Of a DNA stretch of 39,454 nt, positions 1 through 39,454 are shown piece after piece. The stretch lies in IMG/VR virus record IMGVR_UViG_3300042879_001567, positions 1 to 39,454 of that record; one strand, 5' to 3'. How positions within the stretch are numbered: position 1 is the first letter of the stretch; the number at the start of each line of letters is the position of its first letter. A program made the translations under genes and the position numbers. The notes under the pieces were generated by a model that was not told the DNA's origin, did no database searches, and saw only the letters and a list, made by a program, of their open reading frames with translations. This DNA is from a virus. Taxonomy: Duplodnaviria; Caudoviricetes.

Positions 1-127
1 TCGCGGAGGTCGCGCTGCGCCTTCGCCTTCTCCTGGCCCCGCAGGTCGAGCGGGTCATAGTTGCTCACGATGCCATCCTACCAAATGCGATGTTTCGCAT
101 TGCGAAGATCAGCCGCCGTACAGCATC
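1..127. repeat. 127-bp terminal direct repeat (copy 1), most likely circular-assembly overlap
   Basis: 1..127 is identical to 39328..39454. The gene order runs continuously across the join. Confidence 0.95.
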
Positions 128-420
128 GTCGCCGCCGCGCCGAAGTTGCCGGCGCCGCCGATCTCCATGTCGGTGATCTGGAACTCGACCTTCTTCTCGG
201 TTCCGCCGGCGGTCTGCTCCGCGCCCGCCGACTTGACATAGGCACGGGCCGTGATCGTCACGACGCTGCCGATGGACGGCGGCGCGGTGATACGCAGCTT
301 CTCGAGTTCATCCGACTCCAGCTCGAGGCAAAGCCCCTCCGGGTACATCGGCTCGTCCATCTCGACCTGACCCGGCATCTCCTCGCGCTCTGGTTCGCGC
401 TTCATCGAAATCATCGCCAT
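109..420 (-). CDS. Small virion/head protein, 103 aa (epsilon15 gp10 staple / BPP-1 Bbp20-like)
   Basis: Real start is ATG 420 after AAGGA. Sequence MAMISMK...YPEGLCLELESDELEKL...VEFQITDMEI. Lies directly downstream of the portal. Confidence 0.6.
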   Translation of the reverse strand: MAMISMKREPEREEMPGQVEMDEPMYPEGLCLELESDELEKLRITAPPSIGSVVTITARAYVKSAGAEQTAGGTEKKVEFQITDMEIGGAGNFGAAATMLYGG

Positions 421-431
421 GTGGTTTCCTT

Positions 432-2144
432 TCAGACTTCGACGGCTGACGGAGATCCGTAGCCGCTGAACATGTTCATCACGTCGGTCAGGGCGTTGTT
501 GCCGCCGGTCGGCGCCTGCGCCATGTTCTTGACGGTCTGCGACTGCTGCTGCATCGCGGCCGCCTGCTCCTTGGTCGCCATCGCCTGGTTGCGCGTCTGG
601 CGCACCAGCGCGACCTCCTTGTCGGCGACGATGAGCGACGGGTCCACGCCGAGCATGTCCGCGTAGATGTCGGCCCACTGGTCGGCATCGAACTTGTCGA
701 GGATGTCGGGCTTCATCTGCGCGATGGCGCCGAGGTTGCCGACGAACCTGTCAACGGCGTTCGTCCCGATGGCGCGCTGCGCCTGCGCCAGCATTGACAC
801 GAACTCGACGTTCAGGTCCATGCCCTGCAGTTCCTCGGGCGCGGGCGGCAGCACCCCTGACTGGATCATGCGGTTGAAGGTGATGTCAATGAGCGGGTCG
901 AGCAGCTCGTTGTGCAGGCGCTCGAGGACCGGGCCGAGCATCAGGAGCTTCTCCTCGTGGCGCTCGGCGACCTCTGTGGCGGTCATGCGCGTGTTGGGCG
1001 CGGTCGCCAGCATCAGGAACAGGTCGGCGTAGAACGCGCCGCTGACGCGGCCGCGGCAGTCCTGTATGTCCTGCAGCAGGTAGTCGAGCCGCAGGTTGAC
1101 GTCGAAGGCGCTGCGGATGCCGTTGCCGGCCGGATCGACGTAGGTGATCCCGCCCGGGAGCGAATCGACGTCCCGGTTCTTCATCGAGGTCGGCACCTGC
1201 AGCGGCGGCTTCGTCTGGTAGTCGATGGCCTGCGCCTTGCGGAGCTGCTCGTGCTGGAGCTGCTTGACGTCGCCGAGCGCCTCCATGCCGGGGCTGTTCC
1301 CGTAGATGTCGCCGCCGACCACCGACCAGCGCGGGCAGAGCGCGGGGAAGTACATGAAACCGCTCTCGCGCAGGAACTTGTCCTGCTCGCCGCCGACCTC
1401 GAAGTACCACGACCCGTAGGGCATGTTCCTGTCATCGCGCTTCGTGATGTCGCGGTCCATGCGCGGCTCAATGGCATGCACGACCGGAACCCACGTGTCG
1501 AGCGTGCCTGTCTCGTACATGTTCCGCACGGACGTCGAGCAGTTCTCGAGGCCGAACTCCTTGACGAGCTGCGACACGGTCATGTCGAACTCGCGGTACA
1601 ACGTGCAGACGCGGCCCTGCGCGTCGGTCGAGATGCAGTACTCGCCGGCCGTGAGCGGATAGTGGTGGATGACCTGGTCGAAGTCGGGAAGCACGATGCT
1701 CGAGGCCGTCCCGAACGCGCCGAGTTCCTCGTACATCAGGTGCAGGGAGCGGTAGGTGTTCGACTTCTGGAACACTCGCTGCATGCGCTTGGTGACGTCA
1801 TCGAGCCAGAGCTTGACGGGCTGGTACGAGTTCAGCTCGGGGTCGGGCGTGGCGAGGCGGAACCACTGCCGTGCGGGTGACGTGGCACCTGACATCAGGC
1901 CGGCGCCGAGCGTGCGGAGCGCCCGCGTCCCGGTGTTGTCGTAGATGTTGTTGTGCCGGCGATAGCCGCGGTTGCGGTCCTCGCGGAAGTAGCGGCCGTT
2001 GCGCGGGAGGAGGTAGGAGGTGATCTCCTGCCAGTGCGCCATCCACGATGCGCGCTCGCTCTTGAGCTGACCCCAGCGCGTGAACAGGCGATCCCTCGTG
2101 GGAGCGTCCGGGTAGGAACGGTTGTCGCCTGTGTATTCGCTCAT
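432..2144 (-). CDS. Portal (head-to-tail connector) protein, T7 gp8/BPP-1-like
   Basis: 570 aa with motifs GLMSGATSPARQWFRL, YGNSPGMEALGD and MTATEVAERHEEKLLMLGPVLERL, typical of podovirus portals. Confidence 0.95.
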   Translation of the reverse strand: MSEYTGDNRSYPDAPTRDRLFTRWGQLKSERASWMAHWQEITSYLLPRNGRYFREDRNRGYRRHNNIYDNTGTRALRTLGAGLMSGATSPARQWFRLATPDPELNSYQPVKLWLDDVTKRMQRVFQKSNTYRSLHLMYEELGAFGTASSIVLPDFDQVIHHYPLTAGEYCISTDAQGRVCTLYREFDMTVSQLVKEFGLENCSTSVRNMYETGTLDTWVPVVHAIEPRMDRDITKRDDRNMPYGSWYFEVGGEQDKFLRESGFMYFPALCPRWSVVGGDIYGNSPGMEALGDVKQLQHEQLRKAQAIDYQTKPPLQVPTSMKNRDVDSLPGGITYVDPAGNGIRSAFDVNLRLDYLLQDIQDCRGRVSGAFYADLFLMLATAPNTRMTATEVAERHEEKLLMLGPVLERLHNELLDPLIDITFNRMIQSGVLPPAPEELQGMDLNVEFVSMLAQAQRAIGTNAVDRFVGNLGAIAQMKPDILDKFDADQWADIYADMLGVDPSLIVADKEVALVRQTRNQAMATKEQAAAMQQQSQTVKNMAQAPTGGNNALTDVMNMFSGYGSPSAVEV

Positions 2145-2145
2145 G

Positions 2146-2535
2146 TCAGCCCCCGAGGAGGGTGGATCGTCCGAGCTGCAGGTCGGCGGGGTTCACGCCC
2201 ATCGGCCCGGTGAGCATGGTGCTGGACGGGCCGCCTGCGGCCTCCTGCGCGCTCGCCATGATGGCCTGCACGTTCGGCTCGCGGCGCTGTGCGCCTGCGA
2301 TGGCCTGCTCGCTGCGGCGCTGCTGCATGGCGGCCTGCGCGACCTGCTGCTGCTGCGCTGCGGCCTGCTGCCGCATGGCCTCGCTCTGGGCCTTCTTGCC
2401 AGCCTCGCCGCTCGAGATCGTGTACCCGAGTCCGGCGCCGGTGGCCGCGAGTCCCGCCGTGGCAAGCGCACCAACAGTCCCTGCCGCTGCCGCCGATGCA
2501 CCGAGAGCGGTGCCGAGTGCTGCGAAGAATGGCAT
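2146..2535 (-). CDS. Small Ala/Gln-rich virion protein upstream of portal
   Basis: 129 aa with hydrophobic Ala/Gly N-terminus, Q-rich coil and TMLTG...TLLGG tail. Its position matches T7 gp6.7/7.3-like genes. Confidence 0.55.
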   Translation of the reverse strand: MPFFAALGTALGASAAAAGTVGALATAGLAATGAGLGYTISSGEAGKKAQSEAMRQQAAAQQQQVAQAAMQQRRSEQAIAGAQRREPNVQAIMASAQEAAGGPSSTMLTGPMGVNPADLQLGRSTLLGG

Positions 2536-2985
2536 CTAGCCTCCCTTTACGTAGGTCATCTCGCTCGGCTCGTACCCGAGCTTTCGCAGCATCCTACCAA
2601 CCTGCTCCCCGTTCTCCGCGACGAGTTGCGACATCGCGACCACGTGCGCGCCTTGCTCGTGCGCCCACTCCTCGTATGCGCGCACCAACCGGATCGCCGC
2701 GCTCGAGCCGCGGGCCTCCTCGTCAACCCACCACGCCAGTTCGTGCGCGACCAGGATGTGCGGCGCGAACCACATCGGCGCGACCGCGCAGGCAAGCATC
2801 CCCACCGTCCTGCCGTCGATCTCGGCGAGGAACCACGCGCCGACCTGCAGGAACGCAGCCACGCCGGCGCGGAGCTGCTCACGGTCGGCCGTCACGTACT
2901 TGCCGTGCGGGCCGAAGGCGATGAACCGCTGGCCCATGTCAACGATTGCGTCCAGGTCATCGACGGTCGCCCTGCGAATTGACAT
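2536..2985 (-). CDS. GNAT-family acetyltransferase
   Basis: IRRATVDDLDAI start, WWVDEEARGS acetyl-CoA motif A, LGYEPSE end. Confidence 0.8.
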   Translation of the reverse strand: MSIRRATVDDLDAIVDMGQRFIAFGPHGKYVTADREQLRAGVAAFLQVGAWFLAEIDGRTVGMLACAVAPMWFAPHILVAHELAWWVDEEARGSSAAIRLVRAYEEWAHEQGAHVVAMSQLVAENGEQVGRMLRKLGYEPSEMTYVKGG

Positions 2986-4310
2986 CAGACTTCCTCGTAT
3001 GGGTCGTAGTCGCGCTGGCGCGGCGACAGTCGCTCGCGCACCTCGCGTGGCAATTGCTTGGCAACGGGATACGCGAACGTCAACGCAAGGGCATCGGCGA
3101 TGTCCGGGCTGCCGCCGCCCTGCAGCCGCTTCTTGATGTCATCCTTCGACTCAAGGCACCGCCGGCCGACCGCGTCGTACCAGTAGGTTGGCGTTGACAG
3201 TTCAGCCGTCAGGTCGGTGCGGTCGGGGAGGCAGCCGCCCATGTCGAGCCATTCCTTGACGCTCCACCACATTTCCGTCCGCTTGTTGACGAACAGGTTC
3301 GGGTTCGTGGCCTTGCCGCCGAACGGCACCTCGATCACGTCGTAGCCGAGCTGGCGCAGTCGGTCGATGACGCCGGCGCCCGCGCCGCTGTCAATGAACA
3401 CGGCGTCCGGGTCGCGGTCCTCGATGACGTTGGCGACGGCCGAGGCCAGGGTCATGTTGTCGATCCCGGTGAACACCTGCGGCGGCTCCATCCTCAGCCC
3501 CTGCCGCAGCACGATGACGCTGCGGTCATCGCCGAACCGGGCCGGGTCCACGCCGACCACGAGCGGGGATTCGATGACGTCGCCGTCCGCGATCTTGCGC
3601 TCGGCGGCGGCCGTGGCATCGCTCAAACTGATGAGCTGGTCCTCGCCGGCGGCGGCGAAGTCGCACAGATACTCTCGAGCGAATGCCTGCTCGGGCATGT
3701 CGCGCTTGAGGCGGGCGACCTCGTCCTCGTCCAGGGCGTCCGTGTCGTGGACGGTGTATCGCGCCGCCCACCAGTCAGGGAGGCTCGAGGCGCGGTAGAA
3801 CAGCTCGCTGAACAGGTTCAGGCCGTTGGGCGTCCCGATGAACATGGCCCAGCCGCGGCGGTCGGACAGGGCCGGCTGCAGGATGTCCTGCCAGACCTCG
3901 GGCTTGATCTGGGCGACCTCGTCAATGACGCACCCGTCGAGGCGAACGCCGCGCAGGGCGTCCGGGTTGTCGCCGCCGAACAGGCGGATGGTCGCCTTGT
4001 TGTGCTTGAACGTGACGGACAGGTCTGCCTCGTTGATGTCAACGGCGGCAGTACGCAGGAACGGGTCGAGCTTCTGTTTCAGGCGCGCCCAGGCGATGGC
4101 CTTGGCCTGCTTGAGCAAGGGGGCCACGTAGACGAACAGGCCGAGCGGCTCCTTGAACCTCGCCGTCTGGTGGAGCAGTTCCATGAGCGCCAGCTCGGTC
4201 TTGCCGGCACGGCGGTGCAGGGCGAGGACAGTGAACCGCTTGCGCTCGAGGTGGCATCGCCGCTGCCATGGCCGCGGCTCGTATCCGATCCGAACGGTTT
4301 CAGTCCGCAT
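2985..4310 (-). CDS. terL: Terminase large subunit
   Basis: Walker A HRRAGKT, LRG..LDGCVIDE Walker B, IGTPNG motif III, RNase H-like nuclease GVDPARFGDD and SPDIADAL. Confidence 0.95.
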   Translation of the reverse strand: MRTETVRIGYEPRPWQRRCHLERKRFTVLALHRRAGKTELALMELLHQTARFKEPLGLFVYVAPLLKQAKAIAWARLKQKLDPFLRTAAVDINEADLSVTFKHNKATIRLFGGDNPDALRGVRLDGCVIDEVAQIKPEVWQDILQPALSDRRGWAMFIGTPNGLNLFSELFYRASSLPDWWAARYTVHDTDALDEDEVARLKRDMPEQAFAREYLCDFAAAGEDQLISLSDATAAAERKIADGDVIESPLVVGVDPARFGDDRSVIVLRQGLRMEPPQVFTGIDNMTLASAVANVIEDRDPDAVFIDSGAGAGVIDRLRQLGYDVIEVPFGGKATNPNLFVNKRTEMWWSVKEWLDMGGCLPDRTDLTAELSTPTYWYDAVGRRCLESKDDIKKRLQGGGSPDIADALALTFAYPVAKQLPREVRERLSPRQRDYDPYEEV

Positions 4311-4701
4311 GCGGGACGCCGGTGATGACGTTCAGGATCACGCCGCCCTCGTGGGCGACGGCCTGCCTGTCACCGTACTTCTTGGGGTTCCACTTCGCGA
4401 GGAGCTTGAGGATGGTGTCAACCTGCAGCCTGCGCTGCGTGACCTCGACCTGGTCTTGGCACGGATCGAACGCAATCCGCAGGCACTTGTCGGCGAGTTC
4501 GTCGTAGCCTTCCTCGCGGGCGCGTGCGATGCGTAGGGAAAGTCCCTCGTCCCGGTCCATCCAGTCGTACACCGTAGTGAAGTGCGGCTTGCCCGGAAGT
4601 CTGCACCACTCTCGCATGGGCTTGCCTTCCGAAATCCACGCAACGAGTTCATTCACAAGTGCTTGCGTCATTTCCGGCGGCCGCCCAAACTTGCGCTTCA
4701 C
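4300..4701 (-). CDS. terS: Terminase small subunit (Sf6/P22-like)
   Basis: Probable GTG start at 4701 overlapping the upstream stop (GTGA). GRP..., HTH-like ISEGKPMREWC...TVYDW, AKWNPKKYGDR. Directly upstream of terL. Confidence 0.8.
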   Translation of the reverse strand: MKRKFGRPPEMTQALVNELVAWISEGKPMREWCRLPGKPHFTTVYDWMDRDEGLSLRIARAREEGYDELADKCLRIAFDPCQDQVEVTQRRLQVDTILKLLAKWNPKKYGDRQAVAHEGGVILNVITGVPHAD

Positions 4702-4847
4702 TTCTTTCGGCGCTTCGCTGCCTTTGCCTTGTCGGCGCGGACGAACTTCTTGGCTACCGACATGGGTACTCCGACCTTTGCGGCGAACGAGCGGCTGTGA
4801 GCTGCTGCCTGCATGAGGCGCTTCTGCGCCGGCGACTTGCTTGGCAT
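4698..4847 (-). CDS. Small basic phage protein, 49 aa (MPSKSPAQKRLMQAAAHSRSFAAKVGVPMSVAKKF...)
   Basis: ATG at 4847 after GAAGGA, coupled to both neighbours. K/R-rich. Confidence 0.7.
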   Translation of the reverse strand: MPSKSPAQKRLMQAAAHSRSFAAKVGVPMSVAKKFVRADKAKAAKRRKK

Positions 4848-5092
4848 CACGGTTCCTTCGGGGTGAGGGTGAGGTTGAATCCTGCTGCATGTGCGATCTT
4901 CAGGATGGAGTCGAATGCGGGCTTTCGGCGCCCGATGACGGTACCGGGCGAACCGAGCAGGCTCTTGACGGTGTGGGCGCGGAGGATTCCCTTGCTGTCC
5001 ATGTCGTTGGCGAGCGCGGAGCGCGTGCTTCCGCGGCTGGCGACTGCTTCGGTGATGGCGCGCTTGAAATCGTCGTAGCAACGAATCTGCAT
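4847..5092 (-). CDS. Putative XRE-like HTH DNA-binding protein
   Basis: TRSALAND...PAFDSILKIAHAAGFNLTL resembles the XRE fold. Start placed at ATG 5092 (leaderless, extended -10 at 5100-5108). Confidence 0.5.
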   Translation of the reverse strand: MQIRCYDDFKRAITEAVASRGSTRSALANDMDSKGILRAHTVKSLLGSPGTVIGRRKPAFDSILKIAHAAGFNLTLTPKEP

Positions 5093-5105
5093 ACGGCCGA
5101 GCATA

Positions 5106-5387
5106 TCACTTGGAATTGACGATCTCGCCGAAATCTTCGGAGGTTGCTGCCCAGCAGATGCGCGGGGTGCCTGGTCCGAGGTAGTTGAGTTCGATGCGGT
5201 CGGTGACGAACGCGAGTGCTTCGGCGTGCGAGAGGTGTTCCTGGTCGCGGATGCGGGCTGCGATCATGTCGCCGGAGTACAGCGCAACGGGGATTCCCTC
5301 CTCGTTGGGGAGCGGGTAGACCTTGCCGAGGAGGCAATCGTCAAGTCCCGCGAGGAGGATTGGCATGCACTTTTTCCGCCGTGCCAT
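5106..5387 (-). CDS. Hypothetical phage protein, 93 aa
   Basis: Clean ORF in operon order (GLDDCLLG...EALAF...YLGPGTP). Confidence 0.65.
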   Translation of the reverse strand: MARRKKCMPILLAGLDDCLLGKVYPLPNEEGIPVALYSGDMIAARIRDQEHLSHAEALAFVTDRIELNYLGPGTPRICWAATSEDFGEIVNSK

Positions 5388-5405
5388 GCGTGGAAGTCTA
5401 CAGAG

Positions 5406-5442
5406 GCAGACCCCGCGAACATGATTTGCTCACGGGGTCTGC
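5406..5442 (-). terminator. 16-bp stem-loop (terminator-like or processing site) after gene 5464..6045
   Basis: GCAGACCCCG/CGGGGTCTGC plus 6 bp with G-U pairs on the minus strand. The U-tail is weak. Confidence 0.5.
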
Positions 5443-5463
5443 GAATGTTGCGGAGGTTGTCGG

Positions 5464-6045
5464 TCAGGCGGGTTCGCGCTCGGGGTCGGGCGGGTTGTGC
5501 TGGGTCTGCGAGATCACCCAATTCCTGAAATCGTCGTAGTGCCGGCGCAGGCTTCGGCTTTCGCTTGCCCACTCCTGGGTGTCGTAGTCTTCGACCTTGT
5601 TGTGCATGTCCTCGATGAGCCTCTCCGCTGACTGCCGTGCTTCGCCGACGTGTTCGTGCTGCTGGACGGCGAGGACAATCCTGAACTGCGGCGTGCCTTT
5701 GGCGTCAACGCCGTGCCACCACCACCATTCGTCATCCTCGGGGTCCATCAGCTCGAGGTGCGGTGCCATGCGCTCGGGCAGCACCTCGACGCGGGCGCCG
5801 AACTCGAGCGTGTCGCACTCGATTGCGCCCATGCGCGAGTTCCAGCGGAAGGCGACGGTCCCGGGCCACTTCAGGTTCCACGTGTCAATCAGCAGCTCTG
5901 GCGTGATTCTGTTCCCGTGGCACAGGCCGAAGTTAATGCGTGATGACAGGACGGAAGCGTTGTCATCGCACCACTTCTCAAAGCCAGGGACGTCGAGCGT
6001 CATCGTGCTGTCGTGTTGGTCGCGCCATGCAATCACGTACCACAT
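5464..6045 (-). CDS. Hypothetical Trp-rich early protein, 193 aa
   Basis: Strong RBS AAGGAG, with its own promoter upstream and a hairpin downstream. Confidence 0.7.
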   Translation of the reverse strand: MWYVIAWRDQHDSTMTLDVPGFEKWCDDNASVLSSRINFGLCHGNRITPELLIDTWNLKWPGTVAFRWNSRMGAIECDTLEFGARVEVLPERMAPHLELMDPEDDEWWWWHGVDAKGTPQFRIVLAVQQHEHVGEARQSAERLIEDMHNKVEDYDTQEWASESRSLRRHYDDFRNWVISQTQHNPPDPEREPA

Positions 6046-6099
6046 GTCAATCTCCTTGGTGATGTTTCAGATCGGCGGCACCTCGCCGCCTTGGCGTGG

Positions 6100-6128
6100 A
6101 TCGTATACGCCCTCGTAGGCGCGGTCAA
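6100..6128 (-). promoter_or_regulatory. Sigma70-type promoter P3
   Basis: TTGACC (6128-6123), 17-nt spacer, TACGAT (6105-6100). Confidence 0.65.
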
Positions 6129-6571
6129 GGGTTCTGCCGGCACCATTCGACCATGAGCGCGATGATGCGCCGCTGCGTGACGTGCAGGCCCATCCGCTCC
6201 TGCGCGGCGGCGATCTCGTGCGGGCTAGCCGTGGCGAGGATGCGCTCGGCGTCTGCCTCCCATTCGGCGAGTTCGTGGGCCGGCGGCGGCTGGCAGTCGA
6301 GGTGTTCGCGGCGCGTGCGCTGCACCTCGTTGATGCCCTCGCTGCTGGCGTTGTTGGCCGAAGTCACCTTGCAGTACGCCTTGTGGATGCTCGAGAGGTC
6401 CGGCACCTTGTCTCGCTCGAGGCGGTGCTGCTCGATGCAGTCGCGCAGCTTGTCCTGGTGCAGCTGTCCCCAGCGCCGGTTCAGGAGGTTGGCCTCGGCC
6501 TGGGACGGCTTCCATCCCGGCCAGAGTTCGACCATGAGTTTCTTGTTGTCAATCCATGAGATGGCGTCCAT
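6125..6571 (-). CDS. Hypothetical protein downstream of the replication initiator (possible helicase-loader partner)
   Basis: 148-aa ORF with RBS GAGGA. The function is a positional guess only. Confidence 0.55.
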   Translation of the reverse strand: MDAISWIDNKKLMVELWPGWKPSQAEANLLNRRWGQLHQDKLRDCIEQHRLERDKVPDLSSIHKAYCKVTSANNASSEGINEVQRTRREHLDCQPPPAHELAEWEADAERILATASPHEIAAAQERMGLHVTQRRIIALMVEWCRQNP

Positions 6572-6582
6572 GTTCGTCCTCG

Positions 6583-7098
6583 TCAGAATGGCGTGTAGGT
6601 TGGGTTGGATCGGTTCTCTTCAAGTTCCTTCAGCCTTCGCCGCCGCCCCCCCTTCCGTGAAGGGGGGGCTATGGGGGGATCTATATGTGAATGTGGATGT
6701 GGATACGGACGGTCACCGCTACGGTCACCGTCACGGTCACCGTCACGCTGACCGTGCTTTCGCTTCGCATTTGTGGCCTCAGCGGCCATCTGGCGCGCCT
6801 TACGCACCTTCTCGGTCTTTGCGCGCTCACGTTCCATGCGCGGATGCACCCATGCTTGCACACGGTCACCGTCACGGTCACCGTGCGGAACGAGTCGCGC
6901 ACGGATCTGCGACCACGCCTCTGGTGTCATCCCTCCCGTGATTCTCTGTAACTCGTTGTTGTCACTCGGGATGCATCCGTTTATCCACGCATAGCACAGC
7001 AGTCGCGTGTAGGCGCCGACCACCTCAGGCGCCATCGACATGGTGCTGGCGATGAAATCCGGCACGTACAGGGGAAACCATGGCAGGTCCGTTGCCAT
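6583..7098 (-). CDS. DUF1376/YdaU-like replication initiator (replisome organiser)
   Basis: MATDLPWFPLYVPDFIASTMSM...GAYTRLLCYAW...GCIPSD...L.RI; HPRMERER coil. Contains iterons. ATG 7098 with GGAG 6 nt upstream. Confidence 0.8.
   Translation of the reverse strand: MATDLPWFPLYVPDFIASTMSMAPEVVGAYTRLLCYAWINGCIPSDNNELQRITGGMTPEAWSQIRARLVPHGDRDGDRVQAWVHPRMERERAKTEKVRKARQMAAEATNAKRKHGQRDGDRDGDRSGDRPYPHPHSHIDPPIAPPSRKGGRRRRLKELEENRSNPTYTPF
6709..6885. repeat. Six 12-bp near-palindromic iterons (ACGGTCACCGTC), putative replication origin
   Basis: Four tandem units at 6709-6756 and two at 6862-6885, inside the initiator gene as in lambda O. Confidence 0.7.
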
Positions 7099-7112
7099 CG
7101 TGAACTCCAACA

Positions 7113-7192
7113 GACCGGGGCGGGACAGGGAGCGGCTGCAAGCAACCTATCCCGCCCTCGGTCATTGAGATGTCGAGCAGTTGCAGCCGCTC
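7113..7192 (-). promoter_or_regulatory. Structured 5' leader of the initiator mRNA (interleaved 12-bp and 17-bp helices)
   Basis: 7192-7181 pairs perfectly with 7141-7130. 7163-7146 pairs with 7129-7113 (one bulge, one U-G). Confidence 0.65.
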
Positions 7193-7209
7193 TGCGCGCA
7201 GTATATCAT
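7181..7209 (+). promoter_or_regulatory. Sigma70-type promoter for a small RNA, overlapping the divergent promoter
   Basis: TTGCAG (7181-7186), 17-nt spacer, TATCAT (7204-7209). Confidence 0.55.
7200..7208 (-). promoter_or_regulatory. Extended -10 promoter for the initiator operon
   Basis: TGaTATACT. The predicted start (~7192) coincides with the first base of the leader helix. Confidence 0.6.
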
Positions 7210-7215
7210 CTCCTC

Positions 7216-7354
7216 GTCGGTTGTGTCGCCGGGATGCCCCAGGCTTGTTGCCTGTTCGGCGCCGCGACTGACAACGGGAAGCCACGGACGGCTCCCGAAC
7301 TTTGCCCCCGGAACGCGCCCCGCGTTGATCTCACGATCCGCGGGGCGTTTCTTT
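7216..7354 (+). ncRNA. Putative ~140-nt structured small RNA
   Basis: Promoter, three hairpins (7216-7272, 7275-7297, 7316-7347) and a U-tail. G-U pairs form only on the plus strand. No credible ORF. Confidence 0.55.
7316..7354 (+). terminator. Intrinsic terminator
   Basis: CGCCCCGCG/CGCGGGGCG stem followed by TTTCTTT. Confidence 0.7.
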
Positions 7355-7490
7355 CGTCGTTGTCCGACCCGAAACGACCTTGTCCGACCTTGTCCGCCCC
7401 GGCTCGTATGTGAGCGAATCCGCCACACTTGTGACGATGTGTAGTACTTCCGCTCCAACGACCGACATTCCGTAGCAGTACCCTCCCCGT

Positions 7491-7979
7491 ATGCGCGTCA
7501 CGCTCGTGGATACCGAGGTACGGATATGCAAGTGGTTGGCCGCGCAGCGGTTTGCGGTTGCCCGCCGTTCCGGCGTGAGCGACAGGCAGATGGGGCCGCA
7601 GTCGAGCGAGCAGACCGACCTTGACGGGATCGCCGGCGAGTTCGCGTTCTGCAAGGCCATGAACCTCTGGCCCGACATGACCATCGGCGCACGAAGCGGG
7701 GGTCACGATGCCGCGTTCGGAGCAACGTCCATCGACGTCAAGACCACGCGGCACGCAAGCGGGCATCTGCTCGCTACCACCAAGAAATCGGACACCGCCA
7801 GCGACGTGTATGTCCTCGTCATCGGGACGATCCCGGAGTTCCGCGTGGTGGGCTGGGCATCAGCGGCGATGCTGTTCCACGAGGACAACCTCAGCGACTT
7901 CGGGCATGGCCTTGGATACGCTCTGCCGCAATACAGGCTGCGGCCGCTCCATGAGCTGCGGGACAGCGCACGAACTTAG
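7491..7979 (+). CDS. Putative PD-(D/E)xK nuclease-fold phage protein
   Basis: GIAGEFA...GHD...IDVKTT motif pattern. Confidence 0.55.
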   Translation: MRVTLVDTEVRICKWLAAQRFAVARRSGVSDRQMGPQSSEQTDLDGIAGEFAFCKAMNLWPDMTIGARSGGHDAAFGATSIDVKTTRHASGHLLATTKKSDTASDVYVLVIGTIPEFRVVGWASAAMLFHEDNLSDFGHGLGYALPQYRLRPLHELRDSART

Positions 7980-8127
7980 TCGTGCCTGCCCCTGGCGGTA
8001 GGTTGCTCTTTACCCCAATGGCTGCGCCGGCGGGCGGCGTACCTCGCGGCCTTCAGGCCCGCCCCATGCAGGGAATCGGCTCCGACCCCTCAGCCCCGCA
8101 TCTCCGCGTCCGTAGGATACTGCCACG

Positions 8128-8697
8128 ATGCCGCGCCACGCCAATCTTCCGCACCACCTCTACATCCATGTCAACAACGCCGCGCTCGGGCCGAAGATGC
8201 CGGAAGGCACGACGCGAGCCATCTGGCATGCCGTCTACTGCCGGCCTGGGCAGATCGTGATGGCGCACGTCCTGCTCGAGACAGGCGCGGAGTGGTGCGG
8301 CGTTCCCCTGCACATGATCGCGTCAGGCCCGGATGCGTTCCGCGTCAAGCAGCTCAGCGGCCCGGAGGCTCCCGGCGACCTCCAGCCCTGGGGCGCGATG
8401 GGCGACCACGTCGAGGCCGTCCACCTCGAGTACCTCGAGGGAATGATGGCGATGGGAAGCGGCAAGGGACCGGGCTTCTGCGGCAACCACACGGGGATCG
8501 TCATCGACTGGTCGGACGGCTTCTCGCGCTACCCGCAGGAACACAAGCCGCTCAACCTCATCGAGCGCAGCGACGGGAAGTACCTGCTGTATCCAAACAA
8601 CTACATCCGCCTGCTGGACAAGCACTTCACGAACTGGAAGAAGGACGATCAGCTCCAGCACTACCGCCGCGGCGACCGCGTGTTCTGGGAGATGTAA
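8128..8697 (+). CDS. Hypothetical phage protein, 189 aa
   Basis: Clean ORF with genome-typical codon usage (LQPWGAMG, QEHKPLN, LYPNN). Confidence 0.7.
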   Translation: MPRHANLPHHLYIHVNNAALGPKMPEGTTRAIWHAVYCRPGQIVMAHVLLETGAEWCGVPLHMIASGPDAFRVKQLSGPEAPGDLQPWGAMGDHVEAVHLEYLEGMMAMGSGKGPGFCGNHTGIVIDWSDGFSRYPQEHKPLNLIERSDGKYLLYPNNYIRLLDKHFTNWKKDDQLQHYRRGDRVFWEM

Positions 8698-8717
8698 GTT
8701 TATCTTCCACCTTTTTC

Positions 8718-8981
8718 TTACGGCGTTCGCCTGTAGCCCAAGCGCCACAGCAGGCGCGAGATGTCGCGGGCGGTCGCGTCCACGGCGGCCTCGTCAAGCT
8801 CCGGGCGGGCGCAGTGCAGCGCCTCGTGGACGATGGTGTCGAGCGTGTCCTGCTCGCCTTGCCATGTACCGATGCGGATGATCCGGCCCTCGGCGTGGCC
8901 GGGATCGACCATGCTGCCGTAGTCCTTCAGGTTCCCCGAGAACCGCAGCGTCCAATACTTGCCGCCGATGCGGACGCGCAC
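8718..8981 (-). CDS. Small HExxH zinc-metallopeptidase-like protein
   Basis: DTIVHEALH followed by an E in ELDEAAV. Confidence 0.65.
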   Translation of the reverse strand: MRVRIGGKYWTLRFSGNLKDYGSMVDPGHAEGRIIRIGTWQGEQDTLDTIVHEALHCARPELDEAAVDATARDISRLLWRLGYRRTP

Positions 8982-8985
8982 GGCA

Positions 8986-9117
8986 TCACTTGAACCCGCG
9001 GCGCATGGCCGCGTAGGAGGCGGCGCTCACGGTGGACCTGCTCTTCGACCGACTGGTTCCGGCCTTGCGCCGTGCGTTGATGTTCGCGTACAGGCCGCGT
9101 GCCTTCTTCTTCGCCAT
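8986..9117 (-). CDS. Small basic protein, 43 aa (MAKKKARGLYANINARRKAG...), not in the ORF track
   Basis: ATG 9117 after GAGGA, stop TGA at 8986-8988. Fills the gap between two genes. Confidence 0.65.
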   Translation of the reverse strand: MAKKKARGLYANINARRKAGTSRSKSRSTVSAASYAAMRRGFK

Positions 9118-9122
9118 GTTGG

Positions 9123-9392
9123 TCATCCTCTCGAGGTCTTGCCGCTGCACTTCCACTTCGCACGCGAAAGCCGCAGCGGGCTGTTCGGGTTTCGCGCCGC
9201 CGCAGGGTGCGACTTCATCTGCGCGAAGCTGCGGGCGCAGTAAGCGTCACCCTTCGCGGTCCCGGGCTTGATGCGGTCGCCGCCGCCCTTGGCCTTGCCT
9301 GCCTGACCGTAGGACACGGTGTTCGACCGCCCGGTCTTGGGGTTGCGGACCACCTTCACGAATCGCTTGCCCTTTGCTGGTGTCGGCATCAT
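9123..9392 (-). CDS. Basic phage protein, 89 aa (YCARS...NPNS.LR.SR.KWKC; possibly DUF6321-like)
   Basis: RBS GAAGGA. The motif pattern is one I recall from aquatic phage proteins. Confidence 0.6.
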   Translation of the reverse strand: MMPTPAKGKRFVKVVRNPKTGRSNTVSYGQAGKAKGGGDRIKPGTAKGDAYCARSFAQMKSHPAAARNPNSPLRLSRAKWKCSGKTSRG

Positions 9393-9413
9393 GTGTCCTT
9401 CCTAGACGGCCAG

Positions 9414-10325
9414 TTACTGCGCCTCGCGCACCTCGTATCGTAGTTCCCGCGTGCGGTTGCCGTTGAGCCGCAGGTTCTCCATGTAGAACCGCAGCCACAG
9501 CGCACCCTTCGGCTTGGGCGGCATGCCCTTCTCGACGGCCCACCCGTTCTGCTCGCTGAACTCGTCCTTGTACCCGGGCGAACGGATGTGCATGACCCTG
9601 TCCAGGTACGGCCTCCCGTGCGGGGAAAGCCGTGCGCGCTGGATCGGCATGATCCATTCGTCGTGCGTGTGGCCCGTCCAGATGATGTCGGCATCCGGCA
9701 GGTAGACGGCCATTCGCGAGGTCTGGATGGTTCCCCTCGTGACAGGACCGCCGCCGCCGTAGCCGTGGTGCATGTACATCACGACGCTGCCTGCCGCGAG
9801 CTGCCGGCGCTCCTTGCAACGGACCACGAACCGCACCCAGTTGGCGTATTTGCCCGCATACGCTTGGCAGTCTGCGGGCCTGCGGTGGCGCAGCGCCTCC
9901 ACGAGCCGCTCGTTCATGTCCGACTCGTGGCGCTTGCGAATGGAATTTTCATGATTGCCGGGCGCGAACAAGAGCGCCATGTCGGCATGTGGCGCCACGT
10001 AATCGGCGGTCGTGCTGATGACGGAATCGAGATAGCGACCCTGCTGATGCTCCGGCCGGCATGCCGAGGTGTCGGACCTCAAATCGTATTTTCCCTGCAT
10101 GCAGCAGAGGAAATCCCCATTACTTAGCCACCGCCCTCCGCGCTCGCGGCATTGCCGCATGTGTCGGTCGAACATCGACCTATCCGCGTGCGCGTTGTCG
10201 ATGTGAGCGTCGGACACCAGCAGGAAGTACTGCTCCCACCCGGCGGTTGGCACGTTTGAATCACCGTCCTCGGTCATCTCGACCGTGAACGATCCTGGCT
10301 GGTGTTGCGTGATTGCGACAGCCAC
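9414..10325 (-). CDS. Calcineurin-like metallophosphoesterase
   Basis: Motifs SDAH, NGD, GNHE, HHG and GHTH. Probable GTG start at 10325. Confidence 0.85.
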   Translation of the reverse strand: MAVAITQHQPGSFTVEMTEDGDSNVPTAGWEQYFLLVSDAHIDNAHADRSMFDRHMRQCRERGGRWLSNGDFLCCMQGKYDLRSDTSACRPEHQQGRYLDSVISTTADYVAPHADMALLFAPGNHENSIRKRHESDMNERLVEALRHRRPADCQAYAGKYANWVRFVVRCKERRQLAAGSVVMYMHHGYGGGGPVTRGTIQTSRMAVYLPDADIIWTGHTHDEWIMPIQRARLSPHGRPYLDRVMHIRSPGYKDEFSEQNGWAVEKGMPPKPKGALWLRFYMENLRLNGNRTRELRYEVREAQ

Positions 10326-10401
10326 TCGGCCGCAGCGTAGCCCCGCTCCTGCACTTAGAAGAATGTGACAGAAATGTTGCAGATTTTCTAACGATCCTGC
10401 A

Positions 10402-10431
10402 TTGACAGGACGATATACGCATCTGTACCCT
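10402..10431 (+). promoter_or_regulatory. Sigma70-type early promoter P1
   Basis: TTGACA, 18-nt spacer, TACCCT, with an AT-rich UP-like tract upstream. Confidence 0.65.
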
Positions 10432-10487
10432 GCTCCCGCCGACGCAGGCGCGTTGCCGAGATCGGCGAAGCACTCGAGGAGATCACC

Positions 10488-10745
10488 ATGAAAGTCCGCG
10501 CAACACTGGGCCAGATCATGCTGCACCACCCGCAGGTCGCGAAGCGATACGAGAACGGCGACGTCATGCTCGCCGCCGCCCGCGAACTCGGGGATTCGGT
10601 TTCGTTCCGCCTCATCACCGCGACCCGCCGGCTCGCTGAGATCGACCGCGACAACGAGGCCGAGTTCGACGCTGCCGCGCTCGACCTGATGGACGCCGAG
10701 GCCGAGTTCCTCCGCACGCACGAGAACACGGAGGTGGCGCTGTGA
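10488..10745 (+). CDS. Hypothetical early protein, 85 aa
   Basis: RBS GAGGAG. First gene after P1. Confidence 0.7.
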   Translation: MKVRATLGQIMLHHPQVAKRYENGDVMLAAARELGDSVSFRLITATRRLAEIDRDNEAEFDAAALDLMDAEAEFLRTHENTEVAL

Positions 10746-10987
10746 CCCGCTCCGACACCGACACCGGGCTGCGGAGGCTGTACTACCTGCTGTCCGTCCT
10801 TCACGCTGGCGGCAGCCCCAAGCGCGGCGACCTCGCCCGAAAGTGGAACGTCACCCCCCGCGCCGTCAGCCACCTCATCGCCGCAGCGCACGACCGCTAC
10901 GCGGTCATCCTCGCCGACACCGGCGACGGGTACGAGATCATCAGCCCAGGCGTGTTCGACCTCGAGCGGGTCAAGGAGGTCGCATGA
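10742..10987 (+). CDS. Winged-helix HTH protein
   Basis: RLYYLLSVL...RGDLARKWNVTPRAVSHLI...GYEI (HTH_11-like). Confidence 0.65.
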   Translation: MTRSDTDTGLRRLYYLLSVLHAGGSPKRGDLARKWNVTPRAVSHLIAAAHDRYAVILADTGDGYEIISPGVFDLERVKEVA

Positions 10988-11289
10988 ACCTCTTCGATGC
11001 CAACGAGGCCGAGCGCAGGAAGCGGATCGGGATGATGCTGGCGGCTGACGGGAAGGTCCACCTGCTTGACAGCGCACGCGGGTTCGCGGCGGCCATCGCC
11101 ACCGTCAAGGGCGAGGTGACCAGCGATGACGTTGCGGCCATCATGGCCGTGAACGGCCTGGACTACGCTGAACTCGGCAACGCCGCCGGCAGCGTGTTCG
11201 ACGGCCGATTCGCATGGACTGGCCGAGTCGTGCCGAGCGCCCGTCCTTCCTCGCACGGGCGGCTGATCCGCGTCTGGAGCCTCGCATGA
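10984..11289 (+). CDS. Hypothetical phage protein, 101 aa
   Basis: ATGA overlap, RBS AAGGAGG; GNAAGSVF...SHGRLIRVW. Confidence 0.7.
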   Translation: MNLFDANEAERRKRIGMMLAADGKVHLLDSARGFAAAIATVKGEVTSDDVAAIMAVNGLDYAELGNAAGSVFDGRFAWTGRVVPSARPSSHGRLIRVWSLA

Positions 11290-11630
11290 ATGTCAACGTG
11301 AACGTCGAGGTGGCCGTGATGAGCGACCTGTTCAAGGATGAGGCCATTGCCGAGTACGTGTCGAGCAACGACATCATCGCGGTGTTCGAGGCGCGGTGGG
11401 AGCGCGACCACTACGAGCAGCACCATTACCACGGCTCACAGCAGCACTGGTACTGGGAGCTGAAGGACACCGTGCTGCTCGAGCTGCGGCTCAACGGCAC
11501 GGTCCTGAAGCTCGACGCCGAGGTGCCGAACGACTTCCCCATGTCGGAGGTGCTTGCCGCGATGATGCGGCGCGAGGTCCGCAACGAGATCGAACTCGTC
11601 GGCCCGAAGGCACGGAGGATCACGCAATGA
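11286..11630 (+). CDS. Hypothetical protein, 114 aa
   Basis: ATGA overlap with the upstream gene. Confidence 0.65.
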   Translation: MNVNVNVEVAVMSDLFKDEAIAEYVSSNDIIAVFEARWERDHYEQHHYHGSQQHWYWELKDTVLLELRLNGTVLKLDAEVPNDFPMSEVLAAMMRREVRNEIELVGPKARRITQ

Positions 11631-11674
11631 GATACCTGTCCGTGTGCAGCGGCACGAACGAAGGAGGCGCGTGA
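11627..11674 (+). pseudogene. 15-codon remnant of a C5 DNA cytosine methyltransferase
   Basis: MRYLSVCSG matches the motif I N-terminus of phage Dcm-like enzymes. The RBS (GGAGG) is intact, but the ORF ends after 15 aa. Confidence 0.55.
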
Positions 11675-11850
11675 TGGGCAACCTGGCAGTCACGCTCTCG
11701 AGCAGGCATACCGTGGTGCTGGTCGAGCCGAGCGGCCGGCGCATCGCGGTCATCATGCCAAACGACAAGACCACCGGGAAGGTGCAGCTCGTGCTGCGCG
11801 TCGATCCCGAGATCAGGGTGATACGAGAGAAGAAGGAGCCGACGAAATGA
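11674..11850 (+). CDS. CsrA/RsmA-like small RNA-binding protein, 58 aa
   Basis: Size and beta-strand pattern. GKVQLVLRVDPEIRVIRE resembles CsrA GxQVRIGIxAPxxVxIxREE. Confidence 0.5.
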   Translation: MGNLAVTLSSRHTVVLVEPSGRRIAVIMPNDKTTGKVQLVLRVDPEIRVIREKKEPTK

Positions 11851-12041
11851 GCGAAACGCAGCGCATCCGCCTGAGCGCGGAAACGGCCGAAACCATCCGC
11901 AAGCGAGTGGCTGCCGGTGAGCGCCAGTGCGACGTTGCACGCGACCACGGCATCAGCGCCGCGACCGTGTGCCGCATCGTCAACGGCTCGAGGCACGCGC
12001 AGCCGCAACAAACGCAAGAACAGGACGCGAGCAATGGATGA
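11847..12041 (+). CDS. HTH DNA-binding protein
   Basis: IRKRVAAGERQCDVARDHGISAATVCRIVNG. Confidence 0.75.
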   Translation: MSETQRIRLSAETAETIRKRVAAGERQCDVARDHGISAATVCRIVNGSRHAQPQQTQEQDASNG

Positions 12042-12282
12042 CGATGACATCGTCCCTCGCCTGCGTCTTTGGGCCGAGGGCGTTCAGAACCAAAAGGCCG
12101 TCGTGCTGGCGGTTGCGATCACCGAAGCCGCCGACGAGATCGAACGGCTGCGTAAGGAGCGCGACGAGGCGAGGCGTATGTATTGCGGACGGGTATCCCG
12201 CGATGTGCCGCTTGATGCGTTTGATATTGCGAAGAACCACGGTTGGGATTGCTTTCCACAGGAGGACGAGCCATGCCAGTAG
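12034..12282 (+). CDS. Small coiled-coil protein (EIERLR..ERDEARR...GWDCF family)
   Basis: Paralogous to 12448..12738. Confidence 0.65.
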   Translation: MDDDDIVPRLRLWAEGVQNQKAVVLAVAITEAADEIERLRKERDEARRMYCGRVSRDVPLDAFDIAKNHGWDCFPQEDEPCQ

Positions 12283-12458
12283 GCGGCAGATACAAGAACA
12301 CGAAATACGGACACAACGCATCGGGCGACGATGTGTTCTTCATCCTCATCCCGATCTTCGCGGTCGTCCTGCTCATTGCAATGATCGGGGAGACTCGGAG
12401 AGCCAAGAGCAGCACGAACCACAACACCACACAGAAGGAGACTCGCCATGTTCAGTAA
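12273..12458 (+). CDS. Small single-TM membrane protein, 61 aa
   Basis: RBS GGAGGA; hydrophobic stretch VFFILIPIFAVVLLIAMIG. Confidence 0.6.
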   Translation: MPVGGRYKNTKYGHNASGDDVFFILIPIFAVVLLIAMIGETRRAKSSTNHNTTQKETRHVQ

Positions 12459-12738
12459 CACCTGCGCCATGACACTCGCACAGAAGTCCGACCGCATCCT
12501 CGCCCAGACGCGAGGATTGAGCGGAGCGACACCGAACGCCACGCAACTCATCGAAGAACTGCGGTGGGCGTTGGAGGAGAACAGGAAGGAAGTCGAACGC
12601 CTCCGCGCTGAGCGCGACGAGGCGAGGCGGGAGGTGTGCAGCATGAACGAAACCGGATTTCGTATGAACGAGAGTGACAAGAAGCGCGAAGCCAAGCGGC
12701 GCGGATGGGACTGCTTCAAGGAGAACACCGATGACTGA
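12448..12738 (+). CDS. Small coiled-coil protein (EVERLR..ERDEARR...GWDCF family)
   Basis: RBS AAGGAG; paralogous to 12034..12282. Confidence 0.65.
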   Translation: MFSNTCAMTLAQKSDRILAQTRGLSGATPNATQLIEELRWALEENRKEVERLRAERDEARREVCSMNETGFRMNESDKKREAKRRGWDCFKENTDD

Positions 12739-12925
12739 CCCAGGCGACGAACACCATGACATCGTTGAACGCCTTGCCATCCGTTGGCAAGGCATGGGCG
12801 ACATGGCGAACGCCGAGCGCGCCGAGGCACGCGCCGAGATCCTGCGCCTGCGCTCCGAGCTTGCGCTCTGCAGGCGCGTGCTGCCCGACCGCATATCCAA
12901 ATTGCTTTACGAGGGCGAGGGCTGA
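12731..12925 (+). CDS. Hypothetical protein, 64 aa (DIVERL...EILRLR)
   Basis: RBS AAGGAG; overlaps the upstream gene end. Confidence 0.6.
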   Translation: MTDPGDEHHDIVERLAIRWQGMGDMANAERAEARAEILRLRSELALCRRVLPDRISKLLYEGEG

Positions 12926-12928
12926 ACC

Positions 12929-13123
12929 ATGCCAGGACGAGGGGAATGGGACGAGGATGTCGTTGACCGAACCAAGGCAAGCGGCACCACCGACCCGCTC
13001 ACCCTTGAACTCATGCAGGAAGTCGTGTACCTGCGCGGCGAACTTGCTAAATTGACACGCACCGTCAACCAGGCGAAGCAACGTGAACTCCTGCAGCTCA
13101 ACCACAAACTCCGCACCGATTGA
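12929..13123 (+). CDS. Hypothetical protein, 64 aa
   Basis: Operon position; DVVDR...EVVYLR pattern related to its neighbours. Confidence 0.55.
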   Translation: MPGRGEWDEDVVDRTKASGTTDPLTLELMQEVVYLRGELAKLTRTVNQAKQRELLQLNHKLRTD

Positions 13124-13526
13124 GTTCACGATCCCCGGCGCGGCCGCACCGCAGGGGAGCAAGCGGGCCATCCGACTGCGGACAGGCAGGACGGTGCTGG
13201 TCGAGTCCTCGGCCAAGGTGAAGCCGTTCCGTGCCGTGGCCGCGCTCTGCGCGACCGAGGCTTGGCACCAGCCGCCGACCGCCGGCACGGTCGCCCTTGA
13301 GGTCGCGTTCCGCTTCGTGCGCCCGAAGAGCCACCACAAGGCCAACGGCGACCTCCGTGCCGGCGCACCCCTGACGCCCGGGAAGCCCGACATCGACAAG
13401 CTGCTGCGCGCCCTGCTCGACGCCCTGACCGGGGTGGTCTACGTGGATGACAGCCAGGTCGCCTGCATCTGGGCCACCAAGGAATACGGGCCGCGCTCGG
13501 AAACGACCGTTTCCGTGGTCACCTGA
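13083..13526 (+). CDS. rusA: RusA-family Holliday junction resolvase
   Basis: PQGSKR, KPDIDKLLRALLDALTG, VYVDDSQV. Confidence 0.9.
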   Translation: MNSCSSTTNSAPIEFTIPGAAAPQGSKRAIRLRTGRTVLVESSAKVKPFRAVAALCATEAWHQPPTAGTVALEVAFRFVRPKSHHKANGDLRAGAPLTPGKPDIDKLLRALLDALTGVVYVDDSQVACIWATKEYGPRSETTVSVVT

Positions 13527-13554
13527 CCGGGAAAGAAATCTTTCCTACGGGGAC

Positions 13555-13583
13555 TTGACACACAGGATACCGCTGCGTATCTT
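13555..13583 (+). promoter_or_regulatory. Sigma70-type early promoter P2
   Basis: TTGACA, 17-nt spacer, TATCTT, with an A/T tract upstream. Confidence 0.75.
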
Positions 13584-13638
13584 GTGTCTGTCGATGTACG
13601 GCGCGTTGCCCGAACCCGACGCAACAGAGGAGATTGAG

Positions 13639-13842
13639 ATGAACAACGCACAACTTGCCGCTTTCCGTGAGATCGCCGACGCGATGCTCCCCACCGACCG
13701 CTCCTGGAACTGGAGTCCCGACCTCAACGCCTACCGACCCGGCTTCCCCATGTGGCAGGAGGTTGGGATCACGCACGAGCGGGCGATGAGGATGCAGACC
13801 AAGTACGGGGGCCGCGTGTGGCAGAACCCCGCGAACGCCTGA
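13639..13842 (+). CDS. Hypothetical early protein, 67 aa
   Basis: RBS GAGGAG, ATG 13639. First gene after P2. Confidence 0.65.
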   Translation: MNNAQLAAFREIADAMLPTDRSWNWSPDLNAYRPGFPMWQEVGITHERAMRMQTKYGGRVWQNPANA

Positions 13843-13850
13843 CCAACACC

Positions 13851-13877
13851 GGGGGGCGATGCGACCGCCCGCCCTTT
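13851..13877 (+). terminator. Weak terminator/attenuator hairpin before bet
   Basis: GGGGGGCG/CGCCCGCCC followed by TTT. Confidence 0.4.
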
Positions 13878-13899
13878 CACACTTCACGAGGAGATACCG

Positions 13900-14910
13900 A
13901 TGACTGCACTTGCACGACTTGATGACGAGAAGCGCGACCTGCTCGCACGCACCCTGTGCGCGGGCGCGAGCCGCGACGAGATGGAGTTGTTTTTTAGCGT
14001 GTGCGACCGCACGGGCCTCGACCCGTTCGCCCGCCAGATTTACGCCGTGAAGCGGTGGGATTCCCGCGCTCGCCGCGAGGTGATGCAGACCCAGGTCAGC
14101 ATCGACGGGTTCCGGCTGGTGGCCCAGCGAAGTGGCGAGTACGCTGGTCAGACGTCGGTCGCCTACTGCGGAACGGACGGGAAGTGGACGGATGTGTGGC
14201 TCCACGACGAGCCGCCGGCCGCCGCCCGCGTCGGGGTGTACCGCAAGGGATTCGTGGAGGCGGTCACCTCCGTCGCCTTGTTCCGCGAGTACGCGCAGCG
14301 CAACAAGGAGGGCGGGTTGACGGCCATGTGGGGCAAGATGCCCACCGTGATGATCGCCAAGTGCGCCGAGGCGCTTGCCCTCCGCAAGGCGTTCCCGGCC
14401 GAGCTGTCGGGTTTGTACACCGCCGAGGAGATGTCGCAGGCGGATAACCCGCCGGCAATGCCGCAGCAGTCCGCCCTGCCGGCGCCCGTTGACGCCGAGG
14501 TCGTGGAAGCCGCCACGATGCCCCAGGACGCGCCGGCAGCGCCGGACGCCCCGAAGCCCGCCCGCAAGCGCCGGACGCAGCAGGAGGCGCCTGCGCCCGC
14601 CCCTGCCCCCGCCGAGGAGCAGGACGGGAAGCCCGACCTGTACCCCGACGAGTACGAGGGCGATTTCAAGGTCGTGCGGGTGGTCGTGCGCCCGGGCCGC
14701 CCGGTTGCCATCGCGGTGACCGGGGAACACGGCAACGCCTGGGTGGGGACCACCGTCAACGAGTACGCGGACCTCGCCAAGGAGAACGTGAACAAGCGCG
14801 TGCGGCTCGACGTCGCCCGCGTGGACCGTGGCCTCCAGATCATGCGCTGGATCGCAGCTGCCGCCGAACCTGCCCCCGCCGCAAGCAACGGCACCGACAT
14901 CCCGTTCTGA
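13900..14910 (+). CDS. bet: Phage recombination protein Bet/RecT
   Basis: GLDPFARQIYAVKR, SIDGFRLVAQRSG.YAG, W.KMP.VMIAKCAEALALRKAFP, GLYTAEEM. Acidic DIPF C-terminus. Confidence 0.92.
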   Translation: MTALARLDDEKRDLLARTLCAGASRDEMELFFSVCDRTGLDPFARQIYAVKRWDSRARREVMQTQVSIDGFRLVAQRSGEYAGQTSVAYCGTDGKWTDVWLHDEPPAAARVGVYRKGFVEAVTSVALFREYAQRNKEGGLTAMWGKMPTVMIAKCAEALALRKAFPAELSGLYTAEEMSQADNPPAMPQQSALPAPVDAEVVEAATMPQDAPAAPDAPKPARKRRTQQEAPAPAPAPAEEQDGKPDLYPDEYEGDFKVVRVVVRPGRPVAIAVTGEHGNAWVGTTVNEYADLAKENVNKRVRLDVARVDRGLQIMRWIAAAAEPAPAASNGTDIPF

Positions 14911-14920
14911 GGAGACAACC

Positions 14921-15427
14921 ATGAACCTGTACCAGATCAAGTCCGAGATCGCCGACGTCATCGACGTCATCCTCGACGGCGGCATTGACAACCCCGAGGC
15001 GCAGGACGCGCTCGAGGAACACCTTGCCGGCCTCGACGTCGTTCTCGAGGCCAAGGCCGATGACTACGCCGGCCTCGTGCAGGAGCTGACCCTGCGCGCC
15101 GAGGCACGCACCGAGGAATCGCGCCGCATCCGTGCGCTCGCCGACGCCGACCGTGCGCTGGCCGACCGCCTGAAGCAGCGGCTCAAGGAAGCCATGGAGG
15201 CGACCGGGAAGCTGAAGCTCGACGGCCCGCGCTTCAAGCTCGCCGTCGCCGGCAACGGCGGCAAGCAGCCGCTCGTGGTCAACGTCGAGCCGACCGCGCT
15301 GGCTCCCCAGTTCCAGGCCGTGAAGGTCGCGGCAAACACGGATGCCATCCGCGCCGCGCTCGAGGGCGGCGCTACGATCCCCGGCTGCGCGCTGCTGCCC
15401 CGCGGCACCAGCCTCCGCATCCGCTGA
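14921..15427 (+). CDS. Siphovirus Gp157-family protein
   Basis: MNLYQI...KADDY...RLK.RL..AM...IRAALEGGATIPGCAL...SLRIR. Confidence 0.85.
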   Translation: MNLYQIKSEIADVIDVILDGGIDNPEAQDALEEHLAGLDVVLEAKADDYAGLVQELTLRAEARTEESRRIRALADADRALADRLKQRLKEAMEATGKLKLDGPRFKLAVAGNGGKQPLVVNVEPTALAPQFQAVKVAANTDAIRAALEGGATIPGCALLPRGTSLRIR

Positions 15428-15451
15428 CATCACCCCACCGGGCATCTCCTC

Positions 15452-15556
15452 GCCCCGGGCGCCGCCGAAGGAATCAGCGGTCAGCCCGGGGCTTTCATTC
15501 AACGCAGGAGCGCGGCGAGCCGTGGCGAACCATCGGCCGGCCGCGCTCCGTTGCGT
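15452..15556. terminator. Two GC-rich hairpins at the convergent early/late junction
   Basis: GCCCCGGGC/GCCCGGGGC followed by TTTCATT (15452-15499), and a long interrupted hairpin at 15502-15556. Confidence 0.6.
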
Positions 15557-15566
15557 GGGCCGTTGG

Positions 15567-15680
15567 TCAGAACTTGACCTTGGAGCCGTACTTGCCCTTC
15601 AGCCACCAGCCCGCCGCGAGCGAGATGGAGGCGACCAGGGCGATGAACCATGCCGTGCCGAGAGCGTCCGCGAGAATCAT
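15567..15680 (-). CDS. 37-aa single-TM protein (MILADALGTAWFIALVASISLAAGWWLKGKYGSKVKF), possible lysis accessory/holin; not in the ORF track
   Basis: ATGA overlap with the lipoprotein gene. TM helix followed by a basic tail. Confidence 0.55.
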   Translation of the reverse strand: MILADALGTAWFIALVASISLAAGWWLKGKYGSKVKF

Positions 15681-16171
15681 GTGCTTGCCTTCCTGCGCTT
15701 CTGCGCCTTGCGATAGGCCGCGTCGAACTCGGGGTCCGACCTCAACGCGGCAACCAGTTCCCGCTCCGACTCCGGGCGAGACTCATCCAATGTATCCACG
15801 GCAAGCTCGGCCGTAGCGACCTTGCGCCTGGGCAGCCACCCGATGGCGATGCGGATGGCCGTGAACGCGCCCGACTGCCACAGCATGAACGCGATGGCGG
15901 CGACCGCGAAGCCGACCCCCCACCACTTCAGCGTTGACAGCCATGCCGGCGTCTTGTCCTGCACGGCCGGCAGCTCCTCGTGGATGCCTGCGGCAAGGCC
16001 GTCGATCCTGGTCGCGCCGTCAACAACCACGGGGTCGCCGACCTCGTTGCCGTGCGTCACGAGCGCGTGCGCCTCGGTGCGGATCTCGTTGGTGTTCCTG
16101 GCGATCCGCGCCACCGGACTGCACCCGACCAGCGCCGCACAGAGCAGCACGGCAGCCGACCTCACAGCCAC
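15677..16171 (-). CDS. Lipoprotein with an internal TM helix (unimolecular spanin-like)
   Basis: Lipobox LVGC at aa 14-17; TM segment WWGVGFAVAAIAFMLW. Confidence 0.55.
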   Translation of the reverse strand: MAVRSAAVLLCAALVGCSPVARIARNTNEIRTEAHALVTHGNEVGDPVVVDGATRIDGLAAGIHEELPAVQDKTPAWLSTLKWWGVGFAVAAIAFMLWQSGAFTAIRIAIGWLPRRKVATAELAVDTLDESRPESERELVAALRSDPEFDAAYRKAQKRRKAST

Positions 16172-16464
16172 ACCCTGTATGGGACGCTCGGCAGCGGGTC
16201 AAAGGTCGGCAGCGCCTCGACCTGCTCCTCGGTGAGTTCGATGGTCACCCGCAGGTTCGCGTGGTACTCCGGGTGACCCGGCTTGATGATGATGCCGTCC
16301 GGGTCAACCTGCGCCGGGATCGGCCCAATGCGGTCGAGGTAGACGCCGGGGACGGGCTGCACGGTGACCTCGCCGTCCTCGTCGGTGACTTCCTGTGCGA
16401 CCCCTGCGGCGATGAGGGCATCGTCCAGCAGTTCTTCGGTGGCGGTGCGGAGGAGGTAGTCCAT
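16162..16464 (-). CDS. Fibre-associated protein, 100 aa
   Basis: MDYLLR...LDRIGPI...YHANLRV...P.RVW; immediately follows the fibre gene. Confidence 0.6.
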   Translation of the reverse strand: MDYLLRTATEELLDDALIAAGVAQEVTDEDGEVTVQPVPGVYLDRIGPIPAQVDPDGIIIKPGHPEYHANLRVTIELTEEQVEALPTFDPLPSVPYRVWL

Positions 16465-16468
16465 GTGA

Positions 16469-18265
16469 TTACAGGGTGGTCAGGGCGTTGATAAATGACT
16501 GTGACTGCGAAATAGGCCAGAACTTGATCGCTCGAAGCCATCCGTATATCTGCGTCGGGCCGGGAGCAAACATCCTGATTCGATCAATGCTGCTCGGAGA
16601 TGCGCCGTTGTCGCCTGCAATGCCACTGAATGTCGCACCGTTCTGCGAAAATCTGTAATCAGCAGTTCCATACGCGAACGCAGACTTGGCCCGTGCCGTT
16701 GCTGTCGGAGTGAACTGCCTTGCGGTTGTTCCGCCCCGAGTCGCAATCGCAATGCCCCGACGAATCGAAAGCCTGTTCGTTTCGCTTCCGCCTGAGTTGT
16801 CCGCAAGTTGAATCCCAGATTGGTTCCCAGACAGCGCGGTGTATTCGACATCCGTGTAAAAGGTTCCCTGTGCAGCCGTGTACCACGATCCTATTGCGAA
16901 GTTCGTTGCATCCATGAGGCATTCATCCGCACTCCTGCTCCCCGTGCTTGCCCCGGTCGGGATATAAGAACTGGCCCCGTTTCCTGCCTCGGCCTGTGCG
17001 CCATACACCAAATACCCGTCTGCCCCAACAACAGTATCTACACGCAGACGCATTCTCGCATTTGCTGGCGTTGCGGATGTGGTTACGGTGTATGTGACAC
17101 GATACCAACCATCACGAAATGCGGTGTATCCCCAGCCAACTGTTGTACCACTAGTAGTTGACGCATTTGGATTGTTGAAATCGAAATTTACTCCTCCTCC
17201 AGTTCCTACCCAAGCCGAACCAGTTCCAGTCGCAAGACTTGCATACTGATTTGTTCCCACCTTCTTGACAAAGCACGACAAGGTGTAGACGGTGTTTGCC
17301 GCCAAACCAAGCGCAGTTTCGATGTAATTGCCAGTAGTACCAATGGCAATTTTGGTCGCATTATTTAGACCATCTGGAGATGGGCCTTGAGAACCCTGAA
17401 CAACAATTCCAGTTCCAATTTGCGACCAGTAGGTTGCATTCGATAAATCAACACTACTAAAGACTAGGTTGTTCGCGCTTCCCTCAATCAGCAGTCCTCG
17501 CGGAGTGCCGATGGAGGTCGGGTCGTAGTCGAAGCGGGGGCCGTGGTATTCAGAAGGGCTTGCACCAGAAGAAGTATTGACAACATACGGAAGAGGAAAT
17601 GTGCCGTCCCACAGTCCAAAGCGCGGACGCGCAAATGTCACTGTCGCCGTTACATTTCCAGATGTTCCAACACCAAAGAATGGAGTGGAGTTTGCTGCTG
17701 TCGGAGAGTCCGCAACGAATGTCAGCGTGCATGGCCCTACTACAGTGCCGCTCGTATACAGATTGCTGTTGATGTAGTACACGCTGTTTGTCAGCGTTCC
17801 ATCACGAAGCAATTGCGTTGGAATAAGCCCGGTGTCCCCGTTGCTGGTTATGTCAACCGACACAATAATGCGGCGTCCAGATCCAGCGAAACTCGTAATC
17901 CTGTTTATGGTGCAACGGCCACCAGATGCAGACATGGTGACCGAGCCATCGCCATTGAATGTGGCGGTTCCAGCCGTAAACCCATACGACCATCCGACAT
18001 TCGATAGTGTTGGGTTGCTTCCAGAAATACCCGCAAAGTTGGTATTGAAAAACAGGTTTTGTTCGGCGTACTTCACCAGCCCGCTAGCGTTGATGAACGT
18101 GGCGTTACTGGCGCGGGTCAACGTCAGGCGCGGGTCGAGCGTGTTGCCCATCGTCGTGAAGTCCAACGACAACGTGCTGCCGTCGCCGAGGTTGTTCATC
18201 AGCAGCAGCTGCTCGTCCGCGCTCCTGGCGAACGGGCGATGGAATCGGCCGAGGAGGCTACGCAT
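16469..18265 (-). CDS. Head-spike/tail fibre protein with lectin/CBM-like beta-sandwich domains
   Basis: SLDF..., TRASNATF, PRFDYDP..RGLLIEG, GWYRV, GAQAEAG..ASSYIPT. Confidence 0.75.
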   Translation of the reverse strand: MRSLLGRFHRPFARSADEQLLLMNNLGDGSTLSLDFTTMGNTLDPRLTLTRASNATFINASGLVKYAEQNLFFNTNFAGISGSNPTLSNVGWSYGFTAGTATFNGDGSVTMSASGGRCTINRITSFAGSGRRIIVSVDITSNGDTGLIPTQLLRDGTLTNSVYYINSNLYTSGTVVGPCTLTFVADSPTAANSTPFFGVGTSGNVTATVTFARPRFGLWDGTFPLPYVVNTSSGASPSEYHGPRFDYDPTSIGTPRGLLIEGSANNLVFSSVDLSNATYWSQIGTGIVVQGSQGPSPDGLNNATKIAIGTTGNYIETALGLAANTVYTLSCFVKKVGTNQYASLATGTGSAWVGTGGGVNFDFNNPNASTTSGTTVGWGYTAFRDGWYRVTYTVTTSATPANARMRLRVDTVVGADGYLVYGAQAEAGNGASSYIPTGASTGSRSADECLMDATNFAIGSWYTAAQGTFYTDVEYTALSGNQSGIQLADNSGGSETNRLSIRRGIAIATRGGTTARQFTPTATARAKSAFAYGTADYRFSQNGATFSGIAGDNGASPSSIDRIRMFAPGPTQIYGWLRAIKFWPISQSQSFINALTTL

Positions 18266-18277
18266 GATGCGCTCCCG

Positions 18278-18820
18278 TCAAAGGAAGGAGTAGAAGCAGC
18301 CCATCGTTCCCGTCGAGGACTCAAACTGCAGGGTGATGTACTGCAGGCCGACCGTGTCAATCAACGCGCCGGCAGGCGGGGTGCCAATTGCGGCGGCCGT
18401 GCCGGGGCTGTACAGGTTCACGGTGGGAACGCCGGTCGCAGCGGTGATCGCGTGGAAGAAGTACTGCGCCGTGCCGTTCACCGTCAGGTTCGGGATGCTG
18501 CCGGGGGTGCCGTTGTACGCGCACGCCAGGTCGCACAGCAGCGTCGGGACGTACACCGGGGTGCCGCTCGTCTGCGTGTAGGTTGACCAGCCGATCACGC
18601 GCACGCTCGGCGTGGTCGCGTTGTTGGCGCTGTGGAACGGGACGATCCGCAGCAGGCTCGGCTTGTCGCCGAGGTTCGTCGGCACCAGGAACGTCTGCCC
18701 GGTCGTGGACGGGATCGTGGCGGTCGGGACGGCGGCGTCGTAGGTTCCGCTCGAGGCGGTGACGAGTCCGCTGGTTCGGTACTCCGGCTTGTCGGTGGCG
18801 ATGACGATGTCGGTAGGCAT
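18278..18820 (-). CDS. Thr-rich virion structural protein, 180 aa
   Basis: Beta-rich composition; located between fibre genes; RBS AAGGA. Confidence 0.55.
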   Translation of the reverse strand: MPTDIVIATDKPEYRTSGLVTASSGTYDAAVPTATIPSTTGQTFLVPTNLGDKPSLLRIVPFHSANNATTPSVRVIGWSTYTQTSGTPVYVPTLLCDLACAYNGTPGSIPNLTVNGTAQYFFHAITAATGVPTVNLYSPGTAAAIGTPPAGALIDTVGLQYITLQFESSTGTMGCFYSFL

Positions 18821-18829
18821 GGTGTTCCT

Positions 18830-19054
18830 TTAGGCGAATGCCTTGATGACGTAGTTGGCGACCAGCCCTAGGATGCCGCCGGCGGCGGCCGCGTATCCCA
18901 GGATGTGGCTCTTCGACTGCTCGAGGTGACGAATGCGCTCGTCGTGCGACTTGATCTCGTCGTTCTGCCGCGACTGCTGGGCGAGGATCGAGTCGATCTT
19001 CCCCTCGAGGCGACCGATGGCGAGGAAGAGTTCGTCGTGGTGCTGCATGGTCAT
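18830..19054 (-). CDS. Coiled-coil plus C-terminal TM protein (XhlA/holin-like)
   Basis: IGRLEGKIDSIL...RIRHLEQ...GYAAAAGGILGLVA. Confidence 0.55.
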   Translation of the reverse strand: MTMQHHDELFLAIGRLEGKIDSILAQQSRQNDEIKSHDERIRHLEQSKSHILGYAAAAGGILGLVANYVIKAFA

Positions 19055-19057
19055 CTC

Positions 19058-21628
19058 TTATGCGATGTCGGCGCGTGCGATTTCGACCCAATCGCCGCCG
19101 TTGTAGTAAAGCGTGATGTTGTCCTGCAGGTTATTCATCGTGAAATCACCTGCTAAACGAAGGTTCCCGGTGTTGTCCTTCACGACGATGTCCTTGGTGC
19201 TTGCCGTCTGGCCGATGGTGATCTGCTGTCCAAGGATTCCGCCGTTGATGGTGTCAAGATCATCCGTTCCGGCACCACCCTCGGTATCGATGATGTACAC
19301 GCCATTGCCGCCGTGCGGAAGCGTCACGACGCCTGAAGCGATCACTAGGGCTGGATACTGCGTTCCCTGGACATACGAGATGCCTGTGACCGTGCAGTCC
19401 AGCATGTTGTTGCCGTTGCCGATCACCACGTTCGACGTCGTTCCTGTGATGCGGATGCCCCAGCCGCCTGCTGGCGATGGCATTCGTGCCACGTTGTTCG
19501 ACACCGTCACGTTCGACGCATCCGTGATCCTGATGCAGGCGCTGCTGCTTGTTCCATTCGCGCCGTTGACGCCGTACTGGACAACGTTTCCGTTGATGAC
19601 GCCGTAGGTGCCTCGGCACTGCAGAATGCTGCCTGCGACAGCCGTGGTCTGCACGATGTTGCAGTCGCTCACGACGAAGCGCCTGACATCGGTATCGATG
19701 TAGAAGGCTCCGCTTGTTGATGCGCCTGAAACGTAGCAGCCATCGACGCTCACGTTGCTGATGAACCTCGTCGCAGCTGGATTGATCTCGATTCCGCTGC
19801 TCGAGGCATCGCGGAACGAGCTGTTGCTTACGCGGATCAGCAGCGTGTCGGTGCTGTTCTGCGTGCTGCCGGATGCGATGGAAAGCCCGGTCGATCCGCC
19901 GAAGGTGCTTGACCCATCGACAATGAACTCGTTCTCCGTGATCGTCGTGTGGGTCGCAAGCGTGATGCCGTTGGTTGCCGGCGACGTCACGGTGCATCCG
20001 ATGACCTGCCCGGACCCGCACTCGAGGTTAAACCCGCTTGCGGCAGAACCAACAGACATGCAGTTCGAGAAGAGGATGCCTTCGGCGTTCGCGTGCGTGT
20101 CGAATGCATCCCCGGTGTTGATCGTCCCGAACGACCTGCAGTTCGAGTACGTGATGCGGCGGTTGATGCCGACGCTTCCAGTCGCCTTGGTGTTCGTCAC
20201 AGCATGCCGGCAGCGCAGGAACGAGCTGTTCGCGACGATGCAGTCCTGGCAGCAGTCAACGATGTTGACGCCGTATCCCGTGGTCGTTGCCAAGGCATCC
20301 TCGACGTACACATCATCGATGACGCAGAAGAGGCAGCTCGTGAGCCGAATCGTGTTGCCGTTGAAGTACCGCGCACGGATGCGGTGGATTCGGCTATTTA
20401 TGGCTTGGTCGAACCGAACCGCGGTCTGCAGGTTCGTCGCGAGCGATGGACCGAGGAACTGACCGCCCTCAACGATCACGTTCTCAACGAACGTGACCTT
20501 GCGGACCTGCGCTGACTGCGCCGTGTTGTATGCCCCACCGACCAGCGGAGTGCGGAGCGTGATGACGCCGGTTCCGGTGTTTACCGATGCGACCTGCGCG
20601 ATCTCCGCGATGGGGGCATCCGTCCATCCGGTGTCGTACACGGTCGAGGAAGAAACCTGCACCCAATCGCCGGCGGCGAAGAACAGGCTGTTCGCAGTCG
20701 ATACGGTCAGGGTGGTCGCACCAACGACCGCATTCGCCGTCAGGCTGTACCAGGTACCCATCGTCCCGGCCGCGTAGAAAGCAGTGGACGGCGACCCGGA
20801 AGCTGTCGATGACATGTCAATCACCGCATCGTCATCGAGCAGGATGTTGGTATTCGACCCGACCGTGATCGTGCTGTCGATGACATACGTACCGGGAGGG
20901 AAGTAGATGGTCCCGCCGACGTTCACTGCCGCCTGCACGGCCGCGACGTCATTCGTTACGCCGTCGCCAGCGGCACCGAAGTCCTTGACGCTGACGGAGT
21001 CGCGCAACTTGGACAGGACGGTACGTCCAGTCGCGCTCGCACCGGACTGACGGAACCCGACGAGTCCTGCGCCGGCGGAAGCGAACGTGTTGACGGCGAG
21101 ATCCGTGCGGAGCGCCGTGTCCGTGCCTGTTCCGCTTGAAACGCTCGGCTGTCCGCTGGCGTCGAAGATCAGGTACTTGCCTTGCCGAGCCGACGCTGTC
21201 GGAAGCGTCATGTCAAGTCCGATGCCGTCCGAGATCGGGATCTTGACGGTGCGGTCGCCGATGTCGCTGATCTGCTGGATCTGGATGGTCGCACGGTCAA
21301 GGCTGTCCGTGATGACCTCCGGGTAGAAGCCGCCTTGGTTCGTCAGGTCGGTCGGCTGCAGGTTCGCGATGCTCGAGGTGATTGTCAGCGTCTGCGTTGC
21401 AGTCAGCGCGCCGGCGACCAGCGTCACCGTTCCGCCCGGATTCGAGTTCTGATCGCCATTCAGCGAAACCGTGTAGTCGGTCGTGAGAAAAAGAACGGAC
21501 TCGACGCCCGTTGATGAGTCGAAGCGAACGACGTCTAGATCGGCCGCAGCGAACACCTTGAACGCAAACGCGAACGACGATCCACTCGTGTACGGGCCTG
21601 CGATTCTGGTCGTGCTGGAAATCGTCAT
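19058..21628 (-). CDS. Tailspike with T7-gp17-like anchor and pectate-lyase-like beta-helix (putative depolymerase)
   Basis: N-terminal FAFKVF...DYTV...DLTNQGGFYPEVI.DSLDR; VSVKDFGAAGDGVTND; IYFPPGTY; beta-helix repeats. Confidence 0.85.
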   Translation of the reverse strand: MTISSTTRIAGPYTSGSSFAFAFKVFAAADLDVVRFDSSTGVESVLFLTTDYTVSLNGDQNSNPGGTVTLVAGALTATQTLTITSSIANLQPTDLTNQGGFYPEVITDSLDRATIQIQQISDIGDRTVKIPISDGIGLDMTLPTASARQGKYLIFDASGQPSVSSGTGTDTALRTDLAVNTFASAGAGLVGFRQSGASATGRTVLSKLRDSVSVKDFGAAGDGVTNDVAAVQAAVNVGGTIYFPPGTYVIDSTITVGSNTNILLDDDAVIDMSSTASGSPSTAFYAAGTMGTWYSLTANAVVGATTLTVSTANSLFFAAGDWVQVSSSTVYDTGWTDAPIAEIAQVASVNTGTGVITLRTPLVGGAYNTAQSAQVRKVTFVENVIVEGGQFLGPSLATNLQTAVRFDQAINSRIHRIRARYFNGNTIRLTSCLFCVIDDVYVEDALATTTGYGVNIVDCCQDCIVANSSFLRCRHAVTNTKATGSVGINRRITYSNCRSFGTINTGDAFDTHANAEGILFSNCMSVGSAASGFNLECGSGQVIGCTVTSPATNGITLATHTTITENEFIVDGSSTFGGSTGLSIASGSTQNSTDTLLIRVSNSSFRDASSSGIEINPAATRFISNVSVDGCYVSGASTSGAFYIDTDVRRFVVSDCNIVQTTAVAGSILQCRGTYGVINGNVVQYGVNGANGTSSSACIRITDASNVTVSNNVARMPSPAGGWGIRITGTTSNVVIGNGNNMLDCTVTGISYVQGTQYPALVIASGVVTLPHGGNGVYIIDTEGGAGTDDLDTINGGILGQQITIGQTASTKDIVVKDNTGNLRLAGDFTMNNLQDNITLYYNGGDWVEIARADIA

Positions 21629-21659
21629 CTCTTCGGCTCCCTCGACATTGGGGGTGATT

Positions 21660-24600
21660 CTACCTTTGCTGGACGCCCATCACGGCGGAAAGCGGATTCT
21701 CAGTCTCTCCCTCCGACAGCGCCTCAAGGCCGTCGATGGTGCGGTTGATCTGCGCGCTCGGCAGGCCCAGGCCGATGCCGAGCAGGTCCACGGCCGAGCG
21801 GCGGAAGCCGCGGTCGAACTCGCCCTGCATCGCCTGCTGCACGAACCTCTGCGACGTCACGATTCCACGCAATCCAGCCGGACCCTCGTATCCGCGCATC
21901 TCGCCGTCAATCGCGCCGGACAGTCCCTGGAACTCGCGAAGGTACGGAAGAGTGCCGATCAGGTATTCGGCCTCGGCGCGTGTCAATTTCGCGGCGATCT
22001 TCTGAAGATCCTTCTCCTCGACGTCGTCATCGTCGGGCGTCAGTATTTCCTTGAGTACCTGCTCGACCATCACCGGGATGACAAGCACCAGCAGCATGTC
22101 GTGCGCCAGCTTGCCCTTGCTGCGTGCATTCATTGCCTGCACGGTCGATAGGTTCAGGACGGTGTTGAAGTACGAATAGAACACCGTGAACAGCTTGGCA
22201 AGCCCCTGTTCGCGCTCGATGCGAGACAGATCCTTCAGCAGGCCGCTGCCCTGCGTTGCAATGACGTCCTGGTCGGCCATCGCGCTGGCAGTAGCCTCGT
22301 CCTTGCCGGCGGCAAGCGCGTTCTCGTAGCCGGCCAGCCATGTCGGGATGTCAACGAGCCGCTGCATCGAAAGCATCATCGTGTATGCATGCGACTGCAT
22401 AATCCTCTGCCAGCCACGCTGCCCACGGACGCGATTGCGGATCTCGTTCAGCTCGCGGAATTGAGTCCTCGAACGCATCTCCATGAACTTGCTCATGGAA
22501 TTGACACGGCGCATGGCCTCGCGTGGATTCGTTGCAAGGACGCTGATTCCGCGCAGCAGCGGGCCATAGCCAACCCTGACAATGGAATTGGAGAACCCGG
22601 TGAGCTGCATGAGCGCACCGCGCACCGAATACCCGAGGCCGGCCACGCTCACGTTCTGACGAAGGTACGAGGACGCAACCGCGCCGGCGCTCATCATTCC
22701 GCGGTTGCCGGTTGCGTTGTCCTCAATCCATCTCTTCAGTTCGATGAGGAACTGGTCGCCGTACCTCGAGCGCACCACGGAATCGAAGTCGGCGCTGTTG
22801 AGGAGCCTGTTCGCGTCAATCAGCCATTCATGCCATGCCAGGTCGTGGATGACGTCGGTCACGCCGCTCCACAAGCCCTGCAGGCTGTACAGGATCGGCT
22901 TGTTCTCGACCTTAGCGGCACGCTCCTTCGTGAACGTCCTGCGGGTCGTGGCCGCCGTGTATGCGCCCCTGAGCTGCTCCTGGGCCTGCTCGACCTCCGA
23001 CTGCTTCTGGGCGGTCATGTTGGCGACAGGGTCGTACACGATTGGGTAGTACCCGCCGCGCAGAGTCTTGGTCTGCCCGTCAACCGTGCGGACGATCAGC
23101 TCCTGCGGCTCGACCCAGTTCGGCTCGCGGCCGTACAGGCGACGCTCCTTCTCGGCGATGAGCGGCCTGTACTCGTCCATGAAGTCCCAGACCTTCTGGA
23201 CCGCATCCCATTCCTCCGACGTCAGCGTCTCGAGGACGGGACGGAGCTGCTCCATCGTCCACCCTTCGCCGTCGAGCAGTCGCTGGATGTTGCCGGCATT
23301 GCCCATGTTCAGGGCGATTGCCAGCCGCGCCTCGCGGGTCAGCGACCTGTTGATGGACGGGAACATAGGTGCGCCGCCCATCATGCTCCCGCCGCGGAAC
23401 CACGGCTCTAGGATCTCGTTGATCCGCTCCGTGGCCTTGGCGTTCATCTCCGTCTCCATGTTCGCACGCTCGCTCGCCGTGCGTCCCATGTACTCCCACA
23501 GCGGGCCGCCTGGGCCACCGTCGAGGATCTCGATGATCGCCCATGCCTTGATCGTGGACCCGAAGAATCCTCGGAACCGGGCTGCTGCCTTTCCGGCCTT
23601 GGTCTGCGCCGAACGCCGGATCTTCTCGTCGCGACCCTTCGACCGTGCGACGGCCGTGGTTCGCTTGATGATGCCTTCCTTCACCTCGTTGAACTTCGCC
23701 TTCTGCTTCTCGAGCAGCACCTTCTGCTCGTGCTTGCCCATGTACTCGATGGTGCGGACGGCCTCCACCAGCTCGCGGAACTGCTCGAGCGTCAGTTCCT
23801 TGTACGGGACGCGGAACGCGGCCTTGGCGAGGTCCTCGGAGATGTCGGGCTTAATGCCGTCAGCCTCCATCTTCTTCAGCCAGTCGCCGAGATCGGCCAT
23901 CCGCTGGCGCTGCTCGGCCGACATTGCCACCAGGTTGACGTTCGCCAGCAGAGCCTCGATCTGGTCCGCGTACTCCGCGCCCATGCGCTTGCGGTTCTCG
24001 GCGCGAAGCACCTTCCGCAGGTACTTGACCTGCTTGTCAACGAATGCCGTCGCCTTCCGAGCCTCGGCGGCCAGTTGGTTCTGGTAGAGCTGCGCCCGCT
24101 TCGCCCGGATCACCAGCAGGTCCGCATTGACGTTCCCGTAGTTATCGGTGAATCGCTGGATCTCGGCGGCCGACTTCTGCATGGAGGCGGCCCGTGCGGC
24201 CTCTCCGGCGGCTTCTGCGGCCTCCGTGGCGGCCAGGAGGGCTTCGGGCGTGTCTTCGCGGGGAGCGGCCAGGACGGCGTTCTTGGCCCGCGTATAGGCC
24301 GCCTGGGCGGCTGCTGCCGGGTTCCCGCCGGCGCGGCGGGCGTTGGCGGCATCGCGGGCCGCCCGCGCCTCGGCGGCCTCGTGTTCCCGCGGGTTGATGT
24401 TCTTCAGGCGCTTGCCGCCGATGATGTCCTCGGCAGCGATCCGGGCCGCCTCGAGCATGACCCGGACGGGTTCCGTTGCACGCGAGATGTGGCGCAGCTC
24501 CACGGCAATGAACCGCGCCCTGGCCTCGTTGTGGACGGCCATTGCGATCCGCTGCTCGCGGGCCGCCGGCGAGTCCATTTCCCCGTACCGCTCCTGCATC

Positions 24601-27600
24601 AGCGCGTCGGTTCGCTCCTCGATGGCGTCCTTCATCGGCTTTGCGCCGACGAGGTCACGGATCATGGTGTCAGCACTCGGGTATCCGAACGTCTCGGCGA
24701 CCATGCGCGGGTCCAGCCCTTCCGTCGCGAGCATGCCGCCCCTGCCGGTGCCGAGCTTCCGCCAGTCAGGCTGGAGGATCGCAGGCACGGCCATCCCGGT
24801 CGCACGGATTGCCGCCACCGATTCCTCGGTCGGGATGCCCTGGTAGACGGTTTCGACGCCGGCGATGGACAGCCTGTGGGGACCGTCAACCTTGATTTCC
24901 TCGCCGGCATCGTCGCGGAACATGCCCGTCCGCAGGTAACCCTGCACCCGGTACACGAGGCGTCCGCGCACCTCGGCCTCGGCCTCCTTGCGGACCTCGC
25001 GCCGGCGGGACTCCATGTCCTTCGTCTCCTCGCGCTCGGCGCGGGCGCGTGCGCGGCGCAGCCAGCCGACCTGCGCGAGGCTCGCCTTCGTCAGGTCAGC
25101 GATGGCCTGCTCGTCGGCTTCCTCGTTCATCTGGACGTAGGCCGCCCACGTGGCGTCGTCCATGTTCGCCTCTTCCTGCGTCTGGAAGTGCGGAGCCATC
25201 GACTGCACGGCCTGGTAACGGCGGATCTGCTCCTCGCTCGCGAGCATGCGGTCCATCACCTGCCGAACCTCGTTGGTCAGGATCGGCAGGTCGCGCCCGA
25301 ACTCGCGGCGGTAGATGGTGGCAGGCGTCTCCGTGATTGTCTTGTACAGACGGGTCAGGTACGAGCGGAACCTGCTGAACAGGCCGCGCAGCTCCGCGCT
25401 CGGAGCCTTGCCATCCCATGCGTAAATCTCGAAGCTGTACGCGAACTGCTCGTGGTACTTGCGCTGCTGCTCGACGGTCATGCCGAGCCACGATTCAAGC
25501 CGCGCCTCCGGCGTTGCGCCGGCAATGCCGAACCACTTCAGCAGCTCGTTGATGTCGGCCTTGACCTGCGCCGGCGCGTCGGGCTGCTGCGCGATCTGCG
25601 TGTAGATCGTGAGGAAGGCGTGCGCCGCCTCGTGGATCAGAGTTGACAGGTCGCCGCCCTTGGCGATTGTCGCGGTCAGGCTTCTCGGGTCGAAGAAGCC
25701 TCGGGCTGGGCCGACTGCGGCTTGGGAGTACCTGCCGAGCTGCTCGTTGACAAGTCGGGACGCTTCGCCCCGAATAGCATCAAGACGCCGCCTCTCGTCA
25801 GCTCGCGCAGGTCTTCCTTGGTCAGCGGCTGCACCTTCGACGGCTGGTTCTGGTTCTCGATCATTGAGGCTCCATGCTTCGCCGTGCTTGATGCTGACGA
25901 TCCGAGGATCGGTGCCAACGGCTTGGTCAATTCTACGCGCCAGTTCCTCGCTGTCAACGCCCGCTTCCAACCCGATAATCATTCTCGAGCCAACGGTGGA
26001 GTGGCCGACCTTCGTGACCTGGTAGAGCTTGTTCTCGTATAGGTCGGCGATTTCTGCCGGCGTGGTTCCGGGCTGCAAGTCGATCACGACCAGGCCGGCA
26101 CGCTCGGACCCGACAAACTCCTCCTGGGAGATCGAGAAGATCGACTCCTGCGACAATACGTACCGGAGTGCCTTCGACACCTGCCGCACCATCGTCGTGG
26201 ACGGAAGCGTCAGCGCGAACGACATGTTCGTCGCTCCGTCCCATCCACCGACCTGTTCCTCGAACGAGCCAGAGATACCGAACTCCGCAAGCACTCGCGG
26301 AATGATCTTGCTTGCGACCTCGCGGCTGATCTGAAAACGAGCCTCCGGCGTCAACGCATTCCACGCTGCCGTCAGTTCGGTGTTTCGCGGATCTGGCGCG
26401 ATCTCGAACATCAGGCGCGTCGCTTCCTGCATCTGCCGGCGAATCATCGGCTCCATCGCGTCCATCAGTTCACGCGACCGACCCGAGTAGGTGGAACCGA
26501 CCGGGAGGTCCGAAGGCTGCGCCACCCACTCCGGCGTCTTGATCCCCTTCGACAGCGTGAACACCTGGTCGCGTGCCGCTTCCAGCGTGATCTCGCCCTT
26601 CATGTACTTGGCCCACACTTCGGCGATGATCGGCTTCAGGGTCTTCTTCTCGGCCGCGACGAACAGTCCACGGATTGCCTCCCAAGTGATCGACTGCTCC
26701 TCGCGTGCGATGATGCCTCGCTTCGCGGCAGCACGCTTGTACGCCTCGAAGATGATCGGATACCCGCCGTGCAGGCCGAGCTTCGCGTCGGAAACGCCGG
26801 CTCCAAGACCCCAGCCGACGACCTCGTCGCTCGCAGACAGCGGCGAAAGGAACGCCGCGGCAATGGCGTGCGTGTCGATGGTCGCGGCGTTGACGTTCTG
26901 CGGGTCGAAGATGTTGTTGTAGAAGTTCCTGACCTTGTGCGCCTTGCCGATCTGGTGGTGGACGTTCTCGGCGCGGCCGTCCTCGAAGACGCTGATGGCC
27001 TTCTGGATGGTCGAGTATGACCCCCAGCGCATCGACATCGGCCCTGATGCGCCCATGCTCGGGCCTGCCATGCCTCCTTCCGGCGTGATGATCGCGAAGG
27101 AACGGTCGTTGTGTTCCTCGTCGAACATGCGGACGAACATCGCAGCCAGCTCGAGATCCCTTGTCGCGAGGACGGTGTTCAGCGTCCCGTTCCGCATCGC
27201 ATTCATTCGGTCGGACGATGACAGCGCATCGAGGTAGGCAAGGCGCTTCCTCTTGCCGTCGAGCATCTTCTCGAGGCGAACGGTTCGCTTCTGCCATTCG
27301 ACGACATCGTCCTCGTACTGCTTGACGCGCTCCGCGAACTGCGCTTCCGTCTCGGCCTTCTGCTGCCCTGGCATCCTCGGAGACTTCGGCCGGTCGCGAC
27401 GGTGGGCAGCCATTTCGGCACGGAGCATCGTCGTCGATTCACCGGCTTCCTGCTTCTCCTCGAGTTCGGTTTCGTATTCCTTGAGCTGCGCCTGCCATGT
27501 CGCGAGATCCGCCTCGTAGGCGGCCTTCATTTCCTCGCGCTTGGCGTCGAACTCCTTCTTCCGCGCCTTGAATGCGGCGTCTGATTCTGCGACAAGCGGC

Positions 27601-30600
27601 TCGGTCGGCCTGATCGGCTCGACGTTCTGCGCGATCTGCCGTTCGGTGATCGTGACCTGCGCCCGCACGGCCTCGACCATGCGGCGGAAGTTCTTCTCCA
27701 TCTCCGGCGACCATCGCTCGTTACGAGCCGACGTCAGGATGTCGCCGATGCGGTCGGCCATCGACACGTTCTCGAACCAGTTCTTCTGCGGCGACAGCAC
27801 GGCAAGCATCGCGGCCGCCTGCATGTCCGTGATGCCATACCTAGCAGCAAGCCATTCGGCGATTCGGCGTGCGCCGACGTACCAGAGTTTGGCACGCTCG
27901 ACGAGATCCGGGTCCATGCGCTGGTACAGGTAGTCGAGGTTGTCGGCCACCGCGTCCATGAACTGCTCGAGCTGCTCGCGTGGCGTCTTTGTTTCGTCGA
28001 GCTTGATCGGGATGTTCAGCGCCTTGATCTTGGCGAGGTTGCCGGCGATCAGCTTGTCGTTGTCCTTCATCGTCTCCCAGTCGGCCAGGAGATTTTCGTC
28101 CAGCGCCGCCATCTCCATGCCCTTCGCGGACGGGACGCGAGTGGACATAGCCGCCTGCTCGAACATGTTTGCGGTAGCCGCAGACCACGTTCCACGATTG
28201 TCTACGGCCTTGATTTGATTCGGCTCAAACGCAACGAATGTAGTTCCAACGATTCTCTCGTCTCCATCTGCTCCAACATCCGACACATTCATTGCGATGA
28301 CGCCGTCATATCCATCGCGCTTTGCTTCTTCGACGATTTGATCGATTGGAGGGAACGCCTGGACTTCCTGCCCAGTTTCCTCATCGATATCAATCCCATC
28401 CCAGTTCAGCCCGTTGTAATCCACAACCAACGGACGCTGGATGCTCAGGTACACAGGGATTACGCGACTTCCATATCCACGTGCGCTTTGCTCTTCATCT
28501 GCGAAGTAGAACCCGCTGATATTGCGACCAACATTGGTTCCCGCTCGTGCAGGATCGAATGCCTCAAAGTCTGAAGCATTCGTTCCGTGATACCCGATGA
28601 TTGGCTTTCCGCTAGCAGACGCAACCTTGCTTTCCTTGAACCATGATCGGAACGCTGGCGTGTCCGTCTTGCGCTGCCCAGCCTGATCGAACTGGTCGGC
28701 CTGCTCGAGCGGCGCGACGGGCGCTGCCATTCCCTCGCCGCGGATCTGCAGGCGGCGCATGGCGTACACCTGCTCAGGAGTCATGTTCATCCTGGATGCA
28801 AGCACCACATAGAAGTCGCGCAGGAACATTGCGCTGTCACGTGCCTCTTCAGCGCCAAGCCCGGTCTGCTCGACCTGCGAACGGATGCTGTCCTCGACGG
28901 CCTGCGCCGACTTGACGAACGACTCGTCGCGCTGCTGCATTTCCTGCAGGATCTTCACGGCCTCCTCGCGGGTGCTTTCGCGGTTCCGCATGATTGCCGC
29001 TGCCTCGGCACCGCTCTTCGCGTCCGGGTCCAGCCGCATGTGCGGAATCAGCGAATCTCCGAACTCCGTGCCGGCAAGCGTCGTCGCGAACCTCGCGGTC
29101 GGCATCGTGACGTCGCCTCCGTTCTCGAGCGACTGGCGGATCGACTGCGCCAGCTCCGGGTCGGCTGCGGCGATCTGCTCGATGGTCAGTCCGCTGCGAG
29201 TCATGGCCTCCTGCATGATCGTGCCGTTCACGTAGATCGTGTCGGATTCCACGCGTTCGGCCTGCGACTGCAGGTACCGCTGGAACAGCTCCGGGCTTCG
29301 TGCGCGGAGCTTGTCGTCCTTGGCGGCAGCAGACAGGTTCTGGAAGAACCGCTGCGTCTGGATGGAAGAATCTGCCGACTGCAGGTCAACCATCAGGTTC
29401 GCACCGGGGCCGATGCCGCCGAGCAGGCTCGACGCCAGCGCACCCTGCCCGAACGATTCAATGATCTGCCCGAAGTCCGACTCGAGCGTCCCCTGGTATT
29501 CGATGCCCTCGGCCGCCTTCGCGATTCGGTCGCCGATGATCGACACCGTCTGCTGCAACGCCTCTTCGGTTGCCTCGCCTCCGACCTGCTTCACGTACTC
29601 CTTGCCTGCCGTTGCAAGTGCAGCGCGAACGGTCGGCTTCGCGAGAGCCTGGGCGGTGGCCTCGGCGAATGCCTTCTTCGCCAGAACCTTGAACGGTGAC
29701 GCTGCCAGCTTCAGGCCGGCAAGTTCGATGGCGCCGTTCAGGTAGCCAACGGCGATGGCGGCTGGAATCGCTGTGTCGTCGGACACGCCGTCCCGCCGCA
29801 TGTCGAGATAGGCGTTGCCGCCCTCGACCGCAGCCGTAGACATGACCGTTCCTGCAGCGAAACCGAGCGTGCCGCCGGCGGCGGTGCCGAGGCCAGGAAC
29901 GACGCTGCCGGCGGCTGCGCCTGCTGCCGCAGTCGTTGCCGTCAGTTTGAGCTGCTCGATCTGCTGCGTCACCACCTCGGCGGTCGCGGCAATGAGGCCT
30001 CCGCCCTGCAGCTTCGACATGTCCTCCGCAAGGCGTTCGGCTCGGTCGATGTCCTGCGGCGTCGCCAGTCCGAACTGCGCTTCCGTGCCGATCTTTCCGC
30101 GCTCGACCATCGCCCTGGCGCGTGCGACGCCGCGGACCATGCTCGGACTCCATCCCTGCGTTCGGATCTGCTGAAGTTCCACGAAGAACTCGCCGATCTT
30201 CGCGAGAGTCCCGACGTCGTCCTGCGCCACGGCCGCGAAGTCCGGGTCGGACAGTTCCTTCGCGAGCGTAGGGTTCCTTGCCCACAGGTTCTGCCGCTCG
30301 ACCTCGCGGACACGAGCCTGCCTCTGGAGTTCGTCAAGGTTCCGCAGCACGAACTCACCGCTGACGCCCGTCTCGCGGCCGATCTTCTGCGCGACCGCGG
30401 CCTGGTCAGGATTCACCTTCGTTGCGCCGTAGACGGACGAGGAAAGCTCGCGCTGTCTCGTCTGCTTGATCGCATCCAGCACTGGATCTTCCGTGCCAAC
30501 GGGAGGAAGCTCAATCGTCGGCATCATGCCGACTTCCGGCACGACCTCCATGCCTCGCTCCTGCTTCAGCCTGTCAAGCATCGGGTCAGCACCGACGTTC

Positions 30601-30650
30601 TGTGACGGTGCAAGGTCGGCCATGCGCTCGTTGATGTCCTGCTCGATCAA
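21660..30650 (-). CDS. Giant internal virion/ejection protein (T7 gp16 position), polyvalent type, 2996 aa
   Basis: TTG start after AGGAG. Third of three ejection genes. Contains hydrophobic Ala/Gly helices plus YHGT, KVRNFY..IDTHA and HEAAH domains. Confidence 0.8.
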   Translation of the reverse strand: MIEQDINERMADLAPSQNVGADPMLDRLKQERGMEVVPEVGMMPTIELPPVGTEDPVLDAIKQTRQRELSSSVYGATKVNPDQAAVAQKIGRETGVSGEFVLRNLDELQRQARVREVERQNLWARNPTLAKELSDPDFAAVAQDDVGTLAKIGEFFVELQQIRTQGWSPSMVRGVARARAMVERGKIGTEAQFGLATPQDIDRAERLAEDMSKLQGGGLIAATAEVVTQQIEQLKLTATTAAAGAAAGSVVPGLGTAAGGTLGFAAGTVMSTAAVEGGNAYLDMRRDGVSDDTAIPAAIAVGYLNGAIELAGLKLAASPFKVLAKKAFAEATAQALAKPTVRAALATAGKEYVKQVGGEATEEALQQTVSIIGDRIAKAAEGIEYQGTLESDFGQIIESFGQGALASSLLGGIGPGANLMVDLQSADSSIQTQRFFQNLSAAAKDDKLRARSPELFQRYLQSQAERVESDTIYVNGTIMQEAMTRSGLTIEQIAAADPELAQSIRQSLENGGDVTMPTARFATTLAGTEFGDSLIPHMRLDPDAKSGAEAAAIMRNRESTREEAVKILQEMQQRDESFVKSAQAVEDSIRSQVEQTGLGAEEARDSAMFLRDFYVVLASRMNMTPEQVYAMRRLQIRGEGMAAPVAPLEQADQFDQAGQRKTDTPAFRSWFKESKVASASGKPIIGYHGTNASDFEAFDPARAGTNVGRNISGFYFADEEQSARGYGSRVIPVYLSIQRPLVVDYNGLNWDGIDIDEETGQEVQAFPPIDQIVEEAKRDGYDGVIAMNVSDVGADGDERIVGTTFVAFEPNQIKAVDNRGTWSAATANMFEQAAMSTRVPSAKGMEMAALDENLLADWETMKDNDKLIAGNLAKIKALNIPIKLDETKTPREQLEQFMDAVADNLDYLYQRMDPDLVERAKLWYVGARRIAEWLAARYGITDMQAAAMLAVLSPQKNWFENVSMADRIGDILTSARNERWSPEMEKNFRRMVEAVRAQVTITERQIAQNVEPIRPTEPLVAESDAAFKARKKEFDAKREEMKAAYEADLATWQAQLKEYETELEEKQEAGESTTMLRAEMAAHRRDRPKSPRMPGQQKAETEAQFAERVKQYEDDVVEWQKRTVRLEKMLDGKRKRLAYLDALSSSDRMNAMRNGTLNTVLATRDLELAAMFVRMFDEEHNDRSFAIITPEGGMAGPSMGASGPMSMRWGSYSTIQKAISVFEDGRAENVHHQIGKAHKVRNFYNNIFDPQNVNAATIDTHAIAAAFLSPLSASDEVVGWGLGAGVSDAKLGLHGGYPIIFEAYKRAAAKRGIIAREEQSITWEAIRGLFVAAEKKTLKPIIAEVWAKYMKGEITLEAARDQVFTLSKGIKTPEWVAQPSDLPVGSTYSGRSRELMDAMEPMIRRQMQEATRLMFEIAPDPRNTELTAAWNALTPEARFQISREVASKIIPRVLAEFGISGSFEEQVGGWDGATNMSFALTLPSTTMVRQVSKALRYVLSQESIFSISQEEFVGSERAGLVVIDLQPGTTPAEIADLYENKLYQVTKVGHSTVGSRMIIGLEAGVDSEELARRIDQAVGTDPRIVSIKHGEAWSLNDREPEPAVEGAAADQGRPARADERRRLDAIRGEASRLVNEQLGRYSQAAVGPARGFFDPRSLTATIAKGGDLSTLIHEAAHAFLTIYTQIAQQPDAPAQVKADINELLKWFGIAGATPEARLESWLGMTVEQQRKYHEQFAYSFEIYAWDGKAPSAELRGLFSRFRSYLTRLYKTITETPATIYRREFGRDLPILTNEVRQVMDRMLASEEQIRRYQAVQSMAPHFQTQEEANMDDATWAAYVQMNEEADEQAIADLTKASLAQVGWLRRARARAEREETKDMESRRREVRKEAEAEVRGRLVYRVQGYLRTGMFRDDAGEEIKVDGPHRLSIAGVETVYQGIPTEESVAAIRATGMAVPAILQPDWRKLGTGRGGMLATEGLDPRMVAETFGYPSADTMIRDLVGAKPMKDAIEERTDALMQERYGEMDSPAAREQRIAMAVHNEARARFIAVELRHISRATEPVRVMLEAARIAAEDIIGGKRLKNINPREHEAAEARAARDAANARRAGGNPAAAAQAAYTRAKNAVLAAPREDTPEALLAATEAAEAAGEAARAASMQKSAAEIQRFTDNYGNVNADLLVIRAKRAQLYQNQLAAEARKATAFVDKQVKYLRKVLRAENRKRMGAEYADQIEALLANVNLVAMSAEQRQRMADLGDWLKKMEADGIKPDISEDLAKAAFRVPYKELTLEQFRELVEAVRTIEYMGKHEQKVLLEKQKAKFNEVKEGIIKRTTAVARSKGRDEKIRRSAQTKAGKAAARFRGFFGSTIKAWAIIEILDGGPGGPLWEYMGRTASERANMETEMNAKATERINEILEPWFRGGSMMGGAPMFPSINRSLTREARLAIALNMGNAGNIQRLLDGEGWTMEQLRPVLETLTSEEWDAVQKVWDFMDEYRPLIAEKERRLYGREPNWVEPQELIVRTVDGQTKTLRGGYYPIVYDPVANMTAQKQSEVEQAQEQLRGAYTAATTRRTFTKERAAKVENKPILYSLQGLWSGVTDVIHDLAWHEWLIDANRLLNSADFDSVVRSRYGDQFLIELKRWIEDNATGNRGMMSAGAVASSYLRQNVSVAGLGYSVRGALMQLTGFSNSIVRVGYGPLLRGISVLATNPREAMRRVNSMSKFMEMRSRTQFRELNEIRNRVRGQRGWQRIMQSHAYTMMLSMQRLVDIPTWLAGYENALAAGKDEATASAMADQDVIATQGSGLLKDLSRIEREQGLAKLFTVFYSYFNTVLNLSTVQAMNARSKGKLAHDMLLVLVIPVMVEQVLKEILTPDDDDVEEKDLQKIAAKLTRAEAEYLIGTLPYLREFQGLSGAIDGEMRGYEGPAGLRGIVTSQRFVQQAMQGEFDRGFRRSAVDLLGIGLGLPSAQINRTIDGLEALSEGETENPLSAVMGVQQR

Positions 30651-30674
30651 TGTGGTTGCTCCTGCAGTTCAGTC

Positions 30675-32528
30675 TTATCGCATGCCGAATCCGCCATACG
30701 TCGGAACGAACGCGCTTCCGGCTGCCGGTGGCGCGGCGCTTCGCGTCGGCGCCTGCGCCGGCGCCTGCGCCGTCGTCTCGATGTAGCGGATGATCTCCCG
30801 AAGCGTCGGGTTCGGAAGACCGTTCTCGCGCAGGTACTTGGCCGTCTCCTCGATGCGATTCATCGGGATCGGCTTGTTCCTGAACTTGACGTACCGCTCG
30901 GTGGCGACCTCGACGTCCTGCTCGCTCATCGTCGCTAGCGGCCCGTCAATCGACTTGTCGAACCACCACGGAACGTCGCGCTTGCCCTTCCCGTACACAA
31001 GCACCGCACGGTCCATGACGTCCTGAATCTCCTGACGGTTGAGCTTCCCGCCCTTCATGCGCTGCTGGAAGTCGATATTCATCTTGATGTTGTTGGACAG
31101 CGCCACGAACTCCTTCTTGTCCTGGTTGTTGCTCTTGTCGAGCAAGCCCTCGAGGCCAGCCTCGTACAGCGTGTTCTTCAGCATGTCCGAGTCGTATGAC
31201 GCCTCGATGATCTTGTCGGGCTGCGCCTGCAGCTGCCGGATCTTCGTCCGCAGCTCGAGTGACATCTTCGACCAGTGCTTGCGGACGTACTCCTGGTCGC
31301 CGGCGAGCTTCGGATCGACGGCAAGGTCGTACTCGACGGCGGCGTCGGTTCGGATCGCCTCGTTCCGCAGCACGCGCTCGGCGTCCTTCGGCTTGAGCCG
31401 GCCGAGCATCTCCGGGCTGACAGCGGCACCGGATGCCTGCGCCTGCTCTACGCTGTCCAGAACGGCGTTGTATTCGTCCTGCGCCAGCCTGTCCTCCTGC
31501 GCGTACTGCTGGCGCAGGTTGTTCTGGACGAGCTTCCGCATCTCGACGTCCTCGATACCGTCAGCCGCCTCGAGCGCGTCACGGAGGCTCTCCGGCGGCT
31601 TTCCCGGTCCTTCCTGCTCCGGATAGGCGGTCGGGTCGCTCTTCGCCGACAGGGTGCCTGAATTGCGGATGGACGTCGTCAATTCGTCCATGACCGCCCG
31701 CTCACGGTTGCGGCCGATGCTCGTTGCCATCGCCTCGCGCACCTTCGGGTTGACGGCCTGACGCTCGGCCATGTCGTTCAGGAACGCCTCCGCGCCGGCA
31801 TAGTCCCTCGCCTCGAGGTACTGGTTCACGACCCCCTGCGTGACCTTGTCGTAGACCACCTGCCGAACGGCGTCCATCTGTGCGCTGTCGTCGGCGATCC
31901 CGTTGATCCTTGCCGCGTTCTCGGCCTCCTGCAACGCAACCTGCAGGTTCGCCTCGTAGCCCTTGGTTCCGAACTTGACGCCAGTCATGGGATCGATCTC
32001 GTCGCGCTGCGCGTGCGCCATGATCGCCATGTCAGACCGTGCATCGGCGCGGGCGGCCGACTCGTTCGCCGCATAGACCTTGGACTGCCGCAGGCGGTGC
32101 GTCGTGAGCTGCGCCTCGAACTGCGCGAGGTTACGTGCGGCAACCTGCTCGTACATGGCACGCGACGTCTTCGTCGGCATGCCGTCAACCGGGGCCATCA
32201 ACGCGCTGCGGACGCTGTTCAGCGTGGACTCGTACTGCGCCTCGGCCGCCGCCCCGGAGGTGTTCAGGTACTGCTGCATCAGCGGCGTGGCTGCGCGGAT
32301 TCCGGCAACATCGCCGGCCTTGGCGTTGGCGTCGTCCAGCGCGTCCTGCATGGCGCTACCGATTCGGAACGCCACGTTGCCGGCCTGGATCGACGTCTGT
32401 CCGAGGCGCTCAAGCTGCCGCCCTGTGAAGTCCTCCATCGGCTGCACGCCAGGTGCAATGAAGTTCCCGATGTCGCCGCCCTCCTGCGGGGCGACCTGCG
32501 GCACGAAGGTGGTCGGTACGGTTGGCAC
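30675..32528 (-). CDS. Internal virion/ejection protein (T7 gp15 position)
   Basis: 617 aa, helical, MPTVPT start; gene order nozzle, gp14, gp15, gp16. Confidence 0.65.
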   Translation of the reverse strand: MPTVPTTFVPQVAPQEGGDIGNFIAPGVQPMEDFTGRQLERLGQTSIQAGNVAFRIGSAMQDALDDANAKAGDVAGIRAATPLMQQYLNTSGAAAEAQYESTLNSVRSALMAPVDGMPTKTSRAMYEQVAARNLAQFEAQLTTHRLRQSKVYAANESAARADARSDMAIMAHAQRDEIDPMTGVKFGTKGYEANLQVALQEAENAARINGIADDSAQMDAVRQVVYDKVTQGVVNQYLEARDYAGAEAFLNDMAERQAVNPKVREAMATSIGRNRERAVMDELTTSIRNSGTLSAKSDPTAYPEQEGPGKPPESLRDALEAADGIEDVEMRKLVQNNLRQQYAQEDRLAQDEYNAVLDSVEQAQASGAAVSPEMLGRLKPKDAERVLRNEAIRTDAAVEYDLAVDPKLAGDQEYVRKHWSKMSLELRTKIRQLQAQPDKIIEASYDSDMLKNTLYEAGLEGLLDKSNNQDKKEFVALSNNIKMNIDFQQRMKGGKLNRQEIQDVMDRAVLVYGKGKRDVPWWFDKSIDGPLATMSEQDVEVATERYVKFRNKPIPMNRIEETAKYLRENGLPNPTLREIIRYIETTAQAPAQAPTRSAAPPAAGSAFVPTYGGFGMR

Positions 32529-32531
32529 TGG

Positions 32532-33245
32532 TTACATCCTCTGCGTTGACACGCCGGCAAGGAGTTCCTCGAGGCGACGGTTCCGCGCCCAGGTGCTGCC
32601 GATGTCGGCCGCGCTTCCGAGCAGGCTCGTACCGAGCGCCAGTCCTGGGTAGATCGTCTGCCCGGACGCCTGCAGGTTCTGCGCCGACAGGTCGGCCATG
32701 AGCGCCTGCGTGCCGAGGTTGAATGCCTGCAGCTTGGCCGCCTCCTGCGCCCGGACGGTGGCTGCGCTCATCGAGAGCATGTCCACCTCCTTGATGACGT
32801 CCATGCTGCCGACGACCTCGGCGGCCGTCCCCTGACCAAGCACGGCACCGCGGGCTGCGAGCGAGGCGCGGGCGCCTGCACGCTGCTGGCCCGCTCCGAG
32901 CGTGTAGCGGCCGATCTGCTTCTGCCCCGCCAGCCCGATCTGCGAAGCCGTGAACTGCGCCCCGCGCTGGTTGACGCGGGCCATCTCGGCCGCGAACCGC
33001 TGGTTCTGGGCCTGCATCTGGAGCTGGTTCTTCTGGTTCTGCGCCGAGTAATACGAGCCGATGGCGCTGTTGACAGCGCCGAAGATCGACACGATTGGCC
33101 CGAGCGCGAGCATGCCCTCGGCAAGCCCTGACGTCGCCCCGGTCAGCATCGTCCCCTGCGAACCTCCGGTGTACGTCCAGTTCTGTCCTGGCGTCCAGGT
33201 CGGTCCTGTCGGGCTTGTTGAGAATGGTGCCTGTACCAGTGCCAT
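32532..33245 (-). CDS. Internal virion/ejection protein (T7 gp14 position)
   Basis: 237 aa, Ala/Gln-rich; QRAGARASLAARG. Confidence 0.65.
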   Translation of the reverse strand: MALVQAPFSTSPTGPTWTPGQNWTYTGGSQGTMLTGATSGLAEGMLALGPIVSIFGAVNSAIGSYYSAQNQKNQLQMQAQNQRFAAEMARVNQRGAQFTASQIGLAGQKQIGRYTLGAGQQRAGARASLAARGAVLGQGTAAEVVGSMDVIKEVDMLSMSAATVRAQEAAKLQAFNLGTQALMADLSAQNLQASGQTIYPGLALGTSLLGSAADIGSTWARNRRLEELLAGVSTQRM

Positions 33246-33246
33246 G

Positions 33247-35838
33247 TCAGCCTCCCAGCACGACCTCGAGGGTCATGCCAACGACGGTGAGCGGCAGGGG
33301 ATCGACCTGTCGCAAGTACACCTGCCCGCTCGCCTTCCACGAAGGCGTGAGATCGACGTCAACCTCGTCGGATTTCAGGCCGGGAGGCGAGCCATACGGC
33401 TCGGTCGTTCGCTGCTTGACCTCGACCAGCTTGTCCTCGGTCGGCCCGACGAAGATGCCGCTCGACTTGAACACGCGCAGCCACGCCTTGTTGACGTTCT
33501 TGAAGCGGCCCTGCCCGTATCCGTCCACGTTCATGGTGATCGGTAGCGTCTGCAGGTCGCTCTCGTATGGCAGACCGACATGCACAACCGAGCATGCGCG
33601 CTGGAGCGTGACTGACCCTCCGCTCACCGTCGCCTGCGGAAGCACGGCACCATCGCCGAGGATGCTGACCGTCTTGCCCTCGATGTGATCCAAGCCGGAT
33701 ATGGAATCCCTTGCCCAGGACCATGCCGTCACGGGACTGTTTCGCAGGGGAACCTCGATGACCTTGTCTGCCTTGGCGGTCGCCGCCGTGGTCGATGTTG
33801 TCGAAAGGACGGTCAGCCGGTACTTGGTGCCTGCCGATGACGTGAGGACTATGACGTCGCCGACATCCGACGTCGCAGGAAACGCGAAGATCGGTGAGGA
33901 CGAGGTGATGGTCAGGACGTCGCTCGGACCCCAGCTCGTTCCTCCTGTCACCGTCACGGTCGTGGCTCCGGTGTTCGTGCCGTCGTAGGTCAGCCCGCTG
34001 TCCACGAAGAAGCAGTCCTCGAGGTCGCCGATCTGCCGGCTCGCCATGCGCTCCACGTACCGCTTCGTCACGCCGCCGATGGTGCGCTTGACAACGACGT
34101 ACAGGCGATCCTCCGTACCCTCGGCCACGGCCGTGCATGACTCGAACGTGCCGTCCGTGTCGTGCCAGTGCCATGCACCGATCTGCTGCTCCGGGATGTA
34201 CGTCAGGCCGAGCAGGTATCCCGTCGATGACACGAACCACAGCAGAGGCTGCGGCGACTTGCTGTAGCACATGTCGCTGATGTCGTAGTTGTCGAACAGG
34301 TGCGCGGCGCGCAATGACAGGTCGCCCGTGACGAAGCCGCTGGCCTGCCAGGAGTACCCGAGTTCGCGAACATGGCCTCCGCGTGCCGCGCAGTAGACCA
34401 CCGTGTTGTTGACGATGGACGGCTGCACGTTGCTGGCGCCGATGTACGACTGCGGACGGACGGAGATCGTGGTCGGGGTGATGACGTCGCTGTTGACCGG
34501 GGACACGCGCCATTCCGCTCCGCTGGTGAGCAGCAGGAGCTGCGTGAGCGGGACGATGTGCCGGATCGTGTTCGCCTCCCGCGCAGCGACCCGGAAGTTC
34601 ACCCGGTCGGTGTCCTGCAGCGGGATGTGGTACGACATGTCAGACTCGGTCCCGGTTCGCGTCATCCACAGCGTCTGCGGGGCATTCGTCGTGCCGGCGA
34701 AGATGCGGCGCTGCTCGAAGTACGACACCGCGCCGGGGTAGTTGCCGCTGCTCGAGAACACCGTGTCAACGGTCGGTGGAGAGATCCCCATGTCGGGAGC
34801 GATGTTGTTGTCCACGAACGAGGTTGTCTCGGTCTGGCCGATGTACCCGTAAAGCCCGCTCTGCCGCTTGTAGACGTTGTAGCGAACGGCGTCAGACACG
34901 GCCGACCAGGTAATTGTGTTGTACGCGCCGTTCATCGCCAGATTGTTCGTCGCGTTGCCTGCGCTAGACGGCGGTGTCTCGTCAACGCCGTTCGCAGGGA
35001 TGGCCGTGATGACGTAGTAGTTCGTGAGATCAGCGGTCTGCGTCATCGGCTGGATGATTCCGCCGCTTCCGTACACGCCGCCGGTGAGCGTCGGGGCTAG
35101 CGCGTTCTGCACGGACAGGACGGAGAACGTGTTTCCGCCAGAGCCGTGGAACTTGTCGATGATCCAGAACTTGTTGTTCAGCAGTTCGCCGCCCGTGGGT
35201 GGCGTAGTCCATGTGATTCCGCTGATGTAGATGGTGTCGCCTGCTGAAATTATGACGTCCTTGACATCCGCGCTGACGGTGATGTGACCAGTGCCGACGT
35301 TGATTCCGGTGATGTTCGCGCCGACGCTCTGGGTCGGCGTGACGGTCGGCGCACCCGGCGTGGCGATGTCCGCACCGAACGTGATCGTCGTGAGCGTCCA
35401 GTTCGTCGCCCCTAGCCGCTTCAGCTCACGCGGAGCGTAGTTCGGGTGGACAAGCGTCAGGACATCCGCCGACTGCACGTAGTGGATGTCGAACAGGTCT
35501 GCCTCGGCATACGGGTTCGCGATCTCGTATGGCGAGCCACCGGACAGCAGCGTTGCTCCCTGCGTGTGGAACCGGATGTACCCAGCGCCAAGCTCGATCA
35601 CCATCGTCTGCGTCGTGCTGTACGTGAACGGCAGCAGGCGCACCTTCTTGGTCGAGTCCTTCACCTCGCGCACGAACGCGAAGCCTGCGCGGTTCTCGGC
35701 CGGCCCCTGCGGCATCGCGATGAAGTTCCGCAGCTTGGCCGCCCCCGTCTGGAACTTGGCGTCATCAATTCGGCCGAACATCTCCGGCGATATCTCGCCG
35801 CCCGCGAAGGAACGGAAGTATGAGCGGGTGCTTGCCAT
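33247..35838 (-). CDS. Tail nozzle (tail tubular protein B, T7 gp12-like)
   Basis: SFAGGEISP, PQGPAENRAG, YPGAVSYFEQR, AWHWH, QVDPLPLTV. Confidence 0.9.
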   Translation of the reverse strand: MASTRSYFRSFAGGEISPEMFGRIDDAKFQTGAAKLRNFIAMPQGPAENRAGFAFVREVKDSTKKVRLLPFTYSTTQTMVIELGAGYIRFHTQGATLLSGGSPYEIANPYAEADLFDIHYVQSADVLTLVHPNYAPRELKRLGATNWTLTTITFGADIATPGAPTVTPTQSVGANITGINVGTGHITVSADVKDVIISAGDTIYISGITWTTPPTGGELLNNKFWIIDKFHGSGGNTFSVLSVQNALAPTLTGGVYGSGGIIQPMTQTADLTNYYVITAIPANGVDETPPSSAGNATNNLAMNGAYNTITWSAVSDAVRYNVYKRQSGLYGYIGQTETTSFVDNNIAPDMGISPPTVDTVFSSSGNYPGAVSYFEQRRIFAGTTNAPQTLWMTRTGTESDMSYHIPLQDTDRVNFRVAAREANTIRHIVPLTQLLLLTSGAEWRVSPVNSDVITPTTISVRPQSYIGASNVQPSIVNNTVVYCAARGGHVRELGYSWQASGFVTGDLSLRAAHLFDNYDISDMCYSKSPQPLLWFVSSTGYLLGLTYIPEQQIGAWHWHDTDGTFESCTAVAEGTEDRLYVVVKRTIGGVTKRYVERMASRQIGDLEDCFFVDSGLTYDGTNTGATTVTVTGGTSWGPSDVLTITSSSPIFAFPATSDVGDVIVLTSSAGTKYRLTVLSTTSTTAATAKADKVIEVPLRNSPVTAWSWARDSISGLDHIEGKTVSILGDGAVLPQATVSGGSVTLQRACSVVHVGLPYESDLQTLPITMNVDGYGQGRFKNVNKAWLRVFKSSGIFVGPTEDKLVEVKQRTTEPYGSPPGLKSDEVDVDLTPSWKASGQVYLRQVDPLPLTVVGMTLEVVLGG

Positions 35839-35841
35839 GGT

Positions 35842-36522
35842 TCAGCGCCCCGAGATCCAAGAGGTGACCTGCTGCGGCTTCACTTCGCGCTGGTTGGAGT
35901 CGGACGCACGCGCCTGCGCGAGGAAGCCCATCGCCACCTGACGCTGGCGGTTGCCCTCGGCGGCGCCCTCCGTACCCTTCACGACCGGGCCTGCGAGCAT
36001 CGACGCGAGGTAGTGCGAAAGCGCAATCGCGAACAGCGGGTCGAACTTCGTCGGGTCGGTCACAAGCGCCTGGTAGCGCAGGAGCGCGTTCTCCTGGTTC
36101 GTGTAGATCACCTTGTTCCCGAGCGTGTCTGTCTCGATCTGGTACTCCTGCGGCACGTACACGCCTGCGCCCGGGAGCGGCGGCGTGATCCACCCGTACC
36201 CGTACTTGTCGGCCGGGTATGCGCGGATTGAGTAGTCGCTCTCGGCCTCCGGCGGCAGGATTGCCACCGCGGTCAGCATGTCTGCCGGCGCCGCGTATGC
36301 GTACTTCCACATGGTGTACGGCATCGTCACCTGCGCGAGGCTGACGCGCCTCGAGGCGAACGACCAGTTGTGCATCTGGAGCAGGGTGTCCCGTGCGATG
36401 GGGTAGAACCGGGCGCAATGCTCCGACTGCGCCGATCCCTCCGGTGGGTCAATGCTGGCGACCGTGGCATCGTCGCCGAGGTGCGCCAGCGCGAGGTTGC
36501 AGATTTCCACGACTGACGGCAT
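35842..36522 (-). CDS. Tail adaptor (tail tubular protein A, T7 gp11-like)
   Basis: ATG 36522 after GGGAGG; VEICNLALAHLG, HNWSFA, FDPLFAIAL. Confidence 0.88.
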   Translation of the reverse strand: MPSVVEICNLALAHLGDDATVASIDPPEGSAQSEHCARFYPIARDTLLQMHNWSFASRRVSLAQVTMPYTMWKYAYAAPADMLTAVAILPPEAESDYSIRAYPADKYGYGWITPPLPGAGVYVPQEYQIETDTLGNKVIYTNQENALLRYQALVTDPTKFDPLFAIALSHYLASMLAGPVVKGTEGAAEGNRQRQVAMGFLAQARASDSNQREVKPQQVTSWISGR

Positions 36523-36540
36523 GGGCGCCTCCCGTTCCGA

Positions 36541-36573
36541 AAGAGGGGGGTCGGGGTTTCCCTCCGACCCCCC
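36541..36573 (-). terminator. Terminator after the capsid genes
   Basis: GGGGGGTCGG..GG-GAAA-CC..CCGACCCCCC followed by a short pyrimidine tail. Confidence 0.7.
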
Positions 36574-36595
36574 CATAAGTCACGTCATGCTCGGA

Positions 36596-36790
36596 TCATT
36601 CCGACACTTCGGTCGCAGCCCTTCCACGCTTGCGAAGCTTCGGGGCTTCGGGCGCGGAATCCTCGTCCTGCGGAACCGCCTCGAGCGGTTCCATCAGTTC
36701 GGGGATGAACTTGCTGCCGCAGTCGAAGATTTCGCCTTCGCGGCGGTAGCCGTTGTTGATGAAACAATCCATTAGTGCCTTGACCTGCAT
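36596..36790 (-). CDS. Small head-region protein, 64 aa
   Basis: MQVKALMDCFINNGYRREGEIF; downstream of the cement gene. Confidence 0.6.
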   Translation of the reverse strand: MQVKALMDCFINNGYRREGEIFDCGSKFIPELMEPLEAVPQDEDSAPEAPKLRKRGRAATEVSE

Positions 36791-36801
36791 GTCGTTGATC
36801 C

Positions 36802-37314
36802 TTACTGAACGGCGAAGCCGGAAGCGTAAGCCTTGCGGCCGTCCTGAATGTCCATCGTCAGGTAGGCGCAGATGCTGCCGGTGGTCGGGGTCGATCCGGT
36901 CGTGTGGTAACGGGCGCCGAGGTAACGGCGACCGAGCGCGCCACCGAACGCCGTAGGCTTGAGGGCCGACGGGTTGATGCGAACATAGAACTGGCTGTTC
37001 GCCGTGGACAGGCCGTCCGCGAGGAGGATGCGACCGGACGATCCGACCGCGGTCGGGTTCGTGGTGAGCGCATCATCGTCAGCCACGATGACCTCCATCT
37101 CAAGCGAGGTCAGGGTGTTGTAGGCCGCGACGATGGTGAAGCACACGTACAGGTCGCCGCCTTCACCGATGTCACGAGCCTGAACCAGGTCGATGGCATT
37201 GGTGGAAACGACAGCCGTACCGGCAACGGGCCGAGCCGCCTGCCCAGTGATGGCACCAGACTGCGGGACGGTCCCGCTGATGACTGCATTGCTGCTAAAG
37301 ACGTCGAAAATCAT
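36802..37314 (-). CDS. Capsid cement/decoration protein (Bbp16-like)
   Basis: VSTNAIDL...RDIGEG..L, RRYLGARY, TTGSI.A; follows the major capsid gene. Confidence 0.8.
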   Translation of the reverse strand: MIFDVFSSNAVISGTVPQSGAITGQAARPVAGTAVVSTNAIDLVQARDIGEGGDLYVCFTIVAAYNTLTSLEMEVIVADDDALTTNPTAVGSSGRILLADGLSTANSQFYVRINPSALKPTAFGGALGRRYLGARYHTTGSTPTTGSICAYLTMDIQDGRKAYASGFAVQ

Positions 37315-37345
37315 TGTGTTGTTCTCCCTTCAGGAGTTGCGTGGA

Positions 37346-38377
37346 TCAGGAAACCTGATCTTCGGTGTTGACGATGGCATCGACGCAGCGCAGGGGGACG
37401 CCCTGGAAGGTCAGCCAGCTGTACGGGGTGCCGAACTGCGACAGACCCTCGTTGACCTTGAGGACGTACTGGCTCTTGTCGAGCGCAGCAATCGCAAGGC
37501 CGGAGTGGACGGTGCGGTTCATGTAGAACGCAGCGCGACCCATCGCCATGTTGGGGACGCGGTAGAGCGCACGGCTCATCAGCTTCATGATCGCGTTTGC
37601 GGAGCCGGAAGCCTGACTGTCCGCCTGCCCAAGCAGAGCGGTCGTGTTGATGTTGGCGATGCGGACCACGTAGCGCCAATCCTTCACGACGAGGCCGTTC
37701 TTCCACTGGTAACGAGTGGCGTAGGCCTGCATGCGGTTTGAGCCGTCATACACGGTCTGCTCGCCGAGATCCTCGTGCATGAGGCCGGCGCTGCTGCCCT
37801 TCGGGAACGGGCAGTAGACGGTGTTGTCGCCCCACACGACGAGGTAGATCGACGTGTTGGCGGTCGCCGAATAGCTGCTTCCCGTGAGAGCGTTCAGGAC
37901 GTTCTGCGAGTTGTTCGAGCCGGACAGCGCAGAGTAACGCGGCGCCAGGCCGAGGAACTGCTTCGGGTCGGTCGAGGGGTTGCCGTAGAACAGCGTGGTC
38001 GCCATCGTCTTGTTCATGGCTTCAAGGAAGGCCACGTCTTCGGACAGGCGGAACTGCGCCGTGTTGCCGTTGAGCATGGCGAGATCCTTGTCAACCTCGC
38101 TGCGGGCTTCGAGGATGCCGCAAGCCTCATCGACCTGTGCGGTCGTGGACTTGCTGTTCGGGATGCCCTGGTTGAGGGCGCGCCAGTAGACGGTGGGAAG
38201 GCCCGTGCGGATCACCACGCGCTCGCCGGTGGGCAGGTTGCCCTCCTTGAACACGCAGTCCTCGAGGACTTCGTTGGTCTGGGACAGGAGTTCCGCGATG
38301 ACCGGGATGCGGCCCTCGGGATCGATGCGCTTGGCCCACTCGGCCAGCGACAGGTTGTTGGTTGAAAGTGCTGCCAT
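37346..38377 (-). CDS. Major capsid protein (BPP-1 Bbp17/epsilon15 gp7-like)
   Basis: ELLSQTNE, RTGLP, FYGN...GLAPRY, SIYLVVWG, DWRYVVRIANI, GVPLR.VDA. Confidence 0.95.
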   Translation of the reverse strand: MAALSTNNLSLAEWAKRIDPEGRIPVIAELLSQTNEVLEDCVFKEGNLPTGERVVIRTGLPTVYWRALNQGIPNSKSTTAQVDEACGILEARSEVDKDLAMLNGNTAQFRLSEDVAFLEAMNKTMATTLFYGNPSTDPKQFLGLAPRYSALSGSNNSQNVLNALTGSSYSATANTSIYLVVWGDNTVYCPFPKGSSAGLMHEDLGEQTVYDGSNRMQAYATRYQWKNGLVVKDWRYVVRIANINTTALLGQADSQASGSANAIMKLMSRALYRVPNMAMGRAAFYMNRTVHSGLAIAALDKSQYVLKVNEGLSQFGTPYSWLTFQGVPLRCVDAIVNTEDQVS

Positions 38378-38398
38378 TTGATTGGCTCCTTGTGTTGG

Positions 38399-39091
38399 TT
38401 AGGACTGACTTGAGTACAGAGCATCGGCGAAGTCATTGAACGAGCGCGGGCCGGCGGGCTTCGCCGCACCCTTCGTTCCAGTGACCATCCGATCCTCACT
38501 GATTGCCTTGCCTGCGCGGAACATGAACCGGATCACCTCCGGGTGGTTCCCCAGGCCAGACTCGTTGAGCAGAGAGCGGAGTTCGGTCGTGCCGAACGCA
38601 TCGAGCGCCTTCTTCGCGACGGAAAGGTTCTCCGGCAGCTTCTCGCCGCCGAACTCCTTGTCACCCTTCGATGACTCGGCCCATCCCGTGCGAACCGCCT
38701 CGATCTGTGCCATCTGACGCTCGGCCATCTTGGGTGCCATGGCGTCGAGGACACGCTGCGCGGCCTCCTGCGACAGGTTGAGTTCGCGTGCGACCTCGGA
38801 GTACGTGGTCAAGACCTCGGCATCGAACTGCTTGCCTTCGGGAACCTTGAACTCGTACTTCTCCGGCGCTGCCTTCACCTCGGCCTTGGCCTCGGGTTCG
38901 GCTGCCGGCTGGTCGCCCGCGACGGTTTCCGCAGCGGCCGCCTTGGCGGCTTGCGGCTCCTGGGTCGCAGTCGGCTTCTGCCCGTCCCCGTAGAGCTTCT
39001 CGGCCGTCGCCGAGGTGCTTGCAGGGGCCGAAGATGACGGGGCGGCATTAGTGGTCGTTGCTGCCGCTTCCACCATCGATGGTTCTGTCAT
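38399..39091 (-). CDS. Capsid scaffolding protein
   Basis: APEKYEF..PEG, ELNLSQE.AQ, GLGNHPEVIR...GKAISED; upstream of the major capsid gene. Confidence 0.8.
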   Translation of the reverse strand: MTEPSMVEAAATTTNAAPSSSAPASTSATAEKLYGDGQKPTATQEPQAAKAAAAETVAGDQPAAEPEAKAEVKAAPEKYEFKVPEGKQFDAEVLTTYSEVARELNLSQEAAQRVLDAMAPKMAERQMAQIEAVRTGWAESSKGDKEFGGEKLPENLSVAKKALDAFGTTELRSLLNESGLGNHPEVIRFMFRAGKAISEDRMVTGTKGAAKPAGPRSFNDFADALYSSQS

Positions 39092-39395
39092 TCGTGTTCT
39101 CCTTCATCATCACTGGATACAGCTCGGGACACTGGGCGTGGACGATTGCGAGCATCCGAAGCCCGTAGTTCCTGTTCCCCTCGGCGAAGGCCATTGCCAT
39201 CGCGTTGGTGTTGAACGACGAGCGGAAGATGCCGGCAGCGTCGAGGAGCCGCCAGATGACCCTGCGGCCCCTCTTGTTGCCCATGAGCCACTTGACGTCG
39301 CCCTCCTCGTTGTCGCGGTCCAGTCGTTCGCGGAGGTCGCGCTGCGCCTTCGCCTTCTCCTGGCCCCGCAGGTCGAGCGGGTCATAGTTGCTCAC
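39048..39395 (-). CDS. Bbp19-like conserved phage protein
   Basis: GRRVIWRLL..AG.F...AFAEG.R..G; sits in the head gene cluster. Confidence 0.75.
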   Translation of the reverse strand: MSNYDPLDLRGQEKAKAQRDLRERLDRDNEEGDVKWLMGNKRGRRVIWRLLDAAGIFRSSFNTNAMAMAFAEGNRNYGLRMLAIVHAQCPELYPVMMKENTNDRTIDGGSGSNDH

Positions 39396-39454
39396 GATGC
39401 CATCCTACCAAATGCGATGTTTCGCATTGCGAAGATCAGCCGCCGTACAGCATC
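39328..39454. repeat. 127-bp terminal direct repeat (copy 2)
   Basis: Identical to 1..127. Confidence 0.95.
39402..39433 (-). promoter_or_regulatory. Extended -10 promoter of the capsid operon with palindromic operator
   Basis: TGgTAGGAT 6 nt before GTG 39395; AATGCGA-N4-TCGCATT inverted repeat. Confidence 0.5.

Follow-up and report, generated by a model that had tools for sequence, protein, structure and literature searches.

Results

A narrow hairpin core at the start of two early transcripts

The locus analyzed here raises the question of whether a short hairpin that recurs in the early leaders of an uncultured podovirus is a functional RNA element and, if so, what would bind it. The genome was examined over a stretch of 39,454 nucleotides (the 39-kb window). 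A preliminary description had assigned a shared GGC-N5-GCC pentaloop hairpin to the leaders of three early promoters (P1, P2, and P3) and to the apex of an sRNA. All four 11-mers were located at the coordinates given, as was the G(C/T)CG start of P1, P2, and the sRNA, which lies 7 nt after the −10 box. The bare GGC-N5-GCC pattern is at chance level, with 31 occurrences in the window compared with a mean of 28.6 in shuffled sequences (37 of 100 shuffles reached 31). The 9-nt core was not enriched (6 observed, 9.6 expected); the 11-mer alone was (2 observed, 0.37 expected). What is genuine is a narrower element, a hairpin that has GC-[RYGKU]-GC as its core and runs from +1 of P1 and P2. The features of these two transcripts are as follows.

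10402..10431, + strand: P1 sigma70-type promoter, TTGACA-18-TACCCT, kept in relatives
10416..10427: predicted DNA operator, a TAC-N6-GTA inverted repeat that lies in the P1 spacer and overlaps the −10 box
10437..10467, + strand: P1 leader hairpin, core GGC-GCGTT-GCC at 10447-10457, conserved in relatives
10477..10490, + strand: Shine-Dalgarno (SD) sequence and start, AGGAGAT-N4-ATG, of the first P1 gene
10742..10987, + strand: second gene of the P1 operon, encoding a winged HTH that is a candidate to bind the DNA repeat
13555..13583, + strand: P2 promoter, TTGACA-17-TATCTT, with a GATAC-N6-GTATC repeat at 13566-13581
13590..13620, + strand: P2 leader hairpin, core GGC-GCGTT-GCC at 13600-13610, conserved in relatives

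Folding of the window sequence alone gave weak z scores for the hairpins of P1 and P2 (−1.8 and −0.9, respectively), and neither is the minimum-energy structure of its full leader; the case for them rests on the relatives. The 5′ end of the leader is paired from +1, and the distance from the hairpin to the ATG has a median of 19 nt (range 13 to 24, n = 53), so that the SD is left free. AGGAGAT-N4-ATG is present, as proposed, at the first genes of P1, P2, and P3, but it is also found at recT, which has no such hairpin, and we therefore regard it as an ordinary strong SD. Scanning called no intrinsic terminator in the P1 and P2 operons, and recT directly follows P2 in most relatives. The terminator-like hairpins reported after the first P2 and P3 genes lack a U-tract (their tails are TTTC and CTCTGT) and were likewise uncalled.

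The TAC-N6-GTA repeat, whose GTA half overlaps the −10 box, was found in 35 of 51 promoter strings of the family versus 4 of 209 background strings. The product of the 10742..10987 gene is HTH_11/DeoR-like (score 0.95 in the Atlas) and occurs in 11 of 14 podovirus genomes and in none of four other hairpin carriers. Genome G697 keeps GCGTT loops with neither the winged HTH nor the promoter repeat.

Conservation of the loop and stem in relatives

The loop or a variant was present in all 52 parsed P1/P2 leaders of relatives, and RYGKT in 39 of them; these leaders derive from protein-fetched loci and whole genomes that are related to one another, so the counts are not independent. The outer stems diverge in sequence with pairing maintained, the 9-nt core stays constant across lineages with different capsid types, and the third base pair covaries. 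The mean z score for flank pairing was −2.16 (n = 38) versus −0.88 (n = 37) for background matches of the same pattern. A −10 box, SD-ATG, and stem accompanied 30 of 61 matches to the sense loop versus 0 of 42 matches to the reversed loop. Folding energy did not favor the sense strand (26 of 46), with 55 versus 44 G-U pairs. Several P2 leaders have another hairpin as well, its loop being CGNN. An AGGAT loop, which fits A(N)GGAX on a C-G pair, occurs in one of the 52 leaders, and the other leader loops are not of the Csr/Rsm type. Two podoviruses with an 80% identical capsid protein, one of them grown on Limnohabitans, showed no promoter-linked copy. The results support an RNA hairpin at +1 of the P1 and P2 leaders that is conserved and strand-oriented and is probably a protein-binding site.

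The same hairpin was found in G009, an unrelated HK97-type phage, as 11 copies on one strand within 7 kb, one preceding each early gene. Every copy is followed by an SD-ATG, a promoter was scored upstream of just two, the copies are alike beyond the core, and the promoter repeat is absent. G684 has seven copies. Accessory genes common to the podovirus and siphovirus lineages suggest that the two may infect the same host group. Two phage lineages that are unrelated use one nine-base RNA core, both at +1 and ahead of single early genes. Looser scans of viral sequences for the motif returned mostly background; an AT-rich match in L541, a single copy in a T4-like, cyanophage-looking fragment, was treated as chance. 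One sequencing run was examined, which is probably of DNA and contained only fragments of relatives.

The P3 leader and the sRNA

Neither the P3 hairpin nor the sRNA apex is conserved as a member of the motif with which it had been grouped. The corresponding features are listed below.

6074..6090, − strand: P3 leader hairpin with a GAGGT loop, related but optional
6100..6128, − strand: P3 promoter of an accessory cassette
7181..7209, + strand: sRNA promoter, TTGCAG-17-TATCAT, with TTGACA versions in relatives
7216..7354, + strand: conserved sRNA, comprising a 5′ stem with a variable apex (7242-7252), the linker CCCCCGGA (7304-7313), and a terminator (7317-7354)
7281..7292, + strand: sRNA hairpin GCC-ACGGAC-GGC, whose loop on a C-G pair conforms to the ANGGAX hexaloop of Csr/Rsm sites

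The P3 gene is found both with and without a hairpin: L110 and L075 have the related loops GCGGT and GCGT, and the remaining P3 leaders have none. The sRNA itself is real. Its fold has a z score of −3.7, a value reached by 0 of 200 shuffles, and 8 of 17 pairs have changed on both sides. Its apex is variable, is absent in one close relative, and was in no case examined an RYGKU pentaloop, leaving the proposed decoy role of the apex doubtful. Several sRNAs do have GC-NNGU-GC apices, and in the L009 clade GCGT is common to the sRNA and P2. No conserved pairing joins the sRNA linker to the leader loop. The ACGGAC hairpin has an invariant core and a variable outer stem, and its loop matches the ANGGAX consensus of Csr/Rsm sites given in PMC4005645. 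It is a better candidate than the apex for a decoy of CsrA-type proteins.

A divergent CsrA-like protein

11674..11850, + strand: divergent CsrA-like gene

Weak matches to PF02599 were obtained for 6 of 10 aligned homologs (best E 5e-6), below the Pfam cut-off, and the protein encoded in the window gave none. In an hhalign comparison it scored 89.8% against a phage CsrA that passes the Pfam cut-off. Its structural model has five strands (pLDDT 88.6) and its sequence matches to solved CsrA structures are weak; fold searches with the monomer model returned no CsrA match (none at E ≤ 0.001 with Foldseek; the best Z score elsewhere was 4.7). The CsrA-like protein is the sole early protein detected in both phage lineages, and the siphovirus version is near-canonical and encoded outside the early region. 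Among 26 loci without the gene, the P2 loop is shortened to GCGT in 24, and the ACGGAC hairpin was found in 0 of 17 such loci that span the sRNA (L052, L054, and L058 have coding-region matches, which were excluded from this count). G001 and G004, which lack the gene, retain a perfect P1 loop, and L129 retains that of P2. The absences trace to only one or two loss events.

Discussion

Ligand and function of the leader hairpin

We tentatively favor, at well below even confidence, the reading that the leader hairpin is an RNA site at which a host protein docks to protect or tune the early mRNAs. The hairpin would fold in vivo as RNA, its loop would be bound by a protein supplied by the host, and that protein would shield the 5′ end of each message and sustain translation, an effect protective rather than repressive. 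No phage protein was found in all hairpin carriers: G001 and G004 lack the CsrA-like protein, and G697 and the siphoviruses lack the winged HTH. CsrA bound near the 5′ end protects the flhDC mRNA from RNase E, according to PMC7652899. Our guess at its identity is a host CsrA-family paralogue, given that the loop is closed by C-G and opens with R-N-G and that the outgroup has AGGAU as its loop. Ordinary CsrA binding to RYGUU is argued against by the requirement for GGA, which the Csr fold reads via the backbone and whose bases the authors regard as irreplaceable (PMC4005645). CsrA was found in 42 of 101 Planctomycetota and 21 of 61 Gemmatimonadota-side genomes. The 10984 protein had matches in 2 of 401 and 2 of 251 such genomes, respectively, one of them a 2.2-kb fragment of the family in a Gemmatimonas bin. 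A genome scan for a host regulon with the hairpin found none, only scattered taxa and mostly stemless matches, and five Planctomycetota genomes had 8 motif matches versus 3 for controls. Counting against a protective effect, Aca2 represses through such hairpins, and in position and spacing the leader hairpin equals that of Aca1 (PMC13551039). Binding of a host factor would mark a host machine co-opted by phages for early expression and would provide a short, portable element that is easily tested.

Somewhat unlikely, in our estimate, is a phage protein, either the CsrA-like protein or the P1 winged HTH, that binds the loop and shuts early translation, the HTH also binding TAC-N6-GTA. The layout matches that of acr-aca operons in PMC13551039 (promoter repeat, hairpin after the start site, several operons, between-gene copies, HTH second), the CsrA-like protein occurs in both lineages, and its absence tracks the shortened P2 loop and the missing ACGGAC hairpin. 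Against this stand the loops retained in G001, G004, and L129, the few loss events behind the correlation, the loops of G697, and the near-canonical siphovirus CsrA. If the CsrA-like protein is the binder, Csr specificity can change. A further reading, an orthogonal Csr-type circuit in which a divergent CsrA of phage or host reads the GGA-less RYGKU and the ACGGAC sRNA titrates CsrA, is unlikely; if true, it would be common to unrelated phages of one host group and involve a Csr protein with a changed specificity thought impossible from structural work. We give a similarly low weight to a put-like action, as in HK022, in which the hairpin RNA would bind directly to the host's RNA polymerase and so counter pausing or Rho-dependent termination. 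The start at +1, the dispensability of a phage protein, and the second, CGNN-loop hairpin fit such a site, whereas per-gene copies in G009 are unexpected for a persistent polymerase modification, P1 and P2 have no called terminator, and most leaders have one short hairpin.

The paired 5′ end, the likeness of the G009 copies beyond the core, and the optional P3 hairpin would also suit a ligand-free 5′ stabilizer, with common descent and the recombination of promoter-leader cassettes, as in PeSL units, preserving the loop. We consider this improbable, given that the outer stems have turned over around a constant core in lineages with different capsid types, and that PeSL stem-loops are promoter-overlapping terminators (PMC2839356). 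An operator acting as double-stranded DNA immediately downstream of the promoters is very unlikely: the core is near-palindromic and the energy test did not separate the strands, but the orientation is fixed, the complementary flanks change in sequence, the third pair covaries, and copies occur without promoters. A lambda-type nut/boxB site for an N-like phage antiterminator, with the sRNA apex as decoy, has the slightest probability of all. A pentaloop hairpin does lie shortly after early promoters, and the GC-NNGU-GC apices and the GCGT shared in the L009 clade fit a decoy. What stands of the nut-like proposal is a conserved, stranded, probably protein-binding hairpin. Antitermination is not supported: the per-gene layout, the lack of called U-tract terminators to read through, the position of recT directly after P2 in most relatives, and the lack of boxA near the leaders argue against it, as do the variable or deleted apex and the lack of a protein common to the carriers.

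Comparison with known systems

The boxA motif YGCTCTT adjoins the boxB hairpin of lambda, whose loop is a GNRA-like pentaloop, and HK022 put RNA mediates protein-independent antitermination through RNA polymerase. Like both, the phage leaders place a cis-acting hairpin at the start of an early transcript. They differ in their RYGKT loop, in per-gene repetition, and in that no intrinsic terminators, N-like protein, or boxA were found; YGCTCTT occurs nine times in the window and never in the leaders. None of the Rfam 15 covariance models matched the hairpin above chance, and a word-based search of the open literature found no description of the loop. The Rhodopirellula-1 motif, which is longer and ends in RCGUU on its 3′ side, is a different element.

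In PMC13551039, the Aca1 and Aca2 motifs resemble the leaders as hairpins at the start site that end ∼20 nt before the ATG. The Aca systems differ in that no Aca or Acr family was identified here, the HTH is winged and not present in every carrier, the conserved part is the loop, and the hairpin also occurs in an unrelated phage lineage. The window phage carries a CsrA-like gene, as do the phages with csrA alleles (PMC7366521). Csr/Rsm sites share with the leaders a C-G closing pair followed by a purine (PMC4005645 and PMC7652899), and the sRNA, like Csr/Rsm sponge sRNAs, has an exact ANGGAX hexaloop, but one rather than many; the leader loops lack GGA and the phage protein falls below the Pfam cut-off. 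The PeSL cassettes of T4-like phages (PMC2839356 and PMC4122927) are likewise repeated units of promoter, stem-loop, and SD in variable early regions. Their stems overlap the promoter and terminate transcription, whereas the leader hairpin lies after +1, at the beginning of the transcript, and its loop is fixed.

Early promoters and the leader hairpin motif

The window is a complete phage genome (39.3 kb) with a 127-nt terminal repeat and podovirus-type structural genes; the closest listed capsid proteins, those of Limnohabitans phage DC33 and Manatee Spring virus, are 80% identical to its own. Its early region contains the following elements.

10402, rightward: P1 promoter
13555, rightward: P2 promoter
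6128, leftward: P3 promoter
7181: sRNA promoter
10416-10427, 13566-13581, and 6117-6106: TAC-N6-GTA repeats in the early promoter spacers

A promoter-like site also lies at 25957 (minus strand), within the gene for a giant 2996-aa virion protein; genomes G001, G004, and G006 contain such sites too, followed by similar sequence, and the TAC repeat accompanies two of these. Tandem GGTCACCGTCAC-type repeats in the initiator gene (6707-6762 and 6860-6903) resemble origin iterons.

The four 11-mers from which the preliminary description derived a shared GGC-N5-GCC pentaloop are all present in the window. As a pattern, GGC-N5-GCC occurs at chance level (31 observed versus 28.6, with at least 31 in 37 of 100 shuffles), the 9-nt core is not enriched (6 versus 9.6), and the window leader hairpins are unremarkable when folded alone. 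The 11-mer GGCRYGTTGCC is enriched (2 versus 0.37), and its two copies lie downstream of P1 and P2. The AGGAGAT-N4-ATG string ascribed to the leaders is also found upstream of recT, and the two hairpins described as terminators are without U-tracts.

Conservation of the leader hairpin

The comparison set comprised 65 loci fetched by protein homology plus whole or near-whole genomes. Fifty-two distinct P1 and P2 leaders were parsed; of the 13 unparsed entries, 5 show the loop on other inspection, 4 carry inserted DNA adjoining the anchor gene and have leaders with an ATGAC loop, 2 are truncated, and 2 are non-family. A permissive loop pattern, defined after inspection of the data, matched all 52 parsed leaders. 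RYGKT loops were present in 21 of 25 P1 and 18 of 27 P2 leaders, with four P1 loops that were automatically picked as GGGTT counted as ACGTT after reading by eye; the others have GCGT (9 P2 leaders of a single clade) or ATGAC or AGGAT (4 outgroup leaders). The third stem pair as printed was G-C in 33, C-G in 6, A-T in 5, T-A in 2, T-G in 1, and unpaired in 5, four of the last coming from the mis-picked P1 loops. Because this pair varies, what stays constant is GC-loop-GC rather than GGC-N5-GCC. Between the end of the hairpin and the downstream ATG there are 13-24 nt, so the Shine-Dalgarno (SD) sequence is never hidden and the hairpin would act on each gene separately. The P2 leaders of L021, L023, L078, L170, and L191 have an additional hairpin (GCGCGG-CGNN-CCGCGC), placed after the main one and ahead of the SD.

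The sense pattern was found in at least 128 stretches and the reversed loop, which served as a control for orientation, in 56; among the matches listed, a -10 box, SD-ATG, and stem accompanied 30 of 61 distinct sense hits versus 0 of 42 reversed hits, counts that left out rows too close to a locus end. For distinct hits among the matches listed, flank pairing had a mean z of -2.16 in family loci (28 of 38 under -1.5) and -0.88 in other loci (10 of 37), sets in which rows are related, one family row is misclassed, and several "other" rows are true carriers. Folding energy alone did not separate RNA from single-stranded DNA; we infer that the hairpin works as RNA because of its position after +1 and its 30-40-nt extent, and a DNA operator in its place is highly unlikely.

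The hairpin also occurs in a second lineage. In G009, a phage of 63.8 kb whose capsid is of the HK97 type, a 7-kb stretch contains 11 copies, all on the same strand and each followed by SD-ATG, and one more lies elsewhere on the opposite strand; the reversed loop was not found in this genome. Of the 11, two scored as downstream of a promoter, others come immediately after a stop codon, and some may follow weaker promoters. Seven copies are present in G684 and 2-4 in several related contigs. Podovirus and second-lineage carriers have a few accessory genes in common, no gene common to all carriers was found, and promoter-linked copies are absent from both DC33 and the Manatee virus. The hairpin is not in Rfam 15, and on these sequence comparisons we conclude that it is a real, uncatalogued cis-acting RNA common to unrelated phages.

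P3 cassette, sRNA, and other RNAs

P3 is an accessory cassette. The P3 gene is preceded by a related hairpin in the window, L110, and L075; this hairpin is optional, being absent from the P3 gene in L002, L004, L017-L019, and L060.

The sRNA is conserved, with both sides changing in 8 of 17 consensus pairs, and we regard it as genuine. Its apex, previously taken as the shared loop, is variable (TTGTT, TTGT, ATGT, TGGA, GCGT, GAGT, ACGC, and ATCGTT(T)) and deleted in L047; since several apices read GC-NNGT-GC, weak mimicry of the leader loop is possible. Two parts do not vary: CCCCCGGA and, for many members, GCC-ACGGAC-GGC atop a variable stem, a hairpin that fits the high-affinity Csr hexaloop described in PMC4005645. 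In L075 (6695-6770), the sRNA terminator loop bears the reverse complement of the leader motif. Some relatives have one more small RNA directly behind the sRNA (L002:3378-3480, L003:3886-3990, and L010:2383-2520); this optional insertion has a promoter of its own and contains GTCGGGAAACCGAC and CCTTCCGCAAGG hairpins.

A second conserved non-coding RNA of ∼150 nt, encoded on the minus strand at 8107-7960 behind a promoter whose -10 box is near 8119-8114, has a multi-stem fold in which both sides change in 17 of 29 pairs across 14 relatives, an invariant GNRA arm (GAA-GGCC-GCGA-GG-UAC), and a 3'-end hairpin. It had no match in Rfam and is possibly more striking than the leader hairpin itself. 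The replication-initiator leader (7195-7100, minus strand) folds strongly (z -5.6); its two inverted repeats interleave (A-B-A'-B') and might allow a switch or a pseudoknot, and relatives have similar segments. Butyricicoccus genomes (L259-L362) have an element (AAAAAAGGGCGCGTTGCCGGTAGACGG...) in multiple copies linked to promoters; it bears no relation to the leader hairpin and is possibly a small RNA family.

Candidate binders and mechanism

The gene at 11674-11850 is CsrA-like by profile, yet under the Pfam cut-off. Besides the window, 11 of the 13 remaining podovirus genomes and 3 of the 4 non-podovirus carriers contain it; it was not found in G001 (complete) or G004, and G680 was covered for 20 of 28.5 kb. 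Loci without the gene have a shortened P2 loop in 24 of 26 cases and the hexaloop in 0 of 17 spanning the sRNA, and of 12 loci with both gene and sRNA core 11 contain it, where many loci are duplicates and trees place gene loss at 1-2 events. The P1 loop is intact despite this loss. Passages of PMC7366521 describe phage csrA alleles as known but untested.

The gene at 10742-10987 encodes a winged HTH protein found in 11 of 14 podoviruses. The TAC-N6-GTA repeat tracks this gene and is likely a DNA operator; of the 51 promoter strings from the family, a few of which are mis-anchored, 35 contain it, versus 4 of 209 in the background. Because G697 and G007 lack both gene and repeat, the protein is likely a DNA repressor; G697 nonetheless retains the loop. 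An Aca-like phage repressor acting through the hairpin, as outlined in PMC13551039, is our second reading, to which we give limited credence.

We tentatively favor a host-protein site, by analogy with CsrA on flhDC (excerpted from PMC7652899): the bound protein would shield the mRNA 5' end and would favor translation. A genome-wide scan and five Planctomycetota genomes yielded no host regulon with the hairpin. Put-like action is improbable, and a hairpin that stabilizes the message with no ligand is marginally more so. The nut-like action of the preliminary description is the least probable of all, and the hairpin does not look like a member of that class.

Comparison with known systems

The leader hairpin is neither a PeSL, as portrayed in parts of PMC2839356 and PMC4122927, nor a canonical Csr site. 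In its predicted working it comes closest to the Aca 5'-UTR motifs presented in PMC13551039, from which it differs in that an HTH gene was not found in every carrier.

Follow-up and report, generated by a model that had tools for sequence, protein, structure and literature searches.

Textbooks describe RNA control of replication initiation in plasmids and in a few temperate phages, and C4/CI RNA is known as a multi-stem fold. The closest described systems, as presented in the available text of the papers cited here, each share one or more features with the leader that we analysed. In P4 (CI, seqA and seqC) and in P1 and P7 (C4), a segment of a replication-operon leader complements an upstream segment of the same transcript (PMC4825925, PMC10111431), and P4 CI, like the Gifsy-1 RNA IsrK, acts in trans on the transcript that it comes from (PMC4825925). 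IsrK has two alternative folds in one 5' region, ends in a Rho-independent terminator, activates translation through coupling to orf45, and serves antirepressor control (PMC4825925). In the rep leaders of IncI1 and IncB/O plasmids, which precede a replication-initiator gene, the loop of a hairpin base-pairs with a complementary stretch some way off, and the sequence of the antisense RNA (Inc/RNAI) sets incompatibility among the I-complex plasmids (PMC8053102, PMC10286972). Kissing loops of RNA I and RNA II choose between nascent-RNA folds in ColE1, where 555 bp separate the start of RNA II from the origin (PMC11012335). The put element of HK022 opens a long phage transcript; its roughly 70 nt lie immediately after PL and form two stem-loops (PMC9378689). 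Lastly, the IMG/VR candidate structured RNAs of Fremin et al. (2023; PMC10690425) include DNAVirus_4653, _187 and _230, which lie at most 25 nt upstream of DUF1376/YdaU genes. DNAVirus_4653 has 124 nt and 43 sequences, 13 of them before DUF1376, DNAVirus_187 has 49 nt and also precedes DUF4373 genes, and the available text gives no mechanism for any of the three.

The window analysed here is the whole 39,454-nt stretch of IMG/VR record IMGVR_UViG_3300042879_001567; it is a complete phage genome that has direct repeats at its ends and T7-like head-tail genes. The features at and around its replication-gene leader are collected in Table 1.

Table 1. Positions of leader elements and associated features, in window coordinates unless another contig is named.
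Feature	Position	Strand	Remark
Extended -10 TGnTATACT	7208-7200	minus	inside promoter part 7200..7229 (-)
Segment A	7192-7181	minus	
Hairpin 1: A (7192-7181) paired with its twin C (7180-7175)	7175..7192	minus	loop CTGCAA, 7186-7181
Linker, 11 nt	7164..7174	minus	
Segment B, G-rich 5' arm of hairpin 2	7146..7163	minus	15 of 17 pairs changed on both sides
Segment A', complement of A	7130..7141	minus	variable part is the apical loop of hairpin 2, 7141-7134
Hypervariable 'code' pair, A versus A'	7186:7136	minus	
Segment B', pyrimidine-rich 3' arm of hairpin 2	7113..7129	minus	no U-tract after it
SD GGAG (7108-7105) and start codon (7098-7096)	7096..7108	minus	
Predicted divergent promoter	7181..7209	plus	-35-like TTGCAG 7181-7186 in A; -10 TATCAT 7204-7209
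DUF1376 (YdaU-like) gene, 171 aa	6583..7098	minus	Pfam PF07120, E 1e-10; PHROG 3992, primosomal protein
Iteron-like 12-nt repeats	6708..6886 (6708-6757, 6861-6886)	.	inside the DUF1376 gene
Second gene, 148 aa	6125..6571	minus	look-alike cluster; PF11417 G39P_N on 11% of members
L263/L287 locus	G405:C1, about 16710-17230	minus	ends in a GAGCG/GCGAAGC-rich tract adjoining the stop of the convergent gene

The original prediction had placed an extended -10, segments A, B, A' and B', a GGAG Shine-Dalgarno (SD) sequence and the ATG in this order on the minus strand, and all of these positions held. As it had also described, A and A' form a perfect 12-bp inverted repeat, and B and B' form 17 pairs that include one bulged A and one U-G pair, which reads as C-A on the opposite strand. 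It had made no mention of a third helix. Segment C nearly repeats the 3' half of A' and pairs with A in a 6-bp hairpin (hairpin 1), which is kept across the family with slight covariation of its own. The loop of hairpin 1 is complementary to the apical loop of hairpin 2 (B:B'), which reads TTGCAGCC. In the window, the 3' part of the linker can lengthen hairpin 2 by pairing with GTTGG in the SD region, and this extension is not uniform in the family. The extended -10 was the sole promoter-like match within positions 6900-8400. Among the 58 family variants described below, a permissive best-match scan placed a -10-like hexamer 7-10 nt 5' of A in 27 and 24-32 nt 5' of A in the other 31, which have extra 5' sequence, in 30 cases an inserted hairpin. 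A predicted divergent promoter overlaps the leader promoter, and a site of this kind scoring at least 7 of 12 occurred in 42 of the 58 variants in a scan without shuffle control; as it would fire away from the leader, it would make no antisense RNA to it. A 185-nt contig in an RNA library was identical to positions 6118-6302, which do not cover the leader, and two runs shared 5% of words.

The gene behind the leader had been taken for a replication initiator, and it looks like one, as it encodes a DUF1376 protein whose relatives are annotated 'primosomal protein' or 'replication protein' and contains iteron-like repeats. The PDB held no sequence relative of this protein, and a fold search gave Rep and ORC winged-helix (wHTH) matches of E 0.27 or worse; because these fold matches are weak, the designation as a likely initiator draws on family, context and repeats. 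By analogy, the repeats are a likely origin about 300-490 nt downstream of +1, and an origin inside the initiator gene is the lambda O paradigm. Just downstream of them, positions 6640-6700 contain a C/G-run inverted repeat and then an A+T-richer stretch, a possible unwinding region. The second gene is a possible helicase-loading partner, for which the G39P_N domain in its cluster is a weak lead. The minus-strand genes run on into terminase and portal, with one further promoter-like site at 6128-6100. In 84 ORF scans, in which many ORFs had no family, no integrase, repressor or partition family was recognised.

Compared with the systems above, the leader has a seqA-like feature in its covarying A:A' helix of 10-13 bp, but the element that bears A' is one long hairpin and not a multi-stem C4/CI fold, and the leader matched neither C4 nor isrK in Rfam. 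Unlike in P4, no seqC-like target, U-tract terminator, integrase or Bro/kil gene was recognised here. It resembles IsrK in its two alternative folds, but no intrinsic terminator or conserved upstream ORF (uORF) was recognised, and its first gene is initiator-like. The likeness to the IncI/IncB leaders lies in the pairing of a hairpin loop with a distant complement; here, however, the partner A occupies the 5' end, some 75-85 nt ahead of the SD and not beside the ribosome-binding site (RBS), and the three features that define those leaders in the available accounts (a leader peptide, an opposite-strand antisense RNA and an RBS-freeing partner) were not recognised. In contrast to ColE1, both kissing loops are on one strand and no antisense promoter was found; in two relatives (L263 and L287) an apparently non-coding stretch comparable in length with those 555 bp follows the motif, whereas in the window the DUF1376 gene does. 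The put element is alike in architecture, and complementary, diversifying loops are not reported for it in the available text of PMC9378689. By analogy, the design would work most like P4 CI/seqA and IsrK, without belonging to either family.

The original prediction had recognised no described family, and no Rfam family reached the gathering threshold, with no match to Rfam 15 in the window or in 20 related loci, and none on the motif in seven further loci (E up to 0.5 or 2). The best weak match on the motif (7130-7192, minus strand) was that of the Mycobacterium sRNA Ms_IGR-4 to segment A, at 17.9 bits against a threshold of 55 (E 1.9), and is probably due to chance. The motif is not described in the open full-text literature that was searched, and nothing matching appears in the passages covered of two motif surveys (PMC2864571, PMC5737381). 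The leader family is thus uncatalogued in Rfam, and the supplement of Fremin et al. may already list it; DNAVirus_4653 could be part of the family, to judge from its table rows (PMC10690425).

Protein and DNA-pattern searches yielded 562 loci and a profile gave 257 matches, from which we dropped three matches without an A:A' helix and, as chance, three of 61 distinct sequences; this left 58 variants from 251 loci, a redundant set that is not a count of genomes. Model R1 matched 57 of the 58 variants and none of nine other loci. The expectation of a conserved, covarying leader RNA was confirmed in an alignment of 57 sequences, where 88.5% of cells were paired and 20 of 29 pairs had changed on both sides; none of 500 shuffles reached this score, and slid structures paired in 43-47% of cells. 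This alignment was fitted to the two hairpins and not to A:A', and an unfitted 29-row alignment agreed with it. Compensatory changes were present in both crossing helices. G-U pairs accounted for 95 of 937 hairpin-2 pairs, which, together with the fixed spacing behind the -10, argues for an RNA made from the minus strand. The first gene after the leader was DUF1376-like in 40 of the 58 variants; among the remaining 18, a different gene followed in 14 (HNH-led or HTH-like by eye), contig ends cut off two, and two were gene-less. The leader is therefore kept while the first gene is swapped, suggesting that it travels as a module.

A loose DNA pattern gave mostly chance matches in viral contigs, and a pattern scan of a genome collection gave 120 loci, none of which was matched in the first profile run; one (L389) matched weakly later and was discarded as chance, R1 finding nothing in its genome or in three others. 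In the phylum of a Planctomycetales record, three of 401 sampled genomes had distant DUF1376 matches and none had the motif, and GenBank phages gave no DNA match of note. Two further observations concern the leaders of relatives. In nine variants (L002, L003, L010, L015, L225, L267, L268, L504 and L529), hairpin 2 is followed, ahead of the SD, by an additional conserved hairpin, GTCCGC...GCGGAC; several of these hairpin loops contain an ATG, in a frame that is not conserved. The leaders of distant DUF1376 genes in L187, L188, L189 and L198 (upstream of position 1501), which R1 did not match, follow by eye a similar logic in unrelated letters, as the loop of a small 5' hairpin corresponds to a strip left unpaired on the 3' side of a long one, and a U-tract is present; L188 and L198 also appear by eye to have a short ORF ending on the ATG of the initiator.

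The folding z-score of the leader was -3.3, with an equal fold in none of 200 shuffles, and crossing helices of 12 + 12 pairs were found in none of 2000 dinucleotide shuffles and in two of 3936 genome windows, both at the leader locus. Because A also pairs with C, the predicted lowest-energy fold is that of hairpin 1 and hairpin 2 with their complementary loops. Folding at increasing transcript length predicted A:A' between 52 and 72 nt, and hairpins 1 and 2 once 76 nt had been reached; across the family, a nascent RNA ending at A' was predicted to form A:A' in 57 of 58 variants, and in 56 of 58 the two hairpins of the full leader came out stabler by over 2 kcal/mol (median 9.8). The helices had originally been proposed to form a tight pseudoknot or to compete. 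Only 3-7 nt connect B to A', and these would have to span a helix of 10-13 bp, more than one A-form turn, so that competition suits the helices better than a tight pseudoknot. By A-form geometry, A:A' and B:B' should be unable to coexist in full, whereas a loop-loop kiss of 6-7 bp should be able to form. That the leader is a functional RNA with two alternative folds we consider very probable. In L003 (2885-2956), 13 nt of B are deleted relative to L002 in what looks like a natural event, although an assembly error is possible in this single case, and the RNA is predicted to be locked in A:A', which hints that A:A' is the permissive fold.

The pair 7186:7136 was G-C in 26, C-G in 26 and U-A in one of 53 rows, with no mismatch (four rows with longer loops were excluded). 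On a tree built without the loop columns this pair flipped 12 times; in leave-one-out controls each of 11 hairpin-2 pairs flipped at most once, and none of 11 unpaired linker sites had more than six transversions. Labels shuffled on the tree, which rests on about 75 columns and has many open forks, gave 11-24 flips (mean 18), so that the loop state is near random on it. L263 and L287 differ at two of 69 non-loop sites, yet they have different matched loops. The recurrent double transversion at a paired position suggests a specificity code that is read between molecules, although paired flips could also arise through template switching between inverted repeats, and the rarity of flips in hairpin 2 may reflect a G-rich constraint on B. 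The original description of a cis-regulatory RNA is retained as regards a conserved leader RNA, but the diversification of the loops makes purely cis action doubtful.

A U-tract (at least five U in 8 nt) was found in one of 58 variants, a few rows being parsed with an extended stem; this makes intrinsic termination unlikely, and we rejected an intrinsic terminator. A conserved uORF or leader peptide was likewise rejected, as an ATG occurred in the linker region of four of 58 variants with no conserved start, and the ATG at 7165 has no SD-like sequence ahead of it. A usable start codon allowed opening energies to be compared in 53 of the 58 variants. The cost of opening the stretch from SD to AUG was equal in both folds (16 versus 18 of 53), and anti-SD pairing was therefore rejected as a conserved output, but opening -22 to +15 around the AUG was dearer in the two-hairpin fold in 44 of 53. 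In the nine extra-hairpin variants this difference was lost or reversed (median 21.1 versus 23.0 kcal/mol), and these variants, together with gene-less L263/L287, show that crowding of the 30S subunit cannot be a universal output. A consensus scan found an antisense promoter into the leader (a site of at least 8 of 12) in none of the 58 variants. No seqC-like second target was found within about 1.4 kb in the 44 of 58 variants that could be tested (own code 9.0 versus other codes 9.0 of 11), and a scan of the window gave 13 matches against 7.0 +/- 2.9 expected, two of the 13 being A and A' themselves. With neither an antisense promoter nor a second target found, the leader RNA would have to be its own partner in any action in trans. 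When nascent and mature leaders were co-folded by a nested method, which cannot model kissing, B paired in trans and A:A' did not form. The translational control of IncI/IncB type put forward originally was not supported, as neither a conserved leader peptide nor an antisense promoter was found and the SD-to-AUG opening was equal.

In L263 and L287 the motif is followed by about 520 nt that show off-frame indels and no convincing gene, on the strand opposite the neighbouring genes and with a convergent gene beyond. Both records are fragments (71% and 45% complete), and the distal part of the stretch is common to these two viral records only. DUF1376 gave no match in either record, the 46 G405 ORFs that were scanned included no recognised initiator, and no Rfam match fell on the stretch, which is a candidate for a long RNA or an RNA-primed origin.

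Our preferred model, to which we give somewhat less than an even chance, is that the conserved two-hairpin leader, at the predicted 5' end of the replication transcript, is a self-antisense switch with a transient ON and a stable OFF state, in which accumulated leader RNA would shut down new replication transcripts. Hairpin 1 would form first, and when A' emerges, A:A' would zip up and trap B in a closed loop, leaving B' and the ribosome-loading region single-stranded for a while, which we take to be the ON state. The transcript would then relax to the stabler pair of hairpins as C displaces A' by branch migration; the end of hairpin 2, 15 nt ahead of the AUG, would crowd the 30S entry region and so produce the presumed OFF state, in which reduced translation might also make the operon polar. 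The A' loop of a relaxed RNA would kiss and capture the A of a nascent one before the latter's own A' exists, sending it straight to OFF. Such a switch would result in negative feedback on genome number and in incompatibility among phages that share a loop code.

The same folds could instead work as a timer in cis, with nothing acting in trans and a brief A:A' window (for ribosome loading or read-through) followed by OFF, rationing the initiator. The predicted folding order and energies agree with such a timer, as do the missing antisense promoter and second target and the distance of hairpin 2 from the AUG, 13-21 nt in most variants. It does not predict, however, that the loop pair should flip more often than unpaired sites, and it leaves the gene-less locus and the nine extra-hairpin variants unexplained, so that we regard it as possible but unlikely. 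We are more doubtful of a put-like role, in which a stable tertiary fold with kissing loops would bind RNA polymerase or a protein as a cis antiterminator or processivity element; the proposal that its target is the long operon from the initiator into packaging and virion genes belongs to this reading and shares its low standing. A promoter-proximal RNA of two hairpins without a U-tract, present whatever gene lies downstream, would fit this role, as would the letters GAGCG and UG/CA, invariant in the family alignment, and no N or Q homologue was recognised, bar a 64-aa HTH protein with a weak 'late transcriptional activator' match (E 0.0017). Against it stand the lack of an Rfam match and of any terminator-like site on the minus strand of 1-7100, a hypervariable loop that would not be expected, and the covariation of A:A' that reaches into the stem of hairpin 1 (alignment pair 12-75, A-U in seven rows), which needs the unzipped fold.

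Control of a primer or origin, where the fold would decide, in the manner of the alternative folds of ColE1 RNA II, whether an RNA-DNA hybrid persists or an origin 300-500 nt downstream is activated, appears improbable to us, as it draws on L263/L287, two of 58 variants and both in fragmentary records, and no RNA I-like antisense promoter was found, GC skew being uninformative. This reading would nevertheless account for the ~520 nt that the motif heads there in records without a DUF1376 match, for the exposure of G-rich B in the A:A' fold and its concealment in hairpin 2, for a pyrimidine content of B' that is always at least 75%, and for the similar distance of the iteron-like repeats in the window. 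Both helices cross and covary, as an activating pseudoknot of IncI/IncB type would require if A:A' and B:B' coexisted in full and controlled translation of the initiator; but 3-7 nt would have to cross the 10-13 bp helix, the extra 5' sequence of 31 variants, mostly a hairpin, should by geometry block threading of the 5' end, and no leader peptide, antisense RNA or pairing beside the SD was found, making this account very unlikely. Least credible of all is an element that acts as DNA (an operator, cruciform or recombination site). The overlap of A with the -35 of the predicted divergent promoter, here and in about 10 relatives, speaks for it, whereas the G-U bias on one strand, the fixed position behind the -10 and the maintenance of pairing through sequence change speak for RNA.

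The self-antisense switch may be part of a wider scheme, though we think this rather unlikely, in which a portable module of ~80 nt holds signal and sensor in one RNA, the loop letters mark self and non-self among repressor-less phages, and the module is attached to various initiators or to a priming RNA of ~520 nt. If this were true, replication feedback and phage-phage incompatibility would need neither a protein nor an antisense gene, and a ~520-nt primer might replace the initiator protein in some relatives. In tailed phages in which no repressor was recognised, the leader family would be a further case of RNA control of replication, and a compact one that has neither antisense gene, leader peptide nor terminator tract, and the loop-code signal and the gene-less relatives raise it above yet another leader hairpin. 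The loop-pair flips provide a sharp test of whether co-infecting phages count or recognise each other through RNA, and the natural loop codes (about ten A variants) would be ready-made orthogonal parts for RNA switches.

Several minor observations were made elsewhere in the window. On the plus strand, 7216-7356 is predicted to be a divergent leader or small RNA of ~140 nt, in which a long 5' hairpin comes first, followed by an ACGGAC-loop hairpin at 7276-7296, whose loop is similar to those of Csr/Rsm or AYGGAY type, and, at 7311-7354, by a third hairpin that ends in a U-rich tail. The sequence CCCCCGGAA, ahead of the last hairpin, recurs in many relatives. Three direct repeats of TTGTCCG(A)CC type, possible operator or binding sites, lie between that hairpin and the DUF5843 gene, at 7355-7401. 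The minus-strand ORF 7206-7766 was rejected as a gene, being without family and overlapping the plus-strand DUF5843 gene. A protein of 2996 aa (21660-30650, minus strand; phrog_9880, function unknown) is encoded at the position of an internal-virion gene. Finally, the 334 nt at 12260-12593 are 96% identical to positions 21670-22003 of G405, an otherwise distant phage, with short repeated pieces nearby, and may be a recently exchanged module or a conserved non-coding element.

Follow-up and report, generated by a model that had tools for sequence, protein, structure and literature searches.

The DNA analysed here, called the window throughout, is a complete phage record of 39.4 kb (39,454 nucleotides) with a terminal repeat of 127 nt and a G+C content of 64%. 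The portal, terminase and capsid genes are located on its minus strand, and the capsid has its closest counterparts, at about 80%, in a Limnohabitans phage and in spring-water Caudoviricetes. The RNA unit under study occupies the gap between a DUF1376 gene on the minus strand (6583–7098; PF07120, E 1e-10), the product of which we take to be the replication initiator, and a DUF5843 gene on the plus strand (7491–7979). A blastn search of positions 7000–7600 against cultured phages gave no match. Within the initiator gene, 12-bp palindromic repeats encoding Gly-Asp-Arg-Asp and a perfect 11-bp inverted repeat (at 6708–6757, 6861–6886 and 6645–6669) are possibly origin iterons. Right after the terminator of the RNA unit, at 7355–7400, lie 10-bp direct repeats of varying copy number; locus L002, which is near-identical to the window, has an extra copy and is missing the DUF5843 gene downstream.

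The plus strand of the gap displays a predicted sigma-70-type promoter (7181–7209), in which TTGCAG (7181–7186) and TATCAT (7204–7209) are separated by a spacer of 17 nt. It is followed by a predicted non-coding RNA of ~139 nt (7216–7354), and the unit is not entered from any preceding plus-strand gene. These elements had been described in a first-pass annotation made from the letters of the window, and in their geometry they were recovered as described: the predicted +1, G7216, opens a long hairpin of 57 nt (P1, 7216–7272) with three G-U pairs among its first ten pairs (at 7219, 7222 and 7224), and a second hairpin follows (P2, 7275–7297). The predicted intrinsic terminator (7315–7354) is composed of a GC stem (7315–7348) and the tract TTTCTTT, an interrupted U-tract which ends at 7354. 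For positions 7216–7360 a folding energy of -76.3 kcal/mol was calculated (z = -4.6), which none of 200 shuffled sequences reached, and folding is stronger for the plus than for the minus strand (-75.2 versus -66.6). TTGCAG agrees with the -35 consensus at only three of six positions, and a consensus scanner applied to the window picked up a promoter on the minus strand but missed both the plus-strand promoter and the terminator, so that these two rest on comparative evidence. No conserved small ORF was found inside the RNA. A covariance-model search of the window returned a single strong match, the RNA unit itself. Rfam at gathering score gave no match in the window or in 20 related loci; with E values up to 10, the region 7050–7500 yielded seven weak chance matches, RF01731 not being among them.

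Relatives of the initiator were searched first, providing 22 loci, with diverged copies of the RNA unit in L018, L019 and L022. A search with a pattern built from its two conserved blocks turned up 60 viral loci, 53 of which were judged true, while seven (L030, L034, L035, L048, L059, L066 and L073) were left out as coding chance matches; of eight new loci found subsequently, seven were dropped before counting. Together with the window and L139, the 53 loci represent 41 distinct RNAs. Owing to kinship and partial redundancy among the loci, locus counts overstate the number of independent events. The RNA core occurs in two settings, namely as a stand-alone unit (47 loci) and immediately behind a DUF932 gene, adjoining its stop codon (3′-UTR form, 8 loci). 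All 47 stand-alone loci contain the arrangement TTGC(A/G)N-16/17-TANNNT with unrelated spacers, which is found in 0 of 492 control tiles of the window. In L036 and L051 an insertion displaces the leader-derived TTGCAN, and a new TTGCGC stands 17 nt before the -10 hexamer. Five of the seven core-carrying whole genomes examined (G002, G004, G005, G008 and G009) show no terminase, portal or capsid homology to the window; the RNA element thus crosses virion types. By covariance models, the RNA is present as a single copy in each genome that has it; no copy was detected in the near-complete relatives G023 and G024, where the slot is taken by other short promoter–terminator cassettes or by nothing recognisable. 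In the first model (R1) the terminator pairs were three columns off register, leaving its results mostly sequence-based; the corrected model (R2), run on four loci and on the genomes of nine further phages besides the window, gave the same picture. A pattern scan of GTDB produced 15 matches, all judged to be chance.

The predicted helices covary. In a plain MAFFT alignment of the core (26 rows), 92.9% of the cells are paired, double changes occur in 10 of 15 pairs, and the covariation score of 0.411 compares with 0.124 for shuffled and at most 0.098 for slid alignments, these controls ignoring kinship. The full-length alignment has 13 rows, taken from the 41 RNAs and made up of one P1 subgroup and two metagenome copies; it is 98.4% paired, with double changes in 8 of 29 pairs and a score of 0.211 versus 0.091 after shuffling, again with controls that ignore kinship. 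In alignment A5, row L024 is incomplete and without P2. Double-sided changes are seen in six of eight counted pairs of the terminator, whereas in P2 the base of the stem covaries and the apex is near-invariant. P1 covaries within subtypes, and little of it was recovered by RNAalifold from the mixed-subtype alignment A1. The structural conservation in relatives, on which the first-pass annotation had let its small RNA depend, is thus found in both the core and the full-length alignment. Promoter geometry in 47 of 47 loci and helix covariation uphold, on comparative grounds, its discrete plus-strand RNA gene of about 140 nt, and support the view that the unit is a conserved stand-alone phage sRNA gene with promoter and intrinsic terminator.

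What is conserved differs from what had been emphasized. The first-pass annotation singled out the G-U pairs of the long hairpin; however, L196 has Watson-Crick pairs in place of two of the three, and P1 is variable between relatives and can be absent, as in the 3′-UTR copies and in L043 and L200, which consist of promoter and core only. The conserved features are instead a GCC-ACGGAC-GGC hairpin with a predicted exposed GGA, the nature of which went unrecognized in that earlier reading, a block GCCCCCGGA(A/U) containing a second GGA (7304–7313), and the terminator. The hexaloop of P2 (7284–7289) is of the CsrA-type AYGGAY form. When the loop letters were left free, ACGGAC was found in nine of nine family members among 12 metagenome matches and in 15 of 15 among at least 121 viral matches (24 of 24 in all), three and at least 106 matches, respectively, having been excluded as non-family. 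The sole loop variant found is AUGGAC (L139), in which AYGGAY and the GGA are retained. For the GGA of the P2 loop, the predicted unpaired probability averages 0.98 over 43 RNAs (minimum 0.15). The second GGA, situated 23–32 nt after the first, is predicted to pair for the most part with the tail of the terminator (mean unpaired probability 0.13), and freeing it would cost 1.6–13.4 kcal/mol. Each RNA contains two to five GGA; of the loop and linker GGAs scored, only that of P2 is predicted to be exposed. Isolated C-AYGGAY-G hairpins are not rare, with 29 in 760 kb, module copies included.

The small RNA and the initiator had been proposed to form a compact switch with mutually exclusive transcription. 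In the window, a predicted extended -10 promoter of the initiator operon (TG-A-TATACT, 7200–7208, minus strand), obtained by promoter scan, indeed overlaps the plus-strand promoter, the two -10 hexamers having 2 bp in common (7204–7205). The overlap recurs at identical offset in 20 of 47 loci, and two polymerases could presumably not occupy both hexamers simultaneously. However, in the other 27 loci the opposite promoter lies 74–152 nt away or was undetected, and in L196 the RNA subtype of the window stands behind TTGCGG-17-TACATT, with a separate, non-overlapping promoter. Moreover, pure occlusion would require neither the sequence nor the structure of the RNA to be conserved, and no regulator or operator for bistability was identified. 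That blocking initiator transcription is the main purpose of transcribing the unit is therefore very improbable, and the family does not support the switch; local promoter interference within the subgroup of the window is possible. The predicted starts (~7216 on the plus and ~7193 on the minus strand) give divergent transcripts without overlap. Phage lambda OOP, P1 C4 and P4 CI are antisense RNAs, encoded by short RNA genes beside replication or control operons. The RNA described here likewise adjoins a replication operon, but its predicted transcript runs away from the initiator mRNA instead of being antisense to it, and no conserved phage target was found. As it does not overlap that mRNA on the opposite strand, it does not correspond to a cis-antisense, OOP-like RNA.

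Read on the opposite strand, the -35 hexamer TTGCAG corresponds to the loop of a hairpin in the leader of the initiator mRNA. This leader is itself structured (7113–7192, minus strand) and contains a 12-bp inverted repeat. Here the 5′ arm and loop of a first hairpin (7192–7175) are complementary to positions 7141–7130 within a second hairpin (7163–7113). The complementarity of 10–12 bp covaries and is found in 12 of 12 leaders tested; the leader is a separate conserved structured RNA and a candidate regulator of initiator translation in cis. The second hairpin precedes the initiator ribosome site. The same complementarity is observed in G002 and G005, which have unrelated virion genes; it has no Rfam match.

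CsrA is known to target GGA in short hairpin loops, with the SELEX consensus RUACARGGAUGU, and a CsrA dimer can bridge two sites 10–63 nt apart (PMC3856055, PMC7366521). Two AYGGAY hairpins on one stem, often in multiple copies, characterize the TwoAYGGAY RNAs (RF01731; bioRxiv 10.64898/2026.09.22.753630), a family proposed, but unproven, as CsrA-binding (PMC4333381). The phage RNA shares with them an AYGGAY loop closed by C-G and the exact 12-mer GCCACGGACGGC of P2, which occurs 25 times in the alignment supplement of PMC2864571; two passages there that contain it stand under the TwoAYGGAY header and have two AYGGAY loops each. However, the folds of the 41 distinct RNAs show one AYGGAY hairpin and no enclosing stem, and the RNA is single-copy, phage-borne and equipped with its own promoter and terminator. 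Since TwoAYGGAY RNAs have two hairpins on one stem and are often multicopy, and since there is neither a common basal stem nor a match to RF01731, membership in this family was ruled out. A second comparison concerns the CsrA sponges CsrB/CsrC and RsmX/RsmY/RsmZ, the transcription of which is under the control of GacA/UvrY. RsmX/Y/Z are 100–400 nt in size (PMC7366521), and CsrB has 22 potential CsrA sites (PMC3856055). The phage RNA likewise extends from promoter to terminator, falls into the size range of RsmX/Y/Z and has a predicted exposed loop GGA, but it is phage-encoded, has no Rfam match and contains only two to five GGA, with one predicted to be exposed, instead of many sites.

On this basis we favor, with a probability of roughly 50%, the reading that the RNA is a conserved stand-alone gene product of about 140 nt which presents itself to a CsrA-family protein as a minimal decoy or ligand. 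Transcription would start at ~7216 and terminate at ~7354, leaving the loop exposed, while P1 would act as an exchangeable 5′ stabilising stem. The exposed GCC-ACGGAC-GGC hairpin could then bind a CsrA-family dimer, either that of the host or the likely CsrA homolog of the phage, and the second GGA might provide a conditional second site for the dimer. Titration of the dimer would relieve translational repression of the CsrA type during infection, and the promoter overlap would reflect compact packing with, at most, local interference. Fold prediction agrees with this as regards the exposure of the loop GGA, and sequence comparison as regards an own promoter and intrinsic terminator. Against a decoy speaks the single predicted exposed GGA, whereas known sponges have many sites. 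In addition, L005 has lost the P2 loop by a deletion of the interior, and the CsrA consensus would tolerate more variation than is seen across the loop and in the GCCCCC run, an excess of invariance that could be due to another ligand or to base pairing.

A candidate RNA partner is encoded on the plus strand of the window at 11674–11850. This 58-aa protein, the gene of which was picked by eye from the ORF list, is 39% identical to a protein of L168 that matches PF02599 below cut-off. The window genome itself gave no hit to PF02599, and the 58-aa protein matched nothing in Pfam, also not at E 0.1. Matches to PF02599 were obtained for three of 16 aligned family members (best 5.7e-6) and for five of seven further relatives, all five below cut-off. 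The family amounts to at least 52 protein clusters, and JGI naming assigns CsrA to two of 52 profile matches. Arg51 is invariant in all 16 rows and is located within the last predicted strand; by the monomer model it may be the counterpart of E. coli CsrA R44 at the end of strand 5. The model displays five β-strands and no helix (pLDDT 88), whereas CsrA proteins combine five strands with a helix H1 in an intertwined dimer. A PDB sequence search with the family profile did not find CsrA, nor was CsrA listed in fold searches with the monomer model, the best match of which was an unrelated chain (Z 5.3, r.m.s.d. 2.9, 55 aligned residues). Homodimer prediction scored 0.36 against a mark of 0.42. 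The protein is likely a divergent CsrA homolog. Phage-borne csrA/rsm genes have been described in 30 of 2517 phage genomes (PMC7366521). The likely CsrA-like protein of the window resembles their products in its conserved arginine after the fifth strand but is divergent, below the Pfam cut-off and without a predicted C-terminal helix; furthermore, the portion of PMC7366521 considered here names no phage-encoded partner RNA.

The csrA-like gene is present in the window and in 18 of 24 further records with the stand-alone RNA, including all four that are at least 90% complete. The two are not strictly linked, since three of four RNA-less relatives also have the gene while none of six records with the 3′-UTR form does. 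Directly 5′ of the gene, at 11627–11674, lies a 15-codon ORF starting MRYLSVCSG, presumably a stub of a DNA methyltransferase start.

Possible target sites were found in phages with the 3′-UTR form. In three of them CCGGAY occurs just before a Shine-Dalgarno site five, five and two times, as compared to none in seven other genomes; the sites lie in early-gene leaders, in a layout like that of two-site Csr operators. Several of those in G002 read GCCCCCGGAYG, the same letters as the conserved block of the RNA, which suggests a common CGGA-reading protein for leaders and RNA. These leader sites are absent from the window and from window-type genomes, and consequently no target mRNA was identified for them. 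Repeated early-gene cassettes have leaders in which a CCGGAY-loop hairpin stands a short distance ahead of the Shine-Dalgarno sequence (L353:799–5560 in G002, L354:1884–5450 in G004 and L357:2747–4060 in G005). Taken further, the data could indicate a phage-encoded Csr circuit, in which divergent phage CsrA proteins are combined with a minimal, portable RNA decoy of one to two sites. This decoy would move between unrelated phages of one host group, either as a gene of its own or attached to an early mRNA as its 3′ end, and would time early-gene translation or hijack the CsrA network of the host. We put this forward as a doubtful, speculative extension.

The occurrence of the core after the DUF932 stop codon in eight loci also fits a different role, in which P2, GCCCCCGGA and the terminator constitute a protein-bound or structural 3′-end module (serving RNA stability or processing, or recognized by a ligand that is not CsrA). 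Some phages would use it to end an early mRNA, others to end a short RNA. Such a module would be in line with the core being more invariant than the CsrA consensus, with the predicted pairing of the linker GGA to the terminator tail and with the fact that no csrA-like gene was seen in phages with the 3′-UTR form. However, it leaves unexplained the dedicated conserved promoter in 47 loci and the promoter-plus-core form of L043 and L200, and the loop corresponds to the TwoAYGGAY/CsrA-type motif; we consider it rather unlikely. Invariant C-rich blocks beside a terminator and embedding in a 3′-UTR are traits of seed-bearing sRNAs. The RNA resembles these in both respects, and might thus pair in trans with a host mRNA, using as seed either the invariant C-rich block before the terminator (the GCCCCCGG block) or the P2 loop; an unchanging host target would account for the invariance. 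In eight phage genomes, however, no conserved mRNA pairing target exceeded shuffled controls: the best non-self duplexes with start regions remained at shuffled level, differed between genomes and involved mostly spurious ORFs, and no conserved perfect complement was found in phage genomes. Overall, base pairing appears unlikely.

The weak U-tracts, in turn, would suit a unit that serves the variable slot following on the plus strand as leader or attenuator, or one left over from an early-gene cassette after loss of the gene. In L027 and L037 the DUF5843 start codon follows directly on the RNA tail, and other short cassettes fill the slot in RNA-less relatives. Against this, the downstream gene is variable or, as in L002, absent, the next gene after the 3′-UTR form has a promoter of its own, and the covariation of P1 and P2 is not expected of an empty relic, which renders this explanation quite improbable.

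No description of a phage-encoded CsrA decoy RNA was found in the open literature searched; 10.1101/2025.07.22.666180, as far as covered, treats chromosomal csrA-tldR loci. The RNA is an uncatalogued family built on a known motif, phage csrA genes having been known beforehand (PMC7366521). The 8,495 anonymous candidates of PMC10690425, or else the motifs described in PMC5737381, could already include it. The decoy or ligand reading offers a small, well-conserved and directly testable pair, the 58-aa protein and the RNA core of ~80 nt, for which natural variants are at hand (without P1, with deleted loop, and as 3′-UTR form). Binding, if true, would bear on the unproven idea of AYGGAY hairpins as CsrA sites; should it fail, there is still a phage RNA family, uncatalogued and invariant in its core.

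Two further observations concern the surroundings of the unit. In RNA-less relatives the same slot, on the strand opposite the initiator, harbors promoter–short RNA–terminator cassettes of ~50–125 nt, several with UGACC before the terminator (approximate positions L003:1–170, L004:2290–2400, L008:2140–2260 and L011:2090–2280). In L068, L044 and L075, a conserved, apparently non-coding block of ~300 nt without Rfam match, located ~250–600 nt upstream of the RNA, replaces the DUF1376 gene and is possibly an alternative replication module.
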